Below, in pieces: positions 1 through 56,744 of a DNA stretch of 56,744 bases. This DNA is from a virus (taxonomy: Duplodnaviria > Caudoviricetes). Where the stretch lies: IMG/VR virus record IMGVR_UViG_3300020381_001070, positions 1 to 56,744 of that record; one strand, given 5' to 3'. A model generated the notes under the pieces. It searched no databases, had not been told where the DNA came from, and saw only the letters and a program-made list of their open reading frames with translations. Numbering within the stretch: the stretch's first letter is position 1; every line of letters begins with the position of its first letter. The translations under genes and the position numbers were made by a program.

Positions 1-1191
1 GAATATTATGAAAAAATGCAAGGTGGTGCGTATGCTCACAAGTTTGAAGACGCAGGCGAGGGACACATGAGCAAATCAACACTATACCACACTGTGAAGT
101 ATGCAATACAATTGATGGACATGATCAAAAAAGGTGATGACCTTGAAGGTTGGGTGCAGAGCAAATTGAACAAAGCGGCGGACTACCTACAGGGTGCGGC
201 CAACTACGAAGAATATCAAAGACTAAATCCATACAGAGAAGAATTAGACAACAACTTGATGCAAAAACATGCTGAAGTAATACAAAGAAATATTGATGAA
301 ATATTAGACAAAGAAACCAAATTGGATGACATTGATACCAAACCAGGCATGATGCGTATATTGGCAAAAAGAGTAAACGAAGTTGAAAAAGAAATTGCCA
401 AAGAAACACGTAAACAAAACGAAGGTAAGATGAGTGATATAGATGCTGACATGAAAACACTATCTGATGAACAGTTTATGCAAAAATACAAAAAGTCAAA
501 AGAACAAATGAAAAAGGACTTGAACGAAGACGGACATATGGATGTGCCTAGTGCTATTAGAAACTGCGAAACAATTATTGAAGATGCCATGCAGATGAAA
601 CAGAAATTAGAAACAATGCAAGGCGAACTGCCAAGTTGGATGACGCAGATGATTGCAGTTGCGGCTAGTGATTTAAATGACGCAAGAGACTACCTTCTGA
701 ATCCCACAACAGAAAGTGGTATCATGTATAGAGCAGGTGTCAAAAAATACGGTAAAAAAGGCATGACAGCAATACAAAGTGCGGCAGGCAAAGGTGCGTC
801 ACATCAAGAAATTGGAAAAATTAAAGACAAGTATGTCAAAGACGACGAACAGTTTGACGAAGGGCTCAAAGATTGGGCTAAAGGACTTGCGGCGGCAGGA
901 GTAATTGTAGGTGCAGTAGCAGGTATGGGTTCAATCAACGATGCCATAGACAATTCAGTGCCTGCAATTAAGGCTATGAACAACGCATTAGAAATGGCAC
1001 AAGATGCTGGCAATGACGAACTTGCTAAAATGATAGAACAAGACCTTAGAGATGCCAAATTAAGATTAGACACAGGTAAAGATCTAAACCAAGTAAAATT
1101 TTTACAGGACAAATACAGCAAATTTATGCCAACGGAAGGCTTGGCATATGAGTCAAAACTTGCTATACAGCTAAATCAACGCCTTAAATAA
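1..1191 (+). CDS. Probable head-internal/scaffold-like phage protein, 5'-truncated, with two diverged helical repeats
   Basis: Frame is open from base 1 (EYYEK before M at 16). Repeats DLEGWVQSKLNKAADYL and ELPSWMTQMIAVAASDL..DYL. Several x-x-E|G/S/D sites resemble T4-type prohead protease cleavage sites. Confidence 0.45.
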   Translation, partial: EYYEKMQGGAYAHKFEDAGEGHMSKSTLYHTVKYAIQLMDMIKKGDDLEGWVQSKLNKAADYLQGAANYEEYQRLNPYREELDNNLMQKHAEVIQRNIDEILDKETKLDDIDTKPGMMRILAKRVNEVEKEIAKETRKQNEGKMSDIDADMKTLSDEQFMQKYKKSKEQMKKDLNEDGHMDVPSAIRNCETIIEDAMQMKQKLETMQGELPSWMTQMIAVAASDLNDARDYLLNPTTESGIMYRAGVKKYGKKGMTAIQSAAGKGASHQEIGKIKDKYVKDDEQFDEGLKDWAKGLAAAGVIVGAVAGMGSINDAIDNSVPAIKAMNNALEMAQDAGNDELAKMIEQDLRDAKLRLDTGKDLNQVKFLQDKYSKFMPTEGLAYESKLAIQLNQRLK

Positions 1192-1203
1192 AGCTGAAAC
1201 AAA

Positions 1204-1211
1204 TATAAATA
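1204..1211 (+). promoter_or_regulatory. T4-type late promoter TATAAATA
   Basis: Exact T4 late consensus, 5 nt upstream of ATG 1217. Confidence 0.65.
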
Positions 1212-1216
1212 CTTAG

Positions 1217-2047
1217 ATGGCACGTAAAGAATCAAAAGATAATAGTTTTGCAGACCTTGTTGCTCGTTTGAAGGAAATGAGTAATGCATCTCCTGACCAG
1301 GAGAGAGCTGAGCTTATGGAGGCCGCAAACAAAGAGCCAAAAATTTTAGACGACAAAGATATTTCATTAGCTGATATTGCAAAATTAGCGGGTATTAAGG
1401 AGTACACAGAACAACCAAAAGTGTCACCTAAAGCAGAAAAACTAGTTGAATCAATTACAAAAAGTGAATCAAGTATTACCAAAGCTATTAAAGAATCTGA
1501 TGCTGATGATTCTATTTCTACAAGTATAAAAAAAGCTGTATCTGAAGAAACAAATAGATTAGACAAAATTGCTGAACTGGAAGCACAATTAGCAGAACTA
1601 AAAACAGAACAGAAAGACGAACAAACATATGACGCAAAATCATTTAGAGAAATTGTTGGAAAAGATATGCAAGAATATATTGCAAACGCAAACGAAAATG
1701 AACTTGTTGAACTATACAACGCTGTCTCAGACAATGAAGCAGTTTACAATGAAGAATCATCAAACATTTTGGTCACAACACCAGAAACAGCAGAAATGAT
1801 TGCAGATGCTGAAAAGGCTGAACAACCAGAAGAAGAAGTTGTAGCTGAAAAAGATGACGACGGTGTGGAACACACACACGACGATGGCACAAAACATTCG
1901 CACAAAGATGGTGACAAAGACCATACTCATGACAAAGACACAGAAGGCACGCCAAATTCTACTGTTCCATTAGAAGACGCAGGCGAAGATGTAGAACTAG
2001 AAGCACCTAAAGATAACTTTACAAACGATCTAGATCCAAAAAAATAG
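1217..2047 (+). CDS. Acidic coiled-coil protein with His-rich tract (scaffold/internal protein-like)
   Basis: Very E/D/K-rich; HTHDDGTKHSHKDGDKDHTHD; late promoter upstream. Confidence 0.4.
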   Translation: MARKESKDNSFADLVARLKEMSNASPDQERAELMEAANKEPKILDDKDISLADIAKLAGIKEYTEQPKVSPKAEKLVESITKSESSITKAIKESDADDSISTSIKKAVSEETNRLDKIAELEAQLAELKTEQKDEQTYDAKSFREIVGKDMQEYIANANENELVELYNAVSDNEAVYNEESSNILVTTPETAEMIADAEKAEQPEEEVVAEKDDDGVEHTHDDGTKHSHKDGDKDHTHDKDTEGTPNSTVPLEDAGEDVELEAPKDNFTNDLDPKK

Positions 2048-2059
2048 ATAATTACGTGT

Positions 2060-2701
2060 ATGCGATTACACGTTACAAATAATAAATTTAATCCTAATCC
2101 GTGCTACAGTGAAAGCATAACTAATATCTCTACTCTCCCTCCAGTTGAAAGTGTTGCTCTGTTTGATCAAAATGGTTATGATCTAACAAAACTAGAACAA
2201 TCGTATGCTATGGCTAATAGACATCATCTTACTATTCATAGAAACAAAGATCATATTACACTAAGACAAGATTGGTTTATTGATGATAATCCAGATACTG
2301 GGCCTCACATAAATCATGCCTACATGTTTGAAAGAAAAGGGTTTCAAGGCGATGCATTGAAACAATTAAGTGAATGGGCAAAAAATAATAGTCACCTGTA
2401 TAAATTAATTGCAATGAAACCAAAGTGGGGACTTGATTTTTCTATAGATTATTGTGATACAAATGGAAATGTATTTGAAGTATTACATTGGGAATTTGAT
2501 GGATTTAATTATCAAGAAATAGCGGATAAAAAAGATCTAATGGATGAATTTTTATTAGCACAAGATTGGGCACATGCATCTCAAAAAATACTAGAAAAAA
2601 AATCTGAATGGCATCATTTAGGATTTTTTGAACAGAGTGCTTGGAAAACAAAATATTTTGGTGTTGATAAAGAACGTTTTAAGATGGTTCTATGGAAATA
2701 A
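2060..2701 (+). CDS. Hypothetical phage protein, paralogue of 4228..4875
   Basis: Shared motifs GPHIN(H/N)A, LYKL..M(K/R)PKWGL.F..DYCD..GN.FE. Confidence 0.6.
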   Translation: MRLHVTNNKFNPNPCYSESITNISTLPPVESVALFDQNGYDLTKLEQSYAMANRHHLTIHRNKDHITLRQDWFIDDNPDTGPHINHAYMFERKGFQGDALKQLSEWAKNNSHLYKLIAMKPKWGLDFSIDYCDTNGNVFEVLHWEFDGFNYQEIADKKDLMDEFLLAQDWAHASQKILEKKSEWHHLGFFEQSAWKTKYFGVDKERFKMVLWK

Positions 2702-2710
2702 ATAATTACA

Positions 2711-3262
2711 ATGAGTAGTATACCTTACAATTATAGAGAATACCTGGATGACGTTACTAAAATGCGTCAAAGAGGTCATATTGATTCTGGTGAACAAATG
2801 CAATCGCCGTCAAGTGCTGGTAGTCGTGGGCTTGCCAAACTAGATAAATTTACAAGAGATGCAAACCAATTTATGAAAGCAAACATAAATGAAAGTGCAA
2901 CTAGAGAATATCAAAATTTACCAAAAGATAAAATTGAAGAATTGCGAAAGAAATATTTGCCTGATTGGGAATACAAAGATAATAGTTTACAAAAGAGATA
3001 TAAGTTTGTAGATTACTTTGAAACAATTAAATTTTTAATAGACACAGTAAAGCCTCAGGAAGAATTAGATCATCATGCAGATATTGCAATTTTTTATGAT
3101 GAAGTTTTGGTAAAAATTTATACTCATAGAACCAACGATGTCACAGACTTTGATTTCAAAGTGGCAGTACAAATGGATAATATAGCAAAAGCCAAACACG
3201 GTGCTATTGATCCAAGTTATGATCTTGATAGTCTTGTGAACAACACAAAAAATAATTCCTAA
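2711..3262 (+). CDS. Pterin-4-alpha-carbinolamine dehydratase (PCD/PhhB) domain protein with N-terminal extension
   Basis: LPDW...L.KRYKF.DY...E.LDHHADI...Y..V.VKIYTH....VT..D...A..MD matches the PCD fold, including HH and TH catalytic His. Confidence 0.8.
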   Translation: MSSIPYNYREYLDDVTKMRQRGHIDSGEQMQSPSSAGSRGLAKLDKFTRDANQFMKANINESATREYQNLPKDKIEELRKKYLPDWEYKDNSLQKRYKFVDYFETIKFLIDTVKPQEELDHHADIAIFYDEVLVKIYTHRTNDVTDFDFKVAVQMDNIAKAKHGAIDPSYDLDSLVNNTKNNS

Positions 3263-3281
3263 TATTTTTTAAAATAAGTAC

Positions 3282-4223
3282 ATGCCTATGCAGGCTACAG
3301 ATATCAAAAAGTCATTTAACATGACAAATGATAAAACACGCAACTTATTCTACTACAAAGCCTTAGAGAATGTAGAAAACAAAGTGGTAATAGACGTTGG
3401 CTCTGGCACTGGAATATTGTCTGCCTACGCTTTACATCATGGGGCAAAATTTGTATATGCAATTGAAAGAGGTCAAAAGGAATCTATCATAGCTAAAAAA
3501 TTACTTGGAGAGAACTTTGATACAAAAAAATTTACTGTTTTAAATAAAGATTTTTGGAGTAAAGATATTTTTACAAACTTTCAACATGACATTGATATAT
3601 TAGTAAGTGAAACTATAAACTATGATGTAATAGGTGAAGGCATCCTAAAAACATGGCGACACGCAAAGCCAAATGTAAGTAGCCACTTCCAATGTGTGCC
3701 AAACACAATACAAATGGACGCTTTGATATATAAAAATCCAATGGAAAGATTCACATGGTTGAAACAAAAACTACAACTTATTCCAGAAAACCTTTTACAC
3801 AAAGGCTTTGCAAAATCGCTCCATGACATACATAAAAAAGTTTCTAATTCTACAACACAGCATTTTATGAATTTTCCAGTCCGTGATATGGTTTATTTTG
3901 ATAAAAAAATTGACAATGTGATAGATATAAGTTATGACAAATACAATGGAGAAAATATCACATTTGATTTAACAATAGATTGTCCATCTTTAATTGTATT
4001 AAGTGGAAAAATTTTATCTGGCAATAATATTTTACATCTGCATGATCCTAGTGCCACAACACACTGGAGTTCTGGATTGTCCTTTTATTTAAACACGGCA
4101 GGAACATACAAAGTAACCTTTATTGAAGATGCAAAAACAAATTTAGTAAAATGGACAAATGATGATGTAGCATCAAAGATATGGCCATATAATTGTTCAT
4201 GGGCATACAAATTAACTAATTAA
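3282..4223 (+). CDS. Class I SAM methyltransferase, PRMT-like (protein arginine MTase-like)
   Basis: M.ND..RN.FY..AL; VIDVGSGTGILS; GAKFVYAIE; DILVSE...GEG double-E-loop-like. Start may be 3288. Confidence 0.65.
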   Translation: MPMQATDIKKSFNMTNDKTRNLFYYKALENVENKVVIDVGSGTGILSAYALHHGAKFVYAIERGQKESIIAKKLLGENFDTKKFTVLNKDFWSKDIFTNFQHDIDILVSETINYDVIGEGILKTWRHAKPNVSSHFQCVPNTIQMDALIYKNPMERFTWLKQKLQLIPENLLHKGFAKSLHDIHKKVSNSTTQHFMNFPVRDMVYFDKKIDNVIDISYDKYNGENITFDLTIDCPSLIVLSGKILSGNNILHLHDPSATTHWSSGLSFYLNTAGTYKVTFIEDAKTNLVKWTNDDVASKIWPYNCSWAYKLTN

Positions 4224-4227
4224 AAAT

Positions 4228-4875
4228 ATGCAAATAAAAATTACAGATAGAGAGTTTGATCCCAGAGCAAACTATCAAAAACCTATTGAAGATAGAGCAG
4301 AAACAGACCAATGGTTTAAAAATTTATGGTCTCTTATTCATAATTTTGATTATCATGGCTTTGATCTTTCCAGAATAGAAAGACTCTACGCCAAAAAAAA
4401 TATGTTTGCTGTATCGGCTCATAGAGCTAACCATTGGTTTTTGCAAAAAGACTGGTTTTTGGAGGAAGGTCAGGAAACAGGTTCCAAAAAAGGCATTGAT
4501 AATGGCCCACATATAAACAATGCGATTCTACTACAAAGGCCAGCATATCAAGACGAAGCCATGGAACAACTAAAAAGATTTGCACAAAAATGTCCATTAT
4601 TATACAAATTGGCTAATATGCGACCAAAATGGGGATTACAATTCAACGTTGATTACTGTGATGCTCAAGGAAATAGTTTTGAATTAATTTCATTTAACTT
4701 TAGCACTAGTGAATATGAGGAAATACTAGAAGAAAAAACGAAAATGGAAAGTTGGCTGACCTCAATCGATTGGATTGAATCTAGTCATAAAATGCTTGAT
4801 CAAAAATCAGAATGGACAAATTTAGATATTGCCCAGCAAAATAATTGGAAAAAAACTTTTTTTGGACTCAATTAA
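4228..4875 (+). CDS. Hypothetical phage protein, paralogue of 2060..2701
   Basis: Collinear motif similarity to 2060..2701. Confidence 0.6.
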   Translation: MQIKITDREFDPRANYQKPIEDRAETDQWFKNLWSLIHNFDYHGFDLSRIERLYAKKNMFAVSAHRANHWFLQKDWFLEEGQETGSKKGIDNGPHINNAILLQRPAYQDEAMEQLKRFAQKCPLLYKLANMRPKWGLQFNVDYCDAQGNSFELISFNFSTSEYEEILEEKTKMESWLTSIDWIESSHKMLDQKSEWTNLDIAQQNNWKKTFFGLN

Positions 4876-4876
4876 G

Positions 4877-4905
4877 TTGCAATTATCACCAAATTATTAT
4901 ATACT
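4877..4905 (+). promoter_or_regulatory. Sigma70-type promoter TTGCAA-N17-TATACT
   Basis: Consensus spacing; AGGAG SD before ATG 4927. Confidence 0.55.
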
Positions 4906-4926
4906 TACAGACAACAAGGAGAATAT

Positions 4927-5184
4927 ATGGCAGTAAGAAACTTTAACGACGCAGAAAAACAAAAACTAATACAAATTATCTCACAAGGCTCACAAGTTTT
5001 AGGTGAAGTGGAAGATTTAAGAACAGGACTAAAAGACACAGTAAAAGCAATAGCTGAAGAACTAGAGCTTAAACCAGCTTTAATTAACAAGGCAATTTCC
5101 GTAGCACATAGAGGTAACTATCAAAATATTGCTGATGACATGGACACATTAGAAAGTATACTAAACACAGCCGGTAAACTTTAG
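4927..5184 (+). CDS. Small dsDNA-binding protein (T4 DsbA/GapR-like)
   Basis: 85 aa helical; E.EDL..GLKDT.K.IAEELELKP..INKAI pattern; upstream of the polymerase. Confidence 0.5.
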   Translation: MAVRNFNDAEKQKLIQIISQGSQVLGEVEDLRTGLKDTVKAIAEELELKPALINKAISVAHRGNYQNIADDMDTLESILNTAGKL

Positions 5185-5465
5185 TGTACAACTTACTCAA
5201 AGAATTTTGGGTAAAGAGTTACATCACAGATCCATTTGCTTTTTATCTTGAAATATTCTCGGTAATTGTAACCATATGTGGATCAGCGGTATTGACTTTT
5301 ACTTCACCACATCCTATAATGAACATAGTGTTTCCATTATACTGGCTAGGATCTAGCACCATGTGTTGGGCAGGATTTAGACGTAGGTTGGTTTGGATAT
5401 CATGCCTTACAGGTTGGTTTACAATAATGAACACAATAGGATTATACAAAGTATTCATACAATGA
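5184..5465 (+). CDS. Small membrane protein (about 3 TM)
   Basis: Three hydrophobic stretches; GTG start overlapping the previous stop. Confidence 0.55.
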   Translation: MYNLLKEFWVKSYITDPFAFYLEIFSVIVTICGSAVLTFTSPHPIMNIVFPLYWLGSSTMCWAGFRRRLVWISCLTGWFTIMNTIGLYKVFIQ

Positions 5466-8125
5466 GTTACATAGACGCCTTATATAAAAAAGACGAAGAT
5501 AAAATTTACGTTGTAGAACGTGATCCAAAAAAAGGTCGTGTATTTGTGGAGTATGATGCAAGATATGTTTTTTATTATCCAGACAGCAGAGGCAAGCACA
5601 GATCAACCACAGGCGAACAATTACAAAAAGTTACTTGTGCAACATCTAAGGAGTTCATCAAAGAACAACGTATTAGATCTAACAAATCTCTACACGAACA
5701 AGATATCAATCCAGTTTTTAGATGTTTAGAAGAGAATTATCTCGGTAAAGAAACTCCTAAATTGAACGTAATGTTTTTTGATATTGAGGTAGACTTTGAC
5801 CCTGATAGGGGTTATTCGACAACAGATGATCCGTTCATGCCCATTACTGCCATAAGTTGTTATATGGGATGGACGGATCAACTTGTCACACTTGCTGTTC
5901 CGCCTAAAACAATATCAATGCAGGAGGCAAAAGAACTAACAGAACGTTTTCCAAATACTATGTTATTTGATAAAGAAAAAGACATGCTTGATGCTTTTTT
6001 ACAACTAGTTGAAGATGCTGATATTTTGTCAGGATGGAACTCCGAAGGTTATGATATCCCTTACACAGTAGGAAGAATACAAAAAGTTCTCAGTTCTGAT
6101 GATACTAGACGTTTATGTTTTTGGGGAGAAAAACCAAAAAAAAGAACATTTGAAAAATATGGCAGAGAGCAGTTAAGTTATGATTTAATTGGGAGAGTGC
6201 ATTTAGATTTATTAGAACTGTACAGGAAATACACTTACGAAGAGCGACACAGTTTTAGATTGGATGCCATTGGTGAACATGAACTGGGCGAAAAGAAAAC
6301 TATATACGAGGGATCATTAGACAATTTGTATAAAAATGATTTTGGATTATTTATTGAGTACAACAGACAAGACACAAGCTTATTAGCTAAACTTGAAAAA
6401 AAATTAAAATTTATTGAACTAGCAAATGAAATAGCCCATCAAAATACAGTTCTACTACAGACAACAATGGGTGCAGTCGCAGTAACTGAACAAGCAATTG
6501 TTAATGAAGCACATAGACGAGGCATGATTGTGCCAGGAAGAAAATACAGAGACAAGCAAGCAGAACCAGTAACAGCGGCTGGTGCTTATGTGGCCACTCC
6601 AAAAAAAGGTTTACATGATTGGATAGGATCTATTGATATAAATTCGCTATATCCAAGTGTTATTAGAGCATTGAACATGGGTCCTGAAACTATTGTGGGA
6701 CAACTAAGACCTATAATAACTTCTGCAGAAGTAAACAGGGCGAAATCACAAAAAAAAAGTTTTGCAGCCGCATGGGATAACCAATTTGGTAGCTGGGAAT
6801 ATCAAGCAGTGATGAACAAAGAAAAAGGCACTGAAGTTCTAGTAGATTGGACAGACGGTACAAGTGTGAGAATGTCGGCGGCACAATTATATGATGTTGT
6901 GTTTGAAGCTAATAATAAATGGATGCTGAGTGCCAACGGTACGATATTTACATATGAATTTGAAGCAATTATTCCAGGACTTTTAAAGCGATGGTACGCA
7001 GAAAGAAAGGAAATGCAACGTAAAATGCATGATGCTGGTGATAATGAAATTGAAAAAGAATATTGGGACAAGAGACAACTGGTAAAAAAAATTAATTTAA
7101 ATAGTTTGTATGGAGCCATTTTAAATCCAGGTTGTAGATTTTTTGATATGAGAATAGGACAATCGGTCACACTTACAGGAAGATGTATTACAAAACACAT
7201 GGGTGCCAAAGTAAATGAAATAATAGGTGGCAAATATGATCATGTTGGTCAAAGCATTATATATGGTGATACTGACTCTGTGTACTTTTCAGCACATAAA
7301 ACACTTGCAAAGGAAATTGAGTCGGGATCAATACCATGGACCAAAGAGAGTGTTATAAGTTTATATGATAAAATTGCTGATGAGGTCAATACAACGTTTG
7401 CTAGCTATATGAATAAGGCATTTCATTGTCCTACAACAAGAGGTGCAGTGATAAAGGCAGGACGAGAGCTTGTGGCTTTGAAAGGACTGTTTATCACAAA
7501 AAAAAGATACGCAGTGTTATACTATGACAAAGAGGGTGAACGTGTTGATAAAACAGGTAAAGAAGGAAAAGTTAAAGCAATGGGTCTTGATTTGAAGAGA
7601 TCAGATACTCCTGTGTTTGTGCAAAACTTTTTAAGTGATGTTCTCTATAAAGTTTTAATTGGCAACACTGAGGAAGAAGTGCTTAAAGCAATATCTGAAT
7701 TCAGATCGGACTTCAAGGCTAGGCCTGGATGGGAAAAAGGATCTCCAAAACGTGCCAATAACGTAACCGACTATTGGGAAAAGGAAAAAAAACAAGGCAA
7801 AGCAAATATGCCAGGTCATGTTAGAGCAAGTATAAATTGGAACACATGTCGACAAATGTATGGTGACAAATATTCACTGCCTATCACTGATGGTGCAAAA
7901 GTAATTGTTTGTAAACTTAAGAACAATCCATTAAATTACACAAGCATAGCTTATCCTGTAGATGAATTACGTATTCCAGATTGGTTCAAAGACTTGCCTT
8001 TTGATTCTGAAGCAATGGAACAGACTATATTAGATCAAAAAATTGACAATCTGATAGGTGTACTGGATTGGGACGTGCAATCAACGGAGACCAGTAACAC
8101 GTTTAATAAATTATTTGAATTTTAA
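5462..8125 (+). CDS. polB: Family B DNA polymerase (T4 gp43-like) with 3'-5' exonuclease
   Basis: ExoI DIEVD, ExoII WNSEGYD, ExoIII YNRQD; motif A DINSLYPS, B KINLNSLYG, C YGDTDS, KKRYA. ATG 5462 overlaps the upstream stop. Confidence 0.97.
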   Translation: MSYIDALYKKDEDKIYVVERDPKKGRVFVEYDARYVFYYPDSRGKHRSTTGEQLQKVTCATSKEFIKEQRIRSNKSLHEQDINPVFRCLEENYLGKETPKLNVMFFDIEVDFDPDRGYSTTDDPFMPITAISCYMGWTDQLVTLAVPPKTISMQEAKELTERFPNTMLFDKEKDMLDAFLQLVEDADILSGWNSEGYDIPYTVGRIQKVLSSDDTRRLCFWGEKPKKRTFEKYGREQLSYDLIGRVHLDLLELYRKYTYEERHSFRLDAIGEHELGEKKTIYEGSLDNLYKNDFGLFIEYNRQDTSLLAKLEKKLKFIELANEIAHQNTVLLQTTMGAVAVTEQAIVNEAHRRGMIVPGRKYRDKQAEPVTAAGAYVATPKKGLHDWIGSIDINSLYPSVIRALNMGPETIVGQLRPIITSAEVNRAKSQKKSFAAAWDNQFGSWEYQAVMNKEKGTEVLVDWTDGTSVRMSAAQLYDVVFEANNKWMLSANGTIFTYEFEAIIPGLLKRWYAERKEMQRKMHDAGDNEIEKEYWDKRQLVKKINLNSLYGAILNPGCRFFDMRIGQSVTLTGRCITKHMGAKVNEIIGGKYDHVGQSIIYGDTDSVYFSAHKTLAKEIESGSIPWTKESVISLYDKIADEVNTTFASYMNKAFHCPTTRGAVIKAGRELVALKGLFITKKRYAVLYYDKEGERVDKTGKEGKVKAMGLDLKRSDTPVFVQNFLSDVLYKVLIGNTEEEVLKAISEFRSDFKARPGWEKGSPKRANNVTDYWEKEKKQGKANMPGHVRASINWNTCRQMYGDKYSLPITDGAKVIVCKLKNNPLNYTSIAYPVDELRIPDWFKDLPFDSEAMEQTILDQKIDNLIGVLDWDVQSTETSNTFNKLFEF

Positions 8126-8134
8126 ATACAAAAA

Positions 8135-8932
8135 ATGTTAAGCATTGAAGAAATAAAATTATTAATAGAAAAACTCGAAAAAGCCAAAGGCACAGACTTT
8201 CAAGAATTAATTGATAAAAATTTAAAAATTTTGAAAGATATTGAAATTGCTGTGGATGCTAACAACGAACTTGAAATTGATAAAATTGACAAACCGCGAG
8301 ACTGGTACGCAAAAGACCTTGAATTTAAAAAACAAAAACCTAATGTTGATGATCATTTATATAAACGTATTTGCACAAAAATTTACCAATTCAATAAAGA
8401 AAGCCTTTATAATTCATTGGAAATAGGGCCAGGTAATGGAATGTTTTCAAAAGAATTTAGGGGATGGACTACAAATTATTTTTTAGACGTACTACCTGAA
8501 ATAAAAGACAAAGTTTTTAGAAGGTTTAATCCATTACACCGTAAACACTTGAGGTTCCATTTGACTACTAAAACAGATTGCTCTGATATACCTAACGGAT
8601 CGTGTAATTTTGTGTTTAGTTGGGATACATTTGTGTTTTTTTCACAATTACATATTAGAGAATATCTACGTGATCTCAAAAGAGTCCTTATTCCAGGTGG
8701 GTATGGTTTTATACAATATGCTGATTGTCATTATGATTACGATTTAGCCATGGCTAAAAGAAATTATTGGAACTACAATACCAAAACAAAAATGGTTGGT
8801 ATGTTAAAAGCTACAGGCTACGAAGTAGTTGAAACTAACCAATTTGAACAAGGTGCAAACTATGTTATATTTAAACTTCCTGGTAAACAAAATCCGATTG
8901 TTTACAACATTAACGAAATTAATCTTGATTAA
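8135..8932 (+). CDS. Class I SAM-dependent methyltransferase
   Basis: LEIGPGNG; NFVFSWDTF; L.RVLIPGGYGFI. Confidence 0.8.
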   Translation: MLSIEEIKLLIEKLEKAKGTDFQELIDKNLKILKDIEIAVDANNELEIDKIDKPRDWYAKDLEFKKQKPNVDDHLYKRICTKIYQFNKESLYNSLEIGPGNGMFSKEFRGWTTNYFLDVLPEIKDKVFRRFNPLHRKHLRFHLTTKTDCSDIPNGSCNFVFSWDTFVFFSQLHIREYLRDLKRVLIPGGYGFIQYADCHYDYDLAMAKRNYWNYNTKTKMVGMLKATGYEVVETNQFEQGANYVIFKLPGKQNPIVYNINEINLD

Positions 8933-8953
8933 AATCTAAATAACCTATATAAT
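8925..8953 (+). promoter_or_regulatory. Sigma70-type promoter TTGATT-N17-TATAAT (leaderless)
   Basis: -10 ends 7 nt before ATG 8961; no SD. Confidence 0.6.
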
Positions 8954-8960
8954 ATTAACT

Positions 8961-9698
8961 ATGATAGATATCTTAAGAGACATAGTCAAGCATACGCACG
9001 GCTTGGGATTTTTGGATCTTGTTAAAATTACTGGTACCAGTAATGAAACTACAATTGATTCAATGGCTGAAGATAGATCAGTTATCTTGCAAGGATCATT
9101 TCACAAACCACAAACAGAGATGGACGGAACTTTTGGAATGCCACAACTAGGCAAACTAGATATTCATTTAAAATGTCCAGAGTACAAAGAGAAAGCTAAA
9201 ATAAGTGTGTTGAAAGGCACTAGAAATAGTGCTGAGGTTCCAACAGGCATTCACTTTGAAAACGAAAAAGGTGACTTCAAAAACGATTACAGATTTATGA
9301 ACGCTGAAATAATTAACGAAAAGCTTAAAACTGTAAAATTTAAAGGAGTTAAGTGGGACGTAGAAATTGAACCTACAGTAGCGAGTGTGCAAAGGTTCAA
9401 CTTTCAATCAATAGCAAACACTGAACACAATTCTTTTGTTGTAAGAACAGAGAATAATAATTTAGTATTCACTTTTGGCGACCAAGCGTCGCATGGTGGT
9501 GAATTTGTTTTTGCTAGTGATGTGAAAGGTACTCTAAATAAAGGGTGGAGTTGGCCTGTAGCACAGGTATTGCAAATACTGAAACTGAGTGATTCTGCCA
9601 AAGTAATGTTGCACTTTTCAAATGAAGGTGCAATGATGGTGACAGTTGATTCAGGTTTAGGCAAGTATCAATATATTATCCCAGCTCAGGCGCAGTAA
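8961..9698 (+). CDS. Putative DNA sliding clamp (gp45/PCNA-like)
   Basis: 245 aa; two-domain alpha/beta periodicity; PCNA-like C-terminal YQYIIPA; near polB. Confidence 0.55.
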   Translation: MIDILRDIVKHTHGLGFLDLVKITGTSNETTIDSMAEDRSVILQGSFHKPQTEMDGTFGMPQLGKLDIHLKCPEYKEKAKISVLKGTRNSAEVPTGIHFENEKGDFKNDYRFMNAEIINEKLKTVKFKGVKWDVEIEPTVASVQRFNFQSIANTEHNSFVVRTENNNLVFTFGDQASHGGEFVFASDVKGTLNKGWSWPVAQVLQILKLSDSAKVMLHFSNEGAMMVTVDSGLGKYQYIIPAQAQ

Positions 9699-11149
9699 TG
9701 ACAGAAAATAAAAGGCAGGAACACTTAGGAGACTACAGCAGAGATTTTGCGGTGTTCTTGCCTGCTATTTCAAATTTTTACAATACATTCATATCTAAAC
9801 AAAGAGTAACTAACGGAACACATATTCCAACTGACCGTATTCCAAAAGCATTTGACAGTGGTGTAGAAGGACTTAATTTTATAAATCCAGAAGAAGGATA
9901 CTTCACTTACCCAACAGCGTTATATTCGGCAGGCCATGCTTGTTTAGATATGGACAAAGTTAATGACAGAGATAGTATGTGTGTAAACAGAGACAGAAAG
10001 TTTAGCACAATAGTAGGTGACTCTGGAGGATATCAACTAGGAAAAGGTGTAATAAAATTTGATTGGAAAGATTTTGAAGGTAACAAAGCAAACACGGTAA
10101 GAAGCAATATACTAAATTGGCTAGAACTAACAAGCGATTGGGCAATGACACTTGATGTTCCTACGTGGGCGGCAGATGATTTAAATTCACCAAAAACAGG
10201 ATTGAACAGTTTTCAAGACACACTAGATGGAACTATATACAACAACAAATTTTTCCAAAAGAATAGACTAGGACAAACAAAATTTTTGAATGTGCTACAA
10301 GGTGATGATTGGGAAACTGCTCAAATTTGGTATGATGCTGTAAAAGATTTTGAATTTGAAGGTTGGGCAATGGGCGGTATCAATATGTGTGATATGGAAG
10401 TGATGCTCAAACGTCTAATCATAATGAGAGATGAAAACAAATTAGAAGGTAAAGATTGGATGCACGTACTTGGTACATCACAGTTAGACTGGGCGTGTTT
10501 CTTAACACAAGTGCAAAGACAAGTAAGACAGCACATTAATGAAAACTTCACAATCAGTTTTGATTCAGCATCTGCATTTTTATCAACTGCTAATGGACTA
10601 GTATATACACACAACTTGTTTACTCCAAAAAGATGGTCTTACATAATGGAAAAAGCTCCAGATGACAAAAGACTAAAAGGCAGTAATATTAAATTTCCTT
10701 TTCCATCGGCAATTGGTGACAGATTAACAATGGGAGATATTTGCTGGTATGGTGAAGGCGATCTAAATAAAAACAACAAAGAAGGCAAAACAAGTTGGGA
10801 CAGTTTCAGTTACACACTAATGATGGCACACAATGTATACAATCATATAAGAGCTGTGCAAATAGCAAATGATATGAATGATATAGAAATGATAAAGTAT
10901 CAGCCAGATCCAAAAGCATGGCAAAAAATAAAAAATGCAGACAATACAGATGAGCCTAGTGAATTTGTACCAAGAAACATATTGTATTTCAACACACTAG
11001 TGGAGCAAGTGTTTACAAGTGAAAGACCAATGGAGTTGATATCAAATTCTAAAGCATTCCTGGCAGATATAAGAGGCACAAGATGGCAAAGAGCAACAGG
11101 TGGTGGTAAAGGTAAAAACAACTTTAGTTCTTTATTTGAAGGAGGATAA
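9698..11149 (+). CDS. dpdA: tRNA-guanine transglycosylase-like DNA 7-deazaguanine insertase (DpdA family)
   Basis: TGT motifs DSGGYQ, MTLDVP, NVLQG, GWAMGG, HVLG, SFDS, HN; clustered with folE and queE. Confidence 0.8.
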   Translation: MTENKRQEHLGDYSRDFAVFLPAISNFYNTFISKQRVTNGTHIPTDRIPKAFDSGVEGLNFINPEEGYFTYPTALYSAGHACLDMDKVNDRDSMCVNRDRKFSTIVGDSGGYQLGKGVIKFDWKDFEGNKANTVRSNILNWLELTSDWAMTLDVPTWAADDLNSPKTGLNSFQDTLDGTIYNNKFFQKNRLGQTKFLNVLQGDDWETAQIWYDAVKDFEFEGWAMGGINMCDMEVMLKRLIIMRDENKLEGKDWMHVLGTSQLDWACFLTQVQRQVRQHINENFTISFDSASAFLSTANGLVYTHNLFTPKRWSYIMEKAPDDKRLKGSNIKFPFPSAIGDRLTMGDICWYGEGDLNKNNKEGKTSWDSFSYTLMMAHNVYNHIRAVQIANDMNDIEMIKYQPDPKAWQKIKNADNTDEPSEFVPRNILYFNTLVEQVFTSERPMELISNSKAFLADIRGTRWQRATGGGKGKNNFSSLFEGG

Positions 11150-11347
11150 ATGAAAGTAAAAAGTAAAGCATATAAAAAATTAAAAGATCAACATGATTAT
11201 CTAAAAAGAAAAGTGGAAGAGCTTACCGAAGACAGAAAAAAAGATAGAAGCTCAGAAAGTAAAACTTTGCTCATGCGTCTTAAAAAAAGCAAATTAGCTT
11301 TAAAAGATGCACTGGTACGTGCAAAAGCAACATTGACAAAAAAGTAA
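11150..11347 (+). CDS. Small coiled-coil protein (DUF465/YdcH-like)
   Basis: L...H..L...V.EL...L.RLKK.KL.LKD pattern. Confidence 0.55.
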   Translation: MKVKSKAYKKLKDQHDYLKRKVEELTEDRKKDRSSESKTLLMRLKKSKLALKDALVRAKATLTKK

Positions 11348-11361
11348 ATTTATAGTAATAT
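11333..11361 (+). promoter_or_regulatory. Sigma70-type promoter TTGACA-N17-TAATAT (leaderless)
   Basis: Perfect -35; -10 ends 5 nt before ATG 11367. Confidence 0.55.
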
Positions 11362-11366
11362 AAACT

Positions 11367-11915
11367 ATGCTTAGAACTTATGATTCTGGAATGAAAGATG
11401 ACATAAAAGTGTTTTCTGGAAAAGAAGTGGAACACACGCCGGCATTTGGAAAACAGACCTTATTCTTGGCAACTAATGAATTAACATTTGATGCAATACA
11501 AGAAATGGCAGTAAAGGTGAATGCGGAAGCTATCTATTATGGTGCAAACAGAACATTCATGCACAACGTGGCTACACAGATTGCACAGATCATGAAATTT
11601 TTAGACATGGGATATTTCGTCACTATAGATTATCAATACAACTTACACAATGAAGTTAAGAAAAGATTCAGCAGTGTGTGGAACAAGGAAAAATTTATTC
11701 CATTTTGCTCTATAATTTTTGACAACAGTGAAGAAGATAACAATTTATGTATAAAGGTAGATGATGTTGATTTCAATAAAACAAATCCAGGTGTATGGAC
11801 AATGAGTATGAATCATTTTAAACAATCATCAGGATTTACATCTTGGAATGATTATAAAAAAGATAAACCAATGGAGGAAGACACATGGCTGATGCGGATC
11901 CAACATACGAATTAA
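11367..11915 (+). CDS. Hypothetical protein in the deazaguanine locus
   Basis: G.EVEHTPAFG..TLF, K.DD.DF..TNPGVW motifs; function unknown. Confidence 0.55.
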   Translation: MLRTYDSGMKDDIKVFSGKEVEHTPAFGKQTLFLATNELTFDAIQEMAVKVNAEAIYYGANRTFMHNVATQIAQIMKFLDMGYFVTIDYQYNLHNEVKKRFSSVWNKEKFIPFCSIIFDNSEEDNNLCIKVDDVDFNKTNPGVWTMSMNHFKQSSGFTSWNDYKKDKPMEEDTWLMRIQHTN

Positions 11916-12328
11916 GAGAGAAAGCATTGAAAGAACAAGCGGCAAAAGGATCTAAGATGATATGGGTGACTTTTCGTAAAGAGGGTATACACAAGTATCC
12001 TGCGGCATTAGATGATCCTAAATTGGCTACTGGAGACAGATATGATGTAAGTTTTTTAGGGTATCCACACAGACACATATTTCACTTCAAAGTTGCCATT
12101 GAGGTGTTTCATGATGATAGAGATATTGAGTTTATACAATTTAAAAGATGGATAGAAGACATGTACAGTGAAGGCACACTTAAACTTGACTACAAGTCAT
12201 GTGAAATGATGTCTGATGATTTGTATGTTGCGATTACAAAGAGATATCCAGGTAGACAAATTGAAATAGATGTATCAGAAGATGGAGAGAATGGGAGTCA
12301 TGCAGTTTATGAAAGAAATACAAATTAA
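11885..12328 (+). CDS. T-fold QueD paralogue, probably DpdL-like (CDG decarboxylase)
   Basis: H..; LGYPHRHIF (LxxxHRHxF) in place of QueD CxxxHGH; DRDIEFI; SCEM; EDGENG. Confidence 0.7.
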   Translation: MADADPTYELREKALKEQAAKGSKMIWVTFRKEGIHKYPAALDDPKLATGDRYDVSFLGYPHRHIFHFKVAIEVFHDDRDIEFIQFKRWIEDMYSEGTLKLDYKSCEMMSDDLYVAITKRYPGRQIEIDVSEDGENGSHAVYERNTN

Positions 12329-12629
12329 AGAAAACAGAGCTACAACAAGAATGGGGTATCTTCCTATAGGCGGAGGTGGGCTTAATGCGTCATACACATT
12401 TGTAGATGCAGTTGCAAATATTTGCACAACCGCAGGTAACTTAGGCTTGAAATACGGTAAAGACTTTATTTGGGCATATCACGGATATGACAATGATGAT
12501 GATGATTGTGTAACACTATTAGTAAAAGACGAAAAGTACGAAACTTTTTTACACTTGGCTTTACAAAATAAACATGTTATAAAACACACAGATAGTGGTA
12601 ATGTAAAATTAATAAAGGAGGCAAACTAG
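12309..12629 (+). CDS. Hypothetical protein
   Basis: ORF in operon; ATG 12309 with GGAG upstream. Confidence 0.5.
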   Translation: MKEIQIKENRATTRMGYLPIGGGGLNASYTFVDAVANICTTAGNLGLKYGKDFIWAYHGYDNDDDDCVTLLVKDEKYETFLHLALQNKHVIKHTDSGNVKLIKEAN

Positions 12630-12630
12630 T

Positions 12631-13161
12631 ATGAGAGTACCGTATACAAATTTTAAAACTAGAATTGGTGATACTGATGAAGTAGGTGGTTGTACTTTTA
12701 TTGGTGGCGAATGGAAAGACATAGACACTGAAGAACTTTTTGCAAATAAAAAAGTTGTTGTATTCGCACTTCCTGGAGCATTTACACCAACTTGTTCATC
12801 GCAACAAGTACCAGGGTATGAGGCAAAGTATGAAGAGTTCAAAACGGCAGGCATTGATGAAGTGTATTGTATATCAGTGAATGATGCATTTGTTATGAAT
12901 GCATGGTTCAAAGACCAAAATGTTAAACAGGTTAAACCTATAGGAGATGGTGAAGCTGTTTTCACACAAGGGATGGGCATGCTTGTGAATAAACCAAAGC
13001 AAGGGTTTGGTATGAGATCTTGGAGATATTCAATGCTTGTAGATAATGGTAACATAGTAAAACAATTTATTGAACCAGGAAAAAATAATGCAAGTGATGA
13101 CGATGATCCGTTTGAGGTATCAGATGCTGACACAATGTTAAACTTTATAAAAGGAAAATAA
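12631..13161 (+). CDS. Peroxiredoxin (Prx5/type II)
   Basis: LPGAFTPTCS, SVNDAFVM.AW, GMRSWRYSM. Confidence 0.93.
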   Translation: MRVPYTNFKTRIGDTDEVGGCTFIGGEWKDIDTEELFANKKVVVFALPGAFTPTCSSQQVPGYEAKYEEFKTAGIDEVYCISVNDAFVMNAWFKDQNVKQVKPIGDGEAVFTQGMGMLVNKPKQGFGMRSWRYSMLVDNGNIVKQFIEPGKNNASDDDDPFEVSDADTMLNFIKGK

Positions 13162-14327
13162 TGAAAATTTTCTACATGGGATTGGAGCCATACGAAGGTA
13201 GATATACTTTACAGCTTTCGGATTGGACTGAACGTGCTTATAAGAAACGTGGTATAGAATATGTTGTTGTGCCTGGCACAACTATTGATGATTCCAAAGC
13301 AATAGTCACAGGACAAGTATTAGATGCACATGGCAGAAGCTATTTTGGTATGAGTCAAATGATGAATCTTGTACAGATGATGAAGGCAGGTGAAATTACA
13401 TCAAGTGATATTATCTTCTTTGAAGACATGTTTCAACCAGGTATTGAAGCATTGCCGTACATACTACAACAATCACCAGAAGAATACAGGCCAAAAATAT
13501 ATCTAAGATGTTTAGCACAATCAATTGATCCAGATGATTTTGTTCATGTTTGGGGTATGAGTAAATGGATGAGCTTGTACGAAGAAATGTGCAATGAGAT
13601 TCCAAATGTAACTATTCTAGCAAGTAATGAGGAAATGGTTGCAAACATGCGTATTGCCAACTGGAAGGCTCCTATTTACAACATATCAGGTTTAAGTTTT
13701 GGCAAAGAAGAAGTACAAAGTAGAGTAGAACAAAAACTTTTCATTGAAAGAAAACAAAGAGTGGTTTTTGGCGCAAGATGGGACCAAGAAAAACAGCCAC
13801 AATTTTTTATGGATCTTGCACAAGCGTACAAACAAAAACATCCAGAAACAGAATTTGCAATATGTTCAGGTGGACCTTTGAGATCTAATAACGAGTACTA
13901 TGTCGACGAGGCAAAACATTTAGCTAATGAAGGCATAATAACGATAAATGAAAATTTGCAAAAAAATGATTATTACAATATACTTGCAGACTCAAGAGTA
14001 TTATTTAATTGTGCTTTACAAGACTGGACATCTAACACAGTCAGTGAAGCAGATGCGTTAGGTTGTAATGTGCTATTTCCAGCATACAGATCATTTCCAG
14101 AAGTGTTTTCAAATGACCATACAAGAATGTATGTGCCTTGGTCACAGCAGGACGCAATGAGTAAATTAGAAATATTATTAAGTAAACCATCCCCTAGTAT
14201 GGGTCAAATATCTGATTGGACTGACAGTACCATAGACAGAATGATAGACATCATGACAGGCAAGGGCGAACAATGGAGAAGAGATGGACCCCACTACAGA
14301 ACACCCGTTTCAGAAAACAAATATTAA
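13161..14327 (+). CDS. GT-B fold glycosyltransferase (GT4-like)
   Basis: RWDQEKQP, Y..IL..SRV, QD..SNT.SEA.ALGC..L.P..RSFPE acceptor/donor motifs. Confidence 0.8.
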   Translation: MKIFYMGLEPYEGRYTLQLSDWTERAYKKRGIEYVVVPGTTIDDSKAIVTGQVLDAHGRSYFGMSQMMNLVQMMKAGEITSSDIIFFEDMFQPGIEALPYILQQSPEEYRPKIYLRCLAQSIDPDDFVHVWGMSKWMSLYEEMCNEIPNVTILASNEEMVANMRIANWKAPIYNISGLSFGKEEVQSRVEQKLFIERKQRVVFGARWDQEKQPQFFMDLAQAYKQKHPETEFAICSGGPLRSNNEYYVDEAKHLANEGIITINENLQKNDYYNILADSRVLFNCALQDWTSNTVSEADALGCNVLFPAYRSFPEVFSNDHTRMYVPWSQQDAMSKLEILLSKPSPSMGQISDWTDSTIDRMIDIMTGKGEQWRRDGPHYRTPVSENKY

Positions 14328-15315
14328 AAGCCCTAACAAAGCAGTGCTAGTCACAGGCGGTGCTGGATATGTTGGGTCTCATACTTGTAAATTACTTGCA
14401 AAAAATGGTTACGTGCCTGTCGTTGTTGACCGGCATTACAACAAAGGCCTTGTGTCATTTGGCCCAAACTACAATTTACAACTACCACAAGAAATAGATA
14501 GATTAGATGAAATAGTAAAACGTTACAATATCACAAGTTGTATACACTTTGCTGGCAGTACAAGTGTGCCAGAATCTGTGTCAAATCCTTCGCTATACTA
14601 CAAAAACAATTTAATAGTAACACTAAGTCTACTAGATAAGTTAGTTTCCTTAGACATAAAAACTTTTGTGTATAGTTCAAGTGCCGCAGTTTATGGCGAT
14701 CCAGGAATGCGTAAATGTAAGGAGTCAGATGAGGCAAAACCAATTAGTTCTTATGGAGCAAGTAAATTAATGATGGAGCAAATTTGTAAAGACTATAAAG
14801 TTGCTTACGGATTATCTAGTGTGGGGCTAAGATATTTTAATGCCGCTGGAGCCGACCCAGAAGGTGAAGTAGGAGAACTTAGAAGTAAAGAGACACACAT
14901 TATACCACTAGCCATAAAGGCATCAAGACAAGGTAAGCCTTTCACAATGTTTGGAGATCAATATAACACTGAAGATGGCTCGTGTGTAAGAGACTATGTT
15001 CACGTTATGGATCTAGCTGATGCACACTTGAAAGCACTTAACTTTGCTTCGGAAAATACTATATCTGAGGTGTTTAATTTAGGCTCTGGAGCTCCTGCTT
15101 CAAATAAAGAACTATTAGACACAGTTCAAAAATACACAGGAAAAATGGATATACAAATACATCCAAACCGTCCAGGAGATCCTGCGTATTTGGTTGCAGA
15201 TATAACCAAAGTAAAAGAAATATTGGGATGGCATCCTAATCAAAGTTCAATTGATAACGTAGTTGCGACTGCTGTAAAATGGTACAATAAAAAGAATAAA
15301 AAGGACATACAATAG
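14284..15315 (+). CDS. galE: UDP-glucose 4-epimerase
   Basis: TGGAGYVGSH, SSSAAVYG, YGASK, LRYFNAAGA, RDYVHV.DLA.AH. Confidence 0.92.
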   Translation: MDPTTEHPFQKTNIKSPNKAVLVTGGAGYVGSHTCKLLAKNGYVPVVVDRHYNKGLVSFGPNYNLQLPQEIDRLDEIVKRYNITSCIHFAGSTSVPESVSNPSLYYKNNLIVTLSLLDKLVSLDIKTFVYSSSAAVYGDPGMRKCKESDEAKPISSYGASKLMMEQICKDYKVAYGLSSVGLRYFNAAGADPEGEVGELRSKETHIIPLAIKASRQGKPFTMFGDQYNTEDGSCVRDYVHVMDLADAHLKALNFASENTISEVFNLGSGAPASNKELLDTVQKYTGKMDIQIHPNRPGDPAYLVADITKVKEILGWHPNQSSIDNVVATAVKWYNKKNKKDIQ

Positions 15316-15755
15316 TGTCCGAGCAAATTGCTGTCAGTATGCACTTTGGTGTGCAAACACACAAGCCTAATTATTTGCCGATTGTAGAAATTAAATTAGA
15401 TGAGCTTGTTGTAATTAAAAAGCATGAAATAAGGCATGACAATGTGTTAAATTTTAAATTAGATTTATTGGACAATAAAGAACATACCCTCACAGTCAAC
15501 AGGACAGGACATAATGAAAAGGATAAGCAAATATTATCAATAATAAATTTGACAGTTGATGAAATTAATCTAAATAAGTTATTAGATATGACAGTGTACA
15601 AACCAGATTATCCTAAGTTATGGCTAAAAGAACAACAAGATGCTGGGCATGATCAACCAAAATATCAAAAAGGTTGGCGAGATTTTGGATTCAATGGCCA
15701 GTGGCGGATGAACTTCACAACTCCTTTTTACACATGGCTACTGAAAAACACATGA
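15315..15755 (+). CDS. Hypothetical beta-sandwich protein, similar to the N-terminus of 24288..25337
   Basis: P..I.., L...R(T/S)G, L.I....V..I, NG.(W/Y) shared. Confidence 0.5.
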   Translation: MSEQIAVSMHFGVQTHKPNYLPIVEIKLDELVVIKKHEIRHDNVLNFKLDLLDNKEHTLTVNRTGHNEKDKQILSIINLTVDEINLNKLLDMTVYKPDYPKLWLKEQQDAGHDQPKYQKGWRDFGFNGQWRMNFTTPFYTWLLKNT

Positions 15756-16894
15756 TAGATCCAAAAAAAAAATATAATTTGTTTAGACAAAACAAAAATT
15801 TTTGTGTAGTACCATGGACAAATTTTGAACTTTACACAAATGGTGATGTTCGTACTTGTAGTGTAGGAAGAACTAGACTAGGAAATGTAAACAAAACTAG
15901 CATACATGATATACTTGGTGGCGATAAACTTACAAGTATTAGACAAAATATGTTAGATAACAAGGCTGATAAGAACTGTGGTTGGTGTGTACATAGAACA
16001 ATTTCAGATAACAACTTTTCTTATTTGCGTGATCATTATAATTCAAGACTAATTGATGAGGATATTGATTATCTTGATAAGAATAATTTTGATCTACGAT
16101 TTATTGACTTGCACTGGTCTAATATATGTAACTTGCGTTGTGTAATGTGCTGGCCACAACAAAGTAGTCTTATAGCTAAAGATGAAAAAGTTGTGACAGC
16201 ATCTGTAAACAAAAAAAATATAAACATGATAATTGATATGATTAAAAAAAATCAAAGCAACTTGAAAGAAATTTATCTCAGTGGTGGTGAACCTTTTTAT
16301 ATTCCTTACAATACAATCCTGCTAGAACAATTAGAAAACACAGACATACCTTTAAGAATTAATACCAATATGCACTGGCAAAAAAATAATAAACTTTTTA
16401 AAATATTATGTAAAAAATTTAAAAATGTTCAATTAACAATGAGTGTAGATGCACTTGGTAGTAAATTTAATTATATACGTAACGGCGCCAATTGGAATAG
16501 ATTTATTTCAAACCTAAAGTATGTGCGAGATAATACAAATTTTGACATACGTGTTAATTCTATTTTTAGTGTTATGAATGCAATAGATGTAGATAAGGTT
16601 GTAAATTTTTTCTACCATAAAGAAAATATTAAAGACATTACAATAAACATTTTACATAGGCCTGCTCCTATTGATGCAAAAAATTATCCAACAGAAAAAA
16701 AAGCAGAGATTATAAAAAAATTAGAACAATGCTTAAAAACTTTAGCAAAGGAAGATACAAATTTAATTAATAACATTAAAAACTGTATCATGCAAATTAA
16801 ATTGCCAAAGCAAGAGAATTATATTTCAACTTTAGATAATATTACAAAAAGGCATACAACTAAGTGGCAAGAAATGTTTAAGGACTTAGTATGA
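15752..16894 (+). CDS. Radical SAM enzyme with N-terminal Twitch/SPASM-like Cys cluster
   Basis: FCVVPW..C..CGWC; CNLRCVMC; SGGEP; NTN; ATG 15752 overlaps the upstream stop. Confidence 0.88.
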   Translation: MIDPKKKYNLFRQNKNFCVVPWTNFELYTNGDVRTCSVGRTRLGNVNKTSIHDILGGDKLTSIRQNMLDNKADKNCGWCVHRTISDNNFSYLRDHYNSRLIDEDIDYLDKNNFDLRFIDLHWSNICNLRCVMCWPQQSSLIAKDEKVVTASVNKKNINMIIDMIKKNQSNLKEIYLSGGEPFYIPYNTILLEQLENTDIPLRINTNMHWQKNNKLFKILCKKFKNVQLTMSVDALGSKFNYIRNGANWNRFISNLKYVRDNTNFDIRVNSIFSVMNAIDVDKVVNFFYHKENIKDITINILHRPAPIDAKNYPTEKKAEIIKKLEQCLKTLAKEDTNLINNIKNCIMQIKLPKQENYISTLDNITKRHTTKWQEMFKDLV

Positions 16895-17496
16895 AAAATG
16901 CATTATTAGTAGGTTGTGGGAACACACGTGGTGAAAACATAATTTTAGGATGTAAGAATGCAGGCTACCATGTTACAAATATAGGGCAGACGCAATCAAA
17001 AATAGATGGAGTTAATAATATCTCAGTAACATGGAAGGAATTAGGAATTACGAATTTACATAAAATTTTATATCAAATAAAAACTGATGTTGATTTAATA
17101 TTTTTCAATCAAAATTCTTCTAGTTTAGCTGGTAAAAATTTTACACAAACAATTGACACTTTAGACTTATGGAGTCTTACAAAAAATTGGACACAAAGTT
17201 ATTGGTTAAGTTGTCAAATGCCATACATGCTTATAAAAAATTTTGAACACAAAATAAATGATAATTGTAACATAGGTTGGATGTTATCAAGTTATATTGA
17301 TAAAGACAAGTCCGGCGTTGTAGACTATCCTGATTACAGTGGCTATAAATTTACCAATTACCTAATAATGAAAAATTTCAGTAAAAAATACAACACTTTT
17401 GGCATAAATCCAGAATTTGGATCTACTGACAAAATACAAAAATTAATAGGTGACATTTGTAATGGCAATATTAAATGCAATGGTGAAATATTTTAA
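16891..17496 (+). CDS. Short-chain dehydrogenase-like (Rossmann) protein
   Basis: ALLVGCGNTRG; DLIFFNQN; YSGYK (YxxxK); GINP. Confidence 0.55.
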   Translation: MKNALLVGCGNTRGENIILGCKNAGYHVTNIGQTQSKIDGVNNISVTWKELGITNLHKILYQIKTDVDLIFFNQNSSSLAGKNFTQTIDTLDLWSLTKNWTQSYWLSCQMPYMLIKNFEHKINDNCNIGWMLSSYIDKDKSGVVDYPDYSGYKFTNYLIMKNFSKKYNTFGINPEFGSTDKIQKLIGDICNGNIKCNGEIF

Positions 17497-17497
17497 A

Positions 17498-17526
17498 TTG
17501 ACTTTGTTACAATACGCAACTATAAT
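17498..17526 (+). promoter_or_regulatory. Sigma70-type promoter TTGACT-N17-TATAAT
   Basis: Near-perfect consensus; AAGGA before ATG 17539. Confidence 0.7.
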
Positions 17527-17538
17527 AAAGGATATACT

Positions 17539-18258
17539 ATGAACGATAGACTAAAAGATAGTTGGGCACCAGAAGGGCCTGTAAGTAAAACAATAAAAGA
17601 AAGAATACAAAAAGCTGGCAAGAGATTTCATTCAAACGACAACATATCTGAATTTATAGAAGATGGCGAGATGGATCTATTACAAGCAGAAGTACAAGAA
17701 AAATTACAAGGAGTCTTAGACAGTCTTGTCATTGACACACAGAATGACCACAACACACAGGAAACTGCAAAACGTGTGGCAAAGATGTACATCAGAGAAA
17801 CATTTGGTGGTAGATTCAAACCAGCGCCAAGAGTTACAAGTTTTCCTAACATGGGCTACAAAAGCATGTACACTAGTGGTCCAATATCCATTAGATCAAC
17901 GTGTGCCCATCACTTTCAAAACATTGTAGGCAAGGCATGGATTGGTATTATTCCAAACGGTGAGGTTATTGGACTTAGTAAGTTTAATAGAATAGTGCAT
18001 CACATAGTTGAAAGACCGCAAATACAAGAAGAGATGACAACACAGATTGCTGATGAACTGAAAAAATATGCTAAAACGGAAAACCTTGCAGTAGTTGTAA
18101 AAGCCGAACATCATTGTATGACACACAGAGGTGTAAGAGAGCATGAAAGCGATATGACAACAGCGATAATGCTTGGTGCTTTTAAGGAAGATCCAGCAAC
18201 CAGAGATGAGTTTTATAAAATTTGTATGAGCATGAAAGGTCATGGTAATGGCAACTAA
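17539..18258 (+). CDS. folE: GTP cyclohydrolase I
   Basis: ETAKRVAKMY, STCAHH, IGLSKFNRIV, RPQIQE, H.CMTHRGV. Confidence 0.95.
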   Translation: MNDRLKDSWAPEGPVSKTIKERIQKAGKRFHSNDNISEFIEDGEMDLLQAEVQEKLQGVLDSLVIDTQNDHNTQETAKRVAKMYIRETFGGRFKPAPRVTSFPNMGYKSMYTSGPISIRSTCAHHFQNIVGKAWIGIIPNGEVIGLSKFNRIVHHIVERPQIQEEMTTQIADELKKYAKTENLAVVVKAEHHCMTHRGVREHESDMTTAIMLGAFKEDPATRDEFYKICMSMKGHGNGN

Positions 18259-18553
18259 AAAAAAATTACAAAAGAAAAAATTGACAAAGAAACAGATCAA
18301 AGAAATGCAAGCAAATGTTCAATCTGACATGCAGGAATGGACACTAGGCGGTGGTGAATTGAATGTAGGCACCGCAACAATTACCGGAAGCCCAATGGAT
18401 AATGACTTTGAAATAACTTATGGACAAATGGATATGGGATTTGACGAAGACGAACTGAAAAAAAAGTACCCTGCTTTACAAGACGCACATGAACACTATC
18501 AAAATATTTTAGATATGTGTAGAACACGAGAGAAGGAAGAGAATGAGGATTAA
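18248..18553 (+). CDS. Hypothetical protein
   Basis: Basic N-terminus; KYPALQDA.EHY motif. Confidence 0.5.
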   Translation: MATKKKLQKKKLTKKQIKEMQANVQSDMQEWTLGGGELNVGTATITGSPMDNDFEITYGQMDMGFDEDELKKKYPALQDAHEHYQNILDMCRTREKEENED

Positions 18554-19592
18554 AGAAGACATAAAACTTAACTTTGATGATGTGTTAATGGAACCTAAAA
18601 GATCTACATTAAGTTCAAGACGTGACGTTGACATGACTAGGAAGTTTACATTTATAAATTCGGGTAAAGTAATGAACTTTACGCCTATCTTTGCAAGTAA
18701 CATGGACGGCGTTGGCACATTTAGCATGGCAAAGGTGTTACAAGAACACAAAATGATGACTGTAATTACTAAAAGCACGCCATTGGACAAATGGAAAGAG
18801 GCTGTTGGAACTGGCCTGCGATTACAAAGTGTATCTGTTTCCGTAGGTACTAACAAAATGTGGGATAATGACGCCGCTGATTATAGGAATATGGAGGCAG
18901 TCTTACAAAGTTTTCCAGACGTCAAAATGATTACAGTTGATGTGGCAAATGCATACCATCAAAATTTTGTGGATTTTATTAAAAAAGTTAGAGATGACTA
19001 TCCTGAAAAAGTAATTGTTGCTGGCAATGTTGTTACTCCGGAGATGGTAGAAGAATTAATTATTAATGGTGCTGACATGGTTAAGATTGGTATTGGACCT
19101 GGTTCTGTATGTACAACAAGAACAATGACCGGAGTAGGTGTGCCACAGTTTTCAGCAATATTAGAATGTGCTGACGCCGCGAATGGAGTAGATGGACACA
19201 TAATGGCTGATGGAGGCTGTGTTTATCCTGGTGATATAGCAAAAGCATTAGGTGGAGGTGCTCATGCTGTAATGATTGGAGGTATGCTAGCAGGACACAA
19301 TGAATCAGAAATTCAGGTAGAAGACGGCAAACGTGAATTTTATGGCATGAGTTCAGACCGTGCAAGAGAAATTCACGGCAAAAGAAAAGATGGCTACAGA
19401 GGAAATGAAGGTCGACATGTATCTCTACCCGATAGAGGACCTGTAAATGATACCGTTGAAGATATTTTAGGTGGAATACGATCAGCGGCCACATATATTG
19501 GTGCAAGGCGACTTAAAGATATGCCAAAATGTTCTACCTTTGTAAGGGTTGAAAATAACATTAACAGAGTATATGAGCGATACACAAAGTAA
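18543..19592 (+). CDS. guaC: GMP reductase
   Basis: KLNFDDVL..PKRSTL.SR, NMDGVGTF, DVAN.Y, GIGPGSVCTTR, FYGMSS; no CBS domain. Confidence 0.92.
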   Translation: MRIKEDIKLNFDDVLMEPKRSTLSSRRDVDMTRKFTFINSGKVMNFTPIFASNMDGVGTFSMAKVLQEHKMMTVITKSTPLDKWKEAVGTGLRLQSVSVSVGTNKMWDNDAADYRNMEAVLQSFPDVKMITVDVANAYHQNFVDFIKKVRDDYPEKVIVAGNVVTPEMVEELIINGADMVKIGIGPGSVCTTRTMTGVGVPQFSAILECADAANGVDGHIMADGGCVYPGDIAKALGGGAHAVMIGGMLAGHNESEIQVEDGKREFYGMSSDRAREIHGKRKDGYRGNEGRHVSLPDRGPVNDTVEDILGGIRSAATYIGARRLKDMPKCSTFVRVENNINRVYERYTK

Positions 19593-19902
19593 GCTTAATG
19601 CTATTGAAAGCAAAATTGAATCACTTGAAGATAGCCTAAGTGCTGTTCGTAAGGTTACTCCTGTCCATGATTCAACTTGGTATGTGAAATGGGTTGCAGT
19701 ATTTTTTATCTGCATAGCTGTGTTGTGCAGATCAGTTGAAGAAGTACCAAAAATTTATGATGTTTACTTTTCAGTTGTTGGAACTGCGGGGTGGTTATGG
19801 GTTGGATTTAAATGGCATGACCGTGCATTAATAGTTTTAAACACAATTTTATTGGCCATGTTGGCCTCAGGTTTATTTAGACACGTCGTTACACAATTTT
19901 AA
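19573..19902 (+). CDS. Small membrane protein (DUF6552-like)
   Basis: WYVKW.A...GWLWVG..WHDRALIVLN; 3 TM. Confidence 0.55.
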   Translation: MSDTQSKLNAIESKIESLEDSLSAVRKVTPVHDSTWYVKWVAVFFICIAVLCRSVEEVPKIYDVYFSVVGTAGWLWVGFKWHDRALIVLNTILLAMLASGLFRHVVTQF

Positions 19903-19911
19903 ATACACAAT

Positions 19912-21066
19912 ATGATTCCTGATAAGAATACGTTTTGTGTAATGCCATGGTTTGGTCTTACCTTAGATAGCAGAAACAGATTGTCTCCATGTTGTAATAT
20001 TAACAAATGGACATACACCTATGACCAAGTAGAAGAATATTGGGCATCAGACGAACTAAAAAACTTACGTAAAGACTTGTTAAACGGAGTCAGAAACAAT
20101 ATTTGTAACAAATGCTGGATTAAAGAAGATCACGGAGGCCAGTCACAAAGACTTATTTCGAATTATGCAATAAAGGGAAAAATTAGAAAACAAATTAATA
20201 ATCCAAAAATAGAAGATATTCAATACTTTGATTTAACAACTGGTAACTTGTGTAACCTAAGATGCCTTATGTGTAAACCTAGTTTGAGTAGTCAAATATT
20301 AGCTGAAGCCATACAACATCCATATCTGAAAGAAATGCATAGTCCTACAGAACACTACGAACAAATAAAATTTGACTGGGGTAAAAGCACTGACTTTATG
20401 AAATGGTGTGACGCATATCTTTCGCAGGCAACAATTATAAATTTAAGCGGAGGTGAGCCATTAATTATTCCATGGTTACCACAAATCTTATCTAAGATTC
20501 CTGCACAGCAAAAAAAGAAATGTGTGCTACAAATGACTACTAATCTTACAAAAATAAATGATATTATATTTGATAGTTTCAAGGATTTCAAAAAGGTTTG
20601 GCTAAATGTTTCTTTAGATGGCACAGAAAAAACTTTTGAATATGTAAGAAACAAGCATGACTGGAACACGTTAGTGAAAAATATTGAATACATAGAAGCT
20701 AAAAATTCACCTAATGTTCAGTTTGGAGTAAACCATGTTGTGCAAGCCATAAGTTATCACTCAATACTAGATTTAGTAAATTTTTGTGATAATCATAAAA
20801 TGTTAATTAATCCAATTACAATTGATAGACCAAGTAGTTTCCATATTAGTTCGTTATCCTTGGACAGTAAAAAAACTTTTTTAGACAACACAAAAAATTA
20901 TAACGGTTTTAATCAAAATTTTATAAACTTTGTACGTGAACATACAAGAGCTCATTTAGCACAAGATCCAATTTTAGTACAGGAATGTATTAATTATTTG
21001 GAAAAATTTGATAGGGCAAGACACACAGACTGGCGTAAAGTATTGCCGGTTGAAAATTTTGCCTAG
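19912..21066 (+). CDS. Radical SAM enzyme with N-terminal Twitch/SPASM-like cluster
   Basis: FCVMPW..PCC..CNKC; CNLRCLMC; SGGEP; TTN. Confidence 0.88.
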   Translation: MIPDKNTFCVMPWFGLTLDSRNRLSPCCNINKWTYTYDQVEEYWASDELKNLRKDLLNGVRNNICNKCWIKEDHGGQSQRLISNYAIKGKIRKQINNPKIEDIQYFDLTTGNLCNLRCLMCKPSLSSQILAEAIQHPYLKEMHSPTEHYEQIKFDWGKSTDFMKWCDAYLSQATIINLSGGEPLIIPWLPQILSKIPAQQKKKCVLQMTTNLTKINDIIFDSFKDFKKVWLNVSLDGTEKTFEYVRNKHDWNTLVKNIEYIEAKNSPNVQFGVNHVVQAISYHSILDLVNFCDNHKMLINPITIDRPSSFHISSLSLDSKKTFLDNTKNYNGFNQNFINFVREHTRAHLAQDPILVQECINYLEKFDRARHTDWRKVLPVENFA

Positions 21067-21078
21067 TTGTAGTAAAAT
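21050..21078 (+). promoter_or_regulatory. Sigma70-type promoter TTGAAA-N17-TAAAAT (leaderless)
   Basis: -10 ends 5 nt before ATG 21084. Confidence 0.45.
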
Positions 21079-21083
21079 ACAAT

Positions 21084-21551
21084 ATGGAAGATTCAAAAAA
21101 AAATTACTTTACCACAGGGCAAATGCGTAATGCATTATTACAAATTGAAGACCAAATGGTACACTCAAATTGGATGCCAAATATAATAATTGGACTTAAT
21201 CGAGGTGGACTTATCCCTTCTGTATATCTGTCACACAGGCTAAATGTAACACACGAATCAATTACCATTAGATTAAGAGACAATGAATCTAATCGCAAGC
21301 CCGATCTAAGTAATTTGGAAAAAGCCTTTGCTTTTCAAAAAAAAATATTGATAGTTGATGATATTAATGATTCTGGAAAAACACTGAAGTATATTGAAGA
21401 TAATTTTGGTAGACCAAAAGAGCGTATAAGATTTGCTGTGTTGGTTAACAACAAGCCTAGCATCACAGCGGTAGATTATTTTGGTTATCAAATCAACAAA
21501 GACGAGGTGCCTAGTTGGCTTGTTTTTCCGTGGGAAGAATGGAGCAAATAA
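21084..21551 (+). CDS. Purine phosphoribosyltransferase (Gpt-like)
   Basis: GLNRGGLIP; PRPP loop LIVDDINDSGKT; WLVFPWE. Confidence 0.88.
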   Translation: MEDSKKNYFTTGQMRNALLQIEDQMVHSNWMPNIIIGLNRGGLIPSVYLSHRLNVTHESITIRLRDNESNRKPDLSNLEKAFAFQKKILIVDDINDSGKTLKYIEDNFGRPKERIRFAVLVNNKPSITAVDYFGYQINKDEVPSWLVFPWEEWSK

Positions 21552-21558
21552 TAACCAA

Positions 21559-21587
21559 TTGACTAAAAAATTTAAATAGCTTATAAT
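21559..21587 (+). promoter_or_regulatory. Sigma70-type promoter TTGACT-N17-TATAAT (leaderless)
   Basis: -10 ends 5 nt before ATG 21593; no SD. Confidence 0.7.
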
Positions 21588-21592
21588 ACATT

Positions 21593-21982
21593 ATGGCAAA
21601 TATTGCAGGTAAAATTTGGGGATCCACAGAACTTATTCTAGCTAATAGCTCATTAGAATTTCACAGAATAGATTATAAAGCAGGTGGTGTGTGTAGTAAA
21701 CACAAACATGAATACAAGTTTAACGGCTTTTATGTTGTATCTGGCAAAATGAAAATTAGAGTATGGCAAAAAGATTACGACTTAGTAGACGAAACTATAC
21801 TCGGACCAGGAGATTTTACTTCTGTAAAACCAGGCCTATATCATACATTTGAAGGCATTGAAAGTGGAGTTGCCTTTGAACTATATTGGGCAAACTTTCA
21901 ACACAATGATATCCATAGAGAATCCGTTGGACATTTCAAAAAGGATAACGTAGTTAGATTAGATAAAAAGAAAGGGAAGTAA
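21593..21982 (+). CDS. Cupin-fold protein
   Basis: SKHKH...F.V.SG; GD...V.PG.YHTF. Confidence 0.8.
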   Translation: MANIAGKIWGSTELILANSSLEFHRIDYKAGGVCSKHKHEYKFNGFYVVSGKMKIRVWQKDYDLVDETILGPGDFTSVKPGLYHTFEGIESGVAFELYWANFQHNDIHRESVGHFKKDNVVRLDKKKGK

Positions 21983-22992
21983 TGATCCCTATAAAAGGCT
22001 ACGCAACATTTGATACTTTAAAACATTGTTGGATTGGCTCAGCTTTTAAAATAGAGTGGTTTGAAAATACTCCTTTTTATAAGAATGATAAAATAATGTC
22101 ACCTTTGAAACGTATTGCCGAAGAGACTGAACAAGATTTTCAAATGTTAGAAAAACTACTCAATAAAGCTGGAGTACAAACATATCGAAGCTGGCCTGAC
22201 ATGGATAAAATTGGCTCACTAAAAAATTTATATAGACCAATGGTAAATCCAAGAGACAATTTTGCTGTTATAGGAGAAAAACTATATGCAGTAAGTGGCA
22301 GAGATGTTAGAGGGTGTAAGGATGTACTTAAACAGATTGATAGGAAAAATTTACACATTGAAATGTTACAGACCGAAGGACTTTCGACTGCTGAAATTGT
22401 AAGAGTTGGCCAAGATTTATTTTGGGATCATCCCGAGTACAAAGAAAATTTTGACAGTGCTACTATCACAAAATATAAAAAAATGTGGGAGGCTGAAGGT
22501 TTTCGAGTGCATATGTCAAGTAGAGGCTATCATAGCGATGCGTCATTCTGTGTGGTAAAGCCAGGTTGTATTGTGTCGCTTTATGATATTCAAGATTATG
22601 CTAAAGAATTCCCAGGCTGGGACGTTTTGTACTTGCCAGATCAAAGTTGGAAAAAGTTACATCCTTTTAGGAAAATAACGGAAAAGGTAGGTGGCCGTTG
22701 GTGGATACCAGGGGAAGAGGACAATGATAAATTAATTGCATTTGTAAATGAATGGTTGAATGATTGGGTCGGCTATGTGGAAGAAACTGTGTTCGATGTA
22801 AATATGTTATCACTTGACCAAAACACTATTATATGCAACAATTACAATAAAGAAGTGTTTGATCATTTTAAAAAACATAAAGTAGAGCCTGTAATTTTTA
22901 ATTTTAGGCACAGATATTTTTGGGATAATGGCGTACATTGTATTACCCAAGATTTATATAGAGAAGGAACAATGGAGGATTACTTTGGCTGA
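21982..22992 (+). CDS. Amidinotransferase (glycine/inosamine-phosphate amidinotransferase family)
   Basis: PRD, HSD, DVNML and GVHCIT catalytic Asp/His/Cys motifs. Confidence 0.8.
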   Translation: MIPIKGYATFDTLKHCWIGSAFKIEWFENTPFYKNDKIMSPLKRIAEETEQDFQMLEKLLNKAGVQTYRSWPDMDKIGSLKNLYRPMVNPRDNFAVIGEKLYAVSGRDVRGCKDVLKQIDRKNLHIEMLQTEGLSTAEIVRVGQDLFWDHPEYKENFDSATITKYKKMWEAEGFRVHMSSRGYHSDASFCVVKPGCIVSLYDIQDYAKEFPGWDVLYLPDQSWKKLHPFRKITEKVGGRWWIPGEEDNDKLIAFVNEWLNDWVGYVEETVFDVNMLSLDQNTIICNNYNKEVFDHFKKHKVEPVIFNFRHRYFWDNGVHCITQDLYREGTMEDYFG

Positions 22993-23413
22993 TATCTATC
23001 ACATCTGGGCAGACCATCATAAAGATGTAGATGCATATGATTTTGCAAATAAAATGCGAAAATTTTTAGATGGTTTAGTCAGTATGGGCAAAATGGAAAA
23101 CTATAGACTTACAAGAGCTAAATTAGGATTCAGATCAATGGATCTGCCCGAGTTTCACATCATGATGGAGTTTAAAAATATGCAACAACTAGATGACAGT
23201 ATGACATCTGTATTACGTAATGAAAAAAATATTGACGAATCACATGTTTCATTTAATAGGCTAGTAGACACAGAAACTATTCAACATTTTTTATACAGAG
23301 ATTTTCCTGATGATCTAAATACATCGACATTGACATCACAACAAAAACAATATACAAATGAAGAAATAGTACAAGCAACAAAAAAGATAGATCCTAAAAT
23401 ATGGAAAAACTAA
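22985..23413 (+). CDS. Hypothetical protein (DUF6614-like dimeric alpha/beta barrel)
   Basis: TTG start with GGAGG SD; R.KLGF...LPEFHIMMEF..M.QLD; LYRDFPD. Confidence 0.55.
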   Translation: MADIYHIWADHHKDVDAYDFANKMRKFLDGLVSMGKMENYRLTRAKLGFRSMDLPEFHIMMEFKNMQQLDDSMTSVLRNEKNIDESHVSFNRLVDTETIQHFLYRDFPDDLNTSTLTSQQKQYTNEEIVQATKKIDPKIWKN

Positions 23414-24288
23414 GGTATTCAGAAATATTTTATTCTGTACAAGGCGAAGGTAGATTTGTAGGTGTACCAAGTGTGTTCTTTCGTGTATTTGGTTGCAACT
23501 TTAATTGCCACGGATTTGGTCAAGGCAGAGATAAATCAAAGTGGTTGAAGCCGGAAGAAATGCCATATATGACGCAGGACTTATCGCATGTAAAACATGT
23601 AAGAGATCTGCCAGTTGTGGAAATAGGATGTGACGCTAGTGCCAGTTGGGCTAGCAGATACAAACATTTAGTCAGTTGGGACACTGTAGATGACATTGCG
23701 GTTAAAGTAAAACAATATACTCCGAACAACAAATGGACAAATGATAATGGATCAGATATACATTTTATAATTACAGGTGGCGAACCAATGCTATGGCAAC
23801 GTGAAACACAGCAGTTGCTTAGACAGCCTGAATTTAATGATTTGAAAAATTTAACAATAGAAACAAACTGCACTCAACCTTTTAAAGCTGAATTTGAAAG
23901 ATTTTTACAGGGCTTAGTGCATGGGGATTACACAAAAGAGCCAGTGCATATCACTTGGTCAACATCACCTAAATTATCAATATCAGGAGAACATTGGGCA
24001 AAAGCTATTAAGCCGTTTGTAGCTAGACAATATCACAAAATACCTAATACACATTTGTATTTTAAATTTGTAGTACAAGACGAACAAGACTTAGAAGAAG
24101 TAGAAATGGCAAGGAAAGAATACAATGAACTAGGAGTCGACGCGGATATCTACTTAATGGCTGTTGGTGCCACGCAAGAAGGACAAGCAAAAACATCGAA
24201 ACAAGTTGCAGACATTGCATTGCAAAATGGGTATAAGTACTCTCCAAGACTACACGTTGATTTATTTGGAAACAAATGGGGCACATAA
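23401..24288 (+). CDS. queE: 7-carboxy-7-deazaguanine synthase (radical SAM)
   Basis: SEIFYSVQGEG..G.P.VF.R.FGCN; ITGGEP; IETN; SPKL; SPRLH. Confidence 0.9.
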   Translation: MEKLRYSEIFYSVQGEGRFVGVPSVFFRVFGCNFNCHGFGQGRDKSKWLKPEEMPYMTQDLSHVKHVRDLPVVEIGCDASASWASRYKHLVSWDTVDDIAVKVKQYTPNNKWTNDNGSDIHFIITGGEPMLWQRETQQLLRQPEFNDLKNLTIETNCTQPFKAEFERFLQGLVHGDYTKEPVHITWSTSPKLSISGEHWAKAIKPFVARQYHKIPNTHLYFKFVVQDEQDLEEVEMARKEYNELGVDADIYLMAVGATQEGQAKTSKQVADIALQNGYKYSPRLHVDLFGNKWGT

Positions 24289-25337
24289 TGCCTAATAATA
24301 TTTCACTAACTTTAACTCCAAACTTCATAACTAGTCCTCCACAAATAAAAATTTTCATTAATAATGAGTTAATACACGACGGTGATTTACAAGACAAAAA
24401 AGAATGGATTCATACGACAAACATTGACAGATCACTTAGATTAAGAATTATAAGATCTGGCAGAACAAAAGATATCAGTCATAGAGATAATGCAAATGGA
24501 TTACAAATAACAGACTACACCGTGAACGGAGTAAAAATAGACCCAGCAATAGGATCTTACAATGTGTCTAATAATGATTATGTGGAAACACATGTTGTAC
24601 ACGGAAACCAATTGACGCTTAACGGTGAATACTTTTTAGAGATCCCTTATTATCATCTTAAAGGTGAAATCAAGCAAAAAAACTTAGAAAAATTTAATTT
24701 TACTAAACAACATAACGAATATGCATTCTTTGGAGCCAGCATGACAGATTACGATTTCAGTTTAGGGTCTCCGCCAATTTCAAATAAAAAAAGTTACGCT
24801 GATCTTTTTTTACAGGATCATAATGGAATAAATCTTGCCACTGGCGGTCAAACAAACCAAGAAGTATTTGAAACAGTATACCACTACCTACAAGAAAATA
24901 CTGCTAAAATAATATTTGTGCAATTGATAAGTTCGGTTGTAAGGCAAGTTAAAAATATTAAAACAAAACAACTGAAAAGATACTCGCCACACATGGAAGA
25001 TGATCTAGATTATTTTGACGAATTGACTCAGTCCAGCTTAAAATCAATACAAAACTATTTTGTACATCTTGATGTAGCACCTATAATTGCTTTACAAATA
25101 CCAGAATATCAAAAGTTAATTAGATACGCTGAAGAGAAAGGCAGTAAAATATATTTTGTAAATTATTTTCAAGACGAACACAAAATCTTTAATACCATAT
25201 TTCCAAATAATATGGCACCGTACTTTAGCATTGATACAAATACCAAATACTATAAGGAAAACGGAGCCCATGCAACAGTGGAAGAACAGGAAATATATTA
25301 CCAAAGTATAGTTGACTTTATTGGAAAAACATTATAA
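24288..25337 (+). CDS. Beta-sandwich plus SGNH-like hydrolase/acyltransferase
   Basis: FFGASMT (block I), NLATGG (block II), C-terminal H (GAH). Confidence 0.5.
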   Translation: MPNNISLTLTPNFITSPPQIKIFINNELIHDGDLQDKKEWIHTTNIDRSLRLRIIRSGRTKDISHRDNANGLQITDYTVNGVKIDPAIGSYNVSNNDYVETHVVHGNQLTLNGEYFLEIPYYHLKGEIKQKNLEKFNFTKQHNEYAFFGASMTDYDFSLGSPPISNKKSYADLFLQDHNGINLATGGQTNQEVFETVYHYLQENTAKIIFVQLISSVVRQVKNIKTKQLKRYSPHMEDDLDYFDELTQSSLKSIQNYFVHLDVAPIIALQIPEYQKLIRYAEEKGSKIYFVNYFQDEHKIFNTIFPNNMAPYFSIDTNTKYYKENGAHATVEEQEIYYQSIVDFIGKTL

Positions 25338-25340
25338 AAT
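25312..25340 (+). promoter_or_regulatory. Sigma70-type promoter TTGACT-N17-TAAAAT (leaderless)
   Basis: -10 ends 7 nt before ATG 25348. Confidence 0.55.
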
Positions 25341-25347
25341 ATAGAAT

Positions 25348-25665
25348 ATGAAAGTTAAGAAAACAAAGAACACTAAAGCAAAGAAGAAAACAAAAAGCAA
25401 AAGCGAAGAGCCATGGGTAAAAGTGTTAAACATGAATGTGGCTCCAGACAATCCAAGAAATGGTTTTTTTGAGCTCGATTGGAATGATGAATTCGTAAAC
25501 ATGCTTAAACAAAATGGCTACGAAGGAGATTCACCAGAAGAAATAGTTGATAGATGGTTTCAAACTCTTTGTAGAACTATTGGAAATGAACAAGGAGTTG
25601 ACGTGACAGGGTCAGGTTATGTTCAAATCAATAGAAGAGATGACGGAAAGACAGAGGTATCATAA
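25348..25665 (+). CDS. Hypothetical phage protein
   Basis: EPWV.V...NG.FELDWND.F...L...GY.G...EEIVD.WF. Confidence 0.6.
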   Translation: MKVKKTKNTKAKKKTKSKSEEPWVKVLNMNVAPDNPRNGFFELDWNDEFVNMLKQNGYEGDSPEEIVDRWFQTLCRTIGNEQGVDVTGSGYVQINRRDDGKTEVS

Positions 25666-25799
25666 TGGGTTATTTTTTGTTAGGCATATTGATAGGTTGG
25701 CTTATACCGAGACCAAAATTTATTGGAAGGGCAGAAATTGCAATATGGGGACCTATAAAGAAAAAACTACCTAAGTTTACACAAAACTGGTGGGGATAA
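25665..25799 (+). CDS. 44-aa membrane peptide missing from the ORF track
   Basis: MGYFLLGILIGWLIPRPKFIGRAEIAIWGPIKKKLPKFTQNWWG*; fills the gap exactly, TAATG coupling, GAGG SD. Confidence 0.65.
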   Translation: MGYFLLGILIGWLIPRPKFIGRAEIAIWGPIKKKLPKFTQNWWG

Positions 25800-26126
25800 G
25801 TGGGTGATTTCAAAATCTTGATATTGGCCTACTTAATTGGACATAGCCCTATTGAATCGCAACAGTACTTTCAAATGCAAGGTTGGTTCAACACTATGGA
25901 TGAATGCAAAGAAGAATTGTTAAAAACTATGCCTGATGGAAGATATGAAGTTTTAAATGACTTTGTTGTTAAAGGTGACTTTGAATGGGATTGGTTACTT
26001 GCAGGATGTAAAAGTGATACAACAGGAGAGGAGTTCCAAGTGACTCCAGTTTATCCAAACGGAAAGCCCAAAGAGTTAGAAGGAATTGAATTTAATTTAA
26101 ACGAAGTGAATGGAGAAAAAATTTGA
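25800..26126 (+). CDS. Hypothetical protein
   Basis: GTG start abutting the previous stop; F.TMDEC motif. Confidence 0.5.
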   Translation: MGDFKILILAYLIGHSPIESQQYFQMQGWFNTMDECKEELLKTMPDGRYEVLNDFVVKGDFEWDWLLAGCKSDTTGEEFQVTPVYPNGKPKELEGIEFNLNEVNGEKI

Positions 26127-27109
26127 CACACATATTAGTAGATACCGCAAACACTTTTTTTAGGGCAAGACATGTAATCAAAGGTGACGCTAGTGAAAAG
26201 ATTGGCATGGCAATTCATATCATGATGAATAGTGTCAAAAAGGCATGGCAAGACTTCGATGGCTCGCATGTAATTTTTTGTTTAGAAGGACGTTCATGGA
26301 GGAAAGATCATTATGCCCCTTACAAAAGAAATAGGAAAGATGCCGTTGATGCATTAACTCAGAAGGAAAAAGAAGAAAATGAAGTCTTCTGGGAATGTTA
26401 TGATGATTTTTGTAAATTTATTAAAGAAAAAACAAATGTTACAGTATTAAGAAATGCACAAGCAGAGGCAGATGATCTTATTGCGAGATGGATTGACAGA
26501 CATCCTAACGAAAAACATGTAATTGTAAGCACCGATAAGGATCTTAATCAACTCGTTAATCCAAATGTAAAACAGTATAACGGGGTTACGGAACAAACAA
26601 TCACACATGAAGGATGGTTTGACAAAAAAGGGCAACCAGTAATAGATAAAAAAACAAAAACGGCCAAGGGAGCACCAAACATAGAATGGATCATATTTGA
26701 AAAATCCATGAGAGGTGATCCTAGTGATAACATATTTTCAGCATATCCGGGTGTACGTACAAAAGGTACTAAAAATAAAATTGGCCTACAAGAAGCTTTC
26801 GCAGATCGAAAGGACAAAGGTTACACTTGGAATAATTTAATGTTAAGCAAATGGGTAGATCCTGAAGGTAAAGAACATCGTGTCCTTGAAGACTATGAAC
26901 GTAATAAACTACTCGTTGATCTACACGCACAACCAGAAGCAATTGTCCAAGAACTAGACCAAACAATTGATCAAGCAAAAGCAGAAAATAAAAGTATTGA
27001 TCAAGTTGGTATCAGATTTATGAAGTTTTGTGCCAAGTATGATTTAAATAGAATAAGTGAGCAGGCACAATTATATGTTGAGCCATTTAATGCGAGGTTA
27101 GTAGTATGA
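26123..27109 (+). CDS. rnh: 5'-3' exonuclease / T4-type RNase H (flap endonuclease family)
   Basis: ILVD, SWRK..Y..YKRNR, EADDLIA, VSTDKDL.QL, GD.SDNI. Confidence 0.88.
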   Translation: MTHILVDTANTFFRARHVIKGDASEKIGMAIHIMMNSVKKAWQDFDGSHVIFCLEGRSWRKDHYAPYKRNRKDAVDALTQKEKEENEVFWECYDDFCKFIKEKTNVTVLRNAQAEADDLIARWIDRHPNEKHVIVSTDKDLNQLVNPNVKQYNGVTEQTITHEGWFDKKGQPVIDKKTKTAKGAPNIEWIIFEKSMRGDPSDNIFSAYPGVRTKGTKNKIGLQEAFADRKDKGYTWNNLMLSKWVDPEGKEHRVLEDYERNKLLVDLHAQPEAIVQELDQTIDQAKAENKSIDQVGIRFMKFCAKYDLNRISEQAQLYVEPFNARLVV

Positions 27110-27618
27110 CAGTAACAGCAAAAATGTTAGTCAAAGACAGATTCTGGATAGTAGAAGAAAAAGGTCAAAAACTTGGAACTTTACAAAAACAAGAAAATAA
27201 TGGATGGGTATTTTTAAGTAAACAAAAAGATAGACAAGTGTTTGATACCCAAGAAAGTTTATTCCAAAAGTTTGGCTTTGATATATTTGATCATAGCACA
27301 CAGACTACAAATAGTGCTGTTGAACAAACAGATAACTTTGATGTACATGGCTTTGCATGTAGCCAACATCCATACAATCCTATGTTTGATGTTCAAAAGC
27401 AATTACCAGTTTACACTAAAACACCAAAGTCCAAAAGTCAATTTTGTGCAGGATACTATATTATTTGTTTTGAAAAAGGATGGCGTAAAGCATATTGTCC
27501 AAAAATGATTACGTTATCGAGATATCCTTACAAAGGTCCTATGAAAACTAAATTAGAAATGCAACAGGTATTAAACAATGCAGTCAAAGAGTTCCAAAAT
27601 ACAAACACGACCAATTGA
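27106..27618 (+). CDS. Hypothetical phage protein
   Basis: LP.YTK..KSKS.FCAGYY.I.F..GW...YCPK.ITL.RY...GP. Confidence 0.6.
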   Translation: MTVTAKMLVKDRFWIVEEKGQKLGTLQKQENNGWVFLSKQKDRQVFDTQESLFQKFGFDIFDHSTQTTNSAVEQTDNFDVHGFACSQHPYNPMFDVQKQLPVYTKTPKSKSQFCAGYYIICFEKGWRKAYCPKMITLSRYPYKGPMKTKLEMQQVLNNAVKEFQNTNTTN

Positions 27619-27835
27619 GGATCTACTAGGTCGTATTAGAACACTACGTCAACAAGGGCAACCTCAGATTATTATTACGGCCGCAGAAGCAGATAGACTT
27701 GCTGATTCCTTATCACAAGTAATGACCAGAATGGTAACCATACAAGAAGAGATAATTGAAGCTTTGAAAACAGCACAACAGGCACAAACAATCAATATCG
27801 AAATGGATGGTGGCGAATTTGAAAACAAAAAATAA
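27578..27835 (+). CDS. Hypothetical protein
   Basis: Helical; C-terminal I.MDGG.F. Confidence 0.55.
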   Translation: MQSKSSKIQTRPIEDLLGRIRTLRQQGQPQIIITAAEADRLADSLSQVMTRMVTIQEEIIEALKTAQQAQTINIEMDGGEFENKK

Positions 27836-28427
27836 TTTACAAGACTTATTAGAAATAATATACCCAAGTAAAAGTATTAATTCTACTTTCAATAGTGTGC
27901 AGGAAAAATACAAATATATTGCTGACCTTAAAGCAAAAGAATCAAAAGTAACAAAACAATTTTTAAAATTATCAAATTCAGATGTCTTACTAGATTATGG
28001 CGTAGGCTTAGGATTTATAACTGAACACTTGCATCAATTTGTAGCAAAAACTTATTGTTATGACACTGATCATAGAATGCTACACTATTGTAATGATAAA
28101 TTTATTAATGAAGATCATGTTCAGTGTATTACAGATTTAAAGAATGTTAAGCCAAATAAAATAACAATTAATCATGTTTTTGCCGAACATTATTCTTTTA
28201 TACAGTTTGAAGAATGTATGAAAACTTTGTATGATATATTAGTACCTCAAGGTCTAGTCTGGCTAGACTTTTTTGATCTTGAACAAAAAAATGATACCAA
28301 CCAGCATCTAAATAAAAATTTTTATAGTCTTAAAAAAACAATTTTTACATTAGAACAAATAGGATTCAAATCTAAATTAGTTGATTCTCGCAATGTTCAT
28401 GTCAAGATAGTTGTAGAGAAATTATAA
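27807..28427 (+). CDS. Class I SAM methyltransferase
   Basis: LLDYGVGLG; YD; HVF.EH; L.PQG. Confidence 0.7.
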   Translation: MVANLKTKNNLQDLLEIIYPSKSINSTFNSVQEKYKYIADLKAKESKVTKQFLKLSNSDVLLDYGVGLGFITEHLHQFVAKTYCYDTDHRMLHYCNDKFINEDHVQCITDLKNVKPNKITINHVFAEHYSFIQFEECMKTLYDILVPQGLVWLDFFDLEQKNDTNQHLNKNFYSLKKTIFTLEQIGFKSKLVDSRNVHVKIVVEKL

Positions 28428-29246
28428 ATTAGGTAAAACTTTTTTAACACCAAAAAGTGTATTCCAATCCAAACTAAATGCCGCATGTATTATATTTGAA
28501 GGCCTAAGTTTTAAAGCACGACACATTTGAAAATATTCTTTCTTGTATAGTGATACGAGATGATCATATTTGTAATTTTTTAAATATTCACAAGCAATCT
28601 GATAGCTGGCTTTGGATATCATATTCCTATCGTTCATGTGTGTAATACTGTCACTAGTTTTATTTTTACGTAGTCGTAATCCTATTCTATTATCTCCCAG
28701 GTTGTATGCTTTGCTACAACTGAAGGCAACTTGCTGTATACACGGACTAGAAATGTTTAGAGTAATATCAAATGCAGATGGGAACCAAGCCGCATCAATG
28801 AACACGCTTATTTTTTCTTCTTCACACTTTGCTATAATGTCGTTAAACTGCCTATGCATGGCTAAATGTCCAGGAAAAGGTGCCGCTATAAGCAAAGGCT
28901 TTGTTTTTGTCAAGGTATCTAATGTGGTGTATTCAATAGTAGGCAATAGTTTTCCATAATAAGAATAATCATGTTCAAATATTTGAATATTTTTTAATCC
29001 GTATTCCATAATTAAATTATCAATAAAATGATTGCAACCAATAATCAAGTCCTTGTAGCTAAAAGTTTCTAGACCTATAAGGCTGTTTTGTTCAATATTT
29101 TTCAATCTATCTAAAAAAAGCGACACAAAGTCCTGTTTGGTGAACTTTCTGATTGTTTCAAACCTTAAATTGTGTTTTGAATCTTCAAAAGCTCTACAGG
29201 TTAAAGGTTGTAGATGCGTTATATCCAGTTTTTCTCTATCAAACAT
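28422..29246 (-). CDS. PLP-dependent transferase-like (fold type I) protein
   Basis: FIDAAW; FSCSKAY (Schiff-base Lys); RIG. Confidence 0.65.
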   Translation of the reverse strand: MFDREKLDITHLQPLTCRAFEDSKHNLRFETIRKFTKQDFVSLFLDRLKNIEQNSLIGLETFSYKDLIIGCNHFIDNLIMEYGLKNIQIFEHDYSYYGKLLPTIEYTTLDTLTKTKPLLIAAPFPGHLAMHRQFNDIIAKCEEEKISVFIDAAWFPSAFDITLNISSPCIQQVAFSCSKAYNLGDNRIGLRLRKNKTSDSITHMNDRNMISKASYQIACEYLKNYKYDHLVSLYKKEYFQMCRALKLRPSNIIHAAFSLDWNTLFGVKKVLPNL

Positions 29247-29832
29247 ATGTGTGAATTGACCAACATTCTTTTATTTTAATATCTTTAGTGAAATGACTAC
29301 CTGCATGATCCATATCACTACGCCACCAAATTAAATTACCACTCTGCCATTGATGGGCTTTCAAAATTTTGTATTTTTCAACACGAGAAATTGGATTATT
29401 ACTCAAATATTTTTCATGATCTTGCAGAGCGTTTGGATTAGGCTCCTTAGTGAATACTAATGTGTGCGATTTGTAACATTGTTCAATGTCTTTATTCACT
29501 GAGAACGGAATTAAAAAAACTAAATGACTTTTGTGTTTTTTATCAGCTAGGTACTTTCCGTTGTCGTTGTGAATTTTGAATGAGTCAGTGAATTGGCAAA
29601 ACATCGCCACTGCTAAATTTACTTTTGTGTCTAATATTTTGGCAAATTTTTGCCACATTGTTTTTTTAAACCACAAGTAATGGCTAATATTTTTACTGTC
29701 AATGCCATAGATGTTATCCATCAAATTACTTTTAGCAGGATTGGTTGAAAGAAAATGCTGTCTATACTCTATCATTTCATCGTGCGTTAAAAAGTTATCA
29801 ATACTTCCGGTTTTAGCATTTATATCTAACAT
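29239..29832 (-). CDS. Putative 2OG-Fe(II) oxygenase
   Basis: HND...H facial triad (IHNDN; DHAG); W..G.LI.W; start set at ATG 29832, 5 nt after TAAATA. Confidence 0.5.
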   Translation of the reverse strand: MLDINAKTGSIDNFLTHDEMIEYRQHFLSTNPAKSNLMDNIYGIDSKNISHYLWFKKTMWQKFAKILDTKVNLAVAMFCQFTDSFKIHNDNGKYLADKKHKSHLVFLIPFSVNKDIEQCYKSHTLVFTKEPNPNALQDHEKYLSNNPISRVEKYKILKAHQWQSGNLIWWRSDMDHAGSHFTKDIKIKECWSIHTYV

Positions 29833-29899
29833 GCAGATATTTACAGGAGATAAGATTGAGAATTTCAAGTATTGATTTTTGGTAAATACAACTATAGAT

Positions 29900-30187
29900 A
29901 TGAGCAGACCTAAACCTACAGTGTTATTACAACACAGTAACAAAACAACCTTCAAATTGGATGAAGTCCTTGCGGCTGAAGGCATATGGGCAGTATTTTA
30001 TGACGGTAAACCTATTAATCTAAAGTCATCAAGTCTGGTTGCTAACTATCCTGGTCCAAAATACAAAAAAGTTTCATTTTCAAATCCTGGCCATGCAGAA
30101 AATTTGGCCAAGAAATTGAACACCCAGCACAACACTGATAAATTTACGGTTTTTTTATTAAAGACAGGCGAAAAATTCAGTAGATAA
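29900..30187 (+). CDS. Hypothetical phage protein
   Basis: MSRPKP.VLL...WAVFY.GKPINL...GPKYKK.SFSNPGHA; TAAATA at 29883. Confidence 0.6.
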   Translation: MSRPKPTVLLQHSNKTTFKLDEVLAAEGIWAVFYDGKPINLKSSSLVANYPGPKYKKVSFSNPGHAENLAKKLNTQHNTDKFTVFLLKTGEKFSR

Positions 30188-30226
30188 TTTAGCTAGATAA
30201 TTAATTTTACTACCTTATTGGCTACT

Positions 30227-30910
30227 ATGAATAATTTTTGTGACGGACACTATTTTAAAAACTACCATAAATTTAAAGAAACACGAACAATACTTGACGC
30301 ACTAGTCTTGACAAATTATCTACAATGGAATCAAACATGTACTAAGTTTTTTGAGATTGGTGTATACAAAGGTGCTAATTTTGCTATTGCAGTTGAAGCA
30401 AAAGATAATATGGAATGTTTATTGGTTGACCCTGACTTTACTTTTTTTGATAGTTGTATCCCAGCTAAACTTAAAACGCAGGCCACCTGTCTTCAAATTT
30501 ATTCTAAAGACATTGATTATAGCAAACTTCCAGCAATGGATTTTATTTCATGGGATGGTGATCCAAATCATCCTACCCCTACTAGTGACTTACAAAATTT
30601 AATGCCTATTACTCATGAGGATACTGTGATACAACTAAGTTATGTAAATCATCCAGACACTGATTACAGTAGACAGTTTTTAAAAGACACAAAATGGATA
30701 AAATGGCTAGAACTTGATAATTCTGAATTGTATGCTAGATGCGATCTACAGGATTTTATTAACAATTTGCTTGAAAACAAAACAGGACTTCTTGATTTTA
30801 GTCGTATCACAAAAGGCAGTGACACAGATGATTACAAATGGAAACTTACCACCCCACGATTTGTATACGAACATGTTGAACTATTAAGTGATTATATAAA
30901 AACTAATTAA
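30227..30910 (+). CDS. Class I SAM methyltransferase (Methyltransf_24-like)
   Basis: FEIGVYKG; VDP; DFI..DGD.H. Confidence 0.65.
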   Translation: MNNFCDGHYFKNYHKFKETRTILDALVLTNYLQWNQTCTKFFEIGVYKGANFAIAVEAKDNMECLLVDPDFTFFDSCIPAKLKTQATCLQIYSKDIDYSKLPAMDFISWDGDPNHPTPTSDLQNLMPITHEDTVIQLSYVNHPDTDYSRQFLKDTKWIKWLELDNSELYARCDLQDFINNLLENKTGLLDFSRITKGSDTDDYKWKLTTPRFVYEHVELLSDYIKTN

Positions 30911-30914
30911 TAAT

Positions 30915-31310
30915 ATGGACGTCAAAACAGCATACACCAAAACCTTCCTTATGTTGAAGGAACAACCTACTCATGACGAAAGCATTAAGGCTTCGTATTT
31001 TGCATGGTGGCAAAATGTTCGAGAAAGTTACCAAGCAAGATCACTAAGACTTACCAAACTCGGCTTAGAATGGGTACACTCATGTGATATCAAATGCTAT
31101 AATATTAAATTTCCTGCTAAAATCATATTCACACCACAAACTTACCTTTGGTTAGACGAGTTTGTAGACTGCCCATATTACGTAGATAAGAAAAAAATTA
31201 TAGTAACTATGGAAAAAATGGCCCTACAATTAATGTTATTTGCGGGAGACATAACAAAATATGGATTATCACGTGCTATGAGCAAAGCCGACGAACAAAA
31301 AAGCCAGTAA
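30915..31310 (+). CDS. Hypothetical phage protein
   Basis: WW.N.R...LRLT..G; LD....CPYY. Confidence 0.6.
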   Translation: MDVKTAYTKTFLMLKEQPTHDESIKASYFAWWQNVRESYQARSLRLTKLGLEWVHSCDIKCYNIKFPAKIIFTPQTYLWLDEFVDCPYYVDKKKIIVTMEKMALQLMLFAGDITKYGLSRAMSKADEQKSQ

Positions 31311-31329
31311 ATTAGCGACTTTTAGCAGG

Positions 31330-31357
31330 TTGACGGAATGCACAATTCTGCTATAAT
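31330..31357 (+). promoter_or_regulatory. Sigma70-type promoter TTGACG-N16-(TG.)TATAAT
   Basis: Extended -10 in intergenic gap; AGGAG SD before 31392. Confidence 0.65.
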
Positions 31358-31391
31358 GGTATTATAAACATTTTACAAAGGAGCGTACAAA

Positions 31392-32492
31392 ATGGCTAGA
31401 AAAACTAAAGAAACAACAGTAGGTTCGCAGAATAGAACAGTTACACCGAACGAGGCAAAATCAGCAATAGAACATTGCATAAAATTACAAAGACCTTTAA
31501 TGATGTGGGGTGCACCTGGTATAGGTAAATCAGACATTGTTAAACAAGTTGCAGATGCACAAGAAAGACAGGTCATAGATATTAGACTGCCTTTATGGGA
31601 ACCAACAGATATCAAAGGTATTCCATACTACAATTCCAAAGAAAACAACATGGTATGGGCAAGTCCGGCAGAACTGCCAACTGATCCTAAGTCAAACGCC
31701 ATAGTATTCCTAGATGAATTGAACTCAGCGGCTCCGGCTGTGCAAGCGGCGGCTTATCAGTTGATACTAAACAGAAGAGTTGGTCAGTATCATCTTCCAG
31801 AAGGCGTTTCAATTGTAGCGGCTGGTAACAGAGATTCTGACAAAGGTGTGACTTATAGAATGCCTGCTCCTTTAGCAAATAGATTTGTACACATTGAACT
31901 TAGAGTAGATTATGATGACTGGTTACAATGGGCTACAGACAGAAAAGTTCATGCAGATGTTGTAGGTTATTGCACTTTTGCAAAACAAGATTTATATGAT
32001 TTTGATCCTCGAGGATCAAGTAGATCATTTGCAACTCCAAGATCATGGAGTTTTGTATCTCAACTTCTATCAGATGACCTGCCAGAAAGTACGCTCACTG
32101 ACCTCGTTGCAGGTTGCGTAGGAGAAGGGTTGGCCGTTAAGTTTATGAATCACCGTAAGGTGAGCGGCCAACTGCCTAATCCATCTGATATACTAAACGG
32201 TAAAGTTAAAGATCTTAAAACTAAAGAAATATCAGCAATGTATTCTTTAACAGTATCTTTGTGTTATGAACTACAACAGGCACACGAGAAGAAAGAAAAA
32301 AATTGGAACGAACAAGCAGATAGATTTTTCCATTACATGATGGATAATTTTGAAACTGAATTAGTTGTAATGGGTGCGAAGATTGCACTGACAAATTACA
32401 AACTTCCGTTTGATCCTAGCAAGTTAAAATCATTTGATAGGTTCCATAAAAAGTTTGGCAAATATGTCATCACTGCTATGGAGTCTAAATAA
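31392..32492 (+). CDS. MoxR-type AAA+ ATPase
   Basis: Walker A GAPGIGKS; Walker B VFLDE; AAGN; LANRF; TPRSW. Confidence 0.9.
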   Translation: MARKTKETTVGSQNRTVTPNEAKSAIEHCIKLQRPLMMWGAPGIGKSDIVKQVADAQERQVIDIRLPLWEPTDIKGIPYYNSKENNMVWASPAELPTDPKSNAIVFLDELNSAAPAVQAAAYQLILNRRVGQYHLPEGVSIVAAGNRDSDKGVTYRMPAPLANRFVHIELRVDYDDWLQWATDRKVHADVVGYCTFAKQDLYDFDPRGSSRSFATPRSWSFVSQLLSDDLPESTLTDLVAGCVGEGLAVKFMNHRKVSGQLPNPSDILNGKVKDLKTKEISAMYSLTVSLCYELQQAHEKKEKNWNEQADRFFHYMMDNFETELVVMGAKIALTNYKLPFDPSKLKSFDRFHKKFGKYVITAMESK

Positions 32493-33730
32493 TGGATTAT
32501 AGAGATCAAAAGATCATAGACAAACTAGTTACAGCAAGAATTGCCTTACTATTGAAACATCCTTTCTTTGGCAATCTTGCTACTAGATTGAAACTTGTTA
32601 ATGCCGATGATTGGTGTCCTACTGCTGGTACAGATGGCAGACATTTTTATTATAACACAAAATTTATAGATTCGCTATCCCCAAGAGAAGCAGAATTTTT
32701 ATTTGGTCATGAAGTATTACACAATGTTTTTGAACACATGATGGTAAGGATAGGCGATAGAGATCCACAACTTTGGAACATAGCGGCCGATTATGCTGTG
32801 AATCAAATACTTAAAGATTCAGGCATTGGAGAAATGCCCACAGGCAAAAAAGGTGAGAACAAAGGATTCCAAGATGAAAAATACAAAGATTGGCCAGCAG
32901 AACGAATATACGATGACCTTTACAAACAGGCCAAAAAGAATGGAAAAAAATCATTAGAAAAATCCGGCGAACTTATGGACGAACATGTTGATTGGGGTAA
33001 AGGTGACGGTGCAGGAGAAGGTAAAGGTAAGGATAAAAAAGGTGGCAAGAGTAGTAGGCCTGTTTACACAAAAGAAGAATTAAAAAAGATTAGAGATGAA
33101 ATCAAAGAAGCAATGGTAAGTGCGGCACAATCTACAGGGGCAGGTAGTTTACCTGGTGCATTACAAAGGCTAGTATCTGATTTGACAGAACCAAAAATGG
33201 ATTGGAGAGAAATATTACAGCAACAAATAATGAGTACAATGAAGTCTGATTATACATGGATGAGACCTAGTAGGAAGTCTTGGCATACTAGTGCTATTTT
33301 ACCAGGCCAAAACAACGATGAAATGATTGATATATGTTTGGCCCTAGATGCATCTGGTAGTATAAGCAACGAACAGTGTACAGAATTTTTGACAGAAGTA
33401 AAAAACATAATGGATCAATATAAAGACTTTAGAATACATTTATGGACTTTTGACACTGAAGTTTTTAATCCAAAAGTGTTTACACCAGATAATGCAGAAG
33501 AACTTTTAGAATACAAACTAGGATCTGGTGGTGGAACAGAGTTTGAATGTAACTGGGAATATATGAAAAATGAAGGTATAGAGCCTAAAAAATTTGTTAT
33601 GTTCACAGATGGTTGGCCATTTAACAGTTGGGGTGACGAACACTACTGTGACACAATATTTCTTATCAACAATCCATATGAAAGAAACATAGAAGCACCG
33701 TTTGGAATGACCGTTCAATATGAGGATTAA
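32492..33730 (+). CDS. Metallopeptidase-like (HExxH) plus VWA domain protein (DUF2201-like)
   Basis: TAGTDG, HEVLH, WNIAADY; MIDAS DASGS, GGGT, FTDG. Confidence 0.85.
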   Translation: MDYRDQKIIDKLVTARIALLLKHPFFGNLATRLKLVNADDWCPTAGTDGRHFYYNTKFIDSLSPREAEFLFGHEVLHNVFEHMMVRIGDRDPQLWNIAADYAVNQILKDSGIGEMPTGKKGENKGFQDEKYKDWPAERIYDDLYKQAKKNGKKSLEKSGELMDEHVDWGKGDGAGEGKGKDKKGGKSSRPVYTKEELKKIRDEIKEAMVSAAQSTGAGSLPGALQRLVSDLTEPKMDWREILQQQIMSTMKSDYTWMRPSRKSWHTSAILPGQNNDEMIDICLALDASGSISNEQCTEFLTEVKNIMDQYKDFRIHLWTFDTEVFNPKVFTPDNAEELLEYKLGSGGGTEFECNWEYMKNEGIEPKKFVMFTDGWPFNSWGDEHYCDTIFLINNPYERNIEAPFGMTVQYED

Positions 33731-33986
33731 TCCATTAAATTTTTTCAACCGAGAACTAAATTTTTTACCAGATCATTTTGTTAATACTTTGGTAAGAGTT
33801 CACGATTATGATGTTGAAAGAATGCGTAAATGGATATATCAAAATTGCCGTGGTAGATATAGTATTACCAAAGATGTACAGATGACTGGTAATCAAACTA
33901 GAAATGTCACTGTGATTGGCTTTGAAGAACCTGGTGATCTTACATTGTTCGCTTTGTCAGGAATAGCCCAAAACAATCAAAATTAG
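33720..33986 (+). CDS. Hypothetical phage protein
   Basis: WI..N..GRY...IGFE.P...T.F.L. Confidence 0.55.
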   Translation: MRINPLNFFNRELNFLPDHFVNTLVRVHDYDVERMRKWIYQNCRGRYSITKDVQMTGNQTRNVTVIGFEEPGDLTLFALSGIAQNNQN

Positions 33987-33989
33987 TCG

Positions 33990-34018
33990 TTGCAGTAGAT
34001 AATTAATTTTAGTATAAT
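33990..34018 (+). promoter_or_regulatory. Sigma70-type promoter TTGCAG-N17-TATAAT
   Basis: Intergenic; AGGAG SD before ATG 34058. Confidence 0.55.
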
Positions 34019-34057
34019 ATGCGTATATTATATTAATTGCAATTAATAGGAGAAAAA

Positions 34058-34354
34058 ATGGCAAGCGAAGAAACTAAAAAAGCAGAACCAGTGGAAAAGG
34101 CGACGGCCCAACCCGAGGCACCTGCTCAAGATCCAAATGCTTTATCACTTGGAGACTTGAAAAACTTATCAACTATTTTAGATGTTGCTTCACAAAGAGG
34201 TGCGTTTAAGGCCGCGGAGATGGCTAATGTTGGTTTTCTATATAACAAATTGACTTCATTTTTAACAAAAATTGAAAGTCAACCACAAGCGGCTCCAGCT
34301 AGTGATCAAACAATCACACCAGCACCAGCAAGCATGGAAAGTAAACAAGGATAA
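34058..34354 (+). CDS. Hypothetical phage protein
   Basis: DL......DVA..RGAF.A.EM..VG..YNKL..FL; flexible A/P/E termini. Confidence 0.6.
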   Translation: MASEETKKAEPVEKATAQPEAPAQDPNALSLGDLKNLSTILDVASQRGAFKAAEMANVGFLYNKLTSFLTKIESQPQAAPASDQTITPAPASMESKQG

Positions 34355-34358
34355 CACT

Positions 34359-34895
34359 ATGGCAAATCTAATGAATCTAAACCAAAGCATGGCAATGGGT
34401 CCAGATGCAGGAAACCAAGAAGGAGCAGTACAAAGAAATTTTTACAAACACGTTGGTGAACTTGCAGATGCATCAAAAGCAAAAGTGGTTGTGGTATTCA
34501 GAGTGGTACCAGGCGAACCAAATAATTGCTTGGTTGTAGGGACAAAGTTTTTATCAGATGTATATCATAACGGACTGATGAAGGCTGTTGAATCCGAAGG
34601 CGGACAAGCGGCAGAGGAACTTGGTTCATATCTAGCCAGACAAACATTCGCGGACGGAACTAACATGTTAGCTGTGTTGAACAACGACAATTATATTAAA
34701 AAGTTCAAGACCAAAGACATTGTTATGACTTATGGACCTACTGCTGAAGGTAGGATTACTCTTAATAAGTTGAACGAAATGATAGCAAAAGAAAAAGGTG
34801 TCAAAGTAAGTGACTTGGCAGTTGTAGATGATGCACCAAAAACACCAGCAACTGAAAATAAAACAGATGCCAAAAAAACTGCCACCAAAAAATAG
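34359..34895 (+). CDS. Hypothetical phage protein
   Basis: KHVG, VVFR.VP, L..LN..IA..KGV.V.DLA. Confidence 0.6.
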   Translation: MANLMNLNQSMAMGPDAGNQEGAVQRNFYKHVGELADASKAKVVVVFRVVPGEPNNCLVVGTKFLSDVYHNGLMKAVESEGGQAAEELGSYLARQTFADGTNMLAVLNNDNYIKKFKTKDIVMTYGPTAEGRITLNKLNEMIAKEKGVKVSDLAVVDDAPKTPATENKTDAKKTATKK

Positions 34896-35214
34896 TAATT
34901 GGTTGCAACTTACAAAAGATTTTGTAAAAGAATGGCCGGAAGTTTTGGAGGGACTACACTTCCAAAATCTCCCGGTCAAGTATCTTGAATATGTCAATAT
35001 AAGTCTTAAAAATAATATTACTATACATTATAATATCAAAAAAGAGCTAAGAATAAAAAAGCAAGATACAGTTGCTAAATTTCTTAAAAAAACTATCCAA
35101 ATAAATTATCAAAAAATAAAAAGCATAGACCTTAAATTTGATATTCCAACTTTGAAAAAAGATATGGAATCAAAAACAACTGCAATATTACAAAAAACTT
35201 TTAATAGTAATTAA
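34867..35214 (+). CDS. Hypothetical phage protein
   Basis: WPEV...LP..YL; last gene of the + arm. Confidence 0.55.
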   Translation: MPKKLPPKNSNWLQLTKDFVKEWPEVLEGLHFQNLPVKYLEYVNISLKNNITIHYNIKKELRIKKQDTVAKFLKKTIQINYQKIKSIDLKFDIPTLKKDMESKTTAILQKTFNSN

Positions 35215-36518
35215 GAGTATTTTTTATGATAGTACTGGTTTAACCAATCTAGCTCAAAACTTAATTTTAAAGCAGTAATGTTATCTTTGTTTTGATTAAA
35301 ATACTGCATTGCATCAGTGGCACCGTTCAATACAGATTCTGCATGATCTCCTACTCCAATAGTACACCATTTCTTAAGCCTGTATTTTGATTCTACAGTA
35401 GGTGACATTTGTAATAATTTTAGCACTTCTCTAAAAGTTGTACGCCATGCCATTTTAGCTGTCTGGTTAAAATGATTAATTGAACTTAAAATTGGAACAT
35501 GATCGTGTGGTGCTGAAAGTGTGAAGTCTAATCCAGGTTTAACAGTTTTAATTACTAACTCTTTATTGTACAACAGCACTGCACCATGTCCGTACTCAAG
35601 GCCGTTTACAGGATTACGAGCGTTAAAAATATAGTGACATGGATTTTTTAATCTGTCCGGTTGATATGTGAAATTAAATGTATCAACTATTTCATGCTTT
35701 GGAGTTACAAAAAAGAAATAGTCTGTATTACTCATCTGTGCGGCTGTAATATAAGCTAATGCTCTTGACCCAATACCTTTACACCATTTTGCTCGAGGAA
35801 ACTTACTATGTAAATTTTTAAACTGTACTTCAGCATTTGGTTCATCATAGGATAAAAATATAATGTCCATGTCTTTAACTTTATAGTCCAATGGATAATT
35901 TACATGGCGTTCAATATCATAAAACTGTTTAATGTTGTCTACATGCGGTACCAGCATAATATCTTTTGTTTTACCCCATGAATATAGTTTTACGTCTTCC
36001 CAAAAACTTGGAAAAAAATTAGGAATTAATTTTTCATCCAGTGTACTGTTAACAAGCCACTTATAATAATTTGGCTTATCTGAATTATATGCGGTGTATG
36101 GATTACCTAGTTTAAATGATGTCTTTGGTATCCAGTTTTGAAACAGATTATTGTGTGGATGATAATTTATATCTTTGTAATCTCTTAGGTAGTCAAGGTT
36201 GTCTAATTGTTTTTTAAAAGCTTGTGTAGGTATTAAAAAAACATTGCCTTCTGTGTTTGTACCGCCTAAAGGATGTGTATTGTACCATACGTGAATTTGA
36301 TGCTTTTCATGTTGTTCTGGAATATAATCGAGATCCATAGTATTGATATTCATAAAGTTTGCAAAAAACCAAAAGTATTCGGTCTTTACATCATCGATTA
36401 TAGACTTCAATATTTTTAGATAACTTCCTGTAAAAGGCACTATTCTAGTGTTAGCAAATGGTGACGGGTTGTTTTTTGTATTTTTAAATCTTACTTGAAT
36501 ACTGTCGAAGCCATTCAT
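35211..36518 (-). CDS. Glycosyltransferase-like (GT-A) protein with degenerate tandem domains
   Basis: C-terminal half paralogous to 48475..49368 (I.FLSYDEP, ARNP.NGL.YG.G, AWR..FRE..KL), but DxD replaced by TPK. Confidence 0.55.
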   Translation of the reverse strand: MNGFDSIQVRFKNTKNNPSPFANTRIVPFTGSYLKILKSIIDDVKTEYFWFFANFMNINTMDLDYIPEQHEKHQIHVWYNTHPLGGTNTEGNVFLIPTQAFKKQLDNLDYLRDYKDINYHPHNNLFQNWIPKTSFKLGNPYTAYNSDKPNYYKWLVNSTLDEKLIPNFFPSFWEDVKLYSWGKTKDIMLVPHVDNIKQFYDIERHVNYPLDYKVKDMDIIFLSYDEPNAEVQFKNLHSKFPRAKWCKGIGSRALAYITAAQMSNTDYFFFVTPKHEIVDTFNFTYQPDRLKNPCHYIFNARNPVNGLEYGHGAVLLYNKELVIKTVKPGLDFTLSAPHDHVPILSSINHFNQTAKMAWRTTFREVLKLLQMSPTVESKYRLKKWCTIGVGDHAESVLNGATDAMQYFNQNKDNITALKLSFELDWLNQYYHKKYS

Positions 36519-37440
36519 AATAGTTTTTTAGTCCTTTGTCTAAGGTTGTCTTAGGCTGATAGCCCAGTAGATCTTTAGCCCTAGCAATATCTAGTGTTCC
36601 ACGAAGAGGATAAAGATCATGTGTGCCTGTATCCTCAATATCAGATTCACTTGTTGTAATGCCAATAATTTTTTCTGCCAAAGATGCTAAACTAGTTGCA
36701 TTACCATTTGTAATATTGAAACTTACATTTGATACTTGCGATAATGCCGCTTTAATAATTCCATCTGCCGCGTCTTCTATGTATGTAAAGTCAACTTTAT
36801 TTTTACCGTTATGTAAAGTGATTGTTTCATTTTTCATTGCCTTTTCAAAAAATTTACTGACCACCCTATCAGGAAGATCGCCAGGCCCGTACACTCCAGA
36901 TGGGCGAACTACAGCATAATTGAGACCTTCACGTTTAGCAAACAATTTTGTTAATCTTTCTCCAGTCAGTTTAGCTTCCCCGTAAATATTAATTGGTTTT
37001 GTTTTTGAATCTTCTTTTGCGCCGTCTTTGAAATCTCCATAAACCATACTGCTACTAACATAGACTATTTTTTGTACTCCAAATTTTGCACAATGCCATA
37101 ATACATTTGTTGTAGTATCTACAACTTTAGGCACTCCATTAATTGGATCATTTTCAACAATTTTAGCACGAGGATATGTTGCAAGATGAATCACAATGTC
37201 AGGATGATATGAAAATGCTTTAAGACATGTACCTCTATCTAGTATATCGCCGTATACAAAGCTAACATTCTCTCGGTTCCAATTCATTTGTCGCCATTCA
37301 AAGAGCTTTTGTAATTCTTGTTTATCCAGTAAACCATATGTGTCGTGATTATCGACTATAGTAATTGAATGATCCTGTGACAGTATTTCTACAATCTTTG
37401 AACCAATAAATCCTTTGCCGCCTGTAATTAATATTTTCAT
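36484..37440 (-). CDS. NAD-dependent NDP-sugar epimerase/dehydratase
   Basis: TGGKGFIGS; SSSMVYG; YGEAK; R...VYGP; DFTYIED. Confidence 0.9.
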   Translation of the reverse strand: MKILITGGKGFIGSKIVEILSQDHSITIVDNHDTYGLLDKQELQKLFEWRQMNWNRENVSFVYGDILDRGTCLKAFSYHPDIVIHLATYPRAKIVENDPINGVPKVVDTTTNVLWHCAKFGVQKIVYVSSSMVYGDFKDGAKEDSKTKPINIYGEAKLTGERLTKLFAKREGLNYAVVRPSGVYGPGDLPDRVVSKFFEKAMKNETITLHNGKNKVDFTYIEDAADGIIKAALSQVSNVSFNITNGNATSLASLAEKIIGITTSESDIEDTGTHDLYPLRGTLDIARAKDLLGYQPKTTLDKGLKNYYEWLRQYSSKI

Positions 37441-37443
37441 CTT

Positions 37444-38466
37444 CTACCAACTCGTTGCATGTTCAATACTCCATTTATTAGAATTACATTTTTCACCACA
37501 CTCTTGTGGCGCATCTCCAAACGGCATGTCTAAAAATAATTTTTTCCACATTGCATCGTCCATTACTTCACCTAGTGTTCTAGATGTATCAATATAATTG
37601 AAGATATTTTTATTATGATCATAACGTAAGCCTGTCCAACAACACGGGTAAAACTTGCCTTCGGCATTTAAGTAAAGGCCTTTGTTACCAATCATACATA
37701 AAGGAACTATAGATTTATTCTCAATATCTTCGTTGTTATATCGGTCCAAAAATATTGGATGTGTTTTATCTATCCAAATTTTATTTGTAAATTTTTTAAT
37801 CGTTCTAGTAAATCTACCTGTTGCAATATATTTGTCACTTGGTTGCAAAGGATCTTCAGCAGGATATGATTTGTAATTTTTCCCAAACTTTGTACTCAAA
37901 GTAAGTTGGAATTGATCAAATCCTAAACTTTTTGCCATTTCCTGCATGTGTTCCAGTTTGTCTTCATTAAATTTAAAAGCTATCGCCGCCCATGTTTTGT
38001 ATACACTACTACTTTCCATTTCTTCAATGCCTTGCATGATACTATTCCAATTACAATTGACTCTATATAGATTATTCGACTCTTGATCCCATCCATCTAA
38101 ACTAAAATGAATATGATCTTTTTCATCTAATATATCAGCTAGTTGTTTCCACCAAGTTCTTGTTTTATAAGAACCATTTGTTATTATCAAAAATTGCACT
38201 TTGTTGTTTTCACTTCTTAACCAACTTAGAATAGATAAAAAATCCTTTGCATAAATTGGATCTCCATCGTCTCCACAAAATGTAATTTTTCTAACATCCG
38301 ACAAAAGTTTACTTTTAAAATTTTCTTTAAACCAATTTAAACTTAAATCCTTATTTGTTAATCCTTCTGGTACTTCCTGACGAGAACACCTTGGACACTT
38401 TAAACTACATTTTGAACATAATTCTATGTGCCAGTGTTCTAATGGCCATTTGTTTATATTTTTCAT
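37444..38466 (-). CDS. Radical SAM enzyme with C-terminal SPASM/Twitch
   Basis: CSLKCPRC; GDP; TNG; C-terminal C...PCC...C..KC. Confidence 0.88.
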   Translation of the reverse strand: MKNINKWPLEHWHIELCSKCSLKCPRCSRQEVPEGLTNKDLSLNWFKENFKSKLLSDVRKITFCGDDGDPIYAKDFLSILSWLRSENNKVQFLIITNGSYKTRTWWKQLADILDEKDHIHFSLDGWDQESNNLYRVNCNWNSIMQGIEEMESSSVYKTWAAIAFKFNEDKLEHMQEMAKSLGFDQFQLTLSTKFGKNYKSYPAEDPLQPSDKYIATGRFTRTIKKFTNKIWIDKTHPIFLDRYNNEDIENKSIVPLCMIGNKGLYLNAEGKFYPCCWTGLRYDHNKNIFNYIDTSRTLGEVMDDAMWKKLFLDMPFGDAPQECGEKCNSNKWSIEHATSW

Positions 38467-39929
38467 CCCAATACATTCACACCATATTTTTTGGTAAATG
38501 CTTTACCATCATTTCTATCATTTACTATTGGCTGTCCCTTTATATTCAAACTGGTGTTTAAAAGTATAGGGCAACCTGTCTGTTTTTTCCATTCTGTCAG
38601 CAGTGCATGAAACCCTGGATTATCGCTTTTACGCACCGTTTGAACCCTACTTGTGTTATCGTAGTGTATTATGGCAGGAAAGTCTTTACCATGCGTACAC
38701 GCCGCTGTATATTGCATATAAGGGGTGTTTTTAACACCACTAGGTAGGGTAAAATAGTCGTTTACATCTTCTTCTAATATAGCTGGCGCAAAGGGTCTAA
38801 ACTTCTGCCTTTTCTTTATTCCATTTACCAAGTCTTTGATTTCTGGGCCACGTGGATCTGCTAATAATGATCTATTACCAAGTGCTCTTGGTCCAAATTC
38901 AGCTCTACCACTTGCAACTCCCACCATCTTATTTTCTTTCAATTCCTTTATTAAACTGTCTACTGGGTACTCGCCATCGATGTTATGACCTAAGAAAGGA
39001 TTCTTCCACTGTAAATGTTGTTTTTCGTTTGCGGCTATACAACCAATAGATGACCCTGCGTCACCAGGATTAGGAATAATCCATACATTATCAAATAAAT
39101 CAAGATTGGCAAGCACTCTATTGGCCGCACAGTTTAAAGCTACTCCGCCAGCATAGACTAAATTACGTGATCCATACTTACTGGCTCTTTGCCATAGTGA
39201 AGCCAAACATTCTTCTGTTACTGCCTGTATACTTGCGGCTATGTCCATTACATCTGCTTCCGGATGCCAATCACCTATTCCCTTGTGTAAATTTTTTTTA
39301 AGTTGAAATGGAGATTGTTCTACAAAGTCATTATAAATTTCATTTTTATATTTTGGTTTTCCATATGCAGCCATGCCCATTAAAATATATTCTTCTTCAG
39401 CAGGCTTGAGACCACATCGATGAGTAAATGCAGAATATAGTATTCCTATGCTATGCGGATACTTGATAGTTTCTTTTCTTTCTATCCATACTTTTTCCGC
39501 GGTTGAAATACTTACTGTATCCCATTCGCCAATTGCATCAACTGTCAATATTGTTGCTTCGTTAAACGGCGAAGTAAAATATCCTGCCGCGGCATGACTA
39601 TCATGATGCTTCACATATTCGTCAATCTTTATTCCAAAGTGTTCTAGATGCCAGCTTGGTAACTCAGTGTAACTAAAAGCGGTACCATATTGGCCTGCAT
39701 AAAATTGCCTAGTTTTTTTCAGCCAAGGTTTTTCATAGTACACAACTTTCTTAAACGGACCATATGTCATGGCCTCATTTACAATTGCTTGGTTCAGATA
39801 GTGATCATTTTTAATTTTAGAATATCTTTCGGCATGTGCGGCCCATAGTATTTTGCCTATTCCGTCCTTAATTTCTACCACTGCCATTGCGGCATCGTGA
39901 TTCATACAATTTATACCTAATATTCTCAT
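38463..39929 (-). CDS. Carbamoyltransferase (NodU/CmcH/TobZ family)
   Basis: HDAA; HHDSHAA; DAIGE; MGMAAYG; GGVALNC; GDAG; EFGPRALGNRS; FRPFAP; LNTSLN. Confidence 0.95.
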   Translation of the reverse strand: MRILGINCMNHDAAMAVVEIKDGIGKILWAAHAERYSKIKNDHYLNQAIVNEAMTYGPFKKVVYYEKPWLKKTRQFYAGQYGTAFSYTELPSWHLEHFGIKIDEYVKHHDSHAAAGYFTSPFNEATILTVDAIGEWDTVSISTAEKVWIERKETIKYPHSIGILYSAFTHRCGLKPAEEEYILMGMAAYGKPKYKNEIYNDFVEQSPFQLKKNLHKGIGDWHPEADVMDIAASIQAVTEECLASLWQRASKYGSRNLVYAGGVALNCAANRVLANLDLFDNVWIIPNPGDAGSSIGCIAANEKQHLQWKNPFLGHNIDGEYPVDSLIKELKENKMVGVASGRAEFGPRALGNRSLLADPRGPEIKDLVNGIKKRQKFRPFAPAILEEDVNDYFTLPSGVKNTPYMQYTAACTHGKDFPAIIHYDNTSRVQTVRKSDNPGFHALLTEWKKQTGCPILLNTSLNIKGQPIVNDRNDGKAFTKKYGVNVLG

Positions 39930-40258
39930 TTGCCAAATTCCCAACCTAAAACTAGGCCAATGTTTTCTTGTCCTTGGTATTTTTCATAGGCAGGTGAAAT
40001 AAAAAAATTATTTTTTTTGTATCTTATCATTGGTACTACCTTACTAGTCGTGTATCCATTAACTAATCCAATTTCTAAAAATCCAGAATTAACCTGTATA
40101 TGCTTTCCAATGTAAGCACTAAAATTATCTTCAGAATTATAGTAAACGCCTGCGATTGAATTTTTTACTGTGCATCTTGCGTGTGGATGTACTTGATTGT
40201 ATTCAGCTTCCAGACCAACGTGTAGTGATATTGCCAAAAACAGTCCTATACAGCTCAT
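39926..40258 (-). CDS. Small secreted or outer-membrane beta-strand protein
   Basis: Hydrophobic N-terminus; G.YYNS, Y.G alternating strands; ends GWEF. Confidence 0.45.
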   Translation of the reverse strand: MSCIGLFLAISLHVGLEAEYNQVHPHARCTVKNSIAGVYYNSEDNFSAYIGKHIQVNSGFLEIGLVNGYTTSKVVPMIRYKKNNFFISPAYEKYQGQENIGLVLGWEFGK

Positions 40259-40383
40259 ATTAATCTAATTTGTTTTAATTTGTAAGCTTGCACCTTTTTA
40301 TACCACATTAGTCTAAATTCTTGGTTTTCAGCATTTCTAAACGCTGTCATTAGATTCCATAACACTTTGTCTATTTCTTGCAT
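40255..40383 (-). CDS. 42-aa peptide missing from the ORF track
   Basis: MQEIDKVLWNLMTAFRNAENQEFRLMWYKKVQAYKLKQIRLI*; ATGA overlap with the next gene. Confidence 0.6.
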   Translation of the reverse strand: MQEIDKVLWNLMTAFRNAENQEFRLMWYKKVQAYKLKQIRLI

Positions 40384-40387
40384 AACT

Positions 40388-40492
40388 TTATTTGTAAATA
40401 AATGGATCTTTTTTCTTTAACTCTTTTAATCTTTTACGATAAGCTCTTTCCTGCTTAAATTTTTTGATTAAATTTTTTATCCAAGCGATCAT
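40388..40492 (-). CDS. 34-aa basic peptide ending DPFIYK, missing from the ORF track
   Basis: MIAWIKNLIKKFKQERAYRKRLKELKKKDPFIYK*; ATGA overlap, AGGAG SD. Confidence 0.7.
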   Translation of the reverse strand: MIAWIKNLIKKFKQERAYRKRLKELKKKDPFIYK

Positions 40493-41493
40493 CTTTTTCT
40501 CCTTAGGTTGGGGTTTAGTTGTTCAATTAGTCCAATATCAGATTCTAGTTGCTTAACCATTTTTTTGAAAGAATTAGTTCTTTGTAAACTATCATTAAGC
40601 TGTAATTTTAAATCTTGTATTTCCTTTTGTAATTTTGTCATTTGTTCCATATGTGTTTTTGGATTAATTGGATTTTTATCCATCTTAACTACTTTTATAT
40701 CATCATTATTAATTTCATTCCATTTGTCTTGCATCAAGTGTACAGCATCTTCATGTGCTTTGTCTAGAGGGTGCGTTGTAGCTCTTTGATATTCATTTAA
40801 CCAAGCCCACTGGTTAAAGCCCATCATCCTTTCGCCAAAACTAAACCAATTGGTAAAATCAAATTCATTATAAAGTTTAGTCATAAATTTGTCTTGATCT
40901 TTTTTATGATGTAAGTCGTTATAAAACAATGTGTTATCTGCAAGTGTAAAAAAATACGGAATTTTGTAATACTTTAGAATATTTTGTAACCAAATTATGG
41001 ACTTCCAACTTAGATATGTTTCATGGTAATCATTTGCCGCATACTTGTATAGGCTTTCTGCAAATGGTTTTACATTTGCTTTTTTGGCATCATTAGTTTG
41101 CCTTGCCCAATCGTCAATCTGATGCTCGGATCCTTGTAGTTTTTTGTACACTTCACCCTTCATTGCTGATGTGCTCCATGGAGATATAGACGCCCACCTT
41201 GTATCTTCTAAGACTTTGTGCCGTGGCATAGCCCAATCATATCGTGATGTAAAAGTCCACATCACAGCCACTCTTATGGTATGTGGTTTATGATTCATTA
41301 TTTCATTGAAAACTCTGCGGGCGATAGCACTGTTTCCAATACCTCCTTTAGCTGTGCATATATAATCATCCCATCCTGGCTTAATTTTATAAGCCCATGA
41401 TTTTTTTGATGGGGTTTTTCCGTCCACATCGTCACTTAATTCATTTCCTAATGTGAAACTACAGCCACCAGTGATTAAAGTTTTTTTATCCAT
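40489..41493 (-). CDS. SGNH-like hydrolase/acyltransferase with C-terminal coiled coil
   Basis: GCSFT.G; A.GG.GN..I.R; V.WT...R; THP...AH. Confidence 0.6.
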   Translation of the reverse strand: MDKKTLITGGCSFTLGNELSDDVDGKTPSKKSWAYKIKPGWDDYICTAKGGIGNSAIARRVFNEIMNHKPHTIRVAVMWTFTSRYDWAMPRHKVLEDTRWASISPWSTSAMKGEVYKKLQGSEHQIDDWARQTNDAKKANVKPFAESLYKYAANDYHETYLSWKSIIWLQNILKYYKIPYFFTLADNTLFYNDLHHKKDQDKFMTKLYNEFDFTNWFSFGERMMGFNQWAWLNEYQRATTHPLDKAHEDAVHLMQDKWNEINNDDIKVVKMDKNPINPKTHMEQMTKLQKEIQDLKLQLNDSLQRTNSFKKMVKQLESDIGLIEQLNPNLRRKR

Positions 41494-42652
41494 ATATCTC
41501 CAACACATTATTTAAAAGTGGAAAAACTTGACCAAAATTTTCTTTCCTATAATTATCAGTTTGTAGGATTCTACGTTTTCTTTCATTTCTTATATCTGTT
41601 GAATCTCTATCAGCTGAATTCATATATCTAAGCGTGCCTGAAAAATCTTTTAAAGTATTGTATCTACTGTTCACAATATTTTTAATTTGCTTAGGCAAAG
41701 TTTGAATGTTAAAAACTTCTGGTTCAAAACAGGTGTTTACATAAAAAAATTTTGGGCAAAATTGTCTTACCCATAAATTTAATTTTGCCAAACTAAAAAT
41801 ATTAAAAATATTAATTGTTGAACAAATTTGAAATTCCATGTTATCTGGCTGATAAATTTTAAATTGATTAAGATTATAATTTACTTCTTTCCAATTTGCG
41901 CCGTATCTTTGATATTCAAACTGTTCGCCAACATCGTCAATACTGAATGCAATCTCAACACGTTTAAAATGACGCCATAAATCAAAAATTTCTCTTGATG
42001 GTAATTGTGTACCATTAGTGTTATAATGTATATCTTGCGAACTAGCGTAACCTTTCTCCACGCAATATTCTAAAATTTTAAAATGATTTTTTATCATAAA
42101 TGGTTCGCCGCCTGTAAATTCAAAATATTTTGCATCTGCTAAATCATCCTTTACATCCTCGAAAAATTTAGGGTGTTTTTTTGGCCAACCGCCCTCTTTT
42201 AAATTTTTGCGTGCAACTGGGTTATCACCATAGTCAAGCTCTTCTTGTGCCCATTTGGAAGAACTCCAAGATCCGCATATGCGACATTTTAAATTACATA
42301 CATTGCCTAACTTAAAATCAATAAATTGTAAAGTTGGCTCGCTGTAAGGAGTCCAATTTTCTAATGTCTTACGCATTTTGTATATAGAATTCATGCGTTT
42401 AGATGTTTTGCCGGCATCTTCTTCTGCCCAACAATTTGAACATTCAGTCGGTCTTTGTCCGGCTCTAAATTTAGCTCGTAAGTTTTCCATATAAGGATTC
42501 TTTTGAATTTGCCGCAATCCTGTTTCATATACTTTAACATTAGGTACATTGCCTTTATATAAACAACAAGGCGATGCCCCGCCATTTACATCTATTTCTA
42601 GATGTGTCCAAGGTAAAGGACAAATATTAGATTTTATATATTTTTCCACCAA
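41486..42652 (-). CDS. Radical SAM enzyme with N-terminal Twitch/SPASM-like cluster
   Basis: CPLPW..PCC..CSNC; CNLKCRIC; TGGEP; YNTNG. Confidence 0.9.
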   Translation of the reverse strand: MVEKYIKSNICPLPWTHLEIDVNGGASPCCLYKGNVPNVKVYETGLRQIQKNPYMENLRAKFRAGQRPTECSNCWAEEDAGKTSKRMNSIYKMRKTLENWTPYSEPTLQFIDFKLGNVCNLKCRICGSWSSSKWAQEELDYGDNPVARKNLKEGGWPKKHPKFFEDVKDDLADAKYFEFTGGEPFMIKNHFKILEYCVEKGYASSQDIHYNTNGTQLPSREIFDLWRHFKRVEIAFSIDDVGEQFEYQRYGANWKEVNYNLNQFKIYQPDNMEFQICSTINIFNIFSLAKLNLWVRQFCPKFFYVNTCFEPEVFNIQTLPKQIKNIVNSRYNTLKDFSGTLRYMNSADRDSTDIRNERKRRILQTDNYRKENFGQVFPLLNNVLEIYG

Positions 42653-43917
42653 TCCAGTATCCTTTTGTCTTTGCTTAAAATTTTTGTAATATCTTGTTTC
42701 CTAATTTTATCTAAATACATTTGTCTTAATTTTCCTCTTTTTGTAGGAGTAAAAGTTTCTCTAGTTTTTAAGTTTTTAATTACTTCTATTAACGCTCTCT
42801 GCTTTGTTGTAGCACGTGGTTCCATATACTCCAATGATTCATCAATAATTGTATGCAGTAATTTTTTAGGCAAAGCTAATGGACTTAGTATTTCATCATT
42901 ACTAAAAGTGAACATTACTTTTGTAAGAACTTCTGTGTTAAGTTCTTGGCTTAAATCAAACATATTTTTAATTTCCAATAATCCAGGCATTGTAATTGTA
43001 TAATCTAATCTCATCTGTCTTGGATTTGTAGACACAGATAATCCTTCTTTAAAATTTCGTAACCATTGTGTGTAATCCAATCCATCTCTTATGTATTCCG
43101 CAACCTCGCCTGTGCCATCCATCGATGCACAAACTTGCCAATCATTGAAGTAGCTTAGTAAATCAAATAAATTAGATTTTTGGAAAGATGTCCTGCTTAA
43201 ATTTGTATTGTATCTTACATATACTTCATCTGCAAAACCTAGCTCGATTATCCTTTCCATTGCTTTCCAATGCATATCCCACATTAACGGCTCTCCTCCG
43301 CACCAATATATTTCACGGACCTGTTTTGTTTCAATAGCATCTACAAATTCTTCAACCACTTGTTTGTCTTGAAATGTTTTAATTTGTTCTCGTAGTGGTG
43401 AGGCCATCCAAGGTTGTGATTCTTTGCTCCAAGTTTTATGTTTTCGAGATTCTGCTTCCCAACTTGAACTCAGCATATCTCCACACATTCTACATTTAAA
43501 ATTACAAAGATTGTTAAACCTATAATCAAAACTTATAGTAGGCATTGTGGTTGCACCCGTGAGATCTGTTTTTTCAAAAGCTTCGTCTATCCTGTTCGAA
43601 AATAATTTATTCCAATATGATCGGTAAACATCTGTGTTTAAAAGTTTATGATCACATACCTCACACTCTGGCAACTTTTCGCCTGCTAACATTCGTAATC
43701 TTACTGATTTCATATGAGGAGAATTCCAATGTTCTTGCAATGTCATAGGTTTATATTTTTTAGCATTATTATCTGTGTCAATGTATTGCTTAAAACTTTG
43801 GGCAGGTTCTCTTGATGCACAGCACATACGTCTCTCTGTCTGTGGAGAAAGATATGTGTGTGTCCATGGAGCCATACAAAAAGTTTTGTTGCCCTCATTT
43901 GGTTTAATTTTTTTCAT
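42634..43917 (-). CDS. Radical SAM enzyme with N-terminal Twitch/SPASM-like cluster
   Basis: FCMAPW..MCC..CEVC; CNFKCRMC; GGEP; YNTN; start set at MKKIKP (GAGG SD). Confidence 0.9.
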   Translation of the reverse strand: MKKIKPNEGNKTFCMAPWTHTYLSPQTERRMCCASREPAQSFKQYIDTDNNAKKYKPMTLQEHWNSPHMKSVRLRMLAGEKLPECEVCDHKLLNTDVYRSYWNKLFSNRIDEAFEKTDLTGATTMPTISFDYRFNNLCNFKCRMCGDMLSSSWEAESRKHKTWSKESQPWMASPLREQIKTFQDKQVVEEFVDAIETKQVREIYWCGGEPLMWDMHWKAMERIIELGFADEVYVRYNTNLSRTSFQKSNLFDLLSYFNDWQVCASMDGTGEVAEYIRDGLDYTQWLRNFKEGLSVSTNPRQMRLDYTITMPGLLEIKNMFDLSQELNTEVLTKVMFTFSNDEILSPLALPKKLLHTIIDESLEYMEPRATTKQRALIEVIKNLKTRETFTPTKRGKLRQMYLDKIRKQDITKILSKDKRILDWWKNI

Positions 43918-45196
43918 ATTCCTCAAATAATTGTTTCCATTCCGGAAACACATCAGTAAAATTTTCATTTCTAATTTTGTCGTATTTTCTAGTTTCCTCA
44001 ACAAATGTTGGCATATGGCGAGACATATCTTTTTTGTTCATCCAGTCTAGTGCTGATACAAATCCTTTTGTTGCACGTGTCAAATGATCCTTTGCTTTTA
44101 ACCATTTCATATGCTCTTCATATTTTTCTGTCACTTTATTTTTATATTTTTGCGGTAGTAAATCCATACGTTGCCATAACGGATATTGTAATAGGTTAAA
44201 GTTAAAATCCTGTGGCTTTATTAATTCTTGTTCTACCCAACTTTTATGAAAATCAGGCACGTGTAGGGCATTAGACAAGCCTACAGTTGAACTAATATAA
44301 AAATCAACTTGCGGACAAACTTCAAGCATACGTTTTCTATTTGCCACTGTCTCTTCCCATACTGTGCCTTTACGCATTAATTCTGCTCGCGATCCTTCTG
44401 CATCTAAACTTGCTCCGATTGAAACAGAATCAAATTTGTTCCATAGTTCAAATATGTCTGTCCCTTTGAATTTTGATTTACTAAAGTTTGTATTATAAAT
44501 TAATCTTACGTGATACATTTTTCTTTTATCTAATTCTTTTAAAATTCGTAAGTGTTCTTCCATAATAATTGGTTCCCCGCCAGCAAAATAAAACTGTTCA
44601 ACATGATCAAACTGTTTCAACAGTTGTTCCCATATATCATTACTATCTCTACCCGCTTTCATTATTTTTGCATGATTGGGCGGTGCACCTGTAAGTTTTT
44701 TATGATCTTCATACCAATTTGAACTAAACCAAGTGCCACAACTTCTGCAAGCCATATTACACAAGTTAGAAAAACGTATGTCCCAATACTTTATTATAAA
44801 GTCGGCTGTGCCGTCAGGCTTTGTAGATTCGGTCATGTTTATGTTATGTCCAAAATGCTTATTGGAACTTAAACGTAGGGAAAAGAAACCAGAATCTTCT
44901 TGATCATAACATTTGAAACATTCTCTAGACTTTTTATTATTCAGCATATTAAGGCGTATCTGTTTCATTTTTGGTCCATTGAATACTTCCTCCATAGAAT
45001 CTTTATTCACATTACCAACTGGCAATTTATCTAATGCAAAACAACAGGGATAAGCCCTACCATCTGGAAATGCATGCAGATGCATCCAGGGTAACATGCA
45101 AAACGACTTACTATCAATTAATAACTCCTTTTCCCTAGGCGTCATATCCTTAATCTTTAATTTTTCAGGCTCTTTGGCCCCGTACTCATATGCCAC
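43904..45196 (-). CDS. Radical SAM enzyme with N-terminal Twitch/SPASM-like cluster
   Basis: FCMLPW..PCC..CFKC; CNMACRSC; AGGEP; YNTN. Confidence 0.9.
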   Translation of the reverse strand: MAYEYGAKEPEKLKIKDMTPREKELLIDSKSFCMLPWMHLHAFPDGRAYPCCFALDKLPVGNVNKDSMEEVFNGPKMKQIRLNMLNNKKSRECFKCYDQEDSGFFSLRLSSNKHFGHNINMTESTKPDGTADFIIKYWDIRFSNLCNMACRSCGTWFSSNWYEDHKKLTGAPPNHAKIMKAGRDSNDIWEQLLKQFDHVEQFYFAGGEPIIMEEHLRILKELDKRKMYHVRLIYNTNFSKSKFKGTDIFELWNKFDSVSIGASLDAEGSRAELMRKGTVWEETVANRKRMLEVCPQVDFYISSTVGLSNALHVPDFHKSWVEQELIKPQDFNFNLLQYPLWQRMDLLPQKYKNKVTEKYEEHMKWLKAKDHLTRATKGFVSALDWMNKKDMSRHMPTFVEETRKYDKIRNENFTDVFPEWKQLFEEYEKN

Positions 45197-46532
45197 GATA
45201 CCATTCTCCTATTATTGGAAAAGTCTTTTCAAAGTCTTTATCTCTACGTTTATCATATTGACTGTAAAATGTTTTAAAATCTTTTTGAAGTTTAGTTTGT
45301 TCTGCCGCACCGGCATGTGGAGTTTTAACAACGTCTAAATAATCTATCAATCTTTGTGTGTGATTTATTTCCATTTCTTCCAACCATTTCTTATTATTAA
45401 TTAAGAACTTTTCAATATCTCCTTTAAATTTATTTCTTAGATCATCTGGCAAAATTAATGGAGATTGGAAACTAGGAAAGCGTAAAATATTAAGCGTGAA
45501 ATTCAAAGGCGTCTTATATACACGATTTGTACAGTCTTTCAAGTAAACTAAAGTTTCTAAAAACTCAGATAGAGATTCTAAACATAATGCGTTAATTGTA
45601 CACATGTTATGAATTTGCATTGGAACCTTATGGACCATGAAGTCAATAATATTTTTGTACCATTCAATATAATCTAAACCATCCCTAATATATTCTGCCT
45701 GTTTAAAAGTTGCTTCATTTGAAGTATACAATTCAAATCTATCAAAATTTTTTAATTTATCTTTAAACTTGTTCATAACTTTATCATTTGCACATAAGTT
45801 TGAATTAATTGCTAGTCGCATATTAGGATTCATTTTGTCTCCTTGCGTTTCTATCCAGTCTAATAATCTCCATAAATTAGGAGACATCATAGGTTCTCCA
45901 CCTGTAATTCTAAGTTCATCTAAACTTTTGTGTAGATCAGTTTCCCACCATTTGTAAAATGCTTCAACATAAGGATTAGTTTCGTCTTTCTTATATGGTT
46001 CAGCAGATTCGTGACTATGAGTGAAGTGATTACGTCCATCTGAGGTAAGTCCTACATATGGGCCTTTTTGTTTTATATCGTTTGCCCATGTCGTGCTAAA
46101 AGCTGGATTGCAATACGAGCAAGCAAATTGACAAGTTCTATCAAAAGCAATCTCTAAAGTTTTCAAATTCCAATTGGCGTTTGGATCTGACTTAAATGCA
46201 TCATCTAACGCATTGTTTGAGAATATTTTAGATTTATACACTCGATCACTAATTGCATCACGTCCAATATCTTCAATTTTCCAACAATACTCACAACCGG
46301 AAGGCCTTTCACCACATTGCATTTGTCTACGTTGTTCTTTTTTTTGAACTGTGTTGTGTATTGCACTGGGATTTGTTTTAATTTCTTCCAGATCAATCTT
46401 GTGGGGTAACGGATGGTGACAACTAGTAGTCATGCCACTACCTAACCATATTGTAGCATTGTACCATTTTGCTCCACAAAAACTGGCAGACTTTGTATCT
46501 AGTATTTGTTTCTTATAATCTAATTCGTTCAT
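45186..46532 (-). CDS. Radical SAM enzyme with N-terminal Cys/His cluster
   Basis: FCGAKW..SCHHP..CEYCW; CQFACSYC; TGGEP. Confidence 0.9.
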   Translation of the reverse strand: MNELDYKKQILDTKSASFCGAKWYNATIWLGSGMTTSCHHPLPHKIDLEEIKTNPSAIHNTVQKKEQRRQMQCGERPSGCEYCWKIEDIGRDAISDRVYKSKIFSNNALDDAFKSDPNANWNLKTLEIAFDRTCQFACSYCNPAFSTTWANDIKQKGPYVGLTSDGRNHFTHSHESAEPYKKDETNPYVEAFYKWWETDLHKSLDELRITGGEPMMSPNLWRLLDWIETQGDKMNPNMRLAINSNLCANDKVMNKFKDKLKNFDRFELYTSNEATFKQAEYIRDGLDYIEWYKNIIDFMVHKVPMQIHNMCTINALCLESLSEFLETLVYLKDCTNRVYKTPLNFTLNILRFPSFQSPLILPDDLRNKFKGDIEKFLINNKKWLEEMEINHTQRLIDYLDVVKTPHAGAAEQTKLQKDFKTFYSQYDKRRDKDFEKTFPIIGEWYRGI

Positions 46533-47121
46533 AAACTTTATCTGCCCATTGTTTGTTTTGTTCCACAGTCATATGATTTATTGTGCCAATTCCCCAGCCG
46601 TGTTTTTCACCTGCTGATTTACTGAATGTAAAGACACTTTCATCAATAAATTTACCAGAGGTCAATTTTATATTTGCATCTTTGCCTGCTGTTTCAAAAG
46701 GACGGAAACTCCACATCTGCACAATTTGTTTGTTTATTTTGGACAATACGTTTTGATCGTAGTGTTTTAAAGAATATTCATAGGCCATTTCGTCCTTGTC
46801 ATAGTTGTGCAGATACTTCCAGTAATAATCTAATGCCTTGTACACATTAGGATCAACCCCTTCTAGTGGCTCTGTGTTGGCACTTAATATTAAACTAGGA
46901 TGAAACAATCTATATGGTTCTGTCCAACAGAAAACACTATAATCTGGAACTATATTTTGTTTTATCCTTTGATTAAATTTAAAAAATGTTGTCCAAATAC
47001 TTCTGCCTGGCTCCCCCCAATTAACAACTTTGGCATTAAGTTTTGATGCCAACAACACACACCAACTTTCTGGTTCTCGACCTGCACAAAAACTATCTCC
47101 AAAATACCCTATTGTTTTCAT
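46513..47121 (-). CDS. SGNH-like hydrolase/acyltransferase
   Basis: FGDSF; N.G.PG.S; C.TEP.R; NH near the C-terminus. Confidence 0.65.
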   Translation of the reverse strand: MKTIGYFGDSFCAGREPESWCVLLASKLNAKVVNWGEPGRSIWTTFFKFNQRIKQNIVPDYSVFCWTEPYRLFHPSLILSANTEPLEGVDPNVYKALDYYWKYLHNYDKDEMAYEYSLKHYDQNVLSKINKQIVQMWSFRPFETAGKDANIKLTSGKFIDESVFTFSKSAGEKHGWGIGTINHMTVEQNKQWADKVYERIRL

Positions 47122-48488
47122 AAATTTTTACACTCCATCCAAAATTCTTCCATTTCAGGAAATACATTTAAAAAATTTGTACCACGTCTACGATCGTGTT
47201 CGTTGAAAAATGCGTAAAAGTTCTTCTTTAATTTCGTGCTAGCGTCAGCGTTTTTTTTCCAATACGCAAGATTGCGTAGCATTTTTTGGATTTCAAAGTC
47301 TTTAAATATGTGTAGTCCTTTGTCCTCTCCAGAATTTTGTTGCATGTAAGCTATGTTGTCTTTGTGAATTTCTTGATATGCTTCTGGAAGCATTGTAATC
47401 TGTTGCCATTCAGGCTGACGTAGCAAAGGTATATCAAACCATACTCTTTGATAAGTTTTGCTATGACGTTTTCTCAGCTCTAAGATGCCTTCTAGTAACT
47501 TACGCATGCTTACAACACTAAGGTTATTGTAAGTGATAATAAATGTCACACTGTTTCTTTGTGGTATACGCTCCAAAAATTCATCCACGTTGTCCCACAT
47601 ACGATTAAACTCCAACCCAAAACGTATGTATTCTGCTTGTTTTGCCCATGCATCCACACTCACAAACTGCATCACATGTTCAACCTTTTCTTGCATACAG
47701 ATAGTTTGCAACATGTTAAAGTATTTTGTTTTTAATTTGTTATTGGGTGGACACATGTTGCTGGTTATGTTCAAGTGTAAATCATCCTTGGGATGATCTA
47801 TTATGTATTGAAACACTTTGTAAGTGTTATTATCCATCATAGGCTCTCCGCCTGTCATACGAAAGTGCTTAAGATTTTTATACAGTGTTGGCCACCATTT
47901 CCAAAATGCTGTCACATAAGGATTGTCTTCGCGGTTTGGTATTGGACGTTGCTTGCCCATAAAGTGTTCAGGAGCATTATGAGGAGGTGTGGTTGGAAAC
48001 TCTCCATAACGCTCCGTCTCTTGTCCCCAGGTAGTGGAAAACTGTGGCGAACAGTAACTACACTTGAAATTACAAGCATGGTTAAAATTGACTTCCACGT
48101 ACCTGGGTGTCCAACTTGTGGTCATTGGATTCTGTTTGATTGCTTCAAAGTCCTGCATGGCCCATGGCTCACCACTACGATAATGTCTATCTGACATTTC
48201 GCCTGTGTCCTCCATCTTCCAACAGTAGGAACAGCCATCTGGCCGTTCACCTTGTAGCATCTTAAATCGTTGATCTAGTTTTTCCGAAGTATTGTGTAGT
48301 GCGGCAGGATTTGTTTTTACCGCTTCTGCATCTATTTTATGTAAAGGTGGATGATAACAACTGTTTGTCAAACCTGTAGGCAAATGTAGTGATACCTGAT
48401 TCCATTTGGCCAAACACATAGAAGGCGATACAGTGGCCAGTTTTGCTTTCGCAAGCTCGGCCTGTTGTTTATAATCACTGGTACTCAC
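47118..48488 (-). CDS. Radical SAM enzyme, close paralogue of 45186..46532
   Basis: CLAKW..SCYHP..CSYCW; CNFKCSYC; TGGEPMM; NPYV.AF.KWW. Confidence 0.9.
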   Translation of the reverse strand: MSTSDYKQQAELAKAKLATVSPSMCLAKWNQVSLHLPTGLTNSCYHPPLHKIDAEAVKTNPAALHNTSEKLDQRFKMLQGERPDGCSYCWKMEDTGEMSDRHYRSGEPWAMQDFEAIKQNPMTTSWTPRYVEVNFNHACNFKCSYCSPQFSTTWGQETERYGEFPTTPPHNAPEHFMGKQRPIPNREDNPYVTAFWKWWPTLYKNLKHFRMTGGEPMMDNNTYKVFQYIIDHPKDDLHLNITSNMCPPNNKLKTKYFNMLQTICMQEKVEHVMQFVSVDAWAKQAEYIRFGLEFNRMWDNVDEFLERIPQRNSVTFIITYNNLSVVSMRKLLEGILELRKRHSKTYQRVWFDIPLLRQPEWQQITMLPEAYQEIHKDNIAYMQQNSGEDKGLHIFKDFEIQKMLRNLAYWKKNADASTKLKKNFYAFFNEHDRRRGTNFLNVFPEMEEFWMECKNL

Positions 48489-49368
48489 GGTCTTGCACTC
48501 CTTTGTTAATGTGTTGCGGCATCACAAACCTATAAAATCTACTGTCTGCCTCATCATATTCTGCTATTGGTATGTCTAATTGCTGACGCAAACTGTTTCC
48601 GAACATCAATAATTCTTCATCGACATTGCTGTGTGTAAGATCAGCAAAGTATTGGCCTAGTTCATCTAAATCGCTGACTTTGAAAAAGTTATTTCTATCT
48701 TCAATTACAGTGTAGAAACACCCCATTCTTGCACCTAACATGGCAAATTTTCCATTTTCTACGTCTGCTCCAATTGTACACCAAGTGCTGAGAATGTTTA
48801 AATTAGTACGCCATATAGTATTGAATTCTTTTGCAGTGATTGGCTTTCCTTTGTGGGTACTCATTTTAACACCTTCTCTGTATCCGGCAATAAAAGCTTG
48901 TCGTGACGTGGCATTTATTACAGTAGTTGAATAACAATTATGTAAATTTTCATGTGGCACTCCCCAACAAAAATCTATTTTGTTTTCGTCCGTTGTGCTG
49001 TTTTCGTGTGTATTCATTTGGAGGCATATATCTTTTGGCCAGCCTACTAGACCGCCATTACCGTATACAAGTCCATTTATATTGTTTCTTGCACGCCAAC
49101 GATGTACTGCCTTTGGATTTGTTAAGTCAAAATTTAAACTTTCTAATAAAAAACTTTCGTCCAAAATATTATCACCGTCTACAGAAATAAAAAAATCTGT
49201 TGTTGCCACATTGGCTGCGGCTTTATGGGCAGAGTCAAAACCTTTTACTCCATCTACACGTTTCGCCCAAGGCACTTTACTTTTTAAATCAGCCCAATTG
49301 TGTTCCTTATTTGGCTCTTTGTAGCTTATGTAGACAAAATCAAGGTCACTTATTCTTACCTTTGCCAT
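48475..49368 (-). CDS. Glycosyltransferase-like (GT-A) protein
   Basis: ISY.EPN; GVKG.D.AH.AAA; SVDGDN (DxD); N.INGL.YGNGG. Confidence 0.6.
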   Translation of the reverse strand: MAKVRISDLDFVYISYKEPNKEHNWADLKSKVPWAKRVDGVKGFDSAHKAAANVATTDFFISVDGDNILDESFLLESLNFDLTNPKAVHRWRARNNINGLVYGNGGLVGWPKDICLQMNTHENSTTDENKIDFCWGVPHENLHNCYSTTVINATSRQAFIAGYREGVKMSTHKGKPITAKEFNTIWRTNLNILSTWCTIGADVENGKFAMLGARMGCFYTVIEDRNNFFKVSDLDELGQYFADLTHSNVDEELLMFGNSLRQQLDIPIAEYDEADSRFYRFVMPQHINKGVQDREYQ

Positions 49369-49655
49369 GTTTCACCTCCCTCAACAACTGCATTAGGCCA
49401 GTGTATATCATTGTCCAGAAAACAATAACCTTTAGTTGATTTTTTTAACACAGGATATGAAGCTTTGTAAACTGGTTTTGGTCTTAAAACAAATTCAGTT
49501 GCTGATTTCCACATGTATGCGTCTTCGCCATGTTGCATTACTTCTAATTTTTTTTCAAGTGTAACAACAACATTTTGCCCTTGTATTTTTACTGTATGCA
49601 CCTTTGGCTTAGGTGGAACATATAAATTATTCAATTCTTTAAGAAAGTCTGACAT
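49356..49655 (-). CDS. Hypothetical protein
   Basis: Coupled ORF in operon. Confidence 0.5.
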   Translation of the reverse strand: MSDFLKELNNLYVPPKPKVHTVKIQGQNVVVTLEKKLEVMQHGEDAYMWKSATEFVLRPKPVYKASYPVLKKSTKGYCFLDNDIHWPNAVVEGGETWQR

Positions 49656-50433
49656 TCAACTCCTTATCAAAATAATGCCACACACGTGACATCCGTTGTT
49701 CACCTAAATATAATTTGTTTTGCGATTCGTTAGGATACAAATAGTTGTTAATGTCTTTCACATGTTTTAGTCCGTGTATTGCAGGCTTATGGTGAACAAA
49801 TTTGAACCAATCGTAATTGACTAAACTAAAATTGTAAGGATCAATAATTCTGTGTGCTAGAGCAAAAACTACATCTGTGCTTGGGTATGGATCATGACAT
49901 GCAATTAATAAATCCTTTTTGACTATGTTCCAATTTGTTGCAATTGCTTTTGCAACATTAAAAAATTTTTGGGCTTCTTTGCTTTTACGAAAATACATTA
50001 AACCGTTGTAAATATTTGGCAGTTGGTTTTTAACAAACAGTTGCCTATATGTTTTATCGTGTACTATGTTATCTCTGTAGTCTCTACAATGCACACTGAA
50101 GACCAAATTATGTTGCCATAAATGATACCACCACCAATCTGTGTTAATAGTCCACAACATATCTGCTTCTAACTTAATTGTGTGAGTAAAAGGAGTTAAC
50201 CTAAAAGCTTTGTATTCGTTTGCCCATTTGATGGCATGTGTGTCACTGGCATCATCTTCTAAAACTTTTACTATATCAACATGATCATTTTCAAACTTGC
50301 TTTTAATATCTGTGACAACACAGATTTGGTTTTCCTTATTGTGCTGTTTAATACTTTTAGCCAGCTTTATTGATAATTCAACATAATCTGTTTTGTCGTT
50401 GTTTTGGGCAAACCATAAAAATCCTTTAGACAT
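49639..50433 (-). CDS. Nucleotide-diphospho-sugar transferase (GT8-like)
   Basis: Y..L...LA.SIK; TPF.HTI.LEAD; N.Y.GL.YF.KS; TD..FA. Confidence 0.65.
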   Translation of the reverse strand: MSKGFLWFAQNNDKTDYVELSIKLAKSIKQHNKENQICVVTDIKSKFENDHVDIVKVLEDDASDTHAIKWANEYKAFRLTPFTHTIKLEADMLWTINTDWWWYHLWQHNLVFSVHCRDYRDNIVHDKTYRQLFVKNQLPNIYNGLMYFRKSKEAQKFFNVAKAIATNWNIVKKDLLIACHDPYPSTDVVFALAHRIIDPYNFSLVNYDWFKFVHHKPAIHGLKHVKDINNYLYPNESQNKLYLGEQRMSRVWHYFDKELNVRLS

Positions 50434-51175
50434 ACGCTACCTCTTTGTTCAACACATGGACATCTTGGCTTTCAATCCAATCAATTTTATTATTATACTG
50501 CCACGCAAGGCCTTTATTGGATATTTTGCATATTTTACAGTCAGGCGGTAACGTAGATAAAGCAAAAGGAAACGTATTATAATCTACAAAACCATTAAGT
50601 TGTTGTAAAGCTATGGCGAATACATAATCATTGCGATAGTTTTTTGAAAAAATCCTGTATAAATTGTTGAAGTATGAATAATATGCCTTAACGTATTTTA
50701 TCATATCAAAAATTTGCTTGGCTTTTTTGGTTTTTCGAAACACAAATACCGTGGCCCATACCATAGGAATCATACTCCATACTCTTTGATGGAAACTGTT
50801 TCTATGCGTGAGATCAAAAACTTTTTTTGGTACTAGGAAGTCGTATTTTGTATCTAAAAACTGTAAAAGATTGTCTGTAAAGCAAAAATAATCTATATCC
50901 ATCACTAATGTTGTATCGTATGGGGATAATTCGTAGGCAAGATGTCGATCAACATTATTCCATTCCTTGCCTAATTTTGTATTTCCCTTTTCAGGTTCAA
51001 TTAATTTGTAATTTACAAAGCCTAAAGGTTTTACTTTTGCAAAAGTTTCGTGGTTTGTAATAACAGTTATTTCTAACTGTAAATTTTTTTTTATTAGAGC
51101 AACACATCTTTCTAAAATTTTATGATATTCAATATCTTGAGTGTTAAAACAAAATAATAATACACCTTTAGTCAC
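50426..51175 (-). CDS. Nucleotide-diphospho-sugar transferase (GT8-like), paralogue of 49639..50433
   Basis: LSPYD.TL.MDID (DxD); WATV..F.K; RNDY.FA.A; H..NK. Confidence 0.65.
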   Translation of the reverse strand: MTKGVLLFCFNTQDIEYHKILERCVALIKKNLQLEITVITNHETFAKVKPLGFVNYKLIEPEKGNTKLGKEWNNVDRHLAYELSPYDTTLVMDIDYFCFTDNLLQFLDTKYDFLVPKKVFDLTHRNSFHQRVWSMIPMVWATVFVFRKTKKAKQIFDMIKYVKAYYSYFNNLYRIFSKNYRNDYVFAIALQQLNGFVDYNTFPFALSTLPPDCKICKISNKGLAWQYNNKIDWIESQDVHVLNKEVAYV

Positions 51176-51492
51176 TAGTCACCTTTCCGTTCAAATGTTC
51201 TTGACATTTGATGATATGAACTAAGACTCTCCTGGTTTCTTTCTATCAGTTTTTGTAAAAACTGCTCTGGATTTTGTATTTCAACAGGATTATTATTGCT
51301 GTCTAACACAAAAAATGTTGTATATAGATCTTTTAATGTTTTAACCATGCATATTGTTTGTGTATCTGCACAGAAAATATGTTCGTTGTACACTATCACT
51401 TGTCTCGATTTTGCTTTTTCCAAAGCATTACGTTTTGCAATTGCAATGTCGTAAGAAAGATCTGATTGTTTTTTTAGTTCGCCAATGTCCAT
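51175..51492 (-). CDS. Hypothetical protein (possible tail-fibre assembly chaperone)
   Basis: D.NNNPV.I motif; directly downstream of fibre genes. Confidence 0.4.
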   Translation of the reverse strand: MDIGELKKQSDLSYDIAIAKRNALEKAKSRQVIVYNEHIFCADTQTICMVKTLKDLYTTFFVLDSNNNPVEIQNPEQFLQKLIERNQESLSSYHQMSRTFERKGD

Positions 51493-51498
51493 ACCACA

Positions 51499-51527
51499 AT
51501 TATACAATAATTATGGTGTAAAATCAA
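51499..51527 (-). promoter_or_regulatory. Sigma70-type promoter TTGATT-N17-TATAAT (leaderless) in front of the GT/radical SAM block
   Basis: On the - strand: ttgatt ttacaccataattattg tataat tgtggt ATG(51492). Confidence 0.6.
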
Positions 51528-51540
51528 CCTGGTAAAATTA

Positions 51541-52500
51541 TTAACCTGTGCTATTAGATACTTGTGCGTTTGATGAAGATTGAATAGCTGCCGCCAGTCC
51601 TTCACTGTCGTTAGGGTGTCGCTCAGTGACTGTGCTTCTTACCTGTGGCGCATTGTTTGGATCTGCTGGTACACCGGCTGTATTACCTGAGGTAAATGTC
51701 CCGTCACTTGCACCATCTAAAAAGATAATCTTGACAGTAATTACAGTTGCAGAGTCAACAGAAGCGTCCAATTTTGCTTGTACTTCTAAACTGTTGTCTG
51801 TGTAATTTGAGTTGTCTGAAGTTAGTTTTATTATATTTTGGTATGAAGTAGTAAGATCTCTGTATCCTCTTGACAAATTATTTGTTGTTAAAGTTTCTGA
51901 TGATCCTGATCTTGTAGTTGCAAGCGATCCAATGTCTAAATTTCCTAAACCTGTTCCAAGATCTGTAAACACAGTATCTTTATCTCCGTCTACCGATCCT
52001 GACACGTCACACACCAATCTAATTTTTCCGCCAGCATTAAAATAGTGCCGCATTGTGTTAGCATTTGCAAAGGTAACAGATATTTCATGTGTTGCTGTGT
52101 TCCAACCTGTTGAGCCTGTTGTCACTTGCCTCAATTGATTATTTGTTAAACCACCACTTGCAGATGTACTTCCTGCCGCAACCGCCGTTGCCAAAGCCGC
52201 CAAGTCAGTTTCTAGTGCCGATTTTATTGCAATCGTGTCACCTGCTGACACTTGTGTTCTTGCTGTGATACTAACATTTGTATGATTTGCAATGTTGTCA
52301 ATTCCTGTCATCAAAGTGTTGAATTGAGCCGCAGTAACGGTGCCTGCCACAGCAGTAACTTGTGGCAATTCAGTTTGACCTAATCCGTATTCTCCTGAAC
52401 CTGTGCCTGCAAAATGGTTATAACCAAATGGATCACTAGAACTTGCTACAAATACGTTGTATTGTGCCGCTGTTATTGTATCACCTGCAATATATGCCAT
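51541..52500 (-). CDS. Virion structural protein (tail/baseplate-fibre-like)
   Basis: T/S/G/A-rich; MAY..GD.ITA..YN; G.G..GLGQ; R.YFNAGG.I. Confidence 0.65.
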   Translation of the reverse strand: MAYIAGDTITAAQYNVFVASSSDPFGYNHFAGTGSGEYGLGQTELPQVTAVAGTVTAAQFNTLMTGIDNIANHTNVSITARTQVSAGDTIAIKSALETDLAALATAVAAGSTSASGGLTNNQLRQVTTGSTGWNTATHEISVTFANANTMRHYFNAGGKIRLVCDVSGSVDGDKDTVFTDLGTGLGNLDIGSLATTRSGSSETLTTNNLSRGYRDLTTSYQNIIKLTSDNSNYTDNSLEVQAKLDASVDSATVITVKIIFLDGASDGTFTSGNTAGVPADPNNAPQVRSTVTERHPNDSEGLAAAIQSSSNAQVSNSTG

Positions 52501-52503
52501 AAA

Positions 52504-54156
52504 TTATTTTACTCCTATTATACACTCTGTTAATTCTGTAATATTAGTATATTTATCCTTAATTAGTCTACCTAATACATTGAAATGAGTACATTGAGAT
52601 AGCTCTGCTACTTTTGCTTTACCGTCTCCAGCTGATATTAGTCTATCACCAGCTTTTCCTGTTCCAATAACTTTAACATTTACTCTTCCTTTTAAAGCTA
52701 TCATAGGATGTGAGTCATTGTTACCAGCATTTGCATTCATTAAAAATGCTGGAGATTCAGACACAACTCCAATAGCTCTGGTATCACCCTCTTCTAAACA
52801 TTTTGTAACTTCTTCACTACCACCTAACATAACCACATCACCTACTTCAAGTTGCATGTCAGCGGCATATCTTTCAGCCAAATCAGCGTATTGCGCCGCA
52901 GTAGATGTTGCGTGAACAATATTAGCTCTCATATCCACTAAAGTTGGCGCGGACATTTCTGAACCGCCTACGTCGGTAGATTTGAATGCAGTCCAGGCTC
53001 CGCCTGCGTTTCCAAATATTGTTGTACCGTCGTCCGCAAAAGTTTCGTCCCATACAAAAAATATGTCTTGTTCTGTGGCAGTTGACGCATTGCCTCTGTT
53101 TACTTTCAATCCTGTAAAGTTTGGCATTCCAGAATTACTTGAAACATTCCTGTTAAGTTCAATAATGTTGTCTTCAACAGTCAAGATAGATGTGTTACTA
53201 ACTACTGAGTCTCCATCTACTTGTAGATTCCCATAAACTCTTAGATCACCCACAGCCGGCAGTTCAACTCGACCGGTATCACCGTCTAAAGTAATAAGAG
53301 TGGTTGTCACTCCACCGTCGTTCACAGTAAAAATTATGTCTTTATCTTGGGTGGTCTGTGCTATGGTTAAATTATCGCTTGCCATAGTAAATGTAATATC
53401 TGAACCAGCACCTAAAGTTAGTGTAGTACCATCTGCTAGTACTCCTAATGTTCCTGAAGTGGTGTCATCGGCATTTGATCTCAAATAATTTGCCGCTGCA
53501 ACTCCGCCTAATGAGTCAGAATCAGTAGCTGTGCCTCTGAATTTTGCAGAAGAAACTGCTGATGATAATTGTATTCCTTGTGCTACGCTTGAAAAACCTG
53601 CCGCTACTAATGCCGCACCTTTAGTTTCAGTGCCGCTTGGTGTAAAGGCTAAATTTGAAACTACTCCTACAACTGCATCATTCGCAATAAATTTTAAAAC
53701 ATCTCGGTTTACACCGGTGTTGTCTTCAACTGTTTCTGCCACTGCGGTTGTTACACCAGTTCCTGCAACTGTGGTTGGTCCAATCAAGGTCCATGCAGAA
53801 CCATCGTAAATGTAATATTGTTTGTTGCTTGTGTCGAACCATTCGTCTCCTAACACAGCACTAGTCGGCTGTGACGTAGATGGAGTTGGAGAACCTACTG
53901 GTTTGAATTTTGTACCTGTGTAAACATTTAGTTGTTGATTTGTTTTATCAAACCATAGTTGCCCTTGAATTTTATTTGCAGGAGCAGATGTGTTATTAAA
54001 ATTTTCTAAAAGTGAAATAAAGTTTTCATTTAGTTTTTCCCCAAAACCTGCATAACCTTTTCCAATTAATGTAAGGTCAGTTGTGGTAGTGTCTATTGTT
54101 CCATCCGCAAGGGTAACCAATAGGGTTCCAAATGTGTTGTTTATTTTATACGCCAT
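52504..54156 (-). CDS. Tail fibre/baseplate protein with C-terminal Peptidase_G2-like intramolecular chaperone
   Basis: N-terminal L.LIGK.Y.G.GE..NENF..LLENF...P...GQLWFD; VEDNII.LN; C-terminal YADLAERY..D...GDVV..GVVS..PAFLMN..IAL.GRV.VKV. Confidence 0.75.
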   Translation of the reverse strand: MAYKINNTFGTLLVTLADGTIDTTTTDLTLIGKGYAGFGEKLNENFISLLENFNNTSAPANKIQGQLWFDKTNQQLNVYTGTKFKPVGSPTPSTSQPTSAVLGDEWFDTSNKQYYIYDGSAWTLIGPTTVAGTGVTTAVAETVEDNTGVNRDVLKFIANDAVVGVVSNLAFTPSGTETKGAALVAAGFSSVAQGIQLSSAVSSAKFRGTATDSDSLGGVAAANYLRSNADDTTSGTLGVLADGTTLTLGAGSDITFTMASDNLTIAQTTQDKDIIFTVNDGGVTTTLITLDGDTGRVELPAVGDLRVYGNLQVDGDSVVSNTSILTVEDNIIELNRNVSSNSGMPNFTGLKVNRGNASTATEQDIFFVWDETFADDGTTIFGNAGGAWTAFKSTDVGGSEMSAPTLVDMRANIVHATSTAAQYADLAERYAADMQLEVGDVVMLGGSEEVTKCLEEGDTRAIGVVSESPAFLMNANAGNNDSHPMIALKGRVNVKVIGTGKAGDRLISAGDGKAKVAELSQCTHFNVLGRLIKDKYTNITELTECIIGVK

Positions 54157-54159
54157 GTT

Positions 54160-54342
54160 CTATGAATTATTTGAAGCGTTATCTCTTACCTCTGTTAAAA
54201 AAGTTACATCGCCGACTAATTTTATTAATATTGTAGCTAGTTCAGGATTAAGCATTGCATCAATTTTTGCTTCTTCCTCATCTGTCCATGCTGACTCGTA
54301 ATTTTCGTTTATATAATCTGCGACTTCTTGTTTTGTTGCCAT
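54160..54342 (-). CDS. Small hypothetical protein
   Basis: AGGAG SD and TAAATA upstream. Confidence 0.55.
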   Translation of the reverse strand: MATKQEVADYINENYESAWTDEEEAKIDAMLNPELATILIKLVGDVTFLTEVRDNASNNS

Positions 54343-54360
54343 GTAATTGTCTCCTTATGC

Positions 54361-54825
54361 TTATTTATTATGCGTTTTTATTTGCTCATCGTCGGAAATC
54401 CATGTTAAATCTTGGCTTGATTTTCCGTCTAAATCACATATAAATGTTTTTATATCGCTCTCTGTTTGAACCATTTTATGGTATTTTACATATCTTTTTT
54501 GAAGGGCATTTTCTTTTGTCATTGTGTATACAAGTTTTGCCCCTCTTTGTCTAGCTAGATCCATTATACTGTCAATGCATAATTTCAAAGCTTTGTGCCG
54601 TGTTTTTAGATCTGAATCTTTGTCTGTTACTACCCACTCCATTAAAGACAAAGCTGTCTTTGGATACAAATATATGCCAGCAAAACAAACTGGTCTACTT
54701 TTGTGAAGCACCATTATTCCGTCTATTGGCAACATGTCTTTTGGCACTACGCCAAACTCCCATTGCGTCCACCATTTAACTAAAGTGTTATAATCACTAT
54801 CTCTATCGTATTTTCTAACTTCCAT
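54361..54825 (-). CDS. GNAT-like acyltransferase
   Basis: R.Y....DY..L..WW..W; G.M.....PV..AG.Y; EW.V.D; A...GAK.V. Confidence 0.5.
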   Translation of the reverse strand: MEVRKYDRDSDYNTLVKWWTQWEFGVVPKDMLPIDGIMVLHKSRPVCFAGIYLYPKTALSLMEWVVTDKDSDLKTRHKALKLCIDSIMDLARQRGAKLVYTMTKENALQKRYVKYHKMVQTESDIKTFICDLDGKSSQDLTWISDDEQIKTHNK

Positions 54826-55393
54826 ATTTTTGCATCACAATCTTGTTAATATTGTATGGTTTGGTGAAACACATTTCAACAACTTCAGCAACTTCATCAG
54901 CATGTAATTTTGGATACTGCTCCCAAAGACCTTTACTCATATCTGTTTTCACAGTGTCGGGACAAATATCATAAATTTGTATTAAATTGTCATACAGGTC
55001 TTGTTGTGCTTTCTCAATGTATTCTATAAGTTCTTTTTTGTTTTTACAATACCAATTGTATTCTTGCTCTTTGAATGAGTTGTCTATACCTGCTGGAGTG
55101 CCTGATGTGCTTGTGATTACAGCAATTTTTTTATTTTCATTTTTATATCCATCAATAATTTTTTGTAGCATTACTAATTGGCTATTTTTACTATAGGCAT
55201 TTAACACAACGAAGTCAAAATTTGCCATCTGCCTAACAATAATATCACAATCAGATTCAATATCATAGCCTGTACATTTCGATACCCCATAACAATAAAA
55301 ATTTTTTGCTTTGAATCTATCGAAGATTGCTTTGCCAATACCTCTGGTATGTCCTGTTATAAAAATTCTAGGTTTTTTGCTTTCTCGACTCAT
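54815..55393 (-). CDS. Short-chain dehydrogenase/reductase
   Basis: ITGHTRGIGKAI; LNA; YCKNK (YxxxK); ICP..VKT. Confidence 0.8.
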   Translation of the reverse strand: MSRESKKPRIFITGHTRGIGKAIFDRFKAKNFYCYGVSKCTGYDIESDCDIIVRQMANFDFVVLNAYSKNSQLVMLQKIIDGYKNENKKIAVITSTSGTPAGIDNSFKEQEYNWYCKNKKELIEYIEKAQQDLYDNLIQIYDICPDTVKTDMSKGLWEQYPKLHADEVAEVVEMCFTKPYNINKIVMQKYGS

Positions 55394-56039
55394 ACAGGTC
55401 TACTAAATTTTCTAATCCTTCAAAACATTCTGAATAGTTTTGGTAATAGCTATCAAATGTATCCTCAGTATACTCTAATTCTTTCCAAAAGTCAATGAGT
55501 AATGTAGTTCTGTGGTTCTTATTTTTATTAAAGCCATTATGAAGTTGTAAGCCAGGTTGGAATATGTAGGCGTGTCCAGTTCGCCAGGTATGTAGATCCT
55601 GCTGTTTAGTTTTAAGGTTCATCACGTACATACCACTTTCATCGCCGCCACCATCATCTAAACACATTTGGTACCTCCAACCACCTTCGTTGTCAGTATG
55701 ATTACCAATTTGTGTGTTAGGCCCAACTTGCATGATAGCTACATTAATTTTGTATGGAAAATGTTTAAGGATGTCATAAAGCATAGGGTAGTCATTGTTG
55801 CTTTGCATATTTTTATTGTCTATACAAATTGGCAATGCCTGCCATTCGCCATGAACATAATCACCAGATTTGTTATCAAAATCTTCAGGTGCGCCTCGCA
55901 CACTATCTGAAAAATCTTCTGGCTCGAGAAAACGTTTGTTTTTATGAGAATTGAATTCGTGTGTAATTTGCGTGTGATGTTTTTCTAATTTTTTAAAACA
56001 TACACCTTGGTCGCCATGGTAAAAATCTTTATCAAGCAT
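55368..56039 (-). CDS. Aspartyl/asparaginyl beta-hydroxylase-like 2OG-Fe(II) oxygenase
   Basis: W....; P.T.I..HTD; R....L; W..G....F....H...N....R..L.ID. Confidence 0.75.
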   Translation of the reverse strand: MLDKDFYHGDQGVCFKKLEKHHTQITHEFNSHKNKRFLEPEDFSDSVRGAPEDFDNKSGDYVHGEWQALPICIDNKNMQSNNDYPMLYDILKHFPYKINVAIMQVGPNTQIGNHTDNEGGWRYQMCLDDGGGDESGMYVMNLKTKQQDLHTWRTGHAYIFQPGLQLHNGFNKNKNHRTTLLIDFWKELEYTEDTFDSYYQNYSECFEGLENLVDLYESRKQKT

Positions 56040-56744
56040 TTAAAATATTAACATTTTTATCATGTATTTGTCTATCATGATTCTGCCAATTATCAAATAT
56101 GCCTTCGCCGTGATTCACTAGTTCTTGTTGTTCAGTAAGTTCAAAGTAATCAGTAAACTCTATTCCGTTGATAATGATTCTTCTGTTCTCAGAACCAAAC
56201 ACATAAACAACATGTTCATCATTACCTAATGATACTCCGTGCTTAGTATCTTGTACTCTAGTCCATATGCCATCCTCTTTGACCATGTGTGTGCCTGAAA
56301 CTTTTACACCTTTGTAATCATATAAATTATCAATTAAGAATTTAGCAGTTGCAAATACTTTACCGCCAACTGAAACTTGATCTTTTAATTCAATTTGCTC
56401 AATTGCCTTCTGTGTGCCATCTGCCATTGTAACTAGAGTGCCTGCCACAAAACAACCACCTCCACCTGATCCAGTAGTACCTGATGTGCTATTTCCTGAG
56501 CTATCGCCAAATCCAGCCGCAGTTTGAGCAAACTCAACTCCTGAATTAAATAAAGCTTTGTAAGTTCCTGAAACTTTAAAATATGCCGCAGTTATTGTTT
56601 TCCAAGTTCCTGAAACTTTGTAAAAAATATTGTTGACATCTTTATATGTGCCTCCAACTTTGACTTTCGCTGTAACACTAATATTGAATACAACAACTAC
56701 CTTACCGTCACCACCAACGCCACCTGACGAAGCGCCTCCAATAG
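56032..56744 (-). CDS. Gly-rich tail-fibre-like protein (5'-truncated) with C-terminal Hint domain
   Basis: Frame is open to the window edge: ...GGVGGDGKVVV...KVGGTYK/KVSGTWK/KVSGTYK...GSGGGG|CFVAGTLVTMADG..K.IE; block B SGTH; ends NGIEFTDY. Confidence 0.8.
   Translation of the reverse strand, partial: IGGASSGGVGGDGKVVVVFNISVTAKVKVGGTYKDVNNIFYKVSGTWKTITAAYFKVSGTYKALFNSGVEFAQTAAGFGDSSGNSTSGTTGSGGGGCFVAGTLVTMADGTQKAIEQIELKDQVSVGGKVFATAKFLIDNLYDYKGVKVSGTHMVKEDGIWTRVQDTKHGVSLGNDEHVVYVFGSENRRIIINGIEFTDYFELTEQQELVNHGEGIFDNWQNHDRQIHDKNVNILNA
56562..56619 (-). repeat. 14-aa period KV(S/G)GT(W/Y)K repeat with a 16-nt direct repeat
   Basis: aagttcctgaaacttt at 56562-56577 and 56604-56619 (42 nt apart); a third degenerate copy near 56645-56665. 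Confidence 0.75.

Follow-up and report, generated by a model that had tools for sequence, protein, structure and literature searches.

A predicted phage DNA-guanine transglycosylase carries a polymerase-like C-terminal peptide that probably binds the sliding clamp

Introduction

In bacteriophage T4, the C-terminal region of the DNA polymerase gp43 binds the sliding clamp gp45 (PMC6212786, in part), and in the related RB69 system a polymerase peptide has been observed bound to the RB69 clamp (PMC3201878, in part). The sequence records show that RB69 gp43 ends in ...SLFDMFDF and T4 gp43 in ...SLDFLFG, each directly before the stop codon. An internal loop of the T4 ligase, EPEGLDFLFD, resembles the gp43 tail; its Kd for gp45 is about 10.7 uM, and a crystal structure places it in the gp45 pocket (PMC6212786, in part).

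A separate line of work concerns the DpdA enzymes. The phage subfamilies DpdA1 and DpdA2 (PMC6884629, in part) and DpdA3 and DpdA4 (PMC10516641) have been described, and the DNA of phage nt-1, which encodes a DpdA2, contains dPreQ0 (PMC6884629, in part). How much guanine is replaced differs with the DpdA subfamily, from under 0.1% to 100%, a range so far unexplained. Phage 7-deazaguanine modification is currently viewed as post-replicative base exchange (PMC10516641); this 2023 paper terms the insertion post-replicative and uses the word 'clamp' 0 times in its main text, and our literature searches found no paper connecting DpdA with a clamp. Bacterial DpdA depends on an accessory protein, DpdB, which is bound to DNA. 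DpdB is a ParB-like ATPase, modelled as a closed dimer around the DNA, and the same study saw no stable DpdA-DpdB complex (PMC10164549). Thus, a ring around DNA that assists a DpdA is a known theme.

Here we analyse a stretch of 56,744 nucleotides from a virus of the Caudoviricetes (IMG/VR record IMGVR_UViG_3300020381_001070), referred to as the window, which represents only about 16% of the genome by the CheckV estimate. An earlier note on this DNA had proposed that a DpdA-like enzyme encoded here shares a clamp-binding-type tail with the phage polymerase and acts together with the replication fork.

Results

All features described below lie on the plus strand. The locus includes a gene for a family B DNA polymerase of the T4/RB69 type (PolB; 5393..8125, 910 aa), recognised by Pfam DNA_pol_B (E 3e-37) and DNA_pol_B_exo1 and by phrog_262 (E 9e-193), with RB69 gp43 as its top PDB sequence match (E 8.5e-62); the ORF is listed with a TTG start and the real start may lie slightly downstream. 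It is followed by a gene for a SAM-dependent methyltransferase (8135..8932; Pfam Methyltransf_23/11/25), a gene for a predicted PCNA/gp45-like sliding-clamp protomer of 245 aa (8961..9698) and a gene for a predicted, divergent TGT/DpdA-like DNA transglycosylase of 483 aa (9698..11149). The methyltransferase gene separates PolB and clamp genes only in the window's clade, where the gap between these two genes is 829-889 nt, compared with about 55-62 nt in loci L024, L045 and L063. The TAA stop of the clamp gene and the ATG of the dpdA gene share one base (TAATG, 9696-9700), just as the earlier note had read them. This overlap occurs only in the clade to which the window belongs and in a small number of others, while the adjacency of the two genes is general: the clamp gene lies directly upstream of the enzyme gene in most loci, with a gap of no more than 10 nt in 56 of 141 loci and of 11-500 nt in another 68. 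The further suggestion that one promoter serves both genes cannot be shown, since the candidate site just 5' of the clamp ORF (TTGATT-17-TATAAT, 8925-8953) is of a type no commoner in this region than in shuffled sequence (35 versus 30.5 +/- 5.4).

The product of 8961..9698 was confirmed as a clamp fold by structure prediction. The AlphaFold2 model (pLDDT 93.9, pTM 0.89) returned PCNA in all of the best 50 Foldseek matches against the PDB (from E 1.2e-11, TM 0.64-0.72), and VIA-align superimposed 224-229 of the 245 residues on PCNA (Z 18-19, rmsd 3.1-3.6), so that the two-domain PCNA protomer fold spans the whole length of the protein. A profile comparison by hhalign, using 80 gp45 homologues, aligned the protein with the gp45 family over 175 collinear columns (prob 58.7, P 9.5e-5), against P 0.06-0.57 for 11 controls, and its neighbours in the ESM Atlas fall in PCNA and gp45 clusters. 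Sequence searches of Pfam and the PDB gave no match, and no model in Pfam, PHROG or NCBIfam names either the clamp protein or the 483-aa enzyme. Within the window we found no clamp loader of the RFC/gp44-62 type. In PA5oct the homologue of the clamp is annotated as 'structural protein', an assignment from virion mass spectrometry.

The assignment of the 483-aa protein to the TGT/DpdA group was likewise borne out, by both its modelled fold and a profile match. Its AlphaFold2 model (pLDDT 92.8) matched TGT enzymes in all of the best 50 Foldseek PDB hits (Z. mobilis, human and archaeosine TGT; from E 4e-8, prob 1.00), with TM 0.5-0.56 when normalised by target length and a TMq of only 0.41-0.45, which is low because the enzyme has large insertions. 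The family profile, A1, aligned with the nt-1 DpdA2 family over 187 columns of the catalytic core (hhalign prob 98.0, E 2.3e-13), whereas a reversed control gave P 0.29. Among 64 homologues D108 (within DSGG), P155, H256 and D289 never vary, and conservation of D153 is 90% or higher; DSGG[YF]Q, LDxP and GWAxGG are in register with Z. mobilis TGT, and DSGG[YF]Q and LDxP, together with LG and ISxDS, align with nt-1 DpdA2. We take D108, D153 and D289 to be the catalytic aspartates of TGT. Pfam PF01702 does not match the protein and matches only 3 of the 64 homologues at E <= 0.1. However, it also finds nothing in the records of nt-1 and Campylobacter phage CP220, from which DpdA2 and DpdA3 have been reported, so this test does not discriminate. 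Profile A1 itself, with PA5oct and Vibrio phage 2.275.O as positive controls, has no match at E <= 10 in the whole nt-1 (DpdA2) and CP220 (DpdA3) records, which indicates that the family is a separate branch. On sequence and model evidence we assign the 483-aa protein to the TGT/DpdA superfamily, as a predicted DNA-guanine transglycosylase of the phage.

Genes consistent with a 7-deazaguanine pathway occur further along the window. One encodes GTP cyclohydrolase I (FolE; 17539..18258; Pfam GTP_cyclohydroI E 3e-47; phrog_2197), the first step of 7-deazaguanine synthesis, and another a QueE-like radical SAM enzyme of the 7-carboxy-7-deazaguanine synthase type (23401..24288), which matches phrog_2076 over its full length (E 1.9e-51) and NCBIfam QueE models at its N-terminus only, below cut-off. 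Model searches of the window, and thus of about 16% of the genome, found no QueC or QueD. The locus of PA5oct contains QueE, and that of Vibrio phage 2.275.O contains QueF, QueC, a Gat-type amidotransferase, FolE and a COG1738 vitamin-uptake transporter, so that deazaguanine synthesis genes lie near the enzyme gene in three lineages. For PA5oct a deazaguanine synthesis and incorporation system is listed by Iyer et al. (PMC7824862, in part). PA5oct, which carries a related locus, is a cultivable phage.

The two tails are as the earlier note described them. PolB ends in TETSNTFNKLFEF, its last ten residues SNTFNKLFEF and the stop codon occupying 8093-8125, and the motif NTFNKLFEF (8096..8122) is a putative clamp-binding tail of the polymerase type; the pattern NTF[NG]xLFxF is kept in 42 unique PolB tails. 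The 483-aa enzyme ends in RATGGGKGKNNFSSLFEGG, where the putative clamp-binding-type motif NNFSSLFE (residues 474-481; 11117..11140) lies within the terminal NNFSSLFEGG. Directly ahead of it is GGGKGK (residues 468-473; 11099..11116), which low pLDDT and comparison with relatives suggest is a flexible Gly/Lys-rich linker: residues 468-476 have pLDDT below 50 in the AlphaFold2 model, placing the motif on a disordered tail, and at the corresponding position relatives carry G-rich linkers of varying sequence (GARLQGGP...). A short helix is predicted at residues 477-481. The proposed clamp ligand is the tail peptide GKGKNNFSSLFEGG. Among the 69 non-overlapping ORFs of the window (17,804 aa), the common pattern N-x-F-x-x-L-F-E, searched as N.F..LFE, is present in PolB and the enzyme only, and the shorter F..LF occurs three times, two of these close to a C-terminus, 7 residues from it in PolB and 8 in the 483-aa protein. 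These counts indicate that the match between the tails is beyond chance. The enzyme peptide is a short, hydrophobic, polymerase-tail-like motif in a disordered tail or, in one subgroup of relatives, a loop.

The motif is conserved among enzyme homologues, being kept in more than 100 related phage loci with the gene order PolB-clamp-DpdA. L479 and F480 show at least 90% conservation across 12 homologues of 38-52% identity, and down to about 30-40% identity the motif is retained next to a linker of variable sequence; 18 of 110 tails contain the strict pattern, versus 4 of 733 body windows of 60 aa. The presence of the motif also follows the presence of a clamp gene. Among 164 unique homologues, a clamp gene is present in the locus of 104: the strict motif occurs in 87 of these, a relaxed xF variant at the equivalent position in 12, a degenerate form in one, and a motif in an internal loop near residues 393-448 in four, all from one subgroup. 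By contrast, 46 of the 60 homologues from loci lacking a clamp gene have no motif; these are mostly from high-GC alphaproteobacterial chromosomes with no clamp or PolB gene nearby, and the three chromosomal loci sampled adjoin type I R-M, integrase and helicase genes. The enzyme of L024 carries only TYNKLMIV, in which the LF dipeptide is absent. In most relatives the motif is followed by an acidic tail with another conserved element, D..L..LE, which suggests at least one further partner. Across the whole PA5oct genome the relaxed pattern also matches a site 37 residues before the end of a baseplate wedge protein, so the pattern alone is not specific.

Where the polymerase tail differs between lineages, the enzyme motif tends to differ in the same way. 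The window's pair is NTFNKLFEF (PolB) and NNFSSLFEG (enzyme); the PA5oct pair is HFDSLFGW and SFNSLFDV; Vibrio phage 2.275.O has NNTDLFDW and NNNDLFGW, and L144 LQAFFEF and LNEFFEF, all four at the very end of their proteins; L106 has a terminal VDDLFG on PolB and VNDLFD on the enzyme; and in L030 both proteins carry NTFGSLFSF. In lineage-level permutations, which take lineages as independent and use enzyme motifs picked by a generic PSSM from PolB tails, this covariation gave P 0.005-0.03: over six variable positions, eight representatives had 15 identities versus 9.1 +/- 2.4 with shuffled pairings (P 0.013), and 12 representatives had 21 versus 12.8 +/- 2.9 (P 0.005).

Discussion

Each computational check that the earlier note had named as capable of refuting its proposal came out in the proposal's favour. 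The best reading of these results, to which we assign a probability of about 0.7, is that the enzyme docks on the clamp and that base exchange is, as a consequence, coupled to replication. The enzyme would replace guanine in double-stranded phage DNA with a 7-deazaguanine supplied by the phage FolE, QueE-like and further enzymes. Beyond its barrel and the disordered Gly-rich linker, the N-x-F-x-x-L-F-E peptide would copy the C-terminus of the phage's own polymerase, and both peptides would insert into a hydrophobic pocket of the PCNA-like clamp encoded just upstream of the enzyme. Clamps loaded at the replication fork, or remaining from it, could thereby retain the enzyme, which would slide along with them and modify newly made phage DNA. 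Three points of this reading are inferred: that the enzyme physically binds the clamp, that it modifies DNA at the fork, and which base it inserts. The gains proposed in the earlier note, processivity and self/non-self discrimination, would follow from them.

The shared peptide could instead be functional but serve a different receptor, some other partner of both PolB and the transglycosylase, with a single-strand-binding protein, a helicase or helicase loader, or a factor that concentrates replication proteins as candidates. The D..L..LE element would fit such a further partner, but the PolB is of the RB69/T4 type with the same tail end pattern as RB69 gp43, the gp43 region of T4 (PMC6212786, in part) and the RB69 peptide (PMC3201878, in part) are clamp-bound, and the clamp gene is the immediate upstream neighbour in most loci; we regard another receptor as unlikely. 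Less likely again is a real clamp tether on an enzyme of another kind, a DNA glycosylase or repair enzyme or a tRNA-acting one, that inserts no 7-deazaguanine into DNA. Such an enzyme would agree with the absence of QueC from the window, the low TMq to TGT and the chromosomal homologues in apparent defence islands. Against it are the retained Asp motifs of TGT/DpdA, with D108 and D289 invariant and D153 nearly so, the 98% profile match to the DpdA2 of phage nt-1, whose DNA contains dPreQ0 (PMC6884629, in part), and the deazaguanine genes nearby in three lineages, including the PA5oct system listed by Iyer et al. (PMC7824862, in part).

That the resemblance of the tails has no function, being due to chance or to a remnant of recombination in which the 3' end of the polymerase gene was duplicated onto its neighbour, appears highly improbable. 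The motif is indeed short, and the relaxed pattern does match the PA5oct baseplate protein. However, the motif is kept while the linker varies, its strict form is enriched in tails over protein bodies, it covaries with the PolB tail, it has been relocated to an internal loop in one subgroup, and it is missing from most homologues that have no clamp gene in their locus.

A DpdA branch with the docking peptide of the polymerase offers a concrete possible route to fork-coupled base exchange, by which the enzyme would become processive and modification would be confined to DNA bearing the phage clamp. Docking would also extend the client list of phage gp45/PCNA clamps from replication and transcription proteins to a putative DNA-modification enzyme, and it suggests a sequence rule for finding clamp clients in uncultured jumbo phages, namely the polymerase tail on other proteins. 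We speculate more tentatively, as a possibility that falls short of probable, that a large, mostly uncultured jumbo-phage clade uses its clamp as a tool-belt for DNA hypermodification, in which a polymerase-mimicking tether has been re-invented C-terminally, in an internal loop and N-terminally on a neighbouring enzyme, making a distributive base-exchange enzyme processive and fork-coupled. Such a tether would explain how transglycosylation after replication could attain very high or complete guanine replacement, and would keep the mark on DNA copied by the phage's own replisome.

In comparison with known systems, the core of the enzyme and its nearby 7-deazaguanine synthesis genes are shared with the phage DpdA subfamilies, but the family described here is longer (483-680 aa) and carries the linker and the polymerase-like motif. 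The DpdA2 of nt-1 lacks a polymerase-like tail even though nt-1 is a T4-like phage with a gp45 clamp, indicating that a clamp tether is not general to phage DpdA enzymes. In contrast to the bacterial DpdA/DpdB pair, no DpdB was seen here, and the part of the ring is proposed to be played by the replication clamp, which the enzyme would contact through a peptide motif. Eukaryotic PCNA clients such as DNMT1 and UNG2 are recruited to the fork by a PIP-type peptide, which couples their mark to replication. These are also DNA-acting enzymes with a clamp peptide, but they belong to another domain of life and other enzyme families, and their chemistry, methyl transfer or base excision, is not base exchange. 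T4 and RB69 offer close parallels. The window's PolB and RB69 gp43 share the ending ...[LM]F[DE]F, and the T4/RB69 gp43 tails, the T4 ligase loop and the enzyme tail are alike in being short, hydrophobic, disordered and similar to the C-terminus of the cognate polymerase; one enzyme subgroup even has its motif in an internal loop, as the T4 ligase does. The clamp here is nearer to PCNA than Pfam's gp45 models can detect, and the client is a putative DNA base-exchange enzyme, whereas the clients in T4 and RB69 are a polymerase, a ligase and a transcription factor.

Results

Gene layout. The window has 56,744 bases at 34.5% G+C and comes from an uncultured virus record that CheckV estimates to be about 16% complete, which at this length points to a jumbo phage. 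Within the window, four genes lie one after another in the same orientation, encoding a family B polymerase (5393-8125), a SAM methyltransferase (8135-8932), a 245-aa protein that is a predicted PCNA-type clamp protomer (8961-9698) and a 483-aa TGT/DpdA-like protein (9698-11149). The stop codon of the third gene overlaps the ATG of the fourth in the sequence TAATG at 9696-9700. When the ORF ends, the tails and this overlap were re-read from the sequence, all coordinates in the earlier note proved correct. The same note placed a single promoter over the clamp and transglycosylase genes, but this is unsupported, as promoter-like sites were not enriched in the region in a promoter-site scan. Related loci were drawn from IMG/VR, bacterial and MAG contigs and GenBank phages; the related-locus search used a 12-sequence subset, the 64-sequence alignment being too diverse and without a conserved stretch. 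The order polymerase, clamp, transglycosylase is general across these loci, and the gap between the clamp and dpdA-like genes is at most 10 nt in 56 and 11-500 nt in 68 of the 141 loci that carry both. The methyltransferase gene (8135-8932) lies between the polymerase and clamp genes in the window's clade only, and the gap between these two genes is 829-889 nt in this clade versus about 55-62 nt in loci L024, L045 and L063.

Identity of the three proteins. The 245-aa protein has no match in Pfam or NCBIfam, hits only one family of unknown function in PHROGs, and finds nothing credible in PDB by phmmer sequence and profile searches, where weak rows for HA-70/HA3 and RB69 polymerase are at chance level. 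Its AlphaFold2 model, built on a 25-sequence alignment, reaches pLDDT 93.9 and pTM 0.89, and the best 50 Foldseek matches are all PCNA, from E 1.2e-11; VIA-align superposes 224-229 of the 245 residues on PCNA with Z 18-19 and rmsd 3.1-3.6. By hhalign, a profile of the 49-member family is collinear with one built from 80 gp45 homologues over 175 columns (prob 58.7, P 9.5e-5), while 11 reversed, column-shuffled or unrelated controls give P 0.06-0.57; the relation emerges only with deeper alignments, a comparison with three gp45 sequences only giving prob 0.4. ESM Atlas neighbours fall in PCNA and gp45 clusters, and homologues are labelled PCNA or beta clamp in two GenBank records. On predicted structure and deep profiles, the protein is a PCNA-type sliding-clamp protomer. 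The PA5oct homologue, gp314, is annotated as a 'structural protein' from virion mass spectrometry.

The 483-aa protein likewise has no naming match in Pfam, PHROGs or NCBIfam, and Pfam PF01702 has no match in the window or in phages PA5oct, 2.275.O, nt-1 or CP220. Its model (pLDDT 92.8) has only tRNA-guanine transglycosylases among its best 50 structural matches, from E 4e-8, and a 64-sequence profile aligns to the family of DpdA2 from Vibrio phage nt-1 with 98.0% probability (E 2.3e-13, 187 columns; reversed control P 0.29). The motifs DSGG, LDxP, LG and ISxDS are in register between the two families, Z. mobilis TGT shows the same register, and D108, P155, H256 and D289 are invariant among the 64 homologues. 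Model and profiles place it in the TGT/DpdA superfamily as a divergent member. A profile of its own family (A1) finds no match in the records of nt-1 (DpdA2) or CP220 (DpdA3), and the window's enzyme therefore appears to form a separate branch. Both assignments made in the earlier note are borne out: that of 8961-9698 as a clamp by the PCNA-like model and the gp45 relation, and that of 9698-11149 as TGT/DpdA-like by the TGT-matching model and the DpdA2 profile match.

The best PDB match of the window polymerase is RB69 gp43 (E 8.5e-62), which has nearly the same length, and the sequence places the enzyme in the T4/RB69 type. It ends in SNTFNKLFEF, and its terminal LFEF repeats the end pattern of RB69 gp43, which sequence records give as KKASLFDMFDF; T4 gp43 ends in EEKASLDFLFG. 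B-family polymerases are known to carry C-terminal clamp-binding motifs (PMC3201878). In PA5oct the polymerase (L001:1608-6834) is annotated as two CDSs with a putative Hef-like homing endonuclease gene between them.

A polymerase-like tail on the DpdA-like protein. The 483-aa protein ends in ATGGGKGKNNFSSLFEGG. Across 69 ORFs of the window (17,804 aa) the pattern F..LF occurs three times, two of them within 8 residues of the polymerase and 483-aa C-termini, and N.F..LFE occurs at these two C-termini only; no further ORF of the 69 carries the motif near an end. The match between the two tails is more than chance. Extra matches in PA5oct fall in a baseplate wedge protein and virion proteins and are probably fortuitous. 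In the 483-aa model, disorder is predicted for the tail, with pLDDT below 50 at residues 468-476, and a short helix follows at residues 477-481. Across 12 homologues with 38-52% identity, conservation of L479 and F480 reaches at least 90%, against a variable linker. Among full-length cluster representatives, strict F..[LM]F is present in 18 of 110 C-terminal 60-residue tails versus 4 of 733 body windows of equal length, and within single proteins the best PSSM score lies in the last 60 residues rather than in the body in 65 of 89. The conservation of the motif among homologues that the earlier note asked for is found.

Homologues mostly continue past the LF motif with an acidic tail of 25-45 residues (L011:5809-7344, L019:9995-11653, L001:7998-9620), which contains another conserved element, approximately D/E-x-F...D-D-x-L-x-x-L-E, and which the window's clade lacks; it may bind a second replisome partner. 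In 2.275.O the gene after the DpdA-like gene (L002:9705-10817) has a good ribosome-binding site directly upstream, and its product, a protein without homologue in the window, starts MFNELFDF, a polymerase-type motif at the N-terminus. Two DpdA2-like ORFs from IMG/VR (L333, L334) end in PINLEELF, which could be a clamp-type tail in another DpdA branch.

The polymerase and DpdA-like tails share the consensus N-T-F-[NG]-x-L-F-[DES]-[FV] and resemble each other genome by genome: polymerase and DpdA-like tails read, respectively, HFDSLFGW (terminal) and SFNSLFDV (gp316) in PA5oct, NNTDLFDW and NNNDLFGW (both terminal) in Vibrio phage 2.275.O, LQAFFEF and LNEFFEF (both terminal) in L144, VDDLFG (terminal) and VNDLFD in L106, and NTFGSLFSF in both proteins of L030. 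We compared identities within the same genome at six variable motif positions with shuffled pairings, using one representative per lineage. Clustering at 60% gave 11 clusters, of which 3 were left out because no tail motif was found, and the remaining 8 lineages show 15 identities versus 9.1 +/- 2.4 shuffled (P 0.013). At 70%, with four of 16 clusters left out, 12 lineages show 21 versus 12.8 +/- 2.9 (P 0.005). BLOSUM scores give P 0.03 and 0.02, all these P values taking lineages as independent and the DpdA motif as picked by a generic PSSM.

Distribution of the motif. Of the 164 unique homologues, taken from 202 loci, 104 share their locus with a clamp homologue. The strict tail motif is present in 87 of these; another 12 have a relaxed form of it at this site (e.g. 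NELFDW, SNSLFVE, NAVFDF), one has a degenerate form (TYNKLMIV, L024), and four (L098, L103, L109, L110) have a tail without motif, the motif lying instead in an internal insertion near residues 393-448 (GSGMFDW, GGLFNF, GGLFDW and STFDSLFEH). These four and L095 make up an internal-motif subgroup, in which the dpdA-like gene is 3-5 kb from the clamp gene. Without a clamp in the locus, the motif is absent in 46 of 60 homologues; a contrast of the kind that the earlier note had looked for is seen between homologues with a clamp gene in the locus and chromosomal ones without. The other 14 match the regex; nine are on short or low-GC phage-like contigs with flanks missing or unrecognised, and the remaining five, in high-GC bacterial loci, are probably chance. 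Relocation and clamp-dependent distribution join folds, homology, motif conservation and covariation as the demonstrated part of the case.

Motif-less homologues come mostly from alphaproteobacterial chromosomes, and the complete 10-kb flanks of these loci contain neither clamp nor polymerase; type I R-M subunits, an integrase and helicases are among the neighbours in three sampled loci (31 proteins). In three alphaproteobacterial chromosomes (L180, L209, L202) the motif-less homologue adjoins a conserved protein of about 592 aa, with these R-M, integrase and helicase genes close by, and such neighbourhoods may represent a Dpd-like island for modification or defence that has not been described before.

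7-Deazaguanine genes. Pathway genes lie near the transglycosylase in three lineages: FolE (17539-18258) and a QueE-like radical SAM gene (23401-24288) in the window, QueE in PA5oct, and QueF, QueC, an amidotransferase, FolE and a transporter in 2.275.O. No QueC or clamp loader is recognisable in the window, which represents just a sixth of the genome. According to Iyer et al. 2021 (PMC7824862), PA5oct has a 'deazaguanine synthesis/incorporation system'. Beside FolE, the window encodes a pterin-4a-carbinolamine dehydratase (2711-3262), a GMP reductase/IMPDH-family enzyme (18543-19592) and a phosphoribosyltransferase (21084-21551), a purine/pterin set that may supply the deazaguanine pathway. 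Twitch/SPASM radical SAM enzymes are unusually numerous; they are encoded at 13161-16894, 19912-21066 and 35211-44004, together with a carbamoyltransferase, nucleotide-sugar epimerases/dehydratases, glycosyltransferases and methyltransferases; this set may have a role in further hypermodification of bases or sugars, or in making glycans. In Campylobacter phage CP220 (L327, 100966-111676), QueC, polymerase, 'possible sliding clamp', ferritin-like protein, FolE and gp41 helicase genes are interleaved, and the deazaguanine genes therefore sit within the replication module in this phage as well. The last residues of the CP220 polymerase are ETLEEW.

Discussion

We consider it likely, with a probability of roughly 0.7, that the DpdA-like enzyme docks on the clamp. 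Its flexible tail would occupy the clamp pocket also used by the polymerase tail, and the enzyme would travel along newly made duplex DNA with clamps that were loaded at the fork or that remain on the lagging strand, exchanging guanine there for phage-made 7-deazaguanine. Clamp binding, the timing of modification and the identity of the base are the parts of this scheme that we infer. A 2023 survey describes 7-deazaguanine insertion as always post-replicative, with a level of replacement that varies between DpdA subfamilies, the extremes being under 0.1% and complete (PMC10516641).

The closest precedent for reasoning from tail resemblance is T4 DNA ligase, in which a disordered internal loop was noticed to be like the gp43 tail, binding to gp45 was then demonstrated with a Kd of about 10.7 uM, and the loop was crystallised in a hydrophobic pocket of the gp45 clamp (PMC6212786). 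The motif in the internal insertion of L095, L098, L103, L109 and L110 resembles this gp45-binding loop. Bacterial DpdA is reported to require the ParB-like ATPase DpdB, whose modelled dimer encircles DNA (PMC10164549), and a DNA-bound ring that aids a DpdA therefore has a parallel. Unlike the window's protein, the DpdA2 of nt-1 has no polymerase-like tail. Full-text literature searches gave no publication that connects a DpdA with a clamp. Clamp-client peptides are known from other systems and DpdA enzymes are known in their own right; their combination is the new part.
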